Shown: in pieces, positions 1 to 64,000 of the stretch
Layout of the letters: every line of letters starts with the position of its first letter
How positions within the stretch are numbered: the first letter of the stretch is position 1
DNA from: Eledone cirrhosa
Lineage: Eukaryota
Assembly (NCBI GenBank): GCA_964016885.1
Contig: OZ024752.1
Coordinates: 744,001-808,000 of the forward strand
Reading direction: 5' to 3'
Length of the DNA stretch: 64,000 nucleotides
Notes under the pieces: model-generated
Databases searched by the model: none
What the model saw: only the letters and a program-made list of their open reading frames with translations
What the model was told of the DNA's origin: nothing
Translations under genes and position numbers: made by a program

Positions 1-169
1 AATATATAATGGAAATATCAGTTAAAACCATAGTGGGAAACATTTAGTATCGACGATTCGAAGACATATAACATGACGTCGATATTTTAAACAAAATTTA
101 TAATTGTATCTCGAGAATTCGATAGTATATTAAAACATTTTTTTTAAACATTCTATTTACATTCAATGA

Positions 170-385
170 CGGGGAAATGACAGACTCGTTAGAATGCCAG
201 AGAGAGTGCATTATGGTATTCGTTGTGACTCTTTGCGACCATCGAATCGCACAGAGGTTAAATTTGCCTTTCATCCTTCTCGGCTCCATACAAAAGAAAA
301 ATACCAGTCACGTACTGGGATCGATGTAATCGACTTTCCTTTTCCTCACAAATTGTTGGCCGTGTACCTAAATTAGAAACCATTG
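170..385 (+). mobile_element. tRNA-derived SINE (family with GCCTTTCATCC...GATAAAATAAAGTACCAG core), old copy
   Basis: Matches the many copies across the window; ends ttggccgtgtacctaaattagaaacc. Confidence 0.75.
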
Positions 386-1229
386 CCTTTAAATGTAACT
401 ATAATTTCTAAACCATTCTTTCTTCCAACAAGAAATTATGGCCATATGGATGTGTTAAAAGTAATTATCGACTTTCTTAATATTTCCTTTATTAAAAGAT
501 TTTTTCTTGTTTTGCAGAACCGAAATTTACTATCAACCCTTCTAGACGTCATTGCTCAGCCAATCAAGTTTTATCTCTATGCTAATGTATCAAGAACTTT
601 AGTACCTGAATCATTTTTTAAACTTTTACAGCCAAAAGTATCGCGATTCTTCGACTAAATGTGTTTAGTTCCTTTCTATTTTTTCATTTTTTCCCCTTTT
701 TTTTACACCCGTTGCCAACAGCTGTCTGACATCTAGCAACAACGAGAAGGTTTGATGCTAGCAACTGGGTGAAAATCTCACGGCTGTGGCAATCAGGACT
801 ACAGACTTTTAAAACTAAATACACAATCACAGCTATGAAGACAATATAGGAGGAAAATATTAAGGTATTAAAGAAACAAGATCACAACACAACCGTTCAT
901 TAGAAGTAGATGCAGCACTAATTGTTTAGGTGCTGGAGCTGATAAAATGCTTGCTATTTCTTATATCTTCTCTCTGTATTTATGTTTCACCCAACAATCG
1001 CCGATAGTTATGACACGAGATTAACGAGATTATAGCCCTATCACTACATTTCAATATATAAATGGTACAATAATACATATATTTAATTTAATAATATAAC
1101 ATAGTATTGCACTGTTTCGCAGAGAAGCTTGCACTCACTAAATATCATAAAAGTACAGAAAGATAAAACAATCAGGTATTTTACCAATTTAAAAGTAATT
1201 ACCTATTTACCAAATTTATTCAATGAGAG

Positions 1230-3200
1230 ATGTCACAATAATTTCCACGGAATGTAAAATGTATTTTGTCTGAAACAATTCTTTTACTAACGTTCTCTGC
1301 TAATCTGTGGTGCCACAGGATTTCGTTAGGCCCGTATAGTTTAACAAATAAGTGCTGATACAAGGTTTATGGGAAATTTGAGCGTGTTGTTGCTATCAAG
1401 TTCATGTGATTGAATCTTCTCTCACGTATAGTAGTACTTATAATAGGTTGTGGACAGCTCAGTAATAGGCGTAAATCTAAATCTTGAGGAATGCAGCTCC
1501 AATGATCCTCCACATAATCTCTGAAGATTACAGGAAGAAAAAAGGTTTACACCTCTTGCAGGGGAGATATTATTGCAGTTTCTCCATAATTCTGCTATAT
1601 TTCAATTGACCAGTAGCTTTTATCAAGAACGCATTTCGTTTAGCAGGAATTTAGACATACATTGAGGTTCAGAACTTGAGAAACATTTTCAAGATCGCTA
1701 TCGTAAACGTGTAGGGCTGCATAAGAAATAAGAAACTGTAGATGATTAATGGAGACAATTTTGCAGTTGCTTGTTAAGGTAATTTTTCTAAACTTCCACT
1801 TTTCACCTGCCTCTTGAGTTTCTATAGTTTTATTCTACTTTCATCTTTCAACCTATGCAGTGATTTTATGCTCTGTTGGATCAATTTGTCTGTATAAACA
1901 ATCACATTAGTGTGCTTCAGTAAACAATCTGACAGCAAACAAAATTAATGTAATATGTCATACATTGGAAACTGTTCTGAAAAGAATATTTTCAATAGAA
2001 CTTCATAATATTTTTTGCTGTCACATCACATCCCTATCATGTTTCATTCTTCATTGCCTTTTTTTTTTTTTTTTTTGATACACTACTTCATAATGTTGCC
2101 ACAGCGATAAAACTGTTAGAAAAGAGTTAACTGCCTACCTGATCTTCAGTTGAGAAGCATATTCAGACAGATACTTTTGATTTAGATGCGATCTTCTGTA
2201 AACATAATATAATAAATCTATAAATTATTGAAAATAACTAATTCCACGAACTTCTCTCACCGAATCACCGTCCGCAAATTCTAATCTGTAATTAAGACAG
2301 TGCCAAATTAGCACATCAGATTAATGTTCTTTAAAATCGTTGTATCACCAGATTTGACACCAAACATTACGCTCTACCAAAAATTAATCTAGCAACTGTT
2401 GCAAGGTTTTGTTTCAAGAAAGCATCATTAAACCCATGGTTGTTGAAAATATTCAATAGATATTTAACATTAGTTGCAGCTTTATGATCATGTAGTTCAT
2501 TTAGGTCTGAAAACATAAAACGAGGATCACTTTCTCGTTTCAAATAATCTATTAAAATGGTCTTAATGCTCAGGATAGAAATTCTGCCATTTATATGTTG
2601 GATATGCTAGTAAAGTTTTCATTTTCATATAAATGGCTATATAGTTAATTATCACTGCAGCATTGGTTCAGAAATGCAATCCGATTTCAATGTCAATACC
2701 ATTGTTTTCTTTCGAAGTTCCTGTAAGGCAAAATGATCAGAGTAAGTTCTGTCATTCTGTGCTAAATAATATGCAGAACTAAAACCTAACAACTTGCCTT
2801 CAGATAAACACGTATTTATGGTGTCACATAGTTTTTTCAAGACCATCTTCCCTAGTTCTATTTTCGGTAGTTAGAGCATTAGTATGGGCTCTCCATAATT
2901 TGTTATCAAGATTTTGTTTCTGAGAGACCTCAAATATGAACATTGATCAGTTCCATAATAGCATACTTGTTATATCGTCTATTCATTTGACAGGCTCGAT
3001 CCCTTAGAGAATCTTTTAAATTGCTTGTTTTCATTTGTTTACACCCACGTTTTTATCATCATTGAGGCTTAACCAGGGATAATTTTATTCCTTGTTTTCA
3101 CATTTCTTCAGTTTAAACAGGCGAGCAGAGATATAAGCCTGAATTCGAAGCACCATTACTTTCAGAATTACAATTAAACCCGGTTAGACAATTTGAACTA
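1230..3200 (-). mobile_element. Degraded hAT transposase, KIAA1586/ZNF862-like
   Basis: Minus-strand fragments AYYLAQNDRTYSDHFALQEL, FMFSDLNEL, LNYRLEFADGDSVREV, VLDKSYWS..YGE and RERRFNHMNLI...LFVKLYGP (hAT C-terminal dimerisation region); many stops and frameshifts; no TIRs located. Confidence 0.8.
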
Positions 3201-3886
3201 GAAATAAACGTAACAGAGCTTTTGTCACTTTTACAGTCACGTGTACGTTATTCTTGTTACACTATTCAGCTAGTACACGAAAGAAATATTAACATTGGTT
3301 GCTTGGGTTATTAGTGAGAAAACACTATTTTTGTATTAGAGAATAACCCACAGACCACAGGCCACCATAGATATAGTCTTATTAATGAGTTTAAGTCAGA
3401 GCAGACAGCAGAGCTCGCAGTGAAGATAAACTTTTATAAAATATCGGAAACAATTATCCGTTTAATGTAACATTCTTTGTATCGGTGTCTATATTTAGTC
3501 CCTTGCTTAAATGGCTCCACTGACACACATCTATTTCATGCAAATTTCTACGTGTATGCATGGATGCATGTATGTATGAATGTGTGTATGTGGATATATG
3601 CATATATATAGAGGAAAACAGTGTGTTTCATTTCGGTTTAATAATTAGTTAGGTAATTAATTCATTTCCCGGTTAGTTTAGTAACAGGATGGCTATTTAA
3701 TAATCACATTTGATTACCAAAGCTTTTTCTTTATACATTCTGTTACCTTCTCAATTATTGTTCTGGTTTTACTGTCTCTTCTATTTTGTGTTCGGCTTAT
3801 TTACTCCATCTTGCAAAACAAATACAATAAACGAAATATATCTATCTATGATTATATATAAAATACACTTGAATATGTGCATGCCA

Positions 3887-3889
<3 letters not shown>

Positions 3890-3959
<70 letters not shown>
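3890..3959. repeat. (TG)n microsatellite
   Basis: About 35 perfect TG units. Confidence 0.98.
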
Positions 3960-3960
<1 letters not shown>

Positions 3961-4794
3961 TTTAATTTCGACAATCGTTTTCATTTATATAATCCTGTGT
4001 AAAAGAAACAAGAGAAGAGCGTTAAGGAAGTTTCTATATGCAAGGGGGATAACTCTAATCTCTAATTCGCTATATTGGTTCCATTGCACCATACGTTATA
4101 ACCATTTTAAAAATAAAATACTACACCTTGATAAAATACCTGCAAATCTTAGATCTAAAGAGCTGACTAGAATGTCACTGAACTGGCTGAATATAACGTC
4201 TTTTAACAGAATATATAATACGTGTTTTTGTTTTATTTGTATGACAAAATATTAATATTCGCATTGTTAAATATTGCATTAGTGATAAGGAATAGCAAAA
4301 ATGAAGGTGAAATACGCTGAGAGGTGTACAGACAGGCAAAGATACACATAAATAAATGTTTGCAAAAATCACAAAAAAGGGTTCATAAATCAAATAGGTG
4401 CGTGCATAAACAACATAAATTTACACAAGAATACCATATATACACATATCATTATTGAGTATGCATAAATATAAACACTCAAATAGTTTAAGCCCGTGAA
4501 TAACAGTAGTGGTTATGCATCTCAAGCGGTTTTAACCAGTGCTGCTTTGAATATATATACGCGGCGGAAAATTTTTTTAAATATAAAAATAGATGTAAGC
4601 TACTTAAAATCATGTTCCACCTGGAATTGAATCACCTTATCTAAGAGAAAATTGTAACCCCTACCTCCTCTAAAACACCAATGTATTTTTATGTTTTCAG
4701 CATACGCTGTTTTTTTAAATAACGTGGTAATTTGGCGGGGAGGGGGTTAAATTACTTAAACGCATAAGATGCAGACCCACTCTATACTTTGCAT

Positions 4795-4956
4795 CAGGCA
4801 TGGGCAACTTTTTTCGAGCAGTGGACCGCATAGGATGTGGCTCTTCATATGGCGAACCGCACTACTAAAACTTCAAACAATTTTGAAATTAAGTGTACTA
4901 TTCAGAAAGCAAAACGGGCCGCATGCGGCTTGCGGGCCGCAGTTTACTCATGACTG
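4795..4956. mobile_element. hAT (Charlie-type) MITE, 162 bp
   Basis: Imperfect TIRs CAGGCATGGGCAA / TTACTCATGACTG; subterminal GGGCCGCA motifs; 8-bp TSD ctttgcat/ctttacat. Confidence 0.85.
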
Positions 4957-5594
4957 CTTTACATGCTCCGTCCTATGCAGACACGCGACAACACAAAAAC
5001 GTAAAACCTACGAAATAGTCGATATATTTCATTGTGTCATCACTGTTATTACCCTCATGCTTTCACAATGAGCTTGCTGTTTTAAAGCCAACTATAATTG
5101 CTTTTTTCAGTGAATCAAAGAACATTTTCTTCTTATTTTAATAAACGGATTAATTAGAAGATTAAATAATTAAAATATAGTAAATATACTGGAAAAAAGA
5201 ACACAAATATACGACAATAAGGTGTGTGAAAGAAGAGAAAGGGGTAAAGAAAAGTGGGCCAAAATACTAGTGGGCTTTTGGAGGGATCAGGTCTACTTGA
5301 TTGACTTATCCTTCCGATCACTGACACCCGACTCCCTACTTGCTAGCTTTGTGTCTAAATTAGAAACAATTATTTGGCAGATTCTGTAGAGCAGTAGAGA
5401 AACTGCATTGCAGCATTTAGTTAGGTTTGAGTTCGACGAACTAACTAATAACTAATAATAAAGCAGAAGTGAAAGTCAAATGGTGCATGTGTTTTTATTG
5501 CCAATATTGGCAATATGACCATCCCCAAATATAACAATATATATTTCAACACACGGGTTCACATCAAGAATCTTGCAAAGCAAATACATAACCG

Positions 5595-5820
5595 TAGTAT
5601 TACGGTGATAGATTGTAAAACAAATAGTCTTGGACAAAACACATCGCGGCATATAGTTACGGCTCTTTACGTTCTGAGTACAAATACCACCGAGGTTAGC
5701 TTTACATATCTTTCCGGGGTCGATAAAATAAAGTACCAGTTAAGTACTGGGGTCGATATAATCGACTTTCCCCTCCGTCCAAAAATTGTTGGCCTTGTAC
5801 CTAAATTATAAACCATTATT
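5595..5820 (+). mobile_element. tRNA-derived SINE, long subfamily
   Basis: Core ggggtcgataaaataaagtaccagt; internal tactggggtcgat..atcgact; tail aaaccattatt. Confidence 0.8.
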
Positions 5821-6169
5821 GCTGCATTACAACCTACAAAACAAGATGTTCTAAATGAGGTTGTATAGAAATCTTCAAGGGTTCTAATTTCTCTAAGACC
5901 TTACAAAGTACGATATTAAAGTCGAACAAGTAGTACCGCAGTCACCTGATGTAACTACTACTACTACTACTTATATTATTCATACTATTACTGCTACTCC
6001 TACTATTGCTGCTGCTGCTGCTTTTATAATATCTTCATCATAACAATTATTAGTATAACTACCAATGGGATAACAATAGATATTGCAGATATCACAAATA
6101 CTATACCACAGACTTTATAACAACTAAAAGGTACATTAGTGTTCCTAACTGACAATATCAATTATATAC

Positions 6170-6515
6170 ACGAGTATGTCTATATAATTTAGCAGTTATA
6201 CATATAGCTATATAATGGACCAGATATACATATGGCTATTTAATCTAGCAGTTATATATGTGTTAATATAATTTAGCAGTTATACATGTCTACATTAACA
6301 GTTATACATATGGCTATATAAACTAGCAGTTATACATGTGTCTATATTAACATAAGGCTATATAATCTATCAGTTATACATGTCTACATTAATAGTTATA
6401 CATATGTCTATATAATCTAGCAGTCATACACATGGCTATATAATTTAGTAGTTGTACATATGGTTATATAATGTACCAGTTATACATATGGCTATATAAT
6501 CTAGCAGTTATACTA
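6170..6515. repeat. Minisatellite, ~28-bp degenerate unit (atataatctagcagttatacatatggct)
   Basis: Roughly a dozen imperfect tandem copies. Confidence 0.9.
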
Positions 6516-6629
6516 TTTGTCTATAACTTTGAAAATTTTCCTGTTAAATCTGGTAATAACTCTTAACGTCTCACATCGTCCACCTTCTGTATTACTCTAG
6601 CTAATTGTATCTCTTTATTATGGTTTATC

Positions 6630-6885
6630 CTTTCTAAGGTTATGGGTTCCATTCCTAGACTGGATGATACCTTGTATCCTTGAGCAAGACACTTCTTTTC
6701 ACTTTGCTTAATTTCACTCAGATAAAACTGAGTACCAGTGATGGGGGGGGGGGGTATCCCTGCATCCAGGTAGCGTCTTGTATTCTCAGATTCTTAAGAC
6801 CCATACAACCAAGATAATCTACAGGATTCATTGAGCCTGTGCACATCATGGAAAAGCGGATGTAAAACGATAACCATCATAACCC
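6630..6885 (+). mobile_element. SINE with CORE-like segment and RTE-type tail
   Basis: tgtatccttgagcaagacact; tail catggaaaagcggatgtaaaacgat; related copies near 20840-20960 (+), 19800-20055 (-), 32370-32660 (-). Confidence 0.65.
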
Positions 6886-7724
6886 TTTCTAAGATGACTG
6901 AAATTCTGAATGGTGTGCTCATCCGTAATTCAACAGCTTCAGCAAACACAACTGTAACATCCCATTACTTGTATACTACAACTTTGTTTCATGTACGCTA
7001 CTGCAGCTATCGTAAAACCAGAAGTGTATCGCCACAGCCACTCTCCATATGGTATACTTCCTACAATCCTTTCATTGCTACTATTAACATGCATTTGCAA
7101 TCACAAAATAAACAAGCTAGTCACTCCATACAGCCATAATCGCGGTCATGTTATCTAGGTTATTCCAACTTACGTACCTCTACTCTAACTACTCAATATA
7201 AGTCAGATTTTCAGGGTTATTACTATTTACTATTACACAGCTATTTCTGTATTCTTTGTTACTGCTATTTATCTAACACAACCATCGTAAATTCTGTGTC
7301 ACTCTGGTTAATGTAACCAAACCCACACCTTCTATGTTATTCTTCTTATCATTTGATTTATATTGCTATCACACTCGCATCCACAAATATAATACCTCAA
7401 CCACTGCTTCTAATACATGTAATCAAAGTCACAATATGTAACACCTATTGCCACAGTCAATTCATAAATATAATCCCTGAACGAACTCAGATATCGTACA
7501 CTCCACGGTCACAAAATACAACAAGCATGTGACATAACGGCCATGTTTCAAGCCATTAGAGTAATACCTGTATCATTAGTGCAAGTGTAAAACCCTCTGG
7601 TATAAATCATAAATTACAATCACAGTCGCAAGTACTCAGCTAATGTACAAATATGACTCCCAGGATTACAATTTCAGCATTAGTGTCGTTACAAGTCACA
7701 AGTTCAAGATATGTCTTGCAGATG

Positions 7725-7763
<39 letters not shown>

Positions 7764-10232
7764 ACGAACTACATGTGTATAACGGCTGCTACTACAATCA
7801 AAATCTTAGAAAAATTATATATCTGTCATGGTGTCGCCCTGGCTACCACAATAACAATCATAAATATGTATGTGCGTGTGTATGTGTGTGTGAGAACGAG
7901 TGAGTGTGTTATGGGGGTAGTTGCTACACCAGTCACTACTAGTATAACACCTATGGAATTCTGATTCATCTACTACAATGCTATAATACCTAACAGAAGT
8001 ATTCCTTACTGCTAATAGACTTTAATCGCTACTCTTTTCTCTACTGCTGAAGTAATGCACAACAGGCTTACTTGATGCTCAACTACATCTGCACATAACT
8101 GCTGCAAAAATATTTCAAACTCTCCAAGAACTGTTCAATTTTGTACAACTGACATTGCTTGCTCTTCGATTACAACCAATAATAATAATACTGTTATTAA
8201 ATGTTCATTGCTTTTAATTATACCACTTTATCAAGTCGTCTTTATTGTTGGCACCGACGTTGATGTTGATGTTGTTGTTGTTGTTGCCATTCTTCTTGTA
8301 ATAATTACAAATCCCATCTCATCTTCCTCAGTTATTTTTCATTTTTATCCATTTTTTTTTTATTTCGTCGTTTAAAATCTTGTTTTATGAAGGATTAATT
8401 TAAAATTCTAAAACGGAAAATCTACTTCAAATAAAGAAAGATGCTAAATTTCTTTTATCCCACAGACCTTGCAGTTTAGTACAGAATATTGGCGAAAGAA
8501 AGTCATTTCATGGAAATAATAAAAATTATGTTTTTTTTTCTTAACTAAGTAAAATACAAAAAAATGATCATTTCTTTTATTGACCACAATGACAGAATAC
8601 GTTGAGGGTGATATAACGGGTTTATATCTAGTAAAGGGTCGAAGAAATTAACAAAAACAAAATAAATAAATGTTATTTCAACCAATATCAGCCATGTCAA
8701 AATTACAGCTAAAATATATACAGCATAACCCTAACACTCCAGTAAAACCTCACGTTTTTAATATGTACTCCCCGCCCACTCTATCTATCTATCTATCTAT
8801 CTATATAGTGTTGACATGAGGGCCAACGTGAGTTATCGATTTAGCTAACCATGGAACTGTTCAAAACAGCTACGGTCATGTGTGGAAATTAGCCTTGGAA
8901 CATATCATAAAGATTTGTTCATGGGACAGCAGTACCCATGTGGAAACGATCAGGCGGATTACAAACAAAGAAAACATAAGAATTCCAACAGTTTAACAAA
9001 GAAAGAGTTGAGATACTTATAGATTCTTCTTCACCTGGATATATATATATGTATGTATATATATATAAAGATTTACATGTACACAAACTAGACAAAGTCA
9101 CAGATATATATATGTTTTGGCAACCATTCACGATGTGGCTCAATGATGAATTAATAAATTAAATAATCAGCACAGAACCCCCCCCCCCCCCCATTTTACA
9201 TATCAAAGTTAGCTTGGCGTAAGTAATTGGAATTGAAAAGTTATACCTACAGGTATTATTTTTTCTTCTAACTTTAATTTTATACCTAATTGTGTATGGT
9301 TGACGGTATATTTAATCGATTTCCACGTGCTATTGAAATGTTGGGTAAATATGCTATAGCGGTTGATCGCGAATAAATTGCTGTCGTTTATTTATCTACT
9401 ATTTCTTCATAGGTGCCTTTTAATCTTATAGCCTGGTTTAATTGATTTTTTGTGTGGTTGATTATGTTAATTGGGAGAGGAAATGGTGTATATATATATT
9501 ACCAAATGATTCTATGGACATACTTTATAGTATATATATATATGTATATATAACGAAGGAAATGTGGTAAGGAACAAGGTGGACCATAACGCACCAAATT
9601 AGCCGTCGAAACGGCTTGAGCTCAGCCGTCGGGGTCCTACTCGTTCCTATATGTATATATATATATAGTATATAAGAAATTCTGTCACAATTGTATAAAT
9701 AACGTTACAAATGGATTATAATTCTTACAGAATGAAAATATAAACACAAATGATATATACAATTGATTATTGCTAAGAACTTTATAAATATAATACACAA
9801 GAATTTAAAAGAAAGCGAGAGAAAATTAAAAAAACAAAACATCAAATACATATATAGGTGTACATTGTTTGTGTAGGGTGGAATACTAGGTGTGTCAACC
9901 TGCAGAAGAATAAGATGGTAAATAATAGTATTCCCCGAAATTATTCAACATGAATGGCACAGGTCAGTCACTATGAGATTTTGTACCTTCAATACCATAA
10001 AGAAAATGTTTGTGTGTGTGTATACAGACACATCACACACACACACATATATATATGTAGATAAATCTACCAAAATATACGGTAGTGTCCAATCCGTATG
10101 AAGGCAGCATATATATGTGTAGGTGTATGATATACATACCAACACACACACATGTATCCTAGAAATATCGTAAAATGATGAATTTTTTAATATAAGGAAC
10201 TGTTTCTTTGTTTTTATTCATTGTTTTTATTA

Positions 10233-10284
<52 letters not shown>

Positions 10285-11501
10285 TTATTACTGACAGTCG
10301 TGATGATAAGGTTTGGATTTAGACCTTGGGGTGGGGGTCACTTTAGGTTTTAGGGGCCCCCCTCATACACAAAAAATTAGAATACACAGCACACACACAC
10401 ACACACACCCTCCCATTTTACATATCAAAGTTAGCTTGGTGTAAGTAATTGGAATTGAAAAGTTATGCATACAGGTATTATATAGAAAGCGATGTAATTC
10501 GATTGTCATCCGACCGACTAAAAAACTCTCCTTCGAATCACGTCCTACTATCTCAGAATAATGCATATTAGATAATGCTATTCATGGTTAACTATTCTTG
10601 AGAAAATGCAGGATAGTCGCGGTTGGAATGCCTTTGATAGTCGGTCTGATTGAAAAATAAGTAACGGTTAAACAACAACACTACTCATACAGTAGCGACG
10701 AATACATATCTTCAAATGAATATATATGAGAGACGTTAGAGTTATTTCCCTTATGCTTATTTATTTGTTTATATATTTATTTACCTGCTATTATTGGTTA
10801 CTTTGTCCTTTACTAATAACATTGTTTTATTGCTGAAAAAATAATAAGTTGCATATTTAGAATATCACTTTAGAAAATCACACAATTGCCCAGCTAGTAC
10901 AGCGTCCTATCAAGTGATTGGCCTTTTAAACGACATACAACTTAAGAAAAAGGAAAGATGAAATTGTTTTTAGTTACATTTTAAAAATCTTTTTCGCACA
11001 CACTCGCAGGTTCAACGCTTCATGAATAAAATTGAAGAGCAAGATAATGATTGGTAGAGTGATACAGTTGAGTTCCAGCTGTCCGCTATATATCAACAGC
11101 AAAATCGTATCCAACTGAAAACAATTTTTGCATCTAATTAATAGAGTAATTAAACCCAGTATCAAAGTAAATAATTTAAATCTATTTTTAATTATTCTAT
11201 TATTTAAATTTATTTGAGTAATCTATAGAAAAAATAACTCAACACGATTCGGAAATGAAAGTTATACACTTAGAATATCACTTTTAAAAAATCAACTTTT
11301 CTCCTCCCCAAAATTTGCAAGACTTGTTCATAAACTAGAAATCAATATTGACTGCTTAGAACTCAGGTTCCAGAGTATTGATTAATGTCTGCTCAAAATC
11401 ACACTCCAGCCTGTTTGGCATCCATTTTTTTATCAAAGCCATATCTGATTTCACTCCCTTCACAACTTTTGAAGGTAAATGACCAATTGTTTTCCTGTTA
11501 A

Positions 11502-11697
11502 CCCCGGCCATATCTGACCAGAATTCTCTCCCCTCTTTCTGTTCAAACTGGCTATAACCAGCCACTCATACTGATGTTAAGGTATTGTTCTCAAAATAAA
11601 CATCAAAATCTCATAGATTCGATATTATGTGAGATATTTATGTGATGTAAAGCAAAAAAAATAATAGTGTATATAGAGTAATGTAAATGCTAAAAGG
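11502..11697. mobile_element. TTAA-flanked MITE (piggyBac-type), partial
   Basis: ttaa|cccc...aaagg|ttaa; reverse-complement relative of 20160-20367. Confidence 0.65.
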
Positions 11698-12216
11698 TTA
11701 AGATGGTCGTCACAAAATAGATAAGCTTGTTCCATAAATTGTAAAGAATTACTTGTAAAGTGGTGGACATGTTTGGAATGTACCATCCAAACACACACCC
11801 TAACAGTGTTAAAGCCTCACTAGATTCTTGACCACGTCAAATACAGCAACACTCCAGTCATTGTCCAAATGTATCAGCAACTTTTCATGTGACCATTCTC
11901 CCTTGATTCTCCCATTAGTGTACACTGTACACTTGAGGTATTGCTAGGATGAGAGCACTCCTAGCTCTTTACATTAGTATACACACACTATGGAACACTG
12001 TAAGTTGTTCTCTGCCAACACCTCCTTGATGCATCTACCGGGCTACTGCATAAAATAGTCTATTTAATCAGTCTTGATGCATATTCATGTATGGTTTCTT
12101 TCAACCTTCTCTTTCAGAATTTTATCATTTCTTCAGTATGTGAATGGTAAGATTCATGAAAGAATTTCATAACTGTGGTTTCTCTATTGATATTAGAATA
12201 GTTTGATTCAAAATAC

Positions 12217-12720
12217 ACCAGCTTCAGCATTCAGAAAACAGAAGAAGGCAGGTGAGTGTAAAAACCAAAGTCGCTATCTTCAATTCGGTGTTCACACCAA
12301 CCCTTACATATGGTCATGAATCTTGGATAATAACCGAAAGAATATGATCATGAATACAAGCGGCCAAAATAGGGTTCCTTCGAAGGGTCTTTTAAGTGCG
12401 TAACTCAAAGATCAGAGAGTCACTCCAGGTAGAGCAGTTACTTCTCCAAATTGAAAGATCACAGTTCCGATACTATGAACATGAGGTTAGAATGTCATAG
12501 AAAAGAATTACTGGACAGATTTTATCGGCAAAACCAACTGGCAGGAGTTCCAGGGGTAGACCACAAACACCATGATTGGATAACATCCATGAGCTTGGCT
12601 GGTCTCGTTTGGGGATCCAGCCAGATCAGTTGGAGATGGTTGCTTCTGACAGGACCTGCTGGACGGAGTGTTTGAGGACTCTGCCACCACGACCATCCCA
12701 GAATTAAGTGAAGAAAGAAG
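12217..12720 (+). mobile_element. RTE-clade LINE 3' fragment (same family as 14380-15940)
   Basis: Nucleotide match to 15435-15940; degenerate PTLTYGHESW. Confidence 0.85.
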
Positions 12721-13349
12721 ATAATTCTTCACCAACAATACAAGTAGATGCCATTAGCCAGCTCTTTAGTCTTGTAGCAATCTAGACCCACTGGGCATTA
12801 ATTAATATTCTTAATACATTTGCCATTAATTAAAGATGTTTTGGTACATAAATGTAATGACACAATTTAGAATAAATTATTTTAAAGTAATTTTCTAGAA
12901 GAAGAAAATCATTTCTTGAAAGAAGAAAAATTCAAAAGTTCTTATTCAAAATATAGAAATATGCAAATTTTACTGCTAAGAGATAAACAGATGGAGTTGA
13001 GCTCCTCACAATCAGGATACACAACTTGCCATAACTCCACCAATATTTCAGTTTGATGAATTTATTTAATTATCATCATCATCTTGAACAAATAGATTAC
13101 CAGTGATACAAGAATATTAGGATTTCTAGTTTAGGCACAAGACCAAGACATTTGTGGGAAGGGGAAAGTTGATTATATCAACCTTATTATTTGACTGGTA
13201 CTTTATTTTATCGACCCCAGAAGGATGAAAGGCAAAGTTGACCTCAGTAGGATTTGAACTCAGATTTTAAAGAACAAGAATAAATACTGTTAAGTATTTG
13301 TCTGACACTAACAACTCTGCTAATCCACTGACCTGATACCAATTAACAT

Positions 13350-13660
13350 ATATCCACATAAAAGCATGCAGTTTCCAACAGCTAATACACCAACTATACA
13401 CTCCAATTGGAATGCTACTGGAAGCAAGTAGTCAATTAGATTATTATAAACTTAAAGAAGAGACACAAGGGTAAAGAACTCTTAGGAATAACAAGAAGTA
13501 CATCAAGTCTGCAATATTCATTTTAGAAGCTCCATGGAAATCACTGAAGATTACTACTCTAACCAAGGCTTGGAAAAACTTTGGTATAATGTGAAGAATA
13601 CAATTTTGAAGGATTTGAGGCAAGATATTTTTATCATATACTTCAGAGGGCAAGTGAATC
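13350..13660 (+). mobile_element. Possible pogo/Tigger transposase C-terminal relic
   Basis: IKSAIFILEAPWKSLKITTLTKAWK resembles the I..AI....AW..V...T....W.K end of DDE_1 transposases; heavily decayed. Confidence 0.4.
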
Positions 13661-14379
13661 ACATATCTAGAAAGAGAAGCTAGAACATGTGATGATATCT
13701 ATATATTTAAATAATTAGGAATTTAGCAGGATGTTTCTGTGCTGGAAGAAGGTGTTCATAATAGTGAGTCCATTGCTAGAACAGAAGTCTAGTAAGGCCT
13801 CTCCATCCATATTCAGTCAGGGTTGCCATTCCTTCCAATCACTACTTTCTATGTCAGGCTGTCAGTGCCAACATGTGTATTGAAGCCTCCCATCAGGATA
13901 TATGACTCAATAGAGTGCAATATATTTTTCATACAGGCCCCCTCTATATAAGACCTGAGTGCATCCCTTACTAGCCTGCATGAAGAATGATATGGTATGG
14001 TTCTTCATCATATTACAGTTTCAGTTTCAGTGGTCTTATTCATGCCAGTCACCAATCTGGTACTTTGTCAAACCAGCAAAGACCAGGTTTTGTTAGAGGT
14101 GGCCTTTATTCACCTCATCATAGCTACATCACTGGGTTGTGAGAGTTTTCTTGGGAGCCACAGGTGTCACCCATTGCTCCATATCCCCTAGTAGTTTACT
14201 ACTGTTTGTCTGGGGTAGCTTATTTGTCTTGCAGTTGCTCTCTTATATCACAACCATCATATCTGGTGGCTGTATCGCTATCCACCACCTGCAATCCGTT
14301 CTCTAGCAGAATAGCTCTGCCAAGAACACATGTGGGGTTCTCCTCTCATCAGAGAGGTGCATCCTTGCGAGGTAAAGAG

Positions 14380-15940
14380 AACACTTAGCTGATCTTCTAA
14401 ACCTGATTACAACAGAATCTTCAGATATAGACAAGGTGTATCTGGGAGAAGTGACTAATCTCTCAGAGGCTGAGGTCACAAGAGCAGTTAAAGACCTCAA
14501 ATGTGGCAAAGCTGTTGGTGAAGATGAAATCCTGCTCGAGAGGTTAAAAGGCTTAAATAGAGAAAGTATTCTCTGGCTGACTCATATGTGCCAGGTGGCT
14601 TGGATCTCTGGAAAGGCACCTAGATGGCAATCAGGAGTGATAATCCCAATTTTCAAATAGGGAGACAAGAGAGATTGTTCCAATTCCAGAGGTAAAGTCT
14701 ACGCTAAATGTCTGGCAAAGAAGGTAAAGTCTATGCTAAATGTCTGGCAAAGAGATGCAGGGAAATTGTTGAGTCCAAGCTAGCTGATGAACAGTGTGGA
14801 TTTTTCCCCGGATGCAGCACAGCTGACCAAATATTCACACTGCAGCAGGTATTTGAGAAATTGTGGGAGTATTGCCAATAAGGATATTCTTGTTTTGTCA
14901 ACCTCAAAAAGGCATATGATCGTGTTCCTTGGGACCTGCTATGGAAGGGCTGTGCATTAGTATGGGATTGATGGTCAGTTTCTTGCTGCCCTGATGTTTC
15001 TATACGAATGCCCGAGTATGTGTTCAGATAAATGGTGCTAAATCGAAACCATTGTGTCACCTCTCCTCTTCATTATTTACAAGAACAGGATTGACATGTA
15101 TGTGCAGCCAAGTAGGAAGTGGTATCATCATTGGCGGGTGTAAAATCAGTCGGCTGGAATTTGCAAACGACATGGTGTTACTTAACTTGACAGAAGATGA
15201 TCTTTGATTTGCACTTGATAGGTTTCATGTTGAGTACTGCATGGTTGGAATGAAACTCAGTGCTATGAAAACTGAGACACTTATCCTCTCATGGAAGCCT
15301 ACGCAATACACTCTACATGTGAATGAAGTTCCACTGAAGCAGGTAGAGAAGTTCAAGTATTCCATGTTCATGAGTGATTGAAGGCAGGAGGTTGAAATAA
15401 GTGCATGAATTGCAGGACATGGTGCAGTAATGTGCCAGCTTCAGCATTCAGTAATCAGAAGAAGCGAGGTTGGTGTAAAAACCAAACTCGCTCTCTTCAA
15501 TTCAGTATGCATGCCAACCCTTACCTATAGTCATGAATCTTGGGTAATGACCAAAAGAATACGATGGACCGAATTGGATCCTCTGAAGGGTCTTTGGAGT
15601 AACGTTACTTGATAAAGTGTATAGCTTGGAGATCAGAGAGTCACTCCAGGAAGACTCGCTACTTGTCCAAATTGAGAGTCACAGCTCCGATACTATGGGC
15701 ATGTAGTTAGAAAGTCTTAGGAAAGAATCGCTGGACAGATTTTATGGGCAAAACCCACCACCAGGCGACCCAAGGGTAGACCCCAAGCAAAATGGTTGAA
15801 TAACGTCCATGAGCTTGACTAGTCATGCTTGTGGATCCAGCCGGATCAGTTGGAGATGGTTGCCTCTGACAGGGCCCACTGGAAGGAGTGTTTGAGTACT
15901 GCCTCAACGACACTCTCAGGAAAAAGAAGAAGAAGAAGAA
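14380..15940 (+). mobile_element. RTE-clade (Rex3/Expander-like) LINE, 5'-truncated, decayed RT
   Basis: SEAEVTRAVKDLKCGKAVGEDEI, WQSGVIIPIFK*GDKRDCSN, FVNLKKAYDRVP, VEKFKY, PTLTYSHESW; (AAG)n tail; 32-bp internal duplication near 14690-14755. Confidence 0.9.
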
Positions 15941-16129
15941 ATTTAACTGATATATAATGTTTGAGAGACACAATTATTGAATTAAAATTCAACCAAAAAT
16001 TTCACCATAATAATTTATTCAACTAGAAAACTTAATAAAAAGTATAAAAAAGAGTATAAAATAAAACAAAACAAAACAAAAGAAAAATTAAAACAGAAAA
16101 GTTCTATAGTAAGAAAATGTAAATAATAC

Positions 16130-17103
16130 TAATGGTTTCTAATACTAATAAGACAAGGCCAACAATTTGAGAATAAGGTAAGTCGATTAAACAAACACAG
16201 TACTTGACTGGTACTTTATTTTATTGACCATGGAAAGATGAAAAGCAAAGTTGACCTTGGCAAGATTTGAACTCAAAATGTAAAGAACTAGAACAAATAT
16301 AACAAAGCTTTTTGTCTAATACTCTAACGATTCTGCCAAATATCAATAATATTAATGATGGTGATGATGATGATGATGATGATAATAAGAACCATAATAA
16401 TTGTTTCTACTTTTGGCACAAGGCCAGCAATTATCCCAGTGTATTACTGGTACTTTATTTTATCGACCGCGTAAGGATGAAAGGCAAAGCTAACCTCGAC
16501 GGGATTTGAACTCAGACCGTAAAGGGAGGTAATTATGCTGGAAAGCATGGCGTCCGACCCTCTACCGATACTGCCAATTCACCGCCCATATAAGAACCAT
16601 AATAATTGTTTCTACTTTTGGCACAAGGCCAGCAATTACACAGTGTAATGCTGGTACTTTATTTTATCGACCCTGTAAGGATGAAAGGCAAAGTTAACCT
16701 CGGCGGGATTAACCATAATAATTGTTTCTACTTTTGGCACAAGGCCAGCAATTACACAGTGCATTACTGGTATTTTATTTTATCGACCCTGTAAGGATGA
16801 AAGGCAAAGTTAACCTCGGCGGGATTTGAACTCAGAATGGCAAGGGCCGTAACTCTATGCGTCAAAGCATGGCGTCCGACCCTCTACCGATACTGCCAAT
16901 CCACCATAATAATATTGTCGAGCATTTACCTTTTTCTGCCTCAGATCATAAGTAATGACCTTGCAAGAAATTGTATAAAACTTGCAAATGAAAGAATAAT
17001 AACAACAACAACAACAACTATAATAATCGTTTCTACCTTCGGCACAAGGCCAGCAATTACCCCAGTGCATTACTGGTGCTTTATTTTATCGACTCTGTAA
17101 GGA
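16130..17103 (-). mobile_element. Cluster of five tRNA-derived SINE copies
   Basis: Copies at about 16130-16345, 16396-16590, 16602-16710, 16718-16905 and 17022-17103; A-box TGGCAGTATCGG and B-box GAGTTCAAATC in the full-length ones. Confidence 0.9.
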
Positions 17104-17382
17104 GGTAAAAAGGATTTGGAACTGCCATGAAGTCAAAGTGGTCCCGGTTGTCATAGGCGCACTAGGTACTATCTCAAAAAGTTTCCAGGGATGGTTAAAG
17201 AAAATTGGCCCCGCCACACTTTTTGGAACGCTTCAAAAGGAATGCTTGCTGGGAACAGTAAGAACCCTCCGATACGTCCTGAATATCTGAGGCTGCAGGT
17301 AGTGGCTTGATATTCATTTCAACAAACTTTCCAGTTAACTAACATCAATGACTGAGACTCAAAGAACAATAATAATAATAAT
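17102..17382 (+). mobile_element. R4/Dong-clade non-LTR retrotransposon 3' fragment
   Basis: Open frame EVKRIWNCHEVKVVPVVIGALGTISK...LQKECLLGTVRTLRYVLNI* (stop 17288-17290), typical end of a restriction-like endonuclease region; short UTR and (AAT)n tail. Confidence 0.85.
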
Positions 17383-17417
17383 TTCTAACATTTTAATAAG
17401 TTAAAGTGCACAGCAAG

Positions 17418-17513
17418 TTATACAACGATAGACTTGACTGCCAAGCTAGCCTTTTTCGATTTTGATACTTGTTCAATATTCTTTTTCTTTGCATCTATTT
17501 TTATTTCTTCACA
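17418..17513 (-). CDS. HORMAD1: HORMAD terminal exon (CEEIKIDAKKKNIEQVSKSKKASLAVKSIVV*), closure-motif-like tail
   Basis: atttcag acceptor, 96 nt including TAA; basic-basic-x-S tail like HORMAD closure motifs; ATTAAA at 17392-17397. Confidence 0.78.
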   Translation of the reverse strand, partial: CEEIKIDAKKKNIEQVSKSKKASLAVKSIVV

Positions 17514-20055
17514 CTGAAATTGATAATAAAAAAAATACTATAAATACAAACCCATTTATAATGAGTCTTTTCAAATTATTAGAAAATGATCATTATCGCC
17601 TAATTCCACAATCAGCCTTGATAATCAACCTAATTTGTATGAATCATGTTCAATAACAGTAATTTTAAAGTTTGCTTTCTGTCTTGAATAATTGTAAAGA
17701 ATGTTATTGATGATAATTTGCCAATTATTATGTGGGTATTGATCACTTTCTGGTTACAAGGACTTAGTAGAATTAGAATTCATGGCAAAATCAAGTGCCA
17801 TAAATTTCATGATTTGAGTTTCTACATGAATCTGACGCTTAATAAATTATGCTTCTTAAATGATGGTAACATATATTCACTGATTCATCTAAAATAAAAA
17901 GGACAGATCTCCATTATTAAAAATATTTGTTTTATTATGAGTTTTCTTGGCTACTACAGTAATGTTTTTTAGGGGAAACTTAAGCCCTTATCTAACAAGA
18001 CATTTCTCTTCTTTAACTGCTTCAAGGACATGGTTCATCAATTTATAATCTAAATTCAGGTGCTTAAACTGTTTCATAACAAAAGGTAATTGTTAATCAA
18101 GCTCCCCTTGTAATATCTTAACTATCTCATAATTTTTATTCAATCTTTGAGAAACAATTAAACAATTAAACAGCTTAATCTCATTTGATACTTAACTGCT
18201 TGAAACTACTTCTGAAGCTGTTTGTTTTAAAGTTTTATATTGATCAAAAAAACTTCCATCATAATTTTATGTAAGAAACTTTAAGTTATGCTCCAAACAC
18301 CAGTTTAATAATGAGAACATTACTTATATTATTAAATCTCTTGAAATTCTTAATTATTTTCAAAATTATAGACAGTAGCTTTCATTAGAAATGTGCCAGT
18401 GAAAGGGTTATTTATGAAAACGACATACAAGAATTAATTCAACACAGAACTCTGTGGGATGTCATTCTTTACCTCTGTTGGAAATATTTTTTGTTAAATG
18501 ATTAAAAGAACTTATAAACTCCTTATAATAATTTCCTTGGGCCCAAAACTGATAAAAAAAAAACTCTGCTTAAGAAATGAATCAAATGTTTTGGTATAAT
18601 CGGTATATATTAAGGTTATATAAAAAGATATTTCTAATCTTTCTCTTAAACAAAAAATAGATACAAATCTAGCAAGCCAATATGAAAAAAGATACAAATC
18701 CAGCAAGCCAATAAGAGAGCCCCTTTGTGGTCGCTTAATCTGCTAGAAATAGCAACCACGTCACTCTAAAATCACACCTTACTCTCTTAAAAATGCTAGG
18801 ACACATTGGTGAATTTAGCCTATATAAACAAGACAGGATGAGAATGACTGGAAAACCTTAGTTCATTGGCCAGCTAGTTCAGGAGTGGCCTTGGATAAAT
18901 AGAAGTTAACATGACTCTAACAACTAAAGAATGAATTTAAATTTAATTAGATCTTAATCAACCATGCTTGTCCTCTTAGTCGGATGGTTGATATGTAGCA
19001 GTAATTTGGAACTCTTTTTAATAGAGTTTCTTTTACACTATCAATCAGCCACCAAGAAGCTGACCTCTGTGGCCTCATAGATAAGTTTACATTAAGAATG
19101 GGTTTTCGAGTTGCCAATATGTCTGAGATTTTGACATATCAAATAACCATCTGCTTGTTCTCAGGTCTTGGAGACAAAGGAAGGCATATTCATAAATAGC
19201 CTGCTACCAGAGCCAAAAAGGATGGTTGCAGAATTGATTCCTAGCAGTTAACGACTCTGTGAGTTGCTCTTGGCCAAGCCAATGAAATTTATCCCATTAA
19301 CAGGAGTTTGGTAAATACAATTTTAATAATATCTTTGCAAGCAAATACACCACACAATTCATCTGTGGTTATTTGTTCTTCATGTATTATCGTATAAACT
19401 TCAGCAAAAGCTATATTTAATAAATTAGTAACATAGCAGCTTTGTGGTTTATATATTTCATTTCCTATGTGATCAAGGTAAATTACTTACCCAAGGAACC
19501 ATAATATCATCATCATCATAATAAACAGTTACTCACTTACTTGCACACCTGCAATCTCTGGTCACACTATATCAAGCGTATCATTCTTCCCTTGCCTACA
19601 CTCTACACAACAGTGACCACTCTACTGAGTAATCCACAAGTGAGTACATTCACAATAACCAAATCAACACCGCAACACAGCCATTCATCCTAGCATTCAA
19701 CTTGCTATAATTGGTGACATTGCAACATGATCGAATTGTAAAAATGTAGTTTTAGTAATATTCCATGAGACTAGATTTTTCTCCCTCCCCCCCCTTCCCC
19801 CACATACAACTGCCTGCTTGTGAAATGAACAAGTGGATAAGCATTCAACAGACACATGCACCTTTAACATAGTTCTCAGGGAGATTCAGCATGATACAAT
19901 TTTACAAGGCTGGCTCCTTGAATAACGGGTTAATGGGTACAACTCATTTTTGCCAGTTGAGTAGCCACGAACAACACGAAATAAAGCCTCTTGCTCAAAG
20001 ACACAATGTGTTGCCCGATCTATAAATCATGAGTCAAACACCCTAACCACTAAGC

Positions 20056-20090
<35 letters not shown>

Positions 20091-23000
20091 CAGATCATGG
20101 TGTTCTTTTTGAGGCAATGTGTCATAGCCAATTGCCTTTCCTGGCATCAACCCTTTTAACCGTTTAGTGTTTACATTACTCTATATATACTATTGTATTT
20201 TCACAGTAAAGGCTTTATCTCACATAATATTGAATCTATGAGGTTTTTATATTATTTATTGTGGGAACAATACCTTAACATCAATATGAATGACCAGTTA
20301 CAGCCAGTTTGAACAGAAAGAGGTGAGAAAATGTTGGCCAGATATGGCCGGTCTAAATGCTAAAGGGTTAATGACATTTGACAACACACAGGCATATGAT
20401 GTACAGATACATATAGAAGAATGAATTTATTTCTATTAAAAAACATAGGGTCAAAATTGAAATAAAGACTAGTATAACTTACTGAAGGTCCTGTAGCCAG
20501 CAAACGTTTCCTTCTTGTAACAGGTCCAGTTACGGAAGTTGGATTACTCTGTATAAAGAAATACAAATACATAAACAATGAGTGTGTGTGGGTGTATTTA
20601 AAATTGAAATATATACTCCATATAAATTGTAATTTTTTTACTTGGAGCTGAAACTACTCTTTATTACTATCTGAACACACACACACGCATGCGTATGTGT
20701 TTGCAAGTGTATATGTATGTATATTTCTTTATCCCAATCATCATCATTAACATCATCATCATTTTCACTGCTGCTTTCCCATGCTGGGATGGGTTGAACC
20801 ATACATATATATACATGGGTGTTTTTTGTGGAGGTATATGGCATAGTAGTTAGGTTATTTGGTTCATGATCGTAAGGTTGTGTGTTTGATTCATGCCTGC
20901 ACTAAGGAACACATTTTGTCCTTGAGCAAGATGCTTTATATCCTGTTGCTCCAGTGGTCTGAGGACTTATCACAATATCATTAATACTACAGTATTAATG
21001 ATATTGAAAGGTCTGGTAACAGATAAGGCTGGATTTAGACTCTGGGAAGCACAGGGCAGTTCAGGTTTAGTGCCCCTTTCATATAACATCAAAAAGCACT
21101 TCAAGGCCACTTTCCCTGCTAAAGGTTGACTTTGCAGATCCCATGACAAGCTTCTATACTTTGCCATATTAATTATATTCTCCCTCAACAATACTTTAGT
21201 TTTCATCTCCTCCACCATCATCCCCAGAAATGTATTTTTTCATATTTCTCTTTTCCTACCTCCTCCTACTACATTCCTTCAGTTCTCTCCCCTAAGCACT
21301 TTCATCCTTTCACTATACATGACCCAAATATCTCATCCCAGCAACAATTACTGGCTTTATTCCCAACATCTTCTCCAATTCATTGTGTTATCCTCTCTCT
21401 GAGCAATACCCCACTCACCCACCTTATCATTTTCAATTTTGCTCTTTCTCTGGTGATCCACATTCTGGATGATGTATTTCACCCATTTCTTGCTCCCATA
21501 AATCATGGCATTTCTCAAACACACATCATACATGCTTCCCTTCAGTTTCAGTGACACCCTTCTCCTCACTAACACGTCACTCAGTTCCCAGAACTTTTCT
21601 AATTCTTGTGTATCACCCTCTTCTTTGTTCATTTCTTCCTGGGAGGGTCAGGAGTTTAGAGTACTCAAATACTCCTTCCAGCAGGTCCTGTCAGAAGCAA
21701 TTATCTTCAATTGATCTGGCTGTATCCCCAAGCAAGACCTACCAATGTTATCCAACCATCTTGCTTGGGGTCTACCCCTGGGTCTCCTGCCAATTGGTTT
21801 TGCCAGTAAAATCTGTCCAGCGATTCTTTCCTGAGACATCCTAACCACATGTCCATAATATGAAAGCTGTGATCTCTCAATCAGAAAAGTAGCAGCTCTA
21901 CCTGGAGAAATTCTCTGGTCTCCAAGCTACACACTCTATTAAGTAACATTACTCATAAAAATCCCATTTCAGACGCTTGTATTTACAATCATATTCTTTT
22001 GGTCATTACCCAAGATTCATTACCTTCAGTAAGGGTTGACACGAATATGAAATTGAAGATAGCAACTTTGGTTTTTCCACTTACCTTCCTTCTTCTGATG
22101 GGGGGTAGGTGCCTATGAGTCCCACATGACAAAAATTAAAATTAAAATACACAGCAAATTACCAAACGTTTGATGAGGGAGAGGGCTGTTTGAAGAGGAG
22201 GAGACCTGTTCCTAGAGGAGGGGTGTTTGACGGAGGGCCCAGAGTATTTGCTCCTTCCTCCATCTAGGTAGATAAAAGAAAGGACTAAATTCATGATGAA
22301 TATATATCATATTAAAGGAAACATAATATTGAATTTAATAAGCTTTTACCATTGAGCAATTATTTTCCTTCCCAGATTGTGACATTACTGATGGACTGTT
22401 TTCCATTATTGACAGTTCTTTGGTGTTTTGGGATAACTTATCAATCTGGAATAAAAATATACAACCATTTTGAAAGAAAAAATGTTTAATATAATTAATC
22501 TTATAAATATTACAACCATGTAATATACTAACTTTGATGTTCATTTTCAACATGTATTTTAAAGAATAATTCACCCAAATTTTAAGGATAACTATGAAAA
22601 TAATTATATTTAATGGAAAATATTCTGAGTCAGTCTTTTACATATTGTGTATTGGCTCATTGGTCTGATGTCACATTTGAAGAAAGAAAGAGCAAGAGAG
22701 AGAGAGAATTAAGAAATGGGTTAAAGGAAGAGTATACATACAGAGTAGAGTTAAAAGCAAATAGAGAGAAATAGAGAAGCCAAAGAATGCTATACCAGAA
22801 CATGAGTACACACACACACACAAGTAATTGTGCTTGCAGAGCATTTGTATGAGGTTACTTTATCTTTTCATCCTTTTCTTCATTCTTTTTGACAAATATA
22901 TATTCCTATTCTTTCTTTTTTCTCAAACCACTTCCTTCTTTAATACTATATAGTGTTTGAGTGTGAGCAATATTATAAATCCTTTTACTCAAGTGCAGGC

Positions 23001-26000
23001 ACTGTGAATTCATTAATTTATTTGCATATATTTTTCTTATATTTATACATTTTTATTTATTTACCTACACAGAGTTGCAAATGTATACTCCCTGAATGAC
23101 CTGTCATATGATGCGTAATACTTAAGTACAGAAATGATAGGCACTTTCAATTATTCAGAAATATTCTGATGGATAATTATATTTTTGTAAATTTAACACG
23201 TGGAATAACAATATTAATTATATAAGTTGTGAGAATTTTAAAAATCTTATCTCTGAAATAAAATAATTGTTTCTACAATAGGCACAAAGCCATCAATTAT
23301 CCCAGTGTATTACTGGTACTTTATTTTATCGACCTCCATTAGGATGAAAGGCAAAGTTATAAAATAATGAAATAAAATATTGATAATGTTAATTAAATAG
23401 TGTAATACAAGTTCATTTTATTACTGTACATTCATGTAGATGCCTCCCCACTTGGAATGTAATTATATAAATAATTGGTAGAATGTTTAGGTTAATGCCT
23501 TCTAGTATTTAGCTATGTCCTTTTACAATCTAAGTTTCATGTTCACAGGAGTCATTAGAATAAGTACCAGTCATGTACTGTGGTTGACTTAATTAATTAT
23601 ATCCCATTCCCAAACTTTGTAGCTTTGTATCAATATTAGAAATCATATTATTAATGAAGATGACATTGAATATATTTATAGCCGTGTTAGATTTGCAAGC
23701 ATTTCATGTATGGGTGTAGAATCAGTTTTAGTTTTGGCAACAAAAAAAAAAAAAAAAAAAAACTGTTGCAGAACAAGAAGAAGAAGCTAATTTGGCAACA
23801 CAAAATATTTGCTACATACAGAATAAAGATTATACAAGTTCTTACACATGCTTTAATGTATGTCAGTCATTAAACTTATGTTAAAATGAAAATAGCTGAA
23901 TTAATACTGTGAACATTTCTGAAATCAATCAAATTTAAATATACTTTGAAAAATCCTTTTTGATTTTATGGATTAAACCAACTTACATTATTATTATTAT
24001 GAAACTCTTCTTCTGTTATATTTTTCCAAATATTTCTACGTAAGTATTTTTGCAAACCTGCTTCTAATTTCTTCGAATCCACAATCTTGGTTGATCTAAA
24101 ATCATATATATATATATAGAGAGAGAAATGAATATTATTACAAATAAAGAATAGTGAAAAATTTCTGAGAATTAAGTTTTATATATAACTAGACCACCCA
24201 TGACCCATTGGGTCATGTTCTCTTAAAAATAATTTTAAAATAATTAAAATATACACAGACATGTATCTCTTTCAATCTACTCTCTCACAACTTTTTCTCT
24301 ATCTTTCTCTCTCTCTATTTATGAAGGTAACCGGAAAGACCCTGTATCTTGGGAACCAGTGTTCTGATTCACGCGAAACTTGTTTTATTCCATTTGTATT
24401 CCCATTTCAGGGTCAACTTCCTTTCAAAGTATTTTCCCATTATGCTCCATTTCGGCTGTATCAAATTATAGACGAGACACAATCATAGAGCTTTAGTAGT
24501 ATATAAATTTCTGTATAATTTAGATATTTTTTATTTATTCATATGAAATAATGTATGATATAATTACCGTTTTAATTTTCCATTTGTATTTTTTTTAACA
24601 AAGCCTTCACTTTCTAGCCTATGAAATAAACCATGGGCCACAGTATTTTCCAAACCTAATTTCTTAGTAAATTCAGGAAGTGTAATCTTGTTCTCTTGAG
24701 TACAAAATAAAAGTGCTCTTCGCCACATACATGTAGTCTAGAGTAATAATAGAAAAATATAAATGTAAATCATTTCAGTTTTTTTATTTATAATCCAACT
24801 TTATGTATATATAAAGATAAAGGCACACTAGAAAGTAAAAATCTACTAATATATAATTTTTTTCTATTTTCGGCACAAGGCCAGCAATTATCCCAGTGCA
24901 TTACTGGTACTTTATTTTATCGACCCCGTAAGGATGAAAGGCAAAGTTAACCTCAGGAGGATTTGAACTCAGATCATAAAGGGACGTAACTCTACGCCGC
25001 AAAACATTGCTCTTGTGTAGTTGTCCGTCACACAAAGGGAGGTAACTCATCTACAACCACATATACATAAACGGACAAATTATACAAAATAATTTTCTTC
25101 TTTTTGGCCCAAGTGCATTACTGGTACTTTATTTTATTGATCCCGTAAGAATGATGCCATACACTCACATCTATGTGATGAGTGTTGAAGGAAGGGGGCT
25201 GTGACAAAGTATAGAAAACAGCGAACAATGTGTGTGCATGTAATAATTATTTTCTTTAATAAGTCTGTTCATGTATATGCTTGTATAATTTAACAGTTCA
25301 TACATGTGCCTAATATATTTATTTAAGAAATGTATGTAATCAATTTTAAATTGGGAGTTTTTACATCAACTATAAGTCATGACCTGCTTTATGTGGCTTT
25401 AAGTCATATGAGTTTAGGTTAGTTTCAGTAATGGAGAGTGCAATTGAAAGGAAATGTTGTTTAGCGAGAGAAAGACAGACCCTTTTTATATAGTTGATAC
25501 TACAATTAGCCATCATTTTTTATGGCACAAGGCCAGCTAGTATAAAATAATATACTATTTCATGAAGGAGTAAATAATATACTATGTCACAAAATAGTAA
25601 ATAAGCAACATAATATTATCGCTAAACCTCAAGTCATAAAAAAAAAATCAAGTTTTGTTTTAAACAAACAAACCATAAATTTATATACAAAGAACTCAAA
25701 TTTTAATTCCAATCTTTTTTTAGATTTTAAAATTTTAATTGATAAAATGTTTTTTAAAAAAAATAGTATTTCTTTGGGATTCATTTTTGATGGTTGACGA
25801 AATGGCATTTGGATGTATTTTATAGTGACTTTATTTCTCTCATCTAGTGTCTTTCAAATATATTTTAACAAATGACAATGGTAGGTATAATTTGTGATTA
25901 TTTTGTGTTAAAAAAATTGCAATGCTTACCTGTAAACTTGTGGGAGACAATCCTATCAAACTTGGATCTGTAGGATTCTTTCGCTCATATCCTGGCTAAA

Positions 26001-29000
26001 ATATTATTAAAAGCTAAATTATAGTTTTTATTATAGTTCGCTCAAGAATTCAAAATATACCTAAACCTATTTTTTAGAAATAAAAATGACAACGTTTTGA
26101 AAAAATTAGTATTCTTTATAGTAATATGAAATTTCATAGATTTAATATATAATTCAACATGAATAAATTTAAGAATTAACTAATCTTATGTTAAAAAGCA
26201 AGTGTGTGTTGTATTTATAGAATGCTATTTAGAAACAGGAATAAATACCATCTTACTACTAACATAATGAGTGATTAGAAACTAAGAAAGATTCAACCTC
26301 AAAGTGGTTAGTAGATATGTAGTTAACCCTTTTATATCAAAACCGACCGTGGTTCTATGAAGCAAAACCATCCATTTCAAACAATTCCTATATAAATTTA
26401 TATCTTCCAACATGATATTATATGAACCATATTTTAAGTTATCATATTAGGAACGAAATAATTGATCATTTGAGTGAATCCTTCAAAATTCTGCATTAAT
26501 TAATTGAAAGAGAGTATATTTCATTAATACAGTAATGAAAGGGTTAATCAAATTTGGTTGGCTATGCCCAGGCACTGCTATTAATGCTTATGCTGCATTT
26601 GTTCAGTTTAGTATTGATGCAGCTACCCTCATATGTATCATTGTGGTGTAGGTTTATCTGGAATCTTACACAGTAAAATGTTAAAGTGATGCTTGGTTAT
26701 ATAAATTTATTGAAATCTTTCTACTCCTCACAAAACCCTCATGGTTTTTGGAAAGAGATTGAAAAGTTGATGTCCTTTTCCAAAGATTCCTGGAAGTGAC
26801 TACTTTCCTCAAAATGTGAAAACTGACGCAACATATCCTATCCATTGGGGGGAAATAGAGCACAGTCTGTCTGAGCACTTGGTAGAGTGTGGGAATATAT
26901 GTAAGCAAGATACAGACCCTTGGTTAGTGGTTCTGCTTTAGTACTGACTTGATTTGTGATGATCCATCCAACTCTTGCTAGCAGGGAAAATGGATGTTAA
27001 ATGATGATGATGATTATATCTCTGATTTCACAAAACAGCAATGCTATTGAATGATGCATTAGAGAGAAACTGATTATGTTCTTAGATGAGAATAATTTAA
27101 TAAGTGATACAACAGTTTCCATATAAGTAGAAGCTATTTCAAATAGCATTACAACTAGATGTTAAAATAATTTCTCAACCGATCAAATGTACATGTATTA
27201 TATATGTACTTTAAATATCTAAATATTTAAAAAAGAACATCAGCCTTGGGCTAATATATCACAGTATAACTAATCTCAGCATAGCTGGAAAGAAGTTGCT
27301 ATATGATATTATAAGAGACAAATGTCAAATTGTTGCAGCCAATATTATCTTTCAAGAAGAATCAACAATTCTAAGTGGAATGTTCTGAAGAACTGTCATT
27401 ATTACTTTTAAAATCTCTTTCTGATATATCTATGGTTATTAAAATAGCTTTTAGCATGGACTTTATATGCTAAGTGCCTGGCAAAAAAATGTAGGAATAT
27501 TGTTGAGTTTAAGCTAGCTGACAAATAGTGTGGTTTTTGCTTCATTCTGTAGCAGGACTTTGAGAAATCGTGGGAGCATTGCCAAGATTTATATGTTTGT
27601 TTTGTGTACCTCAGAAAGGCATATGGCCATATTCACTGGATTTGTGGAAGGTTCTGCAAGAGTATGAGATCAATGAACAGCTTCTTGTTGCCTTGAAGTC
27701 CCTATATAAACGCCTTAATATTTTTGTTTAGATAAATGGTGCTAAGTTGAAACCGTTCAATGTGGGTATCGGACTTTGTCAAAGACGCTGATTGTCAGCT
27801 CTACTGCTCATAATCTTCATGAACAGGATTGACATGCACAGCCAGGTTGGAAGTGGTATTAAAATCAGTTGGTGTAAGATCAGTTGGGTAGAATTTATAG
27901 AAGATATGGTGTTACTTAAATCATTCAGATTTCCAACATGCAGTTGATAGGTTTGCTGTTAAGTGATGCATTGCTGAAACGAAAATCTCTCAAGAAAGCC
28001 TGTGCAGTGCCCTTTGCATGTGAGTGGTATTACACTGAAGTAGGTGGAGAAGTTCAAGTATCGCAGGGCCATTTTCATAAGTGATTGAAGGCTGGACGCT
28101 TAATTAAATGCATACATTTTTGGAGTTGGTGTAGTAATATGCCAGCTTCAGCACCTGGTCCTCAGAAAAAGGGAGGTAGAAGTAAAAGCCAAACTCACTA
28201 TCTTCAATTCAGTATTCGTGCCAACTGTTACCTATCTTGACTAATGACCAAAAGAATACAATCATGAATACAAGCAACCGAAATGGGGTTCCTCTGAAGG
28301 GTCTTTGGAATAACATTACTCAGTAGAGTGTATAGCTCAGTGATGAGGGAGTCACACTAGATAGAGCTGCTGCTTCTCTGAATCAAAAGACCACAGCTCC
28401 AGCAGTACAGACATGTAATTAAATTGTCTAAGGAAAGAATCACTGGACAGATTTTATTGACAAAGCCAACTGACAGGAGAGCCAAAAGGAAATCACAAGC
28501 AAGATAGTTGGATAACATCCATGGGCTTTGTTGGTCTACCTCCAGAATTCAGTTAGATTATTGGGAGATAGTTGATTCCGATAGGACCTTTTGGAAAGTG
28601 TATCTGAGGACTCACAACAGAAATGACAAAGACTGTAAGGGCTGGTGCTATGGTGTACTGGTGAAGATCTGGTCAACAGCAAACAATATGGCCTGTTTTA
28701 TGCATGTGGGCCCAACACTCCTTAGAAGCTATCCTCACTCTCACTACACCTGTACCCCACCCATGCCCATTCTAGCATTCATTAGCTGCTGCCTCCATCT
28801 AAAGCCCTTAGATACCTATTCCACCTGAGTAGCTTCTCTCTTCCTCCTATGCACCCATCCACAACACTTCCCCTTCCCAGCACTGGGGAGTTCCACCCCT
28901 ACCCCAGCATAACGACCAAACCATCCACGCCCCCACCACCTTTACCAATTCAGTATTTTTCATCACTACATACCTATCCCCATTAATCACCCAGTCGAAT

Positions 29001-30500
29001 CACACTATTCTGGCCATAACGTTGTACTTCTCTCCTGCCTATTGCCCCCACCCCACAGAGCAGAGGGCCAAACACTTCTCTAGCCTTGGTGCCATGTAAT
29101 GCACTTGGCAGATCCTGTAAGGGGGCTGCAAAAGGATGGGCACCTGTAGAAACGATGCCTAAAAAAGAAAAGGGTTGAGAAAACCCTTCAGTCATGTCAG
29201 TGCAACATCTTCTCTATTATTGGTGATCTACATGATAAACACACCCAGTACATACTGTAAAGTGCTTGGTGATAGGACGGGCATCCAACTATAGAAAGCT
29301 TGCCAGAAGATTTGGAGGACCCTTCAGTTGTGTCAAATACATGACAACCTCTCCTGTGCACTCAGTAGAATGTGAAACCATGCATAAGCAAGATGCAGAC
29401 CCCACTCCATAGTCTGTCTGGAAGGTCAGTAGCTCTGCTTCAGTACTGATAGGTCTATGTTTAACCCTTGCTAGCAGGCAAAGTGGATGTTAAACGAGGA
29501 CGATGATGAGATAGTTAATTAACCCATTGTTTTACAATCATTAAAAAAATAAAAAAATCCTCGATTAGGTAGAATACTAATTTGTAAATGTATATATATA
29601 TCATCATCATTTTACGTCCACATTTCCCTGCTTGCAAGCTTGCAAGGGTGGGGTGGGTCCTATTCAGCACAGCATCCCTCCATTCATCACGGTCCTTCAT
29701 CATCGCCTCCGTGAGCTTCAGCAATCTGAGGTCAGCTCTCACCACCTCCGCTCATGATTTTCGTTGTCTTCCTCTACTGTGTCTTCCTTCTACTGGGATT
29801 TCTTGGCACTTCTTTACCCAACAGTCATCCTCCATGTGCATCACATGTCCATACCAACACAGTCTTCTCTCCCGCACACTACAGCTTATCCCTCTTATAC
29901 ACAGTTTCTCTCGCAAGTCGTCTATTCTTAGTCGTTCATGCACATTGACATTGCACATCCAACGGAGCATGCTTGCTTCATTTCTCTAGCCATCACATCT
30001 CCTCCACGGTTGCTGCCCATGTCTCACTACCATGCAGCATCGTGCATCTCACACAAGCATCATATAACCGGCTTTTCGTTTGTAGGGAGAAACCTTTCTT
30101 TGTCAACAGAGGCAGCAGCTCCCTAAACTTCTTCCAACCCATCCTTATTCTAGATACTATGGCCTCGGAGCACCCTCCACCCTTGCTAATCTGATCACCA
30201 AGGTACCGGAAGCTATCAACCACCTCTATAGATCCTACCTGCATTTGAAAAATGTGTCTATTACTGTGACTTCTACTGTCAAATTTCCCTGAACATCTAC
30301 TGCATATGTAGTTTTCCCTACCTGTTAGTTTGCCTGCTATCCCACTACATCTCTTGTGTACCCAAGATCTGCATTGTCTACATTTTATAGAATTTATGCC
30401 AACTCGTTTCTACATTTCGAACATGGCCATTTCCTTGATGGAAATATATATATATATATTATAAACACAAATAACCAGACTAGACATGTTTCATTTGTAT

Positions 30501-30534
<34 letters not shown>

Positions 30535-33500
30535 TATAAAAATGGCAATATATATATATATAAGATTCTTTGTCTGTCTGTCTTTTTCCTTATTCATTCT
30601 CAAATGGCTCGACCAAATCAAATTAAATGTTATAAGGTAATAGACCCCGGGATTAACAACATGTAATTTTTATTTTCATTTGGATTAAAACAATATAACA
30701 TTTTATCTAAAATATTCAACTATAGTCAACTATAATAAACGGACATTTTATAACACTATGACGACGACAATGACATCACATTTTGTATATGAGTGGGTAT
30801 GTGTTTGTGAGTGTGTTTTTACACATTTCCTATGTACGTTAGGCCTTAGTAAGTTACATACACATACATCTTCATGAAAATATTTAATCAGGTACACAGA
30901 GAATTAAACACACACACGTGATGACAAATAAGTATATGTGTTGAGTGTATGTGTGTGTGAGTATACATACATATCTGTGATAACTGACATAACGAAACCT
31001 GGAGGTGAAACTGTGTGTGTTTGTATGAATATATGTCTGTGTGTGTTTTTTTATAAGTGTATGTTTGTGTGAGTGTATGTGTGGCTGTACATGGGTGAAA
31101 CTCTGTGTGTGTTTGTATGAATGAATGTCTGAGTGTGTTTTTTATAAGTGTATGTTTGCGTGAGTGTATGTGTGCTTGTTCGTTTATATTTATATTCTCA
31201 TCCTGTTAAATTAGCAGCTGATACATTTGCTTATATTTGGTTAATTTATACTGCATACAAAAATAGTAATTAATATATATTTCTTTTGGATGTTGATACT
31301 TATTTGTTTACAATATTGAAAAAAATGTTTTTATTCTAAAAATTCCTCTCATACCTATTTGAATTTAAGAGGCTTCAGTTTCCAGTCAAACTAAGTTTTG
31401 TTATTTCAATTAACAAATCTTAGGGTCAATCCCTCCAGGTAGTTGGACTTGATCTCTCTACTACATGTTTCTCCCATGGTCAACTTTATGTTGGTTTCTC
31501 ACGAGTTGGAAGCAGCAACAATTTATTCATTTGGACACCAACAAAAAATTACACAATGAATATTGTTTACCCAGAGGTGCTTCAAGATTGACAGATTTTC
31601 ATTTCTATATTCTATTATCATTACAATTCTGATATTTGTTTTTATAAAATATAGATATTTTAAAATAATTATGAGAAAAAAAAATATCTTCATATTTATT
31701 GTTTACCAATCTGGATAAGAACAGCTGTAATCCGGGCAAAGCTGGGTCGTTCAGCTAGTATATATATATATATTATAAAAGATATATTAGTAAAATTAGT
31801 AAATATTAGTAAAAAAAAAAAAAGCTATTCCTACAAACCTCTGCACAAGATTCACAGACATGATTCATAGGAATGTCATTTTCTGACAAGATCTTGAAAC
31901 AAACAGCATGTTGCCAATAGTTACAGATGTCACAAAGTATCATCAAACCATCCTCCTGCAAAAAAACAAAAAGTAATTGTATTATAGTGATATCTCAGTT
32001 TAAGGTGAATTTAGACTCGTTAACATGTGGGAGTTCAACACTTACATGATAGCATGTTTCACTGTAAGGTGAATTTAAATTCTTGTTAACATGTGGGAGT
32101 CCAACACTCACATGATAACATCTCACTTACATACAATCTCAAGTCCTACTGATTACACAGAAGATGTTGACAAATGAAACGTCCTCCCAATCATTTGTTT
32201 AGCAAGCTTTCTACAGCTGGATGCCCTTCCTATTACCTAGGGTAGTACGCAATGCGTTTTCAGATTCAGAGTTGGTACAGTACTTAGTAAAATAGCAACA
32301 GAGACTTATTCTGTCTCAGTTGGCCAGCAAGCTTCTTCAGCAAACACCTACTGTGTGTTGGACCTCCATTGGTTTTGGCGACAAGTGTTCCAGTTGATTT
32401 GATCAACAGGACAGTTTGGTCAGTGACTGAGCATTCCACAGACACATGTACTATTAGCATAGTTCTCAGGGAAGTTTAACATGATACAGGGTTTGACACA
32501 GCTGGCTCCTTTGAATTCCAAATACAACTCATTTTTACCAGCTGAGAAGACAGGAGCAACATGAAATATTGTGTCTTTCTCAAGGAAACAATGTGCTGCT
32601 AAGAATCGAACTCATGATTTTACAATTGTAAATCTATCATCCTAAAAACTAAGCCATGGGACTTCTTCAAAACACCTGCTACATTAGCCATTACCATTCC
32701 ATCTTTGTTCAGCCATTGTGTATAGGAAAGACTACGTTATACAAATGAATCTTTTTGGTTTTAAGATGGTAGGGTGTGACTTTGAGAGAGATTTGGTTGG
32801 TATTTCTAGCAACCATGAAGTTATGAGTGTCCATTACTAGAAAAATACTGAAAATATACTAGAAAAAATAAAAAATAAAGTATCTTTAGCATTTCTTTTA
32901 CCTGATTATAACCACATGGGCAGTTTTGAACATCAAGATTGTTATTGGCTTTAACAGGTTTCTTAGAAGGACCTAAGGAAAAAAATGTTTTTGATATAGG
33001 AATTTTTATTCTAATATAGAAATTGAATACAGAAAAATGCATATAGTAATTATGAAACGAATTGTATTAATCTTGTGGTAAGATCAACAATGTTTTCCAT
33101 TTGCTCATACTATATAAAAAGACAAAGAGAAAAAAAAAGATGGAATAATTAGAGCAAAATTGAATTGAGGAGGAGGTACAGATGACCAAAAACGTCATTA
33201 AGAAGATCACAGAATGTGTGATGAAAGAACTTTGCCAATTAAAAGACCATTTGGTTGCTAAACCAAATGATGAATGAATTAGTTATCTGACTAATAACAG
33301 TTTCTAATTTAGGACCAAGGCTAGCAATTCATGGGGAGGGGACAGTTAATTATATTTACCTCAGCATTTTACTGGTAGGATGACCCAGAAAAATGAAAAA
33401 CAAAGTTGACCTCAGGAAGACTTGAATTTAGAATGTAAAGAGCAGGAAGAAATGCCACATATGATTTTACTTAACGCTCTAACTATTCTGCCAATCCACT

Positions 33501-36500
33501 TCCTTTAGTTGCCAGGCTAATAATGTTTTCTGATTTTGGGGAGGGGAAAGTCGATTAAATTGACACCAGTACATTTCTGGTACTTTATTTTATATTGCCT
33601 TTCATCAAAGGCAAAGCTAACCTCAGAATGTAAAGGGTCATAACTCTATGCCACAAGGTGTGTTGTCCAATGCCCTACCATACTGCGAATCCACCACACT
33701 CATCATCTTAGTAATAATAATTGTTTCTACTTTTTGCACAAGGCCAGCAATTACCCCAGTGCATAACTGGTGCTTTATTTTATCGGCAAAGTTAACCTCA
33801 AGGGGATCTGAACTTAGAACACAAAAGGCCATAACTCTATGCTGTGTCATGCTCGTAGTTGAACAGTAGTGTAAATAACATGGGGTTGAGAAGATTCTAA
33901 GTGCTACTGAGAACATAACCTCTGTAATGCTGGTGCAATGAAAATAGCTACAACAAATCAAGCATAAATCTAACAAACAGAACAAAATTGGTTTCCTAAT
34001 AGATGCATACAACTAAAGGATCTAGTACATGAAAGGATTTGCTCTGTTTAAAGTTACTAAAAATAAGTTTTTAAAAATACAGAAATATTTACCAAATGAA
34101 CTATCCAAATTTGATTTAGAGTATGTCGGATCAATGTGAAATTTTCCTCCTTGCGTGTTACTTTCATTTATGAGCTGAAAAATAAATACAAAAAATTCAT
34201 TAATATATAGAAATCAATTATTTTACATGAAAATAATCTGACCTAAATTATTAGAATTACACAACAGTATAGACATCAATATCATCAACATCACCAATTT
34301 ATGTCTATTTCCCATGTGTGCATGATTTTTATATATGTTCTGTTTGGATTTGTCTTTTGAATATTATTAGAGACTGCATATGATAACCTGGATAGAAAAG
34401 TCTATTTCTAATCCCAGTTTAATGGCAGTAAGGCCTCAGCTACAGATAGTTCTTTTGTAGTTCCAATGCAAGTGTATGAGTATTTCACTATAATTATTTT
34501 GGACCAATTCCGACAACCCTGCCTTGGAATTCTTGGTCCCTGTACCACCTTGTTACTCACAACTATCAGTTGGTCACTAGCATGAGGGAGCTCCACAAGT
34601 GGGAAAAGCTATTTCAATATATCTTACTTGCTATCCTCTTGGTCAAAGGTTCTCAACGGGGGCATATGCAGCCCTAGGGGCGTTTCGGAAATCCAGGGGG
34701 GCGTTTGGGAGCAAGGGGGCATTAGGGGGGGGGGGGCGTTTGGAGCTTTGGAGTGCACTGGAAGGCTCTTTACTTTGGTAAGTTTTATAAGCCAAGTTTT
34801 ATAAGTTTTATAACCATTTGTATGTCTTTGAGACAGCCAGTGTGAATGCATTTGAATGAGCATGCAGACAGCATAACTATGGTCTGACCGCAGTTGTGAG
34901 CAGGTGTGCAGGCGTGTTTAGACATTAACCGGCAATTGAGATCCTAACAATGGAAAAACCCACAGTCAACTGGGTCAAGGACACTTCAATCGCAGCCAGT
35001 TAGAATCTTGTCTTTCCTTCACCGATAACAATGTATTTCATGTCTGAAATTATTGACTCAACTGTAACGAGTTAACACTATGTAGATCTATTTTATTTCC
35101 TATCGTATAGATAATATTACAAATAAAAAAAATAAAAAAAACACAGAAGCGGGTAGCACACACATCTAGGACCACATACAACACATAATCAGATAATACT
35201 CACATCTAGGACCACATACAACACATAATCAGATAATACACACATCTAGGACCACATACAACACATAATCAGATAATACACACATCTAGGACCACATACA
35301 ACACATAAGCAGGTAATACACACATCTAGGACCACATACAACACATAAGCAGGTAATACACACATCTAGGACTACATGCAACACATAAGGAGGTAGCACA
35401 CACATCTAGGACCACATACAACACACAGGCAAGTAATATATACATTTAGGACCACATACAACACATAAGCAGGTAATACAAACATCTAGGACCACATACA
35501 ACACATAATCAGGTAATACAAACATCTAGGACCACATACAACACATAATCAGGTAATACATACATCTAGGACCACATGCAATACATAAGCAGGTAATACA
35601 TACATCTAGGACTACCTACAACACGCAGGCAGGTAATACATACATCTAGGACCAAATACAACACACATTGTATCATGTGCTACGGACGACGCTAGAGCAA
35701 TGGTCAGCCAACATAAGGGTTTCGTCAGTCTTCTGAAGAGAGAAATATCTGTATTTGTTGTTCATTGTGTCATTCATCGACAACACTTGGCTGTGAAGAA
35801 ACTCAGCAAGCCACTGAGCAAGTCCTTGCAGGTGGCCCTTGATGTCATCAATTTTATCAAACGGCATTCCCTCAATGAACAAATTTTCCGGCAACTGTGC
35901 CAAGATAATGACGAAGAATTCGTCAAGTTGCTCCTTCATAATGAAGTGAGGTGGCTTTCAAAGGGCAACTGCCTTACTCACTTCTTTGAACTGTTTGACT
36001 CTATCATTGAGTTTCTGCGAGGACGCAACACAGAACTGTACAAGAAAACCCTCGATGTGAGGCAAAACTGTGCCTACCTCACCGACATCGTCAACAAATG
36101 CAATAGCATCATTTTGGCTTTGCAGGGGAAGAAGATCACCTTGCTTAAAGCAAGGAATGCTGTGAAAACATTCCTGGCCAAATCGAATGTCATCGAAAGG
36201 AATCTTTGTTGACAGGAATTCTATAATTTTCCTAGTGTCGCCAATGTTCAAAACATTGTAAGCGATGACCAACTCCAAATTTATACCGCTCACCTCCGTG
36301 CGCTACAAGACAACATGAGAGAACGGTTTGTCGACCTTTTGCCGATGGACATCCCAATGTGGGTAGCAGATCCCTTCATAGCTAACGTCGATGATTTGGA
36401 CGTTATATTTCAGGAAGAATTCATTGAACTTCAAGCAGATGACATGATCAAAATTAGATTTCCCAAAATAGGTGAACCCCTTTTTTGGATACAAGAGCAA

Positions 36501-39500
36501 ATTTAGCGTCGATTTCCACACCTACATGCAGAGGCTAAGAGATTTGCTCTGCCTTTTCCAAGCTCATACTTAGTCAAGAGGAGGTTTGGTGCTGTTTCCA
36601 GACTGCACAGTAAGGCTCACAACCGCTACAATGTAATTACATGTGGAGATCTCCGGCTACATCTTACGAAAAATCCAACCTGACGTCAAAGAGTTAGCTA
36701 GACTCCATAAAGTTCAAGGGTCCCATTGAAATGAGGTCAAAGTTAAAGTAAGTTGATTTATCTGAAAACTTAGATATGCTATTGTTACAAAACAAACTAA
36801 CAATTTTTTATATTTGTAGTTGCAGTCTGACTGGACTGGAAACCATCTACTACAATTCACTTACTCATTTGTTGTATATATTTTACCATTTATTAATAAA
36901 TATACCCTCCCACGTGGTCATGAAAACCCTCTTCCGTGGTCCCTAAGTTCACAAAGCAGAGGGGACATCAAGTTAGATATCAACATTTATTCTGTCTGTT
37001 TCATTAAAGGGAAAATTGGAAAGCTTTGAAATGATATAATTGCCACTTTCTTCCAGATAAGAGCACTCTTTGGATAGACAGAGTTGCTCTTGTATAAATG
37101 TTCAAAATAGTTGGTATCGCCTGGTGGGAATATAACAAATTCAACTGGTCCTTATTCATAAAAAAGAACATTTATGTTCCTTTTTTTTAAATTTATATAT
37201 TTCCTTTCAAGGAATGTATTTATACTCTCAGCTGCCTGCAATGGTATCTTTGGAATATTGTTAATCAATTTTTTAGTAATCTACAGATATCAAAATCAGT
37301 AGTATATTGAAAAAATAGAAAAATAGGGTAGGGGGGAGGGGGGGGTTGTGATTTCGAGGGACAAAAGGGGGCGTTTGGCCTAAATGGGTTGAGAACCTGT
37401 GCTCTAGGTAATGCTTTTTCCATTCTGTCCATTGGGAACGTACAGCAGCATTTGCCTGGAGTTCTACATGTCAGAGAACATTCTCTCACACTGTCTGGGC
37501 TCATATCATTGAGGTAGTGATGGTATGGGTTCCTGATATCTAAGTTTATATTTAAAATATGTTTGACAATTCCACAATGCTACATCAATCTTAAAGGGGT
37601 TATTAGACACCTTTCTTAATTTGTCATGATTCACTAGCTCTATACAGACATTTATTGTGGGTACTGGGTTACCATAGGCCTGATTAAACAAATTACTTCC
37701 TTTCTTTTTTTAAAAACCAGAACTTCATCTGTGACAATATCCTAAACTTCTAATGAAATGTGCAAACAGCACCATAATAGTAAGTTTGGTTAGTAGAAAT
37801 GATAGGTGAGGGAGAAGTGCAAGATTTGTGATGTAGTGTGTATATGAACTGTAAAAGGTCAATAGATTCCACATCATTTTAGCGAATGTGAAATGAAAAG
37901 GATTCACAATTTCAAGACTTGGTATTTAGTATATTAAGAATCATATACAGCCTTAGTAACACTGTTTCCGTGGTAAAGAAAGTTCAGCACCCACTGTATA
38001 CTCAGAATATTAAGGAAAATGTATAATCCTGCTCAGATGTTCACCAACTTCAATGAATGTATAACAGAACATTGTAACCGACTACATTACATTAGCATAT
38101 CATAACTACTTCCTATCCAATCAGAAAAAAAGTTGTAAAAGGTTCATAAACTACACAAAATAACATTAATATCCTACTTCCATATATGGAAGAGGCTTAC
38201 TAAAATTTCATCATTTACTAATATATATAAATCAATAATCAAATTTTTACATTTATGATTTTTTAAATTATAATATAAAAAGAATATCAGTTCTATTGCT
38301 TAATCTAATACAAATGAAAAGTGCTATGATTCAATTAGTAAAAATAAGATATATAATCTATATGAAAGAAATAATAAAGTTCTGCTTGAAATTTAAATTT
38401 TCACCCAGCTCACAAAATAATATTCTGCTTTGAGTAGAGGATGGCATTGCCAACTGGCCAGACTCTCCTCATAATAAGACCACCCAACTCCATACTGTAA
38501 TTATGGTTGGCATTAGGAAGGGAATCCAGCAGCCATAAACACCCAGCCAAAACATGGTCCCACTATGTGCAAGGTATGGCATGGTCAATTGGTCAGACTT
38601 GTCCCATAATGATGCCACCTAGTTCCACACTGTAAACGTGTTTGGTGTTAGGAAGGGCATCCAGCAACTGTAAAAATCTAGCCAAAACATGGTCCTACTA
38701 TGAGCAAGGTACAGCACAGCCAACTGGCCAGATCTCCATCATAATGGGACCACCCAGCTCCCAAAATAAGGTTCCGCTATGAGCAGGGTATGGCACAACC
38801 AATTGGTCAGATTTGTCTCTCAAAGGGACCACCCAGTTCCACTCAGTAAATGTGGTCGGTATTAGGAAGAGCATCCAGATGTAAAAAAACCCTGCCAAAA
38901 TACAGTTCTGTTTGAGCAAGGTACTACGCAACCAACTGGCTAGACTTGTATCTTAATCTGGATGACCTATCTAACCCATGCAAGCATAGAAAAATAGAAA
39001 TCAAACGATGAGGATGAGGATGATGGTGATGATGATCAACAATTTAAAATTATGATTATGTGAAAACATTTAACCTTTGTAGAATTACAGCTTTTCCCTA
39101 ATGTGTTTTCTATGTTATCTTTTTCTTCAAACTGTTCTTTATTGGTTTTAATTCTCAGTTTAATTCTGAAAAGATAACATAAAACTAAAATGTTATTCAT
39201 ACTATATCATTAAGTAAATGTCAAAGTAATAAAAGATGTTGAGTGTATAATAAATATAGAAACAGTTCACAAGCTTGTATTAAAAAATGTGAGCATTATT
39301 AAAGTAAATATTGCAATTAACATTATTAAAGTAAATATTGCATGTAACATTGGGGAATTGGCAGCATAGTTACGTCCCCTTACGATATGAGTTCAAATCC
39401 AGCTGAGGTTAACTTTGCCTTTCATCCTTACGGGGTCAATAAAATAAAGTACCAATAACGTACTGGGTAATTGCTGGCCTTGTGACAAATGTAGAAACAA

Positions 39501-42500
39501 TTATTAAAGTAAATATTGCATGTAACATTATTAAAGTAAATATTGCATGTAATATTATTAAAGTAAAAAATGTGTGTAATATCATTACAGTTAATAAGAG
39601 TGTTTAGTATGAAATATTTTGTATTTATTTTAGAATGATAGTCTTGCTAATTCCATTAATCTAATAATATTTTAAGACCTTCACAGTCTCATCCTCAGAA
39701 TGGAAATGCTTATGATTGCAAAGAATCATGGAAATACAGGTAAAATCTTCAAACCTGGATTTACACAATGATTCAATGGTTAAATGCAGGTAGATTTCAT
39801 GGTTAATTTCACGGGTGCTGTATATGTGTGTTGATTCTTGGTTTGTATTTTACTATTAGTAAAAGAATAACACCTGAAGGTTACTAGATTAATGGATATA
39901 GTAACACTATTGTTCCAAACAAAACATAAAGGACTAATAAGTAAATAAGAAACATCTTTCATCACTGTATATCTAATGAAATACATTCTATTCTAATTAA
40001 TTAATTAACAATTTTGAGGGATTTACTAAAATTATTAATTATTTCATTACTAAGATAGTAACTTAGTATAAGGTTCATATATATAAAATTATGTTGGAAG
40101 ATTTTAATTTAAATTGGAAAACTTTAAAATGGGTGGTTTTGTTACATAGAACCAGAGTCAATAACTTTCATAACATGGTCCATCAACTTACCTGTTTGTG
40201 TGTGTATATATGTACATACATACATATATACACACACACAAAAACATTCACCAAATTGAAATAAATATTTTGATTTATGAATTAAAAATTTTCTTATACT
40301 TACAAATGAAATGGCTGAAAAGAAATAAGAAATATTAATCATTAGTGATATTTATTGATAAAATTATAGTTACTAATTAGTATTTGCATTAAATTTATAT
40401 TAAAATATTTACTGTGGTAAAACTTATTTACATTGCTTTAAAGCAGTGATTCCACACGTGGGGTGCATGCCCCACAGGGGAGCAATTTGAATATTCAAAG
40501 GGACAATTTAAAAATGATGTTAATGAGAGTAAACTTCGGGTTTTATCTTATTACTTTTACACCAAGGCAACTTTGGAACAAATTACTGTCGGAAACTCCT
40601 GACTCACCTCCTCTACACATGTTATTGTGCATCTGGCATCACCCATATGCCAATTTGTTTACACTTTGTAGTTGATCATTGCTGTTTTTATATCAAATGT
40701 TTGAGATGTTGGGGTGGTGTATGGTGCAGCACAAAAGGTTGGGAACCACTGCTTTGAAGGCAGTGGATTGGCAGAATTGTTAGAGTAGTGGATAGAATGC
40801 TTTACAGTACTCTATGAGTTTAAATACCACCAAGGACAACTTTGCCTTTTATCCTTTCAGTGTTGACAACATAAATTACCAGTTAAGTACTGGAGCCGAT
40901 ATAATCGACTCACACAACTAAAAAAAAAAGTTACTGGCCTTGTGCCTAAAGAAGAAATTAATATTTTATATTGCTTTTGGGAGGCAGTGGATTGGCAGTA
41001 TTGGTAGAATGTTGGACAAATTGGTTTATGGTATTTAATTATGATTTACTACATTTCTGAATTGAAATCTTGCAAGGTCAACTTTGCCTTTCATCCTTCC
41101 AGTGTTGATAAAATAAGATACCAGTTAAATACTGGGGTAAATTTAATTCATATCCTCCTCCCCTCATAGTGTAGGCATGGCGCCTGAAGTAGAAACCATT
41201 ATTCTACATAGTTTTTGTAACATGTACAAACTATATAGTATACAAGATCGCAAACAATGTTGATTACCAAAAGATAATACAAGTAAACAAAAGAATAATA
41301 GTAACTATCAATGTAGAGGTTATGTTTATAAAAGATATGCAATGAATTTATTTTAACTAGAATAACACTTCTTATAATTAATTTATAAGCTGTGACAGTG
41401 ATGTATTTGTTTTGCAAGTTTTTTGATATGAGATCATGCGTTGAAACAGATATTGTTATATTTGGGGAGGGTCATGTTGTTCTAATATTGCCAGAAAAAT
41501 ATAGTAAAACACACTCACTGTTTGGTTTGGTTTTCGCTTCAGTATATTTTTATATCTATATTTATATCTATATTTTTTAACTGTTGGTCAATCAATAATA
41601 AACATTGATTGCCAGCTGACGTATTTATAGAAATATAAACACATACTGAAGCAAAAACTAAACCAAACAGTGAGTGTGTTTTACTATATTTTTCTGGCAA
41701 TATTAGAACAAGTTCAAATCCCGCCGAGGTTAACTTTGCCTTTCATCCTTAAGGGGTCAATAAAATAAAGTACCAGTAATGCACTGGGATAATTGCTGGC
41801 CTTGTGCCAAAAGTAGAAACAAATATTAGAACAACATGACCCTCCCCAAATATAACAATATAATTAATTCAATTATCATACAATATGCAAACTTACAGTG
41901 GAGACATTTCCCATTTTAATATTCATTGGTTCTTCAAATTGAAAATTATTTGAATTTGTTGTCTTAAATCCTGGTGGTTCATAATCAGCAGGGGTAACTA
42001 TAAGGAAACCATGCAATTGATTAAAATAATTGATAATGTTTGAGAATCGAAAATATCAGAAAATTCCTCGGAAAATTTATAGTGACATACCATTATCATA
42101 ATAAAATAGCTTTATTGTCATTAAAGCTTCATCTGGAAGGGGTTTTAAAGTCTGTGTAAGGACTATGATTGTTCTCAATAGCTGGATTGTGGCTTTCTTT
42201 GTGTCATTTGCACTATAGGCACTTGAAACTTTGGTGTTATTTCTATAAATGTAAATGAAAATTTGATTATGGTATTATAAAACGTACTAATGATAGCAAT
42301 CCATATTTACAAGACATTTTTCAAAGCTTGCATTGAAACAGTTAAGTTCTATAACAATAAAGTCTGAACAATAACAGAAATACTATCAGAAGATAGAAAT
42401 GCTGAACATCACCCTCTTTCACAATTTGCACTTGTGTTTCAATTTTCACAAAAAAATAGTGAACAGCTAATTGCAAGACTTTCAGTTAATAGCAGTTTAC

Positions 42501-45500
42501 ATTTAGAAAATCTAATTGTAATTGCACATGTTTTGAGAAGCTATAGAATTAATTCCAGTTTTGAGTCTCAAAGTCTTATCCTGTAGGAGGAGCTCTGTGA
42601 AAGACATACATTACTGACAATTTAGCCAGATGTAATTTTGGATTTAATGAAGCTGCTGACCTTGCTATGAACAAGAACAAATGAAGAAAGAAGATTGGTC
42701 AGTGTTAAGTGTATAATATATCCTACATAGTGGATATCCCTTCTGGAAATACAATAAGATGTTAAAATATGAAGATGAATGATGATAGTTAGTCTCGATT
42801 CCAAATGTTTGTCTACAGGTGAGTTTTGTGTATGCTTTATTACCCCTCTTGCACTTTACAAGATCTAACTTTTTAAAAATAACATACTGATTTTCAATTA
42901 ACCTTATATATACAAAGTTTCTTTAATTTTCCTGCATTGAAAATGTTCCTTTATCAAGGGATCCTTATTATTTGGAATAAAATATAGGGTGTATGAAAAA
43001 TTATGACATGTAAGTATTTTTCATGATATTGTTCCAAGATACATATTTATATAATTCCTTAAATTATTAAGGTTTACCAAGGAAAAATAACTATTTAAAA
43101 ATTAATCAATAATAAACATAATATATAGATCACCCCCTTCCCTCCTACTCATCAAACTGCCAAATATGTCAACATACGTCAACATACTTATCATCCTATT
43201 CTTCACCCCACCCTAAAGGGGTAGAGAGGGCTCTTCAGTCAAATCAATGACAGACAATCTACCAAGTGCTGGTGCCATGATAAAATGAATTTGATAGAGT
43301 GCAGAAACATACATAAGTGAGATGAACCCCCCCTGCCCCACTATCAAATTCCAGCCAGGTTAGTAACCCCAATTAAGAACAGAGTTGGTCTATGATAACT
43401 CATCTAAATCCTGCTAGCAGGGAAATGAATGTTAAATGATGACGATGATAATGATAGATTTGATTTTTTTATATTAATTTTCTTTTTAGAATACAGGAAC
43501 ATGAACAGAAAAAAAAATTCTACATGTTTTTAAAAATCTTTATAAAATAAGCATCTTTGTATTTGATTATATTTATAATTACCTATATATATCAATTCCA
43601 CTATCCATGTAGGAAAACTTGAATGTATAAGATTCAATGATACTCTGGAAGAAAATATTTAAAAAAAGATTGTATATCAAATTTAAAAAGAAGTAAATAT
43701 AATTAAGGTATTTTGATAAGCCTAAACAGTTTATTTCATTGACACTAACAAATATATCTCAATATTTTTTGTTTGAAGTTGCTGATAAATCCTAGAGATT
43801 TGACATGGCTTTAATTCCAGAAATTGTCATTAACATTATTAAAATAGTAGATATTGTGATACATTTTTGGCTATCTCATTGGCATGTGGTGTCCATGAAA
43901 GATCCTCAGAATTTGTTAGGAATAACATTTTATACACACACACACAAACGATGATGATGATGATGATGATATATATATGGTAAAAAGCAACAACCTACAT
44001 GAGGTGCCTCTGATATGACTATCAGAGGCACCTCATAGAATAGTCTAGCAGAATAGGTTGAATCCTGCTTGTCTCATAGTAAGGATTAGGATCGTGAACA
44101 CCAGTGGCTTTGCAGATGATTGATTATTAATTTGGCAATAGGTTGGTACAACTCCTCCAGTTAGCAGAGAAATCTACCAGTATGCAGGTGTGGCGAGCTG
44201 TATATATTCTAGCTATTAGAAAAAGCAACATGAATGCTTCACCTTTGAAAGATGGATAACTTAAGAAGAAGAAGAATATTTAAGTTTTATAAAGTTTAAG
44301 TAATGTGTTGTTCATAAATAAGGTTCAAATGTAAAGTTGTAGATGTGCTTATTTGATAGTGTAGCAATTGCATGTTGGTGCTGTTGAATTTGAATAGGCC
44401 ACTATTGGAAGTGATTTTTAAACCACTTTCAAAGAAGTGGTACATGTTTTTGTGTGAGATGTCAAAGTTGTTTGTAAATGGCACCTCTTTTGTAAATACC
44501 ACCATGGGAAGGCAAGTATCATTTATATTGGAGTATGACTAGAGAATAAATTCCAAACCTGGAAGCAGGGACTAGAGAGAAAGGGCCTCAAAGTCAACAT
44601 GACAAAGACTAAGGTCCTTATAAGTAGACGAGAAAACAGAACCCAGATCCCCTCAGGGAAATGGCCTTGCTCAGTATGTAGGAAAGGTGTAGGTAGGAAC
44701 TCCATTCTTTGCCCCAAATGCAAACAATGGGTACACAAGAGATGTAGCGGGATCTCAGGAAGCTTAATTAAGAATGTAGGATTCACATGCAGCAGCTGTG
44801 CTGAAACAGCAAGCAAACAGCCACAGGAAACAAGTACCACCAATCTCTGGGAGGGCCCTGTAGAAACAGTAGACAGCTTCTGCTACCTAGGTGACCGAAT
44901 TAGCAACGGAGGTGGGTGCTCAGAAAGTACAATAACTAGGGTAAGAACGGGATGGAAGAAGTTTAGGGAACTACTACCACTGCTAGCTGCAAAAGGCTTC
45001 TCCCTCAGAATGAAAGGCAGACTGTATGATGCGTGTATCCGAACAGCGATGTTGCATGGTAGTGAGACCTGGGCGCTGAAGGTGGAAGACTTACGTAGAT
45101 TAGAGAGAAACGAAGCCTGCATGCTCCGATGGATGTGTAACAGTAATATACGTGAACGACAAAGCATAAATGAATTGAGAGAGAGACTGAGCATAAGAGG
45201 AATCAAATGCTGCGTGCAGGAGAGGCGGTTACGCTGGTATGGACATGTGATGCGTATGAAGGATGACAGCTGCATAAAAAGGTGCAGAGCACTAGAAGTT
45301 GATGGAAACCGCGGAGTGGGGAGACCCAAGATGACTTGGGATGAGGTGATAAAAGCCGACCTTACCCAACTACACCTCTCAAAGTCAATGACACACGACC
45401 GTGACTTCTGGCGTCACGCAGTAATACAGGGTACCCGACCTCCCATGGGTACATGCTGAAGCATATAAACAATATGCCCCCCCACCCCCCCACCGCAAGG

Positions 45501-48500
45501 TGGTCGTGGAGGTGCCACGGCAAAAAAGCACCCAGCCCACACTGTAAAGTGGACGTGTAGGCGCCACGAAAAAGCACCCAGCACTCACTGTAAATGAGGT
45601 TGGTGTTAGGAAGGGCATCCAGCTGTAGAAATCAAGCCAGATCAGTTCCTGTATGAGCAAGGCATGGTCAGCCGACCAGACACTGCCCACAACAGGACAA
45701 CCCGTCTAACCCATGCTAGCGTGGAAGAACGGACGTAAAACGGTGATGATGATATGAGTGCTCAGAAGCAACAACCAATAAGGTGACAGTGTCTTAAGGA
45801 AGAAATGGTCATCATGGAGACATGTCCAGTCACAACTCAACAGAAACCAGATATTGAGGGTGATTGTGGCTGAATGAAGTTTGTTTTCTTAGTACCAGTA
45901 TAGGAGGTGAATTCTAATTTTAATTTTATTTGACTGGGCGATGTGTTTTGGCTAGTTTAGGTTTGTTGTATTTAGCTTTGGGGTGGAGTTGCATAAGGAA
46001 AAATGTATATATTTTATCATGCCTCTAATACTGTGCAAACTAAGATACCCATTGGAAGGCCTGTGGTATGAAGGGTCTTCCTGTCAGGGTTTTTATTTTT
46101 TATTTTATTTAACTGGGGAATTGTATTTTGTGCAGATTGGTTTTGGCTAGTTTAGATTTGATGCATTTTGTTTTGTGGGAAGGTTTAGTAAAGAAAAATT
46201 AATTATATTCAGTCTCTATTTCATTGACTATAAACATTCCCCAGATTTGAGGCATTTTATTTATAGGTGGCGAATTGGCAGAGTCGTTAAGATGTCGGAT
46301 AGAATGTTTTACGGTATTCATCCCACCTCATTGTGCGCTCTGAGTTCAAATCCCGCTGTGGTCAACTTTGCCTTTCATCATCTCGAGGTTGATAAAAATG
46401 TACTAGTCCAGTACTGGGGTCAATTCTTTGTTCACACCTGGAGAGGGTTGGGCTCTGCCAGTTTTAAAAGTGCCCCAGACATGGCATATGACAGTGCCTC
46501 TATGACCCCACAAGTAGTTATGGGATCTTTATTTTATTTATGTTATAAATTGATATTTAAAATATTTATAAACATTTCTTCTACTAGAAAGACACCATTG
46601 CATTTAAACCAAACTATATCTAAATATTAACATTTAGTCTACAAAAAAAGGAAGTAAAATATTCCAACATATTTAAATCCACTTACATTTAAATCATTTG
46701 GATCCATGTAGATCTGAAAAGAAGAAAATTCTATAAACTGAGTGACCAATTATTTTATTTTGGGTTTTTTTTTAATTCATAATTGTTAACAGTAACTTAA
46801 ATGATCATAGTATTGCCAAACATTATGTTGTCAGAGGTTAGTTTACTGGTATTAATAAACGATATTTATGTTTTTAGAAATTAAGAAGTAATTATTCTGG
46901 TTTTAAAAGCAACTAAAATGATACAATAATATTAAGTTAAGCCAACTTATACAACTTCATATGCAAAGGAGGCTAATCAGTCCATCTACACAGGTGAAAA
47001 AAACTATGTATTTTCGCATGTTTTAAATTCCAGCAGTAAGCAAGGGGAAGCATTGTCCTGATGAGAACCAGAGTTCAAAAAGCATAAATAATTATCCTCT
47101 GCTGTTTCTGCTGGAATCCACTAGATGGCACTGGCCATCAGCTTTCTATTCATAGCTGGGCTTTCAAAATGTTTATTTATTAAACATACCGGATATCTTT
47201 AGATATACAAAATCTGCATACATATATGTTTACAGCTATGCTGAAGCTAAATTTTGATACAATAATAGTTTTAAGTTTATACCTATAATAAATAAATCCT
47301 CATCCTAAGAACAAAAACGTAAATAATAAAAAGAAAGCTGAAAGTACAATTGAATGATATTTGAATCATTTCAAGACCCTTTTTTTCTATAGGGATTATA
47401 AATTGTATTTAAAGTTGATCAGGAATTATAGTGAAACATCGATAAAAAAAAAAAAAGGCTACAGTAATGCATTGAAGATTTTAGTTGTAGGTGAAATAAG
47501 AAAGATATTTATGAAATAGTAAAACATACTTACACCAATTATTAGTTGTTCTAGCTGTGAATATGAAATAAATAGATGAATTAAAGTTCTATCTATACAT
47601 TAAATTGTTCTGTATAATTACGGATATAGCTATGAGAAGTTCTCTTAAATCAAATGCATTATTGACCAGCCATCATAACCTAAATCCTGCTTGTGTGTGT
47701 GTTTGTATATGCATGAATGGTGTGAGTGCAAGCATGAACACACACAATTTAATGTGTAGGAGGATAAGTGAAACCCCAACAGTACAAAACACAAAAGATG
47801 TTAAAAGGGTGGATGCAATCTGCAGTCAACAACAATACACCCCAACTATGAGTTAAATAGTGAGTACACTCTTGATATGACCAAAACCAAACAGAAAGCA
47901 GAAGAGGTCAACCAGTGAGGGGTTCCTCCAACAGAAGTGAGAAGGTCCTGGATTGGATTGGATTGGATGGATTACATACATTAGAAGTATTTCTTTTCTT
48001 TAATTGTTTCCAACCCTATTTAGTTGCTTTAGCAACAAATGAACTTATCTTAAATCAATGCAGCTAGATGTGATAAAAATCAATATAAACAATACAAAAT
48101 TATGGAACATGTAAGCAGTTTTAAATTAGTTTAGTTTCATTGATTTGAATTGAATAAGTATTCTGAAAAGTTAGTATTTTAAATTATATTTTTAGATTGC
48201 ATTGATCTATTTTATTCAGTTTTATGCACAAATTAATGCTACTTTTCAACTCAGTGCCTAATATCTATTTTCATAAATCAACGTACTGACGTTACTGGTG
48301 TTTATTTTATCAATCCTGTAAGGAAGAAAGGCAAAGCTAACCTTGGCAGGATTTGAACTCAGAATGTAAAGGGCTGTAACTATATGTTGCAAATTATAAT
48401 GTTCGACGCTCTACCAATGCTGCCAATCCGCTGCCTTAGTTTCATAAATAATGTTTGTTATTTACATGATAAATGCACCCAGTACAATCTGTAAAGTAGT

Positions 48501-51500
48501 TGGTGATAGAAATAACATCCAGCTAAAGAAAATTTGCCAAACAAATGGTGAGGAGGACTCTTTAGCTAACCTTACTAGTTTTGGTTATTTAATCAATAAA
48601 AAAAAGTTATTCCAAAGAAAATAAAAAGAAAATTTCCATCTAACAACAAGAGAAAGAAAATGTTTTTTTGTTATAAAACAAAATAAATATTAAATTACAT
48701 ATTTTTTATCAACAGCATCGAAACATGCTTTCATCCATTTTATAATTTGGTAAGCACCAGGACAGGAAGTATCTTCTCGAAGAATCTTTAAATTCAATTC
48801 TGTAATTAAAAAAAAAGAAAATTAATAGGAAGACTAACCAAGAAATACTGTTTTTAGAAATGATTTAAAACAAAGAGAGTATCTAAAATTGTATAAAATC
48901 ATTTAATTAAAGCAGTATTGATGCCAGACCTTATATCATCTATTTAGGTTACATTACAAATGAAAAATATGTTAACATAAAATATTATGGCAAGGAATTT
49001 GATGAGATTGTGTCGGTACTAAACAATTACATTGTGATAGATTTATATTAACTATTAAATATACAAATACAGTTTATTGCGGGGGATACATTCTAGAACT
49101 AACTGCGATAAATGAAAATCTGCGATATAGAGAGAGACCATAAAGACAACCGTTGTTTTTGTAGTTTAAGCCTTAAAATACCCCTCTTACATGCTTTAAG
49201 TACATATAAACTCATTAAAACACACTTTTCAATTTAAACACCAAAAATAGTCAGGAATGATCGTATAGAAACTACCACCAATGATCATACCACTAGTTAC
49301 CAATGACGACCATTACCAGCCATGTTAGCTGCTTGGTAATTCACTGTACACCTCACGTCAATCTATGAAGGGTTTGTAGTAGATTAGAGAAAAACACAAT
49401 CAGTAAAACAGTAATGGAATGAAAAATAAAAACATCTTTTTATAGTTAAAGCCTTACACTATACACTTGAATCTCATCGAAACTTATTTAATAAATTTAA
49501 ATTTTAAACACTTTTTATTCAGACGTATGTACCACGATAGGAAATTAGATACAAAAAATCTGCAATGTAGCGGGACCACGAAAAGTGAACTGCGATATAG
49601 CAGGGGATTACTGTATACTATCATATTCAATTTTATTTCTAATATTTTGAGTCATTAGAGCATTGGAAATGCTTTGTGGCATGTAGTTATAATGCTTTAC
49701 ATTCTGAGTTCAAATCCCACCTAGGATATCTCTGCCTTTCACCCTTATGGGGTTGATAAAATATAGTATCAGTAACACATTGGGGCTGATTTAGTTGACT
49801 TTCCCTTCCCTTCAAATTGCTGGCCTTGTGCTAAAAGTAGAAACAAACATTTTATCTTATTAGATATCACAGTTAATTTCCATACATATATGACCTGGTC
49901 ATCATCATCATCATCACCGTTTTACGTCCATTCTTCCACGCTAGCATGGGTTAGACGGGTTTATCACCATCTTCATTTTATGTCCACTTTCCATGTGAGT
50001 TGGACTATATCTTCTTAAAACTTCTTATCTATAGAAACAACATTTCAAAACATGAATTAAATAATTTTGTAATGATTGTTTGAATATAATTTGAAATAAA
50101 TATTTATATAATAGACAAAAAGCATTCAGTCCTCTCTGTTAGGTGGTTGGCATAAGGCATGGCATCCAGTTGTTGAAAACAAAGCCAAAAGTGGATCATA
50201 TGAGCAAGGCGAGGTCATCTGACATGTCGAACCTCATAATGTGATAGCCCATCTAACTTATGCAACCATGGAAAATAGATATTAAATGGTAATGATAATA
50301 ATAATAATAGATTTTTAAATAGATTGTTTCTATAAAAAAAAATCTACCTAACTATTAATTAATTTTAAAGTGCTTTCCCTTGGTGTTTATAATGAAATCC
50401 TTACCCTCTAGAGATCTATCTCCAAATGCTTGTTCTGGAAACATGGCTCTCAAATACACTATGTTTGAAACAGCAACTGCAAGTAATTTTTTGACAAATA
50501 ATGCAGATTGTTGTTCAGTCACTTGTTCATTTGGAAACATAGAGGCCCACTGAAATATTAGATACAACAAATATTTGAATAATTAAACAAATATTTGAAT
50601 AATTAAATAAATAAACAAATATGGAAACATGGCTCTCAAATACACTATGTTTGAAACAGCAACTGCAAATAAATTTTTGACAAATAATGCAGATTGTTGT
50701 TCAGTCACTTGTTCATTTGGAAACATAGAGGCCAACTGAAATATTAGATACAACAAATATTTGAATAATTAAACAAATATGAAGTGCAATAATGATAACG
50801 ATGTTAATAATTAGCAATGAATGCAGTAATTCAAATAGAAATAGAAGCTATGCCAGAATATTTTTTACTATAATATAGTCTAATAATGGGGTGTATAAAC
50901 CTATGGAATGGAAAAAATGGGTATCAGCTCCTATGTATGCTAATACCCATCTTTTTCCATTCAGTGGGTTTATACACCCCATTATTAGACTATATTATAG
51001 TCAAAAATATTATGGCATAGCTTTTATTTCTATTTCAATTCTAAACTTCGCTTGCCATGTTCCAAACACACATCCTTTGAATGCAGTAATGATGAAAATG
51101 ATGGTAGTAATAGTGTTGAAAGTGATAGTGATGTTTTTTTTCCAGTAGAGCTTATTGCAAAGCATATGATAATTTCTAAAGTAATGAGTTGAAAATATAT
51201 CATTAACAAACGATTTCTGTTATCTCACATAATCTATTAATCTATTTTGTTCATAAATTACTTTTAACAATTTTGTTGGAATGAATTTGTCTCTATCATG
51301 ATAAAATCCAAGTCTGAACAAAGAAAAGGGGAGCACCATTCTCATATCACAAAGAGCATGTGGTATAATGTTTTGAATGTTATGGTATTGCAAAAGATTG
51401 ACTCTTGGTGGAGTCATAAGTATTGACATAAATCATTTCCAGGGCATTTTTTAAAAATCTGAATACAGCTCTGAATACAGCAGATTTCTTCCAGAGAACG

Positions 51501-53166
51501 ATACAGAGTGAGAGAATGGAAGTGAGAAAGAGATATACAGGAAGAATCGACCCTAGTACTTGACTGGTACTTTTTCTTATCAACCTCAAATGGATTGATC
51601 TTAATAATAATAATAATAATGAAATTATTGTGTACAGTGCTCAGGTGCACTACAACTCATCAAAGGTGCATGTATAGTACATAGAATAATGTACAAATGT
51701 CAGGAAAATAAACAGTGTATGAGTCATGATATAATAACAATAACAATAATGAAATATTGTGCACAGTGCCCAGGTGCACCACAACCCATCAAAAAAGTGC
51801 ATGTACAGTACATAGGGCAATGCACAAACATCAGTAAAATGAACAGTGCACACATGTGTGCATGTGTATGGAAGGGGCACATCAGGTGTAGTTTTGGCGT
51901 ATTTCGGGAAGCATGAGTGTCTTAAAGGATGCAGTGTCTCGGCAGCTAACAATTGACGCAGGCAGTTTGTTCCATGTTTCAGCAACTCTGAGCGTGAAAA
52001 AATGTCTGCGAAAGTCATGGGAGCTGTGCTGTTTTCTTATCTTGTAGGCATGTCCACGTGTGTTAGACACATGGAGATCAAAGAGGCGCTCAGGGTTGCA
52101 GTTGGCGAGATGGTTAAAAACTTTGTGGGTATTCACCAAGTCCACTGCCAGACGTCGGAGCTTCAATGAATCCATGCCCAGGGAAGCAAGGCGTTCAGAG
52201 TATGGTAGGTGTCTGATGGAGGGTATGCGCTTGGTTGCACGTCTCTGAACAGTTTCCAGGAGGTCAATGTTCCGAGCAAGATAGGGGTTCCAGACTGATG
52301 ATGCGAATTCCAAGTGTGGTCGCACCATAGCTGTATACAGTTTTAAATAGATGGCTGGAGAGCGGCTAACAAAGGTCTTGCTGAGTGATGCCAAGACACC
52401 CTCGGCCTTCTTGACAATCTTAGAGACATGCTTTGTCCAACGCAAATCGTTGCTGACAGTAATGCCCAGGTCACGTTCACAAGAGGACTTTTTGATGTCA
52501 GTGTTGTGGAGGGAGTATGTGGACGCTGGATTTTTCCTTCCAAAATGCATGGTGGTACACTTGTCCACAGCCAGCTTCAGTTGCCAGTCTGTGATCCATT
52601 GCTGCATTGTGTCCAGGTCTGATTGTAGGAAAGAGTTGTAAATTTCAGGATCAGTCCTTTTGATTTCAAGGTACAGCTTGATGTCATCTGCATATTTTAG
52701 TACCGTGGCATTCTGTAAGTTGGCATCTATGTCATTAATATATGCCACAAACAAAAGAGGACCAAGAACAGATCCCTGTGGTACACCAGATGACATCTCA
52801 TATGGTGAAGAATGCTGTCCTAGAACTGTGACTACTTCCTTTCGGCTGAGAATGAAGGATTTCAGCCAGTCGAAAAGATCATCCCTCACACCCATTGCAG
52901 AGAGTTTTGCCATAAGTCTTTTGTGTGGCACAGAATTAAAAGCCTTAGCAAAGTCAAGGTAAACAACATCCACCCATGAGCCGCTGTCAGTGATCTTATT
53001 AGTAAGAGAGGGCCTACAAAGATTATAGGGTCTGTCCCATCAATAAAAGAAATCGAGTGTGTGTGTGTGATTGTGTATGTATGCTTGCACATAATTTAGA
53101 GACAATTCTTTAAATTTGTTTTACCAAGCCTGTCTTTTCTTGTTTTACAGCAGTGAGGGTTGTCAT
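17418..53166 (-). CDS. HORMAD1: Meiotic HORMA-domain protein (Hop1/HORMAD1/HORMAD2 family) with central PHD finger and winged-helix; 19 coding exons, 541 aa
   Basis: Hand-spliced join on minus strand (53125-53166, 50405-50549, 48699-48799, 47534-47554, 46687-46713, 43583-43644, 42091-42242, 41897-41997, 40304-40314, 39075-39165, 34093-34174, 32902-32972, 31839-31955, 25930-25995, 24568-24737, 23987-24095, 22350-22445, 20483-20548, 17418-17513). All introns GT-AG, phases chain with no stop, total 1626 nt. HORMAD motifs: S..FVKKLLAVAVSNIVYLRAMFPE.AF, KILRED..CPG, CFDAV.KKY, ESYTFKFSY, LPD...MTIKLFYYD.VTPADYEPPGFK, G.VSTPFH. The symbol names the family; HORMAD1 vs HORMAD2 is a vertebrate distinction. 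Confidence 0.93.
20160..20367. mobile_element. TTAA-flanked MITE (piggyBac-type)
   Basis: ttaa|ccgtttagtgttta ... taaatgctaaaggg|ttaa. Confidence 0.8.
20483..20548 (-). CDS. HORMAD1: HORMAD exon (SNPTSVTGPVTRRKRLLATGPS)
   Basis: 66 nt, ctttatacag / gtaagt; inside ORF 20360..20578. Confidence 0.8.
21648..22100 (-). mobile_element. RTE-clade LINE 3' fragment (family of 14380-15940)
   Basis: MSQERIAGQILLAKPIGRRPRGRPQARWLDNI; adjacent 21200-21640 holds older RTE debris. Confidence 0.85.
22350..22445 (-). CDS. HORMAD1: HORMAD exon (IDKLSQNTKELSIMENSPSVMSQSGKENNCSM)
   Basis: 96 nt, ttattccag / gtaaaa; inside ORF 22335..22574. Confidence 0.8.
23987..24095 (-). CDS. HORMAD1: HORMAD exon (RSTKIVDSKKLEAGLQKYLRRNIWKNITEEEFHNNNN)
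   Basis: 109 nt, ttttag / gtaagt, phase 2 to 0. Confidence 0.85.
24189..24505 (-). mobile_element. Non-autonomous Helitron, ~315 bp
   Basis: Minus-strand 5' TATACTACTAAAG; 3' hairpin CATGACCCAATGGGTCATG followed by CTAG|T; no TSD. Confidence 0.7.
24568..24737 (-). CDS. HORMAD1: HORMAD winged-helix exon (TTCMWRRALLFCTQENKITLPEFTKKLGLENTVAHGLFHRLESEGFVKKNTNGKLK)
   Basis: 170 nt, ctctag / gtaatt; HTH-like pattern F.KKLGL...VA..L..RL..EGFV. Confidence 0.9.
25930..25995 (-). CDS. HORMAD1: HORMAD exon (PGYERKNPTDPSLIGLSPTSLQ)
   Basis: 66 nt, ttttag / gtaagc, phase 0-0. Confidence 0.83.
26327..26543. mobile_element. TTAA-flanked MITE (piggyBac-type)
   Basis: ttaa|ccctt ... aaaggg|ttaa; partial relative near 18230-18410. 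Confidence 0.75.
27470..28615 (+). mobile_element. RTE-clade LINE decayed RT/3' fragment (family of 14380-15940)
   Basis: Colinear nucleotide similarity to 14735-15900. Confidence 0.88.
29600..30442 (-). mobile_element. RTE LINE 3' portion with PHD-like finger, flanked by (TA)n
   Basis: PSRKWPCSKC..CRQCRSWVHKRC..CSRC, VDSFRYLG, TMLHGSETW, RRLCWYGHV, GRQRK; tail ggacgtaaaa(TGA)n. Confidence 0.92.
30530..31758 (+). mobile_element. Non-autonomous Helitron, ~1.2 kb
   Basis: 5' tatactataaaa..gtctgtctgtc; 3' GC-rich imperfect hairpin ccgggcaaagctggg then CTAG|T at 31755-31758; internal ~90-bp tandem duplication near 31000-31175. Confidence 0.65.
31839..31955 (-). CDS. HORMAD1: HORMAD PHD-finger exon (EDGLMILCDICNYWQHAVCFKILSENDIPMNHVCESCAE)
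   Basis: 117 nt, ttttgcag / gtttgt; completes the C4-H-C3 pattern. Confidence 0.92.
32001..32127. repeat. Two-copy ~64-bp tandem duplication
   Basis: taaggtgaattta...gttaacatgtgggagt.caacact.acatgata repeated twice. Confidence 0.85.
32902..32972 (-). CDS. HORMAD1: HORMAD exon (GPSKKPVKANNNLDVQNCPCGYNQ), start of PHD finger
   Basis: 71 nt, ttccttag / gtaaaa; first CxC pair of PHD. Confidence 0.87.
34093..34174 (-). CDS. HORMAD1: HORMAD linker exon (LINESNTQGGKFHIDPTYSKSNLDSSF)
   Basis: 82 nt, tttttcag / gtaaat; phase 0 to 1 bridges the flanking exons; no motif support. Confidence 0.72.
35141..35667. repeat. 40-bp minisatellite, ~13 copies (cacatctaggaccacatacaacacataa(t/g)cag(g/a)taataca)
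   Basis: Exact 40-nt periodicity from 35161 to 35667, no indels. Confidence 0.97.
35670..36729 (+). pseudogene. C-terminal half of Buster/Charlie-type (ZBED8/SCAND3-like) transposase with stops
   Basis: CATDDARAM, HCVIHRQHL, LLLHNEVRWLSKG, FPSSYLV, GDLRL; in-frame stops at 36210-36212 and 36504-36506. Confidence 0.92.
38450..39035 (+). mobile_element. RTE-tailed SINE-like element with tandemly reiterated internal module
   Basis: Repeated caactggccaga../ttaggaagggcatccag/atgagcaaggta modules; tail aacccatgcaagcat..aaacgatga. Confidence 0.75.
39075..39165 (-). CDS. HORMAD1: HORMAD exon (IKLRIKTNKEQFEEKDNIENTLGKSCNSTK), end of HORMA domain
   Basis: 91 nt, tcttttcag acceptor; weaker gttaaa donor; phase fits the next exon. 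Confidence 0.82.
39290..39570. repeat. 27-bp tandem repeat (cattattaaagtaaatattgcatgtaa) interrupted by a SINE at ~39350-39503
   Basis: Units on both sides of the SINE. Confidence 0.85.
40304..40314 (-). CDS. HORMAD1: HORMAD 11-nt microexon (PFH + 2 nt of L)
   Basis: ttcttatttcttttcag CCATTTCATTT gtaagta; supplies the conserved PFH of VSTPFH and exactly the phase (0 to 2) the next exon requires. Confidence 0.88.
40444..40751. mobile_element. hAT MITE, 308 bp
   Basis: TIRs CAGTG(A/G)TTCC; 8-bp TSD ctttaaag/ctttgaag. Confidence 0.85.
41450..41861. mobile_element. Fold-back element with ~95-bp inverted arms; right arm interrupted by a 5'-truncated SINE (41711-41822)
   Basis: atattgttatatttggggagggtcatgttgttctaatattgccagaaaaatatagtaaaacacactcactgtttggttt is mirrored at 41643-41861; SINE flanked by duplicated aatattagaacaa. 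Confidence 0.9.
41897..41997 (-). CDS. HORMAD1: HORMAD exon (VTPADYEPPGFKTTNSNNFQFEEPMNIKMGNVST)
   Basis: 101 nt after a 93-nt intron, ccttatag / gtaagt; TP.DY.PPGF motif. Confidence 0.95.
42091..42242 (-). CDS. HORMAD1: HORMAD exon (RNNTKVSSAYSANDTKKATIQLLRTIIVLTQTLKPLPDEALMTIKLFYYDN)
   Basis: 152 nt, ttatag / gtatgt; DTKKA..L.R....L.PLP....T.KLFYYD motif. Confidence 0.95.
43583..43644 (-). CDS. HORMAD1: HORMAD exon (SIIESYTFKFSYMDSGIDIY)
   Basis: 62 nt, ttcttccag / gtaatt; E.Y.FKF.Y motif. Confidence 0.93.
44530..45752 (+). mobile_element. RTE LINE 3' portion (open 286-aa ORF 44599-45459) with PHD-like finger and long SINE-like 3' region
   Basis: GLKVNMTKTKVL-C4HC3-VDSFCYLG-AMLHGSETW-RRLRWYGHV-GRPKMTW; tail ggacgtaaaacgg(TGA)n. 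Confidence 0.95.
46687..46713 (-). CDS. HORMAD1: HORMAD 27-nt microexon (IYMDPNDLN)
   Basis: ttcttcttttcag / gtaagt, phase 0-0; aligns to the Y..P.DP segment of HORMADs. Confidence 0.9.
47534..47554 (-). CDS. HORMAD1: HORMAD 21-nt microexon (LEQLIIG)
   Basis: ttcacag / gtaagt, phase 0-0; fills the HORMA strand after KKY. Confidence 0.88.
48699..48799 (-). CDS. HORMAD1: HORMAD exon ([34 protein letters not shown])
   Basis: 101 nt, ttacag / gtaatt; resembles KILRED..CPG...KWM..C.DA..KKY of HORMAD1/2. Confidence 0.95.
49070..49613. mobile_element. Tigger/pogo-type non-autonomous element
   Basis: TA|CAGT ... ACTG|TA ends; subterminal gcgggggataca and ctgcgata motifs. Confidence 0.7.
50405..50549 (-). 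CDS. HORMAD1: HORMAD exon (WASMFPNEQVTEQQSALFVKKLLAVAVSNIVYLRAMFPEQAFGDRSLE), start of HORMA domain
   Basis: 145 nt, tttcag / gtaagg; YLR..FPE HORMA signature; lies inside ORF 50355..50570. Confidence 0.95.
50622..50780 (-). pseudogene. Partial tandem duplicate of HORMAD coding exon 2 with its acceptor
   Basis: 159-nt copy of 50436-50594 at offset 186 with 3 substitutions; acceptor kept at 50736-50737; donor end missing. Confidence 0.92.
51602..52990 (-). mobile_element. CR1-clade LINE, 5'-truncated, young copy with (ATT)n tail
   Basis: Uninterrupted RT ORF plus 3' UTR shared with the copy at 60415-61120. Confidence 0.95.
51882..52973 (-). CDS. CR1 reverse transcriptase C-terminal ORF (363 aa, no true start)
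   Basis: YLDFAKAF, GVPQGSVLGPLLF, YADD, ERDLG, VRPHLE, QRRATK, TRGH, WNKLP. Confidence 0.9.
   Translation of the reverse strand: MDVVYLDFAKAFNSVPHKRLMAKLSAMGVRDDLFDWLKSFILSRKEVVTVLGQHSSPYEMSSGVPQGSVLGPLLFVAYINDIDANLQNATVLKYADDIKLYLEIKRTDPEIYNSFLQSDLDTMQQWITDWQLKLAVDKCTTMHFGRKNPASTYSLHNTDIKKSSCERDLGITVSNDLRWTKHVSKIVKKAEGVLASLSKTFVSRSPAIYLKLYTAMVRPHLEFASSVWNPYLARNIDLLETVQRRATKRIPSIRHLPYSERLASLGMDSLKLRRLAVDLVNTHKVFNHLANCNPERLFDLHVSNTRGHAYKIRKQHSSHDFRRHFFTLRVAETWNKLPASIVSCRDTASFKTLMLPEIRQNYT
53125..53166 (-). CDS. HORMAD1: HORMAD coding exon 1 (MTTLTAVKQEKTGL); exon spans 53125-53212 including 46 nt of 5' UTR
   Basis: tttcag acceptor at 53213-53214; in-frame TAG/TGA upstream of AAAATG; phase-0 donor gtaaaa joins in frame to WASMFP. 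Confidence 0.65.
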
Positions 53167-53865
53167 TTTTACTGGGCTTTTTTGATATCACTAAGTCTTC
53201 AGCTTATATGTTCTGAAATTTAAAATATAAAATAAAATATGGATAGATTTTATACAACTGTAATGCAAAAAGAATCCATTGTAAAACAAAAATGTTTACA
53301 CTGATGTACTCTTAAGTCCATTTACCTAAAGTAGCCTTCAATATATTTCTCAGTTTGGAACTTTTAAAACTAAAGAATATCTTTTCTTATTTTATCTATA
53401 TGGAAAAGTTATTACCAGCCATTCATAGAAGGAAAACAAAAGAAAATAAAGTGGGCATACATCATCATCATCATCATCATTTTTCCACACTTGCCATAAT
53501 GGAGATTATTATTGACTAATAATCTCCAATTGCTCTGCAAATGAATGTGATACTTTAGCTGTATTGAAACGTTCATAGAAATGTATGAATGAATAATAAT
53601 TTCTTATCCTTGACTTTCTTACAATTTTGAATATATATATATATATCAACTAGAAATTGATTGACATATATATATATTTAAAATAAACACATGAAACAAT
53701 CACAGGGGATAATTTGTAAAGTGTGTAATCACACATAGCTAGGTAAGTAACTAATTAAAGTTTAAGTAGAGCTTCAAATATTACCTTTTTAAAAAATGAT
53801 ACGGTGGATACAGCGCATGTCTCGGACATGACTCCCTCAATTTAATTTAATTAAATTAATTTTGA

Positions 53866-53896
<31 letters not shown>

Positions 53897-53898
<2 letters not shown>

Positions 53899-54372
53899 AC
53901 CTTTAGTAAGTTATTTTTTAGGAACTCCCAGTGCTCTTCTACATTGAATGTCTCTATTTGTTCTTCTTTACTGTTATAGGCGTCGAGTAAGATATCTTTA
54001 AATCTGTTACTGGCTGAGGGGTCTTTCAGCTTCCAGATCTTTCTTCTCCAGGTTGCCTTCTGTTTCCAAGTTCGTCTAGTTCTGACAATGAAGTCACTGA
54101 CAACTAAGTTATGCTGTGAGGTACATTCCTCTCCAGGGAATGCTTTTGTGTTTACAATCATCCATCTGTCACGTCTTCTGATGAGGATAAAATCTATCTG
54201 ACTACAATGCTCCTCTGATCTATTGGTGATCAGATGGTTGTCAGGTCTTTTGAAGTTTGTGTTACATATCGACATTTCATTGGCATCACAGAATTCTAGA
54301 AGCCTTAAGCCTTCTTCATTTCTTGTGCCAAACCCGTGACCTCCATGGATTCTATAGAAGCCGTCACAGTGT
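53897..54372 (-). mobile_element. RTE LINE AP-endonuclease fragment between (TA)n tracts
   Basis: HGGHGFGTRNEEGLRLLEFC, NTNFK, SQIDFIL, SQHNLVVSDF. Confidence 0.9.
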
Positions 54373-54469
54373 TTATATATATATATATATATGTGTGTAT
54401 GTATATACATACATATCATCATCATCATCAGCATCATCATATATATATATGTATATACATACATCTTTC

Positions 54470-54775
54470 TCCGTAAAGTTATGTTGGTACCACAACGTCC
54501 AGTCCTAAATAAATGAGGTCGTGGAGGTGTCACAACAACAAAAAAAAAAAACACACAGTCCAGGCTGTAATGTGGCCGTGTAGGTAACACGGTAAAAACC
54601 TCCCAGTCCACACTGTAAACGTGGTTGGTGTTAGGAAGGGCATCCAGCCGTAGAAAACCTGCCAGACAGTCCTATGCGAGCAAGACAACCAATCTTGCCT
54701 CAAGTGGGACAATTCCTGTCCAGACATATGGTAGCATGGAAGATGGACGTTAAATGATGATGATGATGATGATGA
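54470..54775 (+). mobile_element. SINE-like 3' module of the RTE family
   Basis: gttggtgttaggaagggcatccagccgtagaaa ... ggacgttaaa(TGA)n; reverse-complement relative of 58451-58860. Confidence 0.85.
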
Positions 54776-55300
<525 letters not shown>

Positions 55301-55336
55301 ATGTTTTGAAACAGTGAGCGAGTTGGAAATTAGAAA

Positions 55337-55533
55337 ATATATAGCTTTCACCGTATTTTGACTAAAGGAATTTTAGCTTGATAACGGGGTTTAGAACCCT
55401 CAGATAAATGATGAGTATTGAAGTACATGTACGTCAATACTCATCTTTTTCCATTTATCTGAGGGTTCTAAACCCCGTTATCAAGCTAAAATTCCTTTAT
55501 TCCTTTAATCAAAATACGGTGAAAGCTATATAT
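55337..55533. repeat. Near-perfect ~195-bp palindrome
   Basis: tatagctttcaccgtattttga..aaaggaattttagcttgataacggggtttagaaccctcagataaatg..atgagtattga mirrored around agtacatgtacg. Confidence 0.92.
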
Positions 55534-55712
55534 ATATATATATATATAAAATATTAAACAAATATTGTTTAATATTTTATCTTGACTCTGTATACCGTTT
55601 ATCTTTCACCGAAAGTGATTTTTCATTACATCTCTTCTTTCCATGATATCCGGAATACATTGAGTTCTTCATACGGATTGGACACTACCGTAAACTCTTG
55701 GTAGATTTATCT

Positions 55713-55963
<251 letters not shown>

Positions 55964-56539
55964 TACATTATTCGCAATTGTAAAAATAACATTACAAATT
56001 GTTTATAATTCTTTCATAATGAAACCTTATTGTTAGTTTCGGGTGAAAATAGAATTGTGAACTTTTGCTATTATGTAATTTCATGTGCATCGTTTATTTC
56101 GATATGAATAAACAATATTCTTATTAGAAAATATAATGAAGAAAAGATTGATCTGTTGTAACCATATTTATAAGGAAACAGAAACAGGAAGAATTCGATG
56201 AAGTTAGTTAACTGTCTGCGATTTTCTACAGCAAGTAGTAAAGTACAAGTTAAGTTTAATCATAAAAATCTATTATTTCTTTGAGTAGTTTAATATTAAA
56301 AATGTAATATTTAAAACAAAAATGATTTTAAAATATTAAATATTCAAATAATAACAATAAAATAAATATAACATATCCGTTCGTCTTCATATTAAGTTAA
56401 AATAAATTATTTTTGCCCTGAACAAGAGACATTAAACAAATCTTCATAACCGAAGAAAAAATATATTATCAACAAAAACTATAAAATATTCGTGGAAATA
56501 TTCATAAATTACTTTAAAATATCATCGGCCAAAACTTAC

Positions 56540-56656
56540 TGATAATATTTCTTCCCTTTCTTCTACAAAGTTGTTTCGATGGTGTTTTTGATTGACGCGC
56601 CTTCAATGGAGAATGGAAGATGTGAAAGAGAGCAGACGATAGCTTTGTCACGTGAT
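56540..56656 (-). promoter_or_regulatory. Probable HORMAD non-coding first exon / core promoter
   Basis: Consensus donor CA|GTAAGT at 56538-56539; locally CpG-containing unique sequence; palindromic E-box TCACGTGA at 56648-56655; TSS cannot be determined. Confidence 0.45.
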
Positions 56657-56965
56657 ATGTGTGTGTGTGTCGCACTGCTTCTGTGTGTGAGAGAGTTAGT
56701 TTGTTTGTGTGTATGTGTGTGATTGCGTGTGTATTTGCTTGTTTATGTGTGCTTGTTTGCGTATGTGTATTTGTTTGTGTGCTTGTTTGTGTATGTTTTT
56801 GCGTATGTGCGTTTGTTTGTGTGTTAGTTTGTGTGTGTTTGCGTGTGTGAGTTTGTTTGCTTGTTTTTTATGTGCGTATGTCTGACTTTGTGTGAGTGTG
56901 TGTGCTTGTTTGTATGTGTATTTGTGTTTGTTTATGTGTGTGTATGTGTATGTTTGTGTGTGTGT
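56657..56965. repeat. Degenerate (GT/GTTT)n low-complexity tract
   Basis: Direct reading. Confidence 0.9.
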
Positions 56966-57429
56966 ACATATGCATATGATATATATTACCATCATCATCA
57001 ACATCATCATCATTTAACGTTTCTTTTACGACAATTATCATCAATGTATACCATTTATTTTATATTTCATATTGTATAATTTGCTGGTGGCGGTGTTTCT
57101 CGGATATATGGTTAAATATTTAAATTTTAAAAGGTTTACAAATAAATATTAAAATTAAGATACATAAAGCAATTGTATTTTTTAGATTAGATGAAAAATG
57201 AATCCAAATGTTATGGTTTTAAATGGTATGCGATTGGCAAAATAATATTTAAACGAAGTTTTAAATTGTTAAATACTATTAAGAAATTTATTATGGGTAA
57301 ATATAAATACAAAAATTAGAATACTTCTTACATATTGAAAATATAAACACAATCGTTAAATGTTTATGTCTGAAGTAAAGAGAATAAATAAAGCTATACG
57401 AAGTAGTGTTATTATTTTTAGCTTATCGA

Positions 57430-57930
57430 TAATTGATAAGACTATTTTGGCTTCGAACCGGCCCTTTAAACTACATTTTATCAAAAACAGATCGTAAAGA
57501 TTCACTTCTGTTCTTGCAGTGGCTCTCCAGAAACTCTTTGGCACTATTTGTTCGAATGTAGCAGCTATCAGTCTGAGAGAGAGAAGCCATGCTGAAACTA
57601 ACCTTTAAAAATCTACCAAGATTTGAGGTTCAATATATGAATAAAGGTCTACCAAATATAAACAAAATCTTTGAGTATATGGAAAATACGAAAAGATTCA
57701 ACAACAGAAACTGTTTTACAGCTCCCCTTGTTTCCTCTTTTCTTTTTCGTTTTCTTATGTATAATCTGCCTTCAATATTTGAAATTGTATTTTGTTATTT
57801 TTTTTATTACGTCTCACTAGCTCTTTTTGATTATAAACTGTAAGGAGTACTCGATACTTCCCTTAGGCTGTTATGGCTTACTAGCTCTATACGGACGTTT
57901 AAATTGAATAAATAAATAAATAAATTAATT
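57430..57930 (+). mobile_element. 3' fragment of an I-group (I/Nimb/Loa/R1-like) LINE
   Basis: LRTG-PLNYILSKTDRKDS then (frameshift) CSCSGSPETLWHYLFECSSYQSER, a C-terminal CCHC knuckle; (TAAA)n tail. Confidence 0.7.
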
Positions 57931-58042
57931 AATGATAAACGAATCTAAATATAGTTTTAAAAGAAAGCGATTAGTAAAGTACCTTCTAAACTACAGGGTG
58001 GTCCTAAAGACTTGTCACCCCTACATATTGTTTTAACTTTCA

Positions 58043-58430
58043 TATTGGCAGTATCGGTAGAGGATCGGACGCCATGCTTTCCGGCATAGTTACGTCCCTT
58101 TACGATCTGAGTTCAAATCCCGCCGAGGTAAACTTTGCCTTTCATCCTTACGGGGTCGATAAAATAAAGTAGCAGTAAGGCACTGGTTAATTGAAGGCCT
58201 TGTGCCTAAAGTAGAAATAATTATTGATTGGATTGGAGTGGAGTGGATTGGCAGTATCGGTAGAGGGTCGGACGCCATGCTTTGACGCATAGAGTTACGG
58301 CCCTTGCCATTCTGAGTTCAAATCCCGCCGAGGTTAACTTTGCCTTTCATCCTTATGGGGTTGATAAAATAAAGTACCAGTAATACACTGAGTAATTGCT
58401 GGCCTTGTGCCAAAAGTAGAAACAATTATT
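58043..58430 (+). mobile_element. Two tandem young tRNA-derived SINEs (short subfamily)
   Basis: A and B boxes, core and tail near-identical to 16718-16905, 59335-59522 and 60497-60686. Confidence 0.9.
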
Positions 58431-58450
58431 TTTTGTTTTAATAATATAGT

Positions 58451-59305
58451 ATCATCATCATCATCATCATCGTTTAACGTCCCTGTTCCACGCTTGCATG
58501 GGTTTGGATGGGGGTTTTCCCACTTGAGGCAAGAGTGGTTGTCTTGCTCGCATAGGACTGTCTGGCGGGTTTTCTACAGCTGGATGCCCTTCCTAACACC
58601 AACCACATTTACAGTGTGGGGCTGGGAGGTTTTTACCGTGTTGCCTACACGGCCACATTACAGCGTGGACTGTCTGGCGTGTTTTCTACAGCTGGATGCC
58701 CTTCCTAACACCAACCACATTTACAGTGTGGGACTGGGAGGTTTTTACCGTGTTGCCTACACGGCCACATTACAGCGTGGACTGTGTGTTTTTTTGTCGT
58801 GACACCTACATGATCTCGTTTGTTTCGGCCTGGATGTTGTGGCCCCAACATAACTTTGCATTGAAGGGGGTGGTGTGGATGGGGTGGGACGGGGGTGTAT
58901 TTTGTTAGAGATGCCTACTGACTAGTAGGTTTTACTTTGTATTTAGGTAAGGCGGGTCTTCTCTGTTACTGAGTACCGCCAAAGGTCTCGGTCCAGTGAC
59001 ATTGTCTTGGAGAGGTGTAAGTGTGTGAGGTCGGAATCTATCAGCTCGTCCCAGATTTTCCTGGGTCTGCCTACTCCGTGGCTACCATCTATCTTTATTG
59101 CCCTGCACTTTGTTATACAGCTGTCGTCTTTCATGCGCATCACGTGACCATACCAACGTAGCCTTCTCTCGAGTAAACAACATCTGATCCCTCTTATTTC
59201 TAATTTTTTCCTTAGTTCGTTTATGCTTTGCCGTTCATGTATATTACTATTACACATCCAGCGGAGCATGCAAGCTTCGTTCCTCTCTAGTCTGCGTATA
59301 TCCTC
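58451..59305 (-). mobile_element. RTE LINE 3' end plus SINE-like 3' region with an internal ~114-bp tandem duplication
   Basis: ORF 58943..59269 closely matches the C-terminus of ORF 44599..45459; (TGA)n tail. Confidence 0.92.
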
Positions 59306-59654
59306 TATATAGTATATAATATCATTAATTATAAGTGGATTGGCAGTATCGGTAGAGGGTCAGACGCCATGCTTTGACGCATAGAGTTACGGCCCTTGCC
59401 ATTCTATGTTCGAATCCCGCCGAGGTTAACTTTGCCTTTCATCCTTATGGGGTTGATAAAATAAAGTTCCAGTAATTCACTGGGGTAATTGCTGGCCTTG
59501 TGGCAAAAAGTAGAAACAATTAATTATAATATCATTAATTATACTATATAATAACTTTAATCGTTTATGCCAACATTCGTCAACGAACTAATATATATCT
59601 ATCATGTATGTATATCTATCTATACTATAGAGAGAGAAAGTGAGAGTGTAGAAA

Positions 59655-59765
59655 TGTCATATACCCAAGACTTACTTTCACACCTCTTCTACCTGTCATA
59701 TACCCAAGACTTACTTTCTCACCTCGCCAACCTGTCATATACCTAAGATATTTTCTCATCTCTCC
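59655..59765. repeat. ~39-bp tandem repeat, about 3 copies
   Basis: tgtcatatacccaagacttactttc.cacctc repeated. Confidence 0.85.
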
Positions 59766-60414
59766 TACATGTTATATTCCCATGAGTCAACGCTTATTAT
59801 CCTTTTTAATTTTACCCATCCTATCTCCCCCTCCCCAGTGGGCTCTTCAGTTCTGCTTGTGTCTGACAACCTTTCTAGTGCTGGTGCCATGAAAATTGTA
59901 CCCAGTACACCTTGTAGAGTGGTTGGTGATAGGATGGGCATCACAGCTATAGAAACCATGCCAAATAAATGTCATGAGGACTCTTCAGTTACGTGAGTGA
60001 GCCTTCCAAACACTTGAAATAATCTATTTCATGAATACAAGAAAAAGGGGCCAGGGTATGGCAGAAAAAGAGATGGACAGATATTAAGGAATGGACTGGA
60101 AGGAGTTTGGCAGAATGTATGGCAATGGCAAGAGAGAGGAAAAGATAGAGAGTGCTGGTCCATAAGTCTATGACCCCCGACCTTCAGATATTAAGGATGG
60201 GATGAGGTTAGGTTATTTCATGAGTACACATTCCGCTGACTATTGCCACATTTTAAGTTTACCTTTCTTGATAGCCTATCTGTGAACCCGTTACATCTCC
60301 TATATGTACACTGACCACACTGTATGGAGTTTCTAACTACCTCTTTTCAACATAATTACTTGATGGTTTCTGAGTCCTGCCATGTTTTCTACTTACTAAA
60401 ACTAGTCTTTAAAT

Positions 60415-61120
60415 GATAATAATAATAATTTAATTATTGTTTACAGTGCTCAGGTACACTACAACTCATCAAAGGTGCATGTATAATATATAGAATAATT
60501 GTTTCTACTTTTGGCACAAGGCCAACAATTACCTGTGCATTACTGGTACTTTATTTTATCGACCCCTTAAGGATGAAAGGAAAAGTTAACCTCAGCGTGA
60601 TTTGAACTCAGAATGGCAAGGGCCGTAACTCTATGCGTCAAAGCATGGCATCCGACTTTCTACCGATACTGCCAATCCATTGCCCTATAATACATAGAAT
60701 AATGTACAAATGTCAGGAAAGTGAACAGTGTGTGAGTCATGATATACATGTGTGCATGTGTATGGAGGGGAATATCAGGTGTAGTGTTGGCAAATTTCAG
60801 GAAGCATGGAAGTTTTAAAGGATGCAGTGTCTTGGCAGCTAACAACTGATGCAGGTAGTTTGTTCCATGCTTCAGCAACTCTGAGTGTGAAAAAAAAAAA
60901 TGTTTCCGGAAGTCATGGGAGCTGTGCTGTTTTCTGACTTTTTAGGCATGCCCTTGTGTGTTAGACACATAGAATTCAAAACAGTGCTGAGGGTTGTTGT
61001 TGGCAAGATGGTTAATAATTTTGTGGGTGTTAACCAGACTTTGGAGCTTCAATGTATCCATACCCAGGGAAGCAAGTCATTCAGAGTATGGTAGATGCCT
61101 GATGGAGGGTATTCGCTTGG
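60415..61120 (-). mobile_element. Older CR1 3' fragment with a nested SINE (60497-60686)
   Basis: Colinear with 51602-52235; SINE flanked by duplicated tataata(t/c)atagaataat. Confidence 0.9.
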
Positions 61121-61197
61121 TCATACTCATTTGCTTTACTGTCATACTCTAATTATCTACAACACTGCTCTCATGTATATAATAATATATATGTATA

Positions 61198-61700
61198 TCA
61201 TCACCATCATTGTTTTATGTCCATTTTTCCATGCTTGCATGGGTTGGATGGGTCCTTTTCAGTACAGCATCTCTCCAAACATCACGTTACTTTGTCATCT
61301 CCTCTTAAGTCTCGGTGATTTGAGATCACCTCCCACCACCTCTGCTCAGGTCTTCCTTGGTCTACCTCCACTGCAGCTTCCTATCACTGGGATTTCCTGG
61401 TACTTCTTCACCCACAGACCATCATCCATGTGTATCACATGTCTGTACTAATGCAGTTTTTTCTCTTGCACACAACTTCAGATTATGCTTAAACCCAGTT
61501 TCTCACTCAGTTCATCCAGGCTCTATCTTTCTCTCACATTTACATTTCACATCCAACGAAGCAAGGTAGTTATCAATTACCTCTGCACATCCATTACATA
61601 TGAAGTCTTCTTTTCCTGCTTTTCTGCCTGCTATCCCATTACACCTCTTGTGTGCCCAAGATTTGCATTATGTACATTGTATAGAGTTTCTGCCTAAACG
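61198..61700 (-). mobile_element. Decayed RTE (PHD-bearing family) 3' fragment
   Basis: Similar to 29600-30400, with internal deletion. Confidence 0.8.
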
Positions 61701-61749
61701 GCATTTGACAAAGTTTCGCACTGTGTAATTTGGTGGTCACAAAACAACT

Positions 61750-62590
61750 AAGGATAGATGAATGACTTGTGAGGAATTTACAAGCCATGAACAGAATGGC
61801 AGTCAACAAGGTGAGAGTTGATAATGAGTACAATGATGAATTTAGCTTGCAGGTAGGAATCCATCATAACTCTGTCTTTTGCTTCCTCTGGTTTATTATT
61901 ATATTCCTCCAGGGGTGGTCGATTGGCAGTATTGGTAGAACATCAGAAAACATACTTTATGGCATAGGGTTTAGCTTTGCCTTTCATCCTTATGGGATCA
62001 ATAAAATAAAGTACCAGTTATGCACTGGGGTCAATTTCAACAACTTTCCCTTCCCTCTAAATTTTTGGCCATGTGTCTAAATCAGAAACCATTATCATAT
62101 TCCTCTAAGGAATTTAAGACCTGTTGGCTGTGGAAACTCCTGTATGTTGATGATTTCATCTTAATAACAGAATTTGTAGAAGAATTAGAGAAGATATTCC
62201 AGGCTTGGAAGCAAATTCTGGAATTAAAAGACTTCAGTAAACTTAGTAAGGATTGACATTTTAGTAAGTAGTAAAGAAGACAGAATGCTGCTACAACCAG
62301 AAAAATGGCAGTGCTCAATATGTAAAACAACAACAACAAATAAAAAGGAGTGAGTAGGAACTATGATACATATAGTGTACCCAGTGTGTAAAATGGATAA
62401 AAGGAAAGCTTGCAGAGAAAGTAGACTTCATTTGTGACTGTTACACAGGAGTAGTCAGCAGTGAGTGTACACATGAAATGAATACTTTCAAATGCTCAGA
62501 AGGCTCACTAGAAATAGCTGACAGTTTTTCTTGTCTAGGTGGCCTAATTAGGAGAGGAGGTAGCTGTATTGAAAACATAGTAGCCAGAAT
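61750..62590 (+). mobile_element. Decayed RTE (PHD-bearing family) RT fragment with a nested SINE (~61911-62097)
   Basis: WKLLYVDDFIL (RT YADD box), degenerate finger, IADSFSCLG; SINE flanked by atattcctc. Confidence 0.8.
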
Positions 62591-62599
62591 TATTTTTTT

Positions 62600-63200
62600 T
62601 ATTAGCTCAGATAACATCAAGAAGGCGATTGCATACTTTTCTGTGGGTTTGGGTGCAGGGATTAATGGTATACGACCCCAGCATCTTAAAGATGGTATCT
62701 CCCTGTCAGCTTGTGATGCTGGTCTTGAGCTCATAGGGAGTCTGACCCAGTTTGTCAACATCTTCTTCCCTATATTCGCTCCTTGTCCTTTGGGGCATGC
62801 CCTGGCTTGAGTAAATATCCCCTGAATTCTGGAGCCAGCTGAACAGTTCAGAGTTGATGGGAAGAGAGCAGATGGTCTTACCCTTTGTCCCTGGGTAAGA
62901 GGCAGATGTCTCATTTGGGATGCCACAGTCGGTGACTCGTTTGCTTCTTCCCACATTCTGGATGCTGCAGTAGTAGATCTGAGGATTACTGCTTCTTTAA
63001 CCAAACAGAAGAAAATTCTAAAATACCAAGAATAAGCTGTGGCATTCGAGATGTTTGAAGGAGCTGGACTGCTGACAACGAATTTCTTGTCATCAAGGTG
63101 TCAGATAATGCCTGTGAGTGTGCTTGGTTGTTCCAACACCTTAGCCTCGCCATCATCTGCTGTAACGCTGCCAGTGTGTTAGCTTGTCACAAAAAGTATT
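62600..63200 (+). mobile_element. CRE-clade non-LTR retrotransposon, internally deleted
   Basis: AIAYFSVGLGAGINGIRPQHLKD (pre-RT) fused to LEP...DGKRADGLTLCPWVRGRCLIWDATVGDSFASSH...KY...LFQHLSLAIICCNAASVL (restriction-like endonuclease end). Confidence 0.8.
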
Positions 63201-64000
63201 AGAGGGAGGCTCTGGCACCACTTGTGTGACCAATTGACACAATGTAAAATTAATATTTTCTTTCATTTTCATTCTATATTTATGTAATTAAGTATTGTAT
63301 ATATTATTTGTGTCAATATTTTCAGAGTATTCTACCTACTATTTAAAAAAAAAATTATATACAGGATATTTTATTACAAATTAAAAATTAAAATTACCAC
63401 GATAAAATATATCTTTATTATCTAACAGATTGCTAAGGTTTACTCTGTAGTTTATCTATGTTCTATTATTTCAAAATCTTTCTTTGTCATAATGTATGTA
63501 TGATCACATGCCAAAATGAAGTAGTTACTATTACCTATCCACCACAACTGAAATTAAATCTAACTTGCAATGAGAAGTAGAAGGGAAGTAACTCTAACAT
63601 TGCTCTTTAAACAAGTCTTTAAAATGTCGACGAAATCATTATGCCTGAATGAAAAACACATGAACAAACTCATTGCAGATGTTGATACCTTTCTTTTTGA
63701 CTGCGATGGTAAGTAAAATAAAACAATAACATAAACACACACACTGATTTATCTGTCTTTAAACAAAATGTATTATTCCAAGTATATTTACACATCGCAT
63801 TTAACATTTGTTTACAAGCGACGTCCAGATCATATATGGTTGTATATAACGCTATTTTGTTCATTGTAGTTTCATTCCTACATTATTCAAAGTTTACATT
63901 TTTTGGGTCAACTAGAAAAGTCGTTTTATAAAATTACCCATAAGATATAGTATTTATATCGCAAGACAAATTTTGCTAACCCCTCAAATACTTTTATAGT

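Follow-up and report, generated by a model that had tools for sequence, protein, structure and literature searches.

According to Rodriguez et al. 2025 (PMC12365614), animal chromatin-binding regions (CBRs) made of a PHD finger and a winged helix (wHTH) have been solved and assayed in meiotic HORMAD proteins of Patiria miniata (crystal structure 9MYP) and of a lophotrochozoan, Schistosoma mansoni (9MUG). Both proteins bind DNA and nucleosomes in vitro, and mutation of Trp and Arg residues of the kind treated below abolished DNA binding or lowered nucleosome binding. The authors report that neither histone-peptide binding nor a preference for H3K4me3 was detected in vitro, and put forward an in vivo test in an animal, the sea star, as future work. 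They describe the CBR of budding-yeast Hop1 as similar overall to the animal form (rmsd 5.3 Å over 128 residues), but with an added HTH-C, a PHD pocket that has degenerated, and bent DNA held on a non-canonical surface. The survey of Milano et al. 2024 (PMC10907721) finds the PHD-wHTH in 12 of 14 HORMAD-bearing invertebrates, proposes a shared opisthokont origin of the CBR, and lists no mollusc. In yeast, the CBR runs parallel to the Rec8 cohesin route and does not replace it. A literature search, to which most subscription journals were closed, found no paper on a cephalopod HORMAD in meiosis or on a mollusc meiotic HORMAD with a PHD.

We analysed a 64,000-nucleotide stretch of the Eledone cirrhosa genome, called the window below, and describe the anatomy of a HORMAD gene within it, the identity of its domains, its orthology, and its retention of residues assayed in other animals. 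Exons 12 to 16 of this gene very probably encode the PHD and winged-helix CBR of an intact octopod meiotic HORMAD in the ancestral animal form, a region that would bind nucleosomes at two points in meiotic prophase.

The HORMAD gene and its HORMA domain

As predicted from genomic DNA, this is an intact octopod gene encoding HORMAD, a protein of the meiotic chromosome axis. It lies on the minus strand in 19 coding exons, with junctions defined by splice signals and orthologues; all 18 introns run GT..AG, in compatible phases. The coding sequence of 1623 nucleotides is free of stops up to its TAA and gives the 541 aa that the preliminary description had announced. The exons, in window coordinates, are:

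53125..53166, minus strand: coding exon 1, aa 1-14, ATG at 53166; 14/14 identical to the O. sinensis protein P0001; GT donor
50405..50549, minus strand: exon 2, HORMA, aa 15-62; Pfam HORMA 9.8e-9; AG/GT
48699..48799, minus strand: exon 3, HORMA, aa 63-96; Pfam HORMA 7.2e-6; AG/GT
47534..47554, minus strand: exon 4, 21-nt micro-exon, HORMA, aa 97-103; tblastn; AG/GT
46687..46713, minus strand: exon 5, 27-nt micro-exon, HORMA, aa 104-112; AG/GT; P0001 match in global alignment
43583..43644, minus strand: exon 6, HORMA, aa 113-132; octopod protein match; splice sites
42091..42242, minus strand: exon 7, HORMA, aa 133-183; Pfam HORMA 1.3e-10; one genome match
41897..41997, minus strand: exon 8, HORMA, aa 184-217; Pfam HORMA 6.1e-5, slightly below cut-off; splice sites
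40304..40314, minus strand: exon 9, 11-nt micro-exon, aa 218-221; sole AG..GT-flanked pattern match in the window's minus strand
39075..39165, minus strand: exon 10, aa 221-251, where HORMA ends and the linker starts; octopod protein match; splice sites
34093..34174, minus strand: exon 11, aa 252-278, linker predicted to be disordered; protein match; splice sites; orthologue model pLDDT <50
32902..32972, minus strand: exon 12, aa 279-302, with Q294 at pocket position III and the first PHD ligands, C296 and C298; splice sites; DNA contig
31839..31955, minus strand: exon 13, PHD core with C310, C313, H318, C321, C336 and C339 and pocket residues E303, M307 and W316, aa 303-341; Pfam PHD_5 5.6e-8; 9MUG 1e-15; 9MYP 1.8e-13
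25930..25995, minus strand: exon 14, PHD-wHTH connector, aa 342-363; tblastn 71% to P0001; splice sites
24568..24737, minus strand: exon 15, winged-helix core with R403 and wing, aa 364-420; 9MYP 1.5e-14; 9MUG 4.1e-7; one genome match
23987..24095, minus strand: exon 16, wing end (K423) and last wHTH helix, aa 420-456; octopod protein match; splice sites
22350..22445, minus strand: exon 17, tail with short conserved helix, aa 457-488; splice sites; orthologue model
20483..20548, minus strand: exon 18, basic tail, aa 489-510; octopod protein match; splice sites
17418..17513, minus strand: exon 19, aa 511-541, with the predicted closure motif at the C-terminus, TAA stop; splice sites; alignment; orthologue model

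Three octopod proteins align to these exons in identical order. The window protein shares 421 of 537 residues (78%) with its O. sinensis orthologue P0001 and 72% with Argonauta, and a tree of HORMA domains groups it with Octopus sinensis and Argonauta at 99/99, in keeping with an earlier presumption that the DNA came from a cephalopod. The proteins of O. sinensis (HORMA domain-containing protein 1-like, XP_036358603.1), Argonauta, and Sepia are direct orthologues, and precomputed annotation gives all three the same architecture of HORMA and PHD_5.

By its sequence, the N-terminal HORMA domain belongs with the meiotic HORMADs. Four exons match Pfam HORMA, the best match of the O. sinensis orthologue is human HORMAD1 (1e-70), and the modelled orthologue fold superposes on human HORMAD1 8J69 with Z 29.3 and rmsd 2.2 over 218 aligned residues. 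At the other end of the protein, a tail motif is common in alignment to the window protein, Pecten, Owenia, Patiria, and a sea cucumber; in the orthologue model, the C-terminus has pLDDT >90 and lies over the closure motif in 8J69. Prediction of a complex between HORMA domain and motif scored 0.53 against 0.02 for the best control; at least 89% of the contacts recurred between runs, and partner pLDDT was at least 60. Of 78 solved pairs 51 attain the mark applied, as do 2 of 108 mismatched ones; passes at 0.60 or less, however, comprise only 5 of the 78 solved pairs and all four mismatches that passed, and a textbook closure-motif pair may pass because the predictor has memorised it. This lends the predicted closure-motif complex weak support.

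The PHD finger and winged helix

A single linker exon (exon 11) separates the last HORMA exon from exons 12 to 16, which are in phase and encode a complete C4HC3 PHD finger and then a winged helix, just as had been proposed from the letters of the window; the limits then given, 23987..32972, coincide exactly with the outer edges of exons 12 and 16. The eight ligands (C296, C298, C310, C313, H318, C321, C336, and C339) form two zinc sites, C3H and C4, with the spacing of the S. mansoni ligands given in PMC12365614, and are invariant in 87/87 rows of an alignment (A2) whose rows were picked for having a PHD. Exon 13 taken alone matches Pfam PHD_5 above its cut-off, as well as 9MUG, and exon 15 taken alone matches both 9MYP and 9MUG. 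Because each of these exons matches by itself, chance does not explain the assignment. In Pfam, the wHTH exon has no specific match, only sub-threshold ones to IclR and MarR. A transposon origin of the finger was rejected, since exon 13 carries the PHD_5 profile and its best matches are HORMAD structures.

Over the CBR, the window protein is identical to Patiria at 74 of 146 positions and to a Schistosoma protein at 60 of 133 (45-51%). Structural models were computed for two Octopus orthologues, P0001 and P0006, whose CBR is identical to the window model at 121 of 151 residues. In these models the winged helix is packed on the PHD, and the CBR superposes on 9MYP with Z 21.0 (rmsd 2.2, 151 aligned) and on 9MUG with Z 20.5 (rmsd 1.8, 147 aligned); the next match in the structure search reaches only Z 10.1. 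Patiria W376, R463, R477, and R480 align to W316, R403, R420, and K423. Four of the five published wHTH Arg positions are Arg or Lys in the window (R403, K419, R420, and K423), while the fifth, R389 of S. mansoni, is His both here and in Patiria. Domain order, C4HC3 spacing, fold, the Trp, Met, and acidic residues of the pocket, and the basic wHTH residues are alike in the window protein and the two known structures. The differences are Gln at pocket position III, where those have Ala or Val, Glu rather than Asp at position IV, and a wing three residues longer in alignments.

By analogy with the sea-star and Schistosoma proteins, bipartite binding to histone tail and DNA is likely. The winged helix would contact DNA with the wing and recognition helix (R403, K419, R420, and K423), and the PHD would hold the histone H3 tail (W316, M307, and E303). 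The HORMA domain, judging from its family, would clamp closure motifs of an axis-core protein or of its own C-terminus. We propose that the CBR would anchor the protein to chromatin in addition to the cohesin/axis-core route, and that such an anchor would therefore bias the sites where axis protein and breaks accumulate. The preliminary description, which had the axis protein loaded directly on chromatin, put this too strongly.

In animals, a HORMAD with the PHD-wHTH is the ancestral condition, and it has been published for other species. The module is likewise retained by orthologues from a scallop, a nemertean, an annelid, and a cuttlefish, so that cephalopods, together with scallop, nemertean, and annelid, join the animals with the ancestral HORMAD chromatin reader. 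Because most invertebrates keep the module and it has been described before, the window HORMAD is ordinary. The preliminary description had set it apart from the usual animal models. This is right for vertebrates and C. elegans: HORMADs of mouse, human, zebrafish, and C. elegans are without the module in the published survey, and vertebrate HORMAD1/2 and C. elegans HIM-3 and HTP-1/2/3 share with the window protein the HORMA fold and the (here predicted) closure motif but have lost the CBR. Vertebrates and chromadorean nematodes are thereby confirmed as exceptions; the contrast does not extend to animals at large, given the 12 invertebrates and two crystal structures cited above. The current model is unchanged, and targeting of breaks by H3K4me3 in vivo is no easier to test here than in the proposed sea star.

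The methyl-lysine pocket in octopods

Pocket counts were anchored on the alignment, with positions III and IV mapped from the text of PMC12365614. Three of the four positions fit expectation, with W316 at position I (Trp expected), M307 at II (Met or Leu), and E303 at IV (acidic). Position III, where a small hydrophobic residue is expected, falls by sequence register on Q294, two residues before the first Cys. It is Val or Ile in 75 of 87 aligned relatives, unlike the octopods, which have Gln here, Lys in three Octopus proteins (O. sinensis included), and Cys in Argonauta; the cuttlefish Sepia has Val.

One reading of these residues is that the octopod pocket has drifted, leaving a module whose main role is DNA binding by the winged helix while the zinc finger is structural, or one that reads a different state of the histone tail. 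Decay of the pocket is common in the HORMAD family: no more than 52 of 87 rows have Trp at position I. Against this reading, W316, M307, and the acidic E303 are all retained, loss of the Trp reduces nucleosome binding in Patiria, and a Val one residue upstream could occupy the site through a one-residue insertion, as in the Owenia alignment. We consider such drift rather unlikely. It is a still more doubtful suggestion that octopods remodelled the methyl-lysine pocket (Gln, Lys, or Cys at III in place of Val or Ile) and acquired a histone-mark preference unlike that of other animal HORMADs. If true, octopus and cuttlefish would make a natural pair for asking whether meiotic breaks are directed to H3K4me3 chromatin by HORMAD. 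The altered residue is itself a small natural variant usable in binding assays.

Type of the chromatin-binding region and continuity of the gene

The preliminary description called the region Hop1-type. A PHD and a winged helix do occur together in one meiotic HORMAD, and the order of HORMA, PHD and wHTH, and closure motif is common to the window protein and yeast Hop1, which, with the overall similarity of animal and yeast CBRs, could speak for a CBR of the budding-yeast type (PHD-wHTH-HTH-C). However, the confident fold of the orthologue models ends near residue 445, where the animal structures that lack HTH-C also end; beyond that point come only a single short helix, of lower confidence, and disordered sequence. 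The tail is identical at only 41 of 84 positions between two octopods. The HTH-C extension, about 85 residues folded on the wHTH, is thus not predicted here. The pocket Trp and Met and the canonical basic wHTH residues are retained, in a pocket that is mostly intact where that of yeast is degenerate. The yeast Hop1 CBR is not among the fold-search matches listed or the top 60 profile matches, an absence that excludes nothing. A yeast-type region is very improbable, and the one encoded here is better described as the holozoan PHD-wHTH type, whose mode of binding differs from that of budding-yeast Hop1.

Database models without the HORMA half, P0002 of O. bimaculoides (360 aa) and P0006 of O. 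vulgaris (295 aa), suggest that the PHD and wHTH exons could form a gene or isoform of their own and that HORMA is expressed separately. This is extremely improbable. The two short models resemble P0001 at 85-100% and have the look of incomplete annotations, splice sites are continuous and phase-compatible through all 19 exons, and O. sinensis, Argonauta, and Sepia have full-length models. In addition, a 559-aa relative (P0005 and P0009) has both halves on Logan contigs that measure only 2.1-2.3 kb and from their size are likely to be spliced transcripts.

Searches of the genome with exons 15 and 7 gave one match each, with 2 and 3 candidates scored, respectively, and so found one locus; because so few candidates were scored, a distant paralogue may exist. 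DNA contigs from one sample, which may be the assembly's own source, span exons 12 to 15, and none of the listed differences falls inside these exons; exon 12 has no other letters in its covering contig. No RNA sample is listed as carrying the sequence. The three sequence runs that do carry it look like DNA from a single sample, and of the 15 joints shown not one corresponds to a predicted intron; they have no bearing on expression. A partial copy of exon 2 was also seen, which could be a real copy or an assembly artefact. Elsewhere in the window there are two further PHD-like motifs, both inside LINE-like fragments.

The gene model and its exons

The HORMAD gene lies on the minus strand, in AT-rich and repeat-rich surroundings of a 3.0 Gb genome. 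Exons were located by six-frame reading and by tblastn, with three octopod proteins as queries. Nineteen coding exons run from 53166 down to a TAA codon at 17420-17418 (minus strand); all 18 introns are GT..AG with compatible phases, and the spliced model is stop-free and yields 541 aa, the length first claimed for the protein. The feature runs from the first base of exon 12 (32972) to the last base of exon 16 (23987). Splice signals and orthology speak for the predicted junctions. Searches of the genome (G000) with a wHTH exon and with a HORMA exon each matched at this locus alone, among the 2 and 3 candidates scored. DNA contigs from one sample, possibly the source of the assembly itself, cover exons 12-15 with no listed difference inside exons.

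Three micro-exons of the HORMA domain may account for the truncated database models P0002 (O. bimaculoides, 360 aa) and P0006 (O. vulgaris, 295 aa):

40304-40314, minus strand, HORMA-domain micro-exon, 11 nt
46687-46713, minus strand, HORMA-domain micro-exon, 27 nt
47534-47554, minus strand, HORMA-domain micro-exon, 21 nt

A stretch around one of them is missing from a further database protein, P0004, as well. Immediately upstream of exon 2, at 50622-50780 (minus strand), is a 159-bp tandem copy, identical to 50436-50594 at 156/159 positions. It spans the acceptor of exon 2 together with its first 37 codons, and ends where the intron sequence of the second copy starts; possible readings are a pseudo-exon, a recent duplication and an artefact of assembly.

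The window also holds mobile-element fragments. Those at 29996-30409 (minus strand, intron 13; Pfam PHD 1.2e-5) and 44539-45459 (plus strand; Pfam PHD 8.7e-7), which we take from sequence likeness to be LINE-like, carry PHD-type fingers of their own, decoys that could mislead gene prediction. Intron 10 includes two adjoining frames (35637-36506, plus strand) that resemble a broken hAT-type DNA transposase; a Pfam search of them gave no match. Intron 1 contains a 385-aa open reverse transcriptase frame (51882-53039, minus strand; Pfam RVT_1 4.1e-26).

HORMA, PHD and winged-helix domains

The window HORMAD is real and was rightly read, an expected addition to a class already described and structurally solved. 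It is identical to the O. sinensis HORMAD P0001 at 421/537 positions and to Argonauta P0003 at 363/507. Identity to P0001 peaks in HORMA at 92%, drops to about 80% in PHD plus wHTH and to about 50-57% in linker and tail, and is 76% over the last 17 residues. In an 18-row HORMA tree the three proteins group together (99/99), with a cuttlefish-like protein as next neighbour. The chromatin-binding region (CBR, PHD plus wHTH) is identical at 73/143 positions to Pecten, 73/145 to Tubulanus, 79/149 to Owenia and 74/146 to Patiria.

The preliminary description had proposed a complete C4HC3 finger followed by an HTH-like block, and both are borne out. Eight zinc ligands on exons 12-13 (C296, C298, C310, C313, H318, C321, C336, C339) have the spacing of those in S. 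mansoni; exon 13 by itself matches Pfam PHD_5 (5.6e-8) and the S. mansoni CBR structure 9MUG (1e-15), and exon 15 by itself matches the Patiria miniata CBR structure 9MYP (1.5e-14) and 9MUG (4e-7).

AlphaFold2 models of the orthologues P0001 and P0006, read as stand-ins for the spliced window protein, have three confident parts: HORMA, the CBR (about 300-445) and the C-terminal 18 residues. The modelled HORMA aligns with human HORMAD1 8J69 (Z 29.3, rmsd 2.2, 218 aligned) as far as the closure motif. The predicted CBR matches the fold of 9MYP at Z 21.0 (rmsd 2.2, 151 residues aligned) and that of 9MUG at Z 20.5 (rmsd 1.8, 147 residues aligned); the next-best fold match, at Z 10.1, is a long way behind. 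A complex predicted from P0001 10-235 (HORMA) and window exon 19 (closure motif) scored 0.53 against 0.02 for the best control, with contact agreement of at least 89% and partner pLDDT of at least 60, which weakly supports it: in calibration 51/78 solved and 2/108 mismatched pairs reach the mark, and scores up to 0.60 include only 5/78 solved pairs but all 4 mismatches that passed. As HORMA and closure motif are a textbook pair, the score may reflect complexes already known to the predictor.

Proposed chromatin binding

According to Rodriguez et al. (PMC12365614), wHTH binds DNA with a Kd of 16 uM and Arg mutants abolish binding, W376A or R480A weakens nucleosome binding, and neither peptide binding nor H3K4me3 preference was detectable in vitro. 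By alignment, Patiria W376, R463, R477 and R480 correspond to window W316, R403, R420 and K423, and S. mansoni R407 and R389 to K419 and H398 (also His in Patiria). Most likely, HORMA would clamp axis-borne closure motifs, and the CBR would grip both the DNA and the H3 tail of nucleosomes, an extra chromatin anchor alongside cohesin. In yeast, CBR and cohesin routes operate in parallel, according to PMC10907721.

Decay of the PHD pocket is the foremost alternative, and an unlikely one. Pocket position III, placed two residues before the first Cys following the text of PMC12365614, is Q294 here, Ala in Schistosoma and Val in Patiria; cephalopods have Lys (three Octopus proteins), Cys (Argonauta) or Val (cuttlefish). 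Val or Ile occupies it in 75/87 rows of alignment A2, which were picked from PHD-bearing matches minus a few very long ones. Q294 may arise, judging from the alignment, from a one-residue insertion displacing a Val. Because the pocket often drifts in this family (52/87 rows have Trp at position I), Q294 is best read as a minor variant. Yeast-like binding is highly improbable. Rodriguez et al. (PMC12365614) stress the contrast between the animal mode and that of budding yeast, in which HTH-C, an extra part of Hop1, and a non-canonical surface bind bent DNA. A split gene we consider scarcely credible. A 559-aa relative has HORMA and PHD on Logan contigs of 2.1-2.3 kb, likely spliced transcripts because the gene spans 36 kb here, and the two halves are therefore likely on one mRNA in that relative.

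Spread across animals and a motif in exon 17

Milano et al. 2024 (PMC10907721) infer an origin of PHD-wHTH in the opisthokont ancestor, with losses in vertebrates and in chromadorean nematodes; among the 17 invertebrate species listed in Table EV1, PHD-wHTH is present in 12, the gene was lost from 3 and the CBR from 2. None of these 17 is a mollusc, and Octopus, Lottia, Crassostrea, Mollusca and Capitella do not occur in 8 of the paper's supplement files (file 7 aside). A literature search of limited coverage found no paper on a cephalopod or mollusc HORMAD.

Of 2496 cluster representatives for P0001, we scored the best 150 against window-model segments. HORMA+PHD+wHTH was found in 49, HORMA+PHD in 47, HORMA only in 48, PHD+wHTH in 4 and HORMA+wHTH in 2, counts in which single-sequence detection underestimates wHTH and fragments are included. 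Names were looked up for 20/150, plus P0003 and P0004. Among those named, carriers of all three parts include Pecten, Tubulanus, Owenia, Schistosoma, Paragonimus, Apostichopus, Sanderia, Procambarus and Strigamia; only HORMA scores in sturgeon and Tasmanian devil.

Past the wHTH, exon 17 (22350-22445, minus strand) encodes a short helix motif at aa ~456-469. The motif is common to CBR-bearing invertebrate HORMADs and appears weakly in CBR-less ones, sturgeon HORMAD1 included. A literature search on it found nothing. It reaches at least 5.3 bits in 6/37 CBR-less proteins versus 1/1850 shuffles, with human HORMAD1 aligning there below threshold; a conserved partner-binding motif that survives CBR loss is one possible reading.

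Follow-up and report, generated by a model that had tools for sequence, protein, structure and literature searches.

How meiotic breaks are placed independently of PRDM9 in animals is an open question, to which an axis protein able to read H3K4 methylation on its own would be an elegant solution. The stretch of DNA analyzed here (the window, 64,000 nucleotides from the octopod Eledone cirrhosa) raises this question through a predicted meiotic HORMAD (Hop1) gene with a PHD finger, which a sequence-only reading had described as keeping the methyl-lysine cage of Set3/MLL5/ASH1L-type PHD fingers and as a possible tether between H3K4-methylated chromatin and the axis in one polypeptide, a job done by Spp1-Mer2 in yeast. 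The finger is predicted from the sequence to be one half of the PHD-winged-helix (PHD-wHTH) chromatin-binding region of an octopod meiotic HORMAD, and by analogy with its orthologues the view favored on balance is that the PHD finger and the winged helix grip nucleosomes at two places, with a preference for methylated K4 that is probably weak or nil.

The 26-residue motif behind the proposal lies on the minus strand and is formed only by joining exon 12 (32972-32902) to exon 13 (31955-31839), with its first seven residues closing exon 12 and the remainder in exon 13. The span originally proposed, 31839..32920, does hold the motif after splicing, though its end at 32920 cuts the first Cys codon (32922-32920). 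Every residue that had been singled out is present, namely the acidic patch (E303-D304), the Met (M307), the Trp two residues before the His (W316 and H318) and the Asn before the first Cys (N295), with the correction that M307 stands three residues ahead of the third Cys and not immediately before it. The predicted zinc ligands form a Cys4-His-Cys3 series (C296, C298, C310, C313, H318, C321, C336 and C339), directly after which comes the winged helix. In all six frames of the window the strict motif pattern turns up a single time, and in 30 base-shuffled windows not at all; exon 13 by itself exceeds the cut-offs of Pfam PHD_5 (E 5.6e-8) and PHD (E 7.9e-7). Both results argue against a chance occurrence. 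Over both PHD exons, DNA contigs from runs X1 and X2 show no letter difference to the window, although all three runs compared behave like DNA contigs from a single sample, which may be the one used for the assembly itself.

The surrounding gene was modeled on genomic DNA from 53166 to 17418 with two octopod proteins, P0001 and P0003, as guides; the winged-helix exon, used as a query, had picked out three of 22 candidates, P0001 of Octopus sinensis, P0002 of O. bimaculoides and P0003 of Argonauta hians. The resulting prediction, 17418..53166 on the minus strand, comprises 19 coding exons that encode 541 aa in an open frame, with 18/18 introns GT-AG, and is identical to the annotated O. sinensis HORMAD in 421/546 columns. 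Its predicted domain order is HORMA, variable linker, PHD, winged helix, variable tail and conserved C-terminal end, laid out as follows:

53125..53166, minus strand: exon 1, with the start codon and residues 1-14 (14/14 identical to P0001)
41897..50549, minus strand: exons 2-8 (50549-50405, 48799-48699, 47554-47534, 46713-46687, 43644-43583, 42242-42091 and 41997-41897), N-terminal HORMA domain; PF02301 matches in 4/4 exons tested, three above cut-off; 173/189 identical to P0001
34093..40314, minus strand: exons 9-11 (40314-40304, 39165-39075 and 34174-34093), closing part of the HORMA region plus the variable linker
32902..32972, minus strand: exon 12, with Q294 (32928-32926, likely pocket position III), N295, C296 (32922-32920) and C298
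31956..32901, minus strand: 946-nt phase-0 intron splitting the PHD finger, with a GT donor and an AG acceptor with pyrimidine tract
31839..31955, minus strand: exon 13, the PHD core, with E303 (31955-31953, likely position IV), D304, M307 (31943-31941, position II), W316 (31916-31914, position I), H318 and five Cys
25930..25995, minus strand: exon 14, connector from PHD to winged helix
23987..24737, minus strand: exons 15-16 (24737-24568 and 24095-23987), winged helix (E 1.6e-14 to 9MYP and 3.9e-7 to 9MUG)
17418..22445, minus strand: exons 17-19 (22445-22350, 20548-20483 and 17513-17418), variable tail and putative closure motif

The last 14 residues are basic-hydrophobic and identical to P0001, P0003 and a further homologue, P0004, at 12/14, 13/14 and 10/14 positions, with the corresponding figures for the variable tail being 42/89, 38/89 and 22/89; this conserved C-terminus is a putative closure motif. 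The linkage of the PHD finger to the HORMA domain follows from the open 19-exon model, its uniformly GT-AG introns and its identity to P0001. It is very improbable that the PHD exons lie outside the HORMAD transcript or that their join is a modeling artefact: the join is predicted from DNA, and LINE-like fragments with PHD-like Cys clusters occupy the same introns, but the open model with its canonical sites is colinear with two named full-length octopod HORMADs, and the clusters, rejected as HORMAD parts, fall outside the exons and fail the strict motif.

These Cys clusters sit at 30409-29993 (minus strand), 44539-45456 (plus strand) and about 61730-61581 (minus strand), in fragments that we take to be akin to LINE retrotransposons; the first two score above the Pfam PHD cut-off, and each carries a Trp two residues ahead of the His. 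Elsewhere in the gene, intron 1 holds a 385-codon open frame on the HORMAD strand (51885-53039, minus strand), resembling LINE reverse transcriptase, intron 10 holds broken frames (35637-36683, plus strand), similar to a transposase of the hAT/Buster type, which adjoin units of about 41 nt arrayed in tandem at 35150-35680, and in intron 11 the summed contig depth at 33500-33790 reaches about 1.6 million, the mark of a short, very abundant repeat. A 152-nt tandem copy (149/152 identical) of the exon 2 acceptor and first 114 nt of the exon, found 186 nt upstream of exon 2 at 50773-50622 (minus strand), keeps the AG acceptor, ends without a donor and is either a recent duplication or an assembly artefact. 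Micro-exons of 21, 27 and 11 nt (47554-47534, 46713-46687 and 40314-40304, minus strand) lie in or adjoin the HORMA domain and have canonical splice sites.

Among solved proteins, two Hop1 structures match the PHD exon best (E 2.1e-15 and 3.2e-13) and the winged-helix exon likewise has 9MYP and 9MUG on top, followed, for the PHD finger, by Set3, MLL5, PHF20 and ASH1L (E 1.3e-7 to 1.1e-3). The same neighbors are suggested by predicted fold, for which the AlphaFold2 model of the O. bimaculoides orthologue P0002, whose PHD finger is 41/48 identical to that of the window, served as a stand-in. The model is confident over about 131-280, and its predicted fold matches 9MUG (Z 21.1, rmsd 1.6, 146 residues) and 9MYP (Z 21.6, rmsd 3.5, 149 residues), with the next entry scoring 10.1; Set3, MLL5 and ASH1L are again the next PHD fingers after Hop1. 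The proposed assignment of the pocket to the Set3/MLL5/ASH1L type is thus borne out and extends to PHF20. In the P0002 model, helices at 284-306, beyond the winged helix, are predicted with modest confidence (block pLDDT 59-71) and bear on the absence of an HTH-C extension that is expected of this family. The P0002 record has no HORMA domain and an unrelated N-terminus, and is likely a partial gene model.

Residue numbers can be carried over from the sea star through P0005, a His-tagged entry whose length and numbering agree with the sea-star construct and which shares 75 identities with the octopod model in 149 aligned residues. W376, M367, D363, V354 and R463 of the construct correspond to W316, M307, E303, Q294 and R403, the V354/Q294 pairing being gap-free. 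The sea-star DNA-binding residues R463, R477 and R480 have R403, R420 and K423 as their aligned counterparts in the octopod winged helix, the last two past a small gap and so in a less certain register.

The idea raised by this locus proves not to be new. The PHD-wHTH module has been solved from sea star and blood fluke in a study that already compared the pocket with Set3, MLL5, PHF20 and ASH1L and proposed HORMADs of this kind as a means of directing breaks to H3K4me3 chromatin (Rodriguez et al., 2025; PMC12365614); the word Spp1 is absent from that paper, so the explicit Spp1-Mer2 wording belongs to the sequence-only reading, while the underlying idea is shared. The accessions modeled there include no mollusc, and no paper on a cephalopod HORMAD is among the matches listed, although the supplements of a preprint by Milano et al. 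may include a cephalopod. That preprint, in the portion available, finds the PHD-wHTH form in 36/147 HORMADs, with a conserved cage, and its loss in vertebrates and some nematodes; the available portion of a preprint on cnidarian PRDM9 does not mention HORMAD. Since the proposal has been published together with two crystal structures and a negative result on methyl preference, the locus adds a mollusc example and no new mechanism; the observation is correct and extends an already described feature to one more species. Its added value is that of a natural variant, as the octopod pocket differs at one wall and offers a comparison for testing the role of the pocket.

The published biochemistry also bears on selectivity. 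The winged helix binds DNA with a Kd of 16 uM and the sea-star module binds nucleosomes at a low-micromolar level, while histone-peptide binding was undetected in either orthologue and, for the sea-star module, it made little difference to binding whether nucleosomes were unmodified or carried the H3K4me3 analogue (Rodriguez et al., 2025). The W376A substitution in the sea-star module lowered nucleosome but not DNA binding, and AlphaFold 3 ranked H3K4me3 top in 17/17 PHD-winged-helix modules (Rodriguez et al., 2025). Of the checks suggested for the octopod finger, the peptide measurement had thus already been made on orthologues and came back without detected binding, although the substitution of Trp by Ala did weaken nucleosome binding; the claim of methyl selectivity finds no support in the sea-star protein. 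Methyl-lysine analogues can under-report binding. The nucleosome comparison was made with such an analogue, and in the part of the review file available the authors state that direct data for a methyl preference are lacking (Rodriguez et al., 2025).

Whether the octopod pocket could nonetheless hold methyl-lysine was judged at four positions. Positions I (W316), II (M307) and IV (E303) match the Set3/MLL5/PHF20/ASH1L type, whereas position III, where a small hydrophobic residue or Thr is expected, is probably occupied by Q294, though V293 might substitute. As the two solved proteins carry Val and Ala two places ahead of the first Cys, and the published description of the pocket speaks of alanine or valine (Rodriguez et al., 2025), position III, the likely wall residue, was set there; a literature search on MLL5 pocket residues found nothing. 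Position IV is acidic under either assignment because the neighboring D304 is acidic as well. The Asn directly before the first Cys, which had been taken as the departure from the cage, is at the wrong position for this purpose and was rejected as meaningful: among the homologues described below (from the best 150 of 1017 matches), the residue there is aromatic in 3/101 and Arg in 48.

Homologues were gathered by an exhaustive search with the P0001 module, from which the best 150 of 1017 matches were taken; 152 proteins were then reduced to 101 that have a winged-helix match and a complete PHD pattern (51 dropped; 74/101 also match HORMA), a set that includes P0001-P0003 and the sea-star construct and is biased towards the query. 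In this set, drawn from the best 150 of 1017 matches, position I is Trp in 66/101 and lacks it in 35/101, position II is Met in 94/101, position III is Ala, Val or Ile in 92/101 (P0114 possibly being mis-anchored in the counts) and position IV is Asp or Glu in 61/101. All four positions conform in 50/101 and the combination of Trp, Met/Leu and Asp/Glu occurs in 56/101, so the cage is unevenly conserved across this set. Within the same best 150 of 1017, an acidic position IV accompanies 56/66 Trp-bearing and 5/35 Trp-less homologues; the two features are kept or lost together, which does not amount to independent co-evolution because kin share states. A quick tree of 56 rows places the Trp-less homologues at several points and clusters the loss of Trp, with seven changes, at least three of them forced by starred branches, and gives no order of events. 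One well-supported Trp-less clade of ten (P0060, P0067, P0089, P0099, P0104, P0107, P0121, P0127, P0131 and P0139) consists of HORMADs that keep the PHD finger and winged helix, with the acidic wall also gone in most.

These data give some room to the possibility, tentative and on present evidence unlikely, that the octopod finger is a true H3K4me2/me3-selective reader, so that one protein would link marked chromatin to the axis and guide breaks towards sites of H3K4me. The octopod retains the Trp, the Met and the acidic positions, the nearest solved PHD fingers outside Hop1 are those of Set3, MLL5, PHF20 and ASH1L, with entries for Set3, MLL5 and ASH1L that include H3K4me2/me3 complexes, and both the AlphaFold 3 ranking and the joint retention of Trp and acidic position IV, shared kinship notwithstanding, point the same way. 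The Gln at position III and the two orthologues studied in vitro, with neither peptide binding nor methyl preference detected, argue against it, as does the acknowledged lack of direct preference data. The yeast module, moreover, is described, in the part of the source available, as enriching axis proteins on nucleosome-rich islands, which amounts to loading and not to loop tethering.

The wall at position III differs further among the octopods: in a gap-free alignment the window has Gln, the two Octopus species Lys and Argonauta Cys, with position IV Glu in 4/4. In the tree the model groups with P0001 and P0003 (support 100), and the sister of this clade, P0004, has Val at position III and Asp at position IV; because of this, and because Ala, Val or Ile is otherwise usual at position III, the octopod pocket has drifted at position III and, mildly, at position IV. 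Such drift could mean that the pocket has fallen out of use, with the PHD finger serving the winged helix as a folding partner and DNA contacts providing most of the chromatin binding. A Lys at position III would be expected to repel methyl-lysine, and the 35/101 homologues without Trp (from the best 150 of 1017) still retain the domain. This explanation nevertheless looks doubtful, given that the Trp, Met, Gly and acidic pair are retained in 4/4 octopod proteins and that a Val one residue earlier in 3/4 might fill the wall. Conservation of the PHD finger to P0001 (40/48) equals that of the winged helix (62/75) and exceeds that of the linker (34/59), which counts against loss of function, although relative to P0003 it falls slightly below the winged helix (33/48 and 56/75).

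The favored two-contact view can be set out as a sequence of steps. The winged helix would contact DNA, as in the sea-star orthologue, while the PHD pocket may hold histone H3 by its N-terminal tail, with lysine 4 in a shallow one-Trp pocket; since peptide binding was undetected in both orthologues, the basis of this H3 contact is the AlphaFold 3 models together with a single mutant. The PHD Trp, if the sea-star result carries over, would add nucleosome affinity, and the two weak contacts together may load the HORMAD on chromatin rich in nucleosomes. HORMADs are coupled to the axis and break-forming proteins by their HORMA domain and closure motif (PMC12365614, PMC13494558, the latter in the part available), and the octopod HORMA domain and C-terminal closure motif would then build the protein into the axis, favoring breaks nearby. 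The polar residue at position III may render the octopod pocket less methyl-selective than that of the sea star; the AlphaFold 3 preference for H3K4me3 (17/17) speaks against weak selectivity and for methyl reading.

A bolder and distinctly improbable extension is that the HORMAD PHD finger is a real H3K4-methyl sensor that places invertebrate meiotic breaks and has been retuned or switched off lineage by lineage, the octopods having exchanged Val for Gln, Lys or Cys at one wall and lengthened another from Asp to Glu, and several lineages having lost the Trp. Were it true, the state of the pocket would predict whether recombination in a species follows H3K4me-marked promoters. As matters stand, the octopod protein is a Set3/MLL5-like member of the PHD-wHTH HORMAD family that is not to be filed as a methyl reader, because position III departs from the expected residues and the orthologues show no methyl preference.

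Its closest known counterparts are the PHD-wHTH modules of Patiria miniata (9MYP) and Schistosoma mansoni (9MUG), which share with it the domain order, the eight zinc ligands, the pocket Trp and Met, the acidic position IV and the basic winged-helix residues, and differ in having Val or Ala where the octopod has Gln at position III and Asp where it has Glu at position IV. The PHD fingers of Set3, MLL5, PHF20 and ASH1L (5TDW, 4L58, 5TAB, 7Y0I and 8VLD) have the same one-Trp pocket and acidic wall, with Ile, Val or Thr at position III in place of the octopod Gln, and are described as H3K4me2/me3 binders, whereas peptide binding was undetected for the Hop1 modules (Rodriguez et al., 2025). The yeast HORMAD resembles the octopod protein in packing a PHD finger on a mid-protein winged helix (Z 8.3 over 131 residues with the P0002 model), but its lysine pocket is poorly conserved, it carries an HTH-C extension and it binds bent nucleosomal DNA, according to the part of the source available, whereas the octopod protein keeps the Trp pocket. 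Spp1-Mer2 of budding yeast is similar in offering a PHD finger that could couple H3K4-marked chromatin to axis-bound break machinery, though the Spp1 PHD matches the PHD exon of the window weakly (E 0.093); in the part of the source available, H3K4me3 and Mer2 are both direct binding partners of Spp1, which shapes the break map (PMC13494558), whereas a comparable role for a HORMAD PHD finger would be hypothetical.
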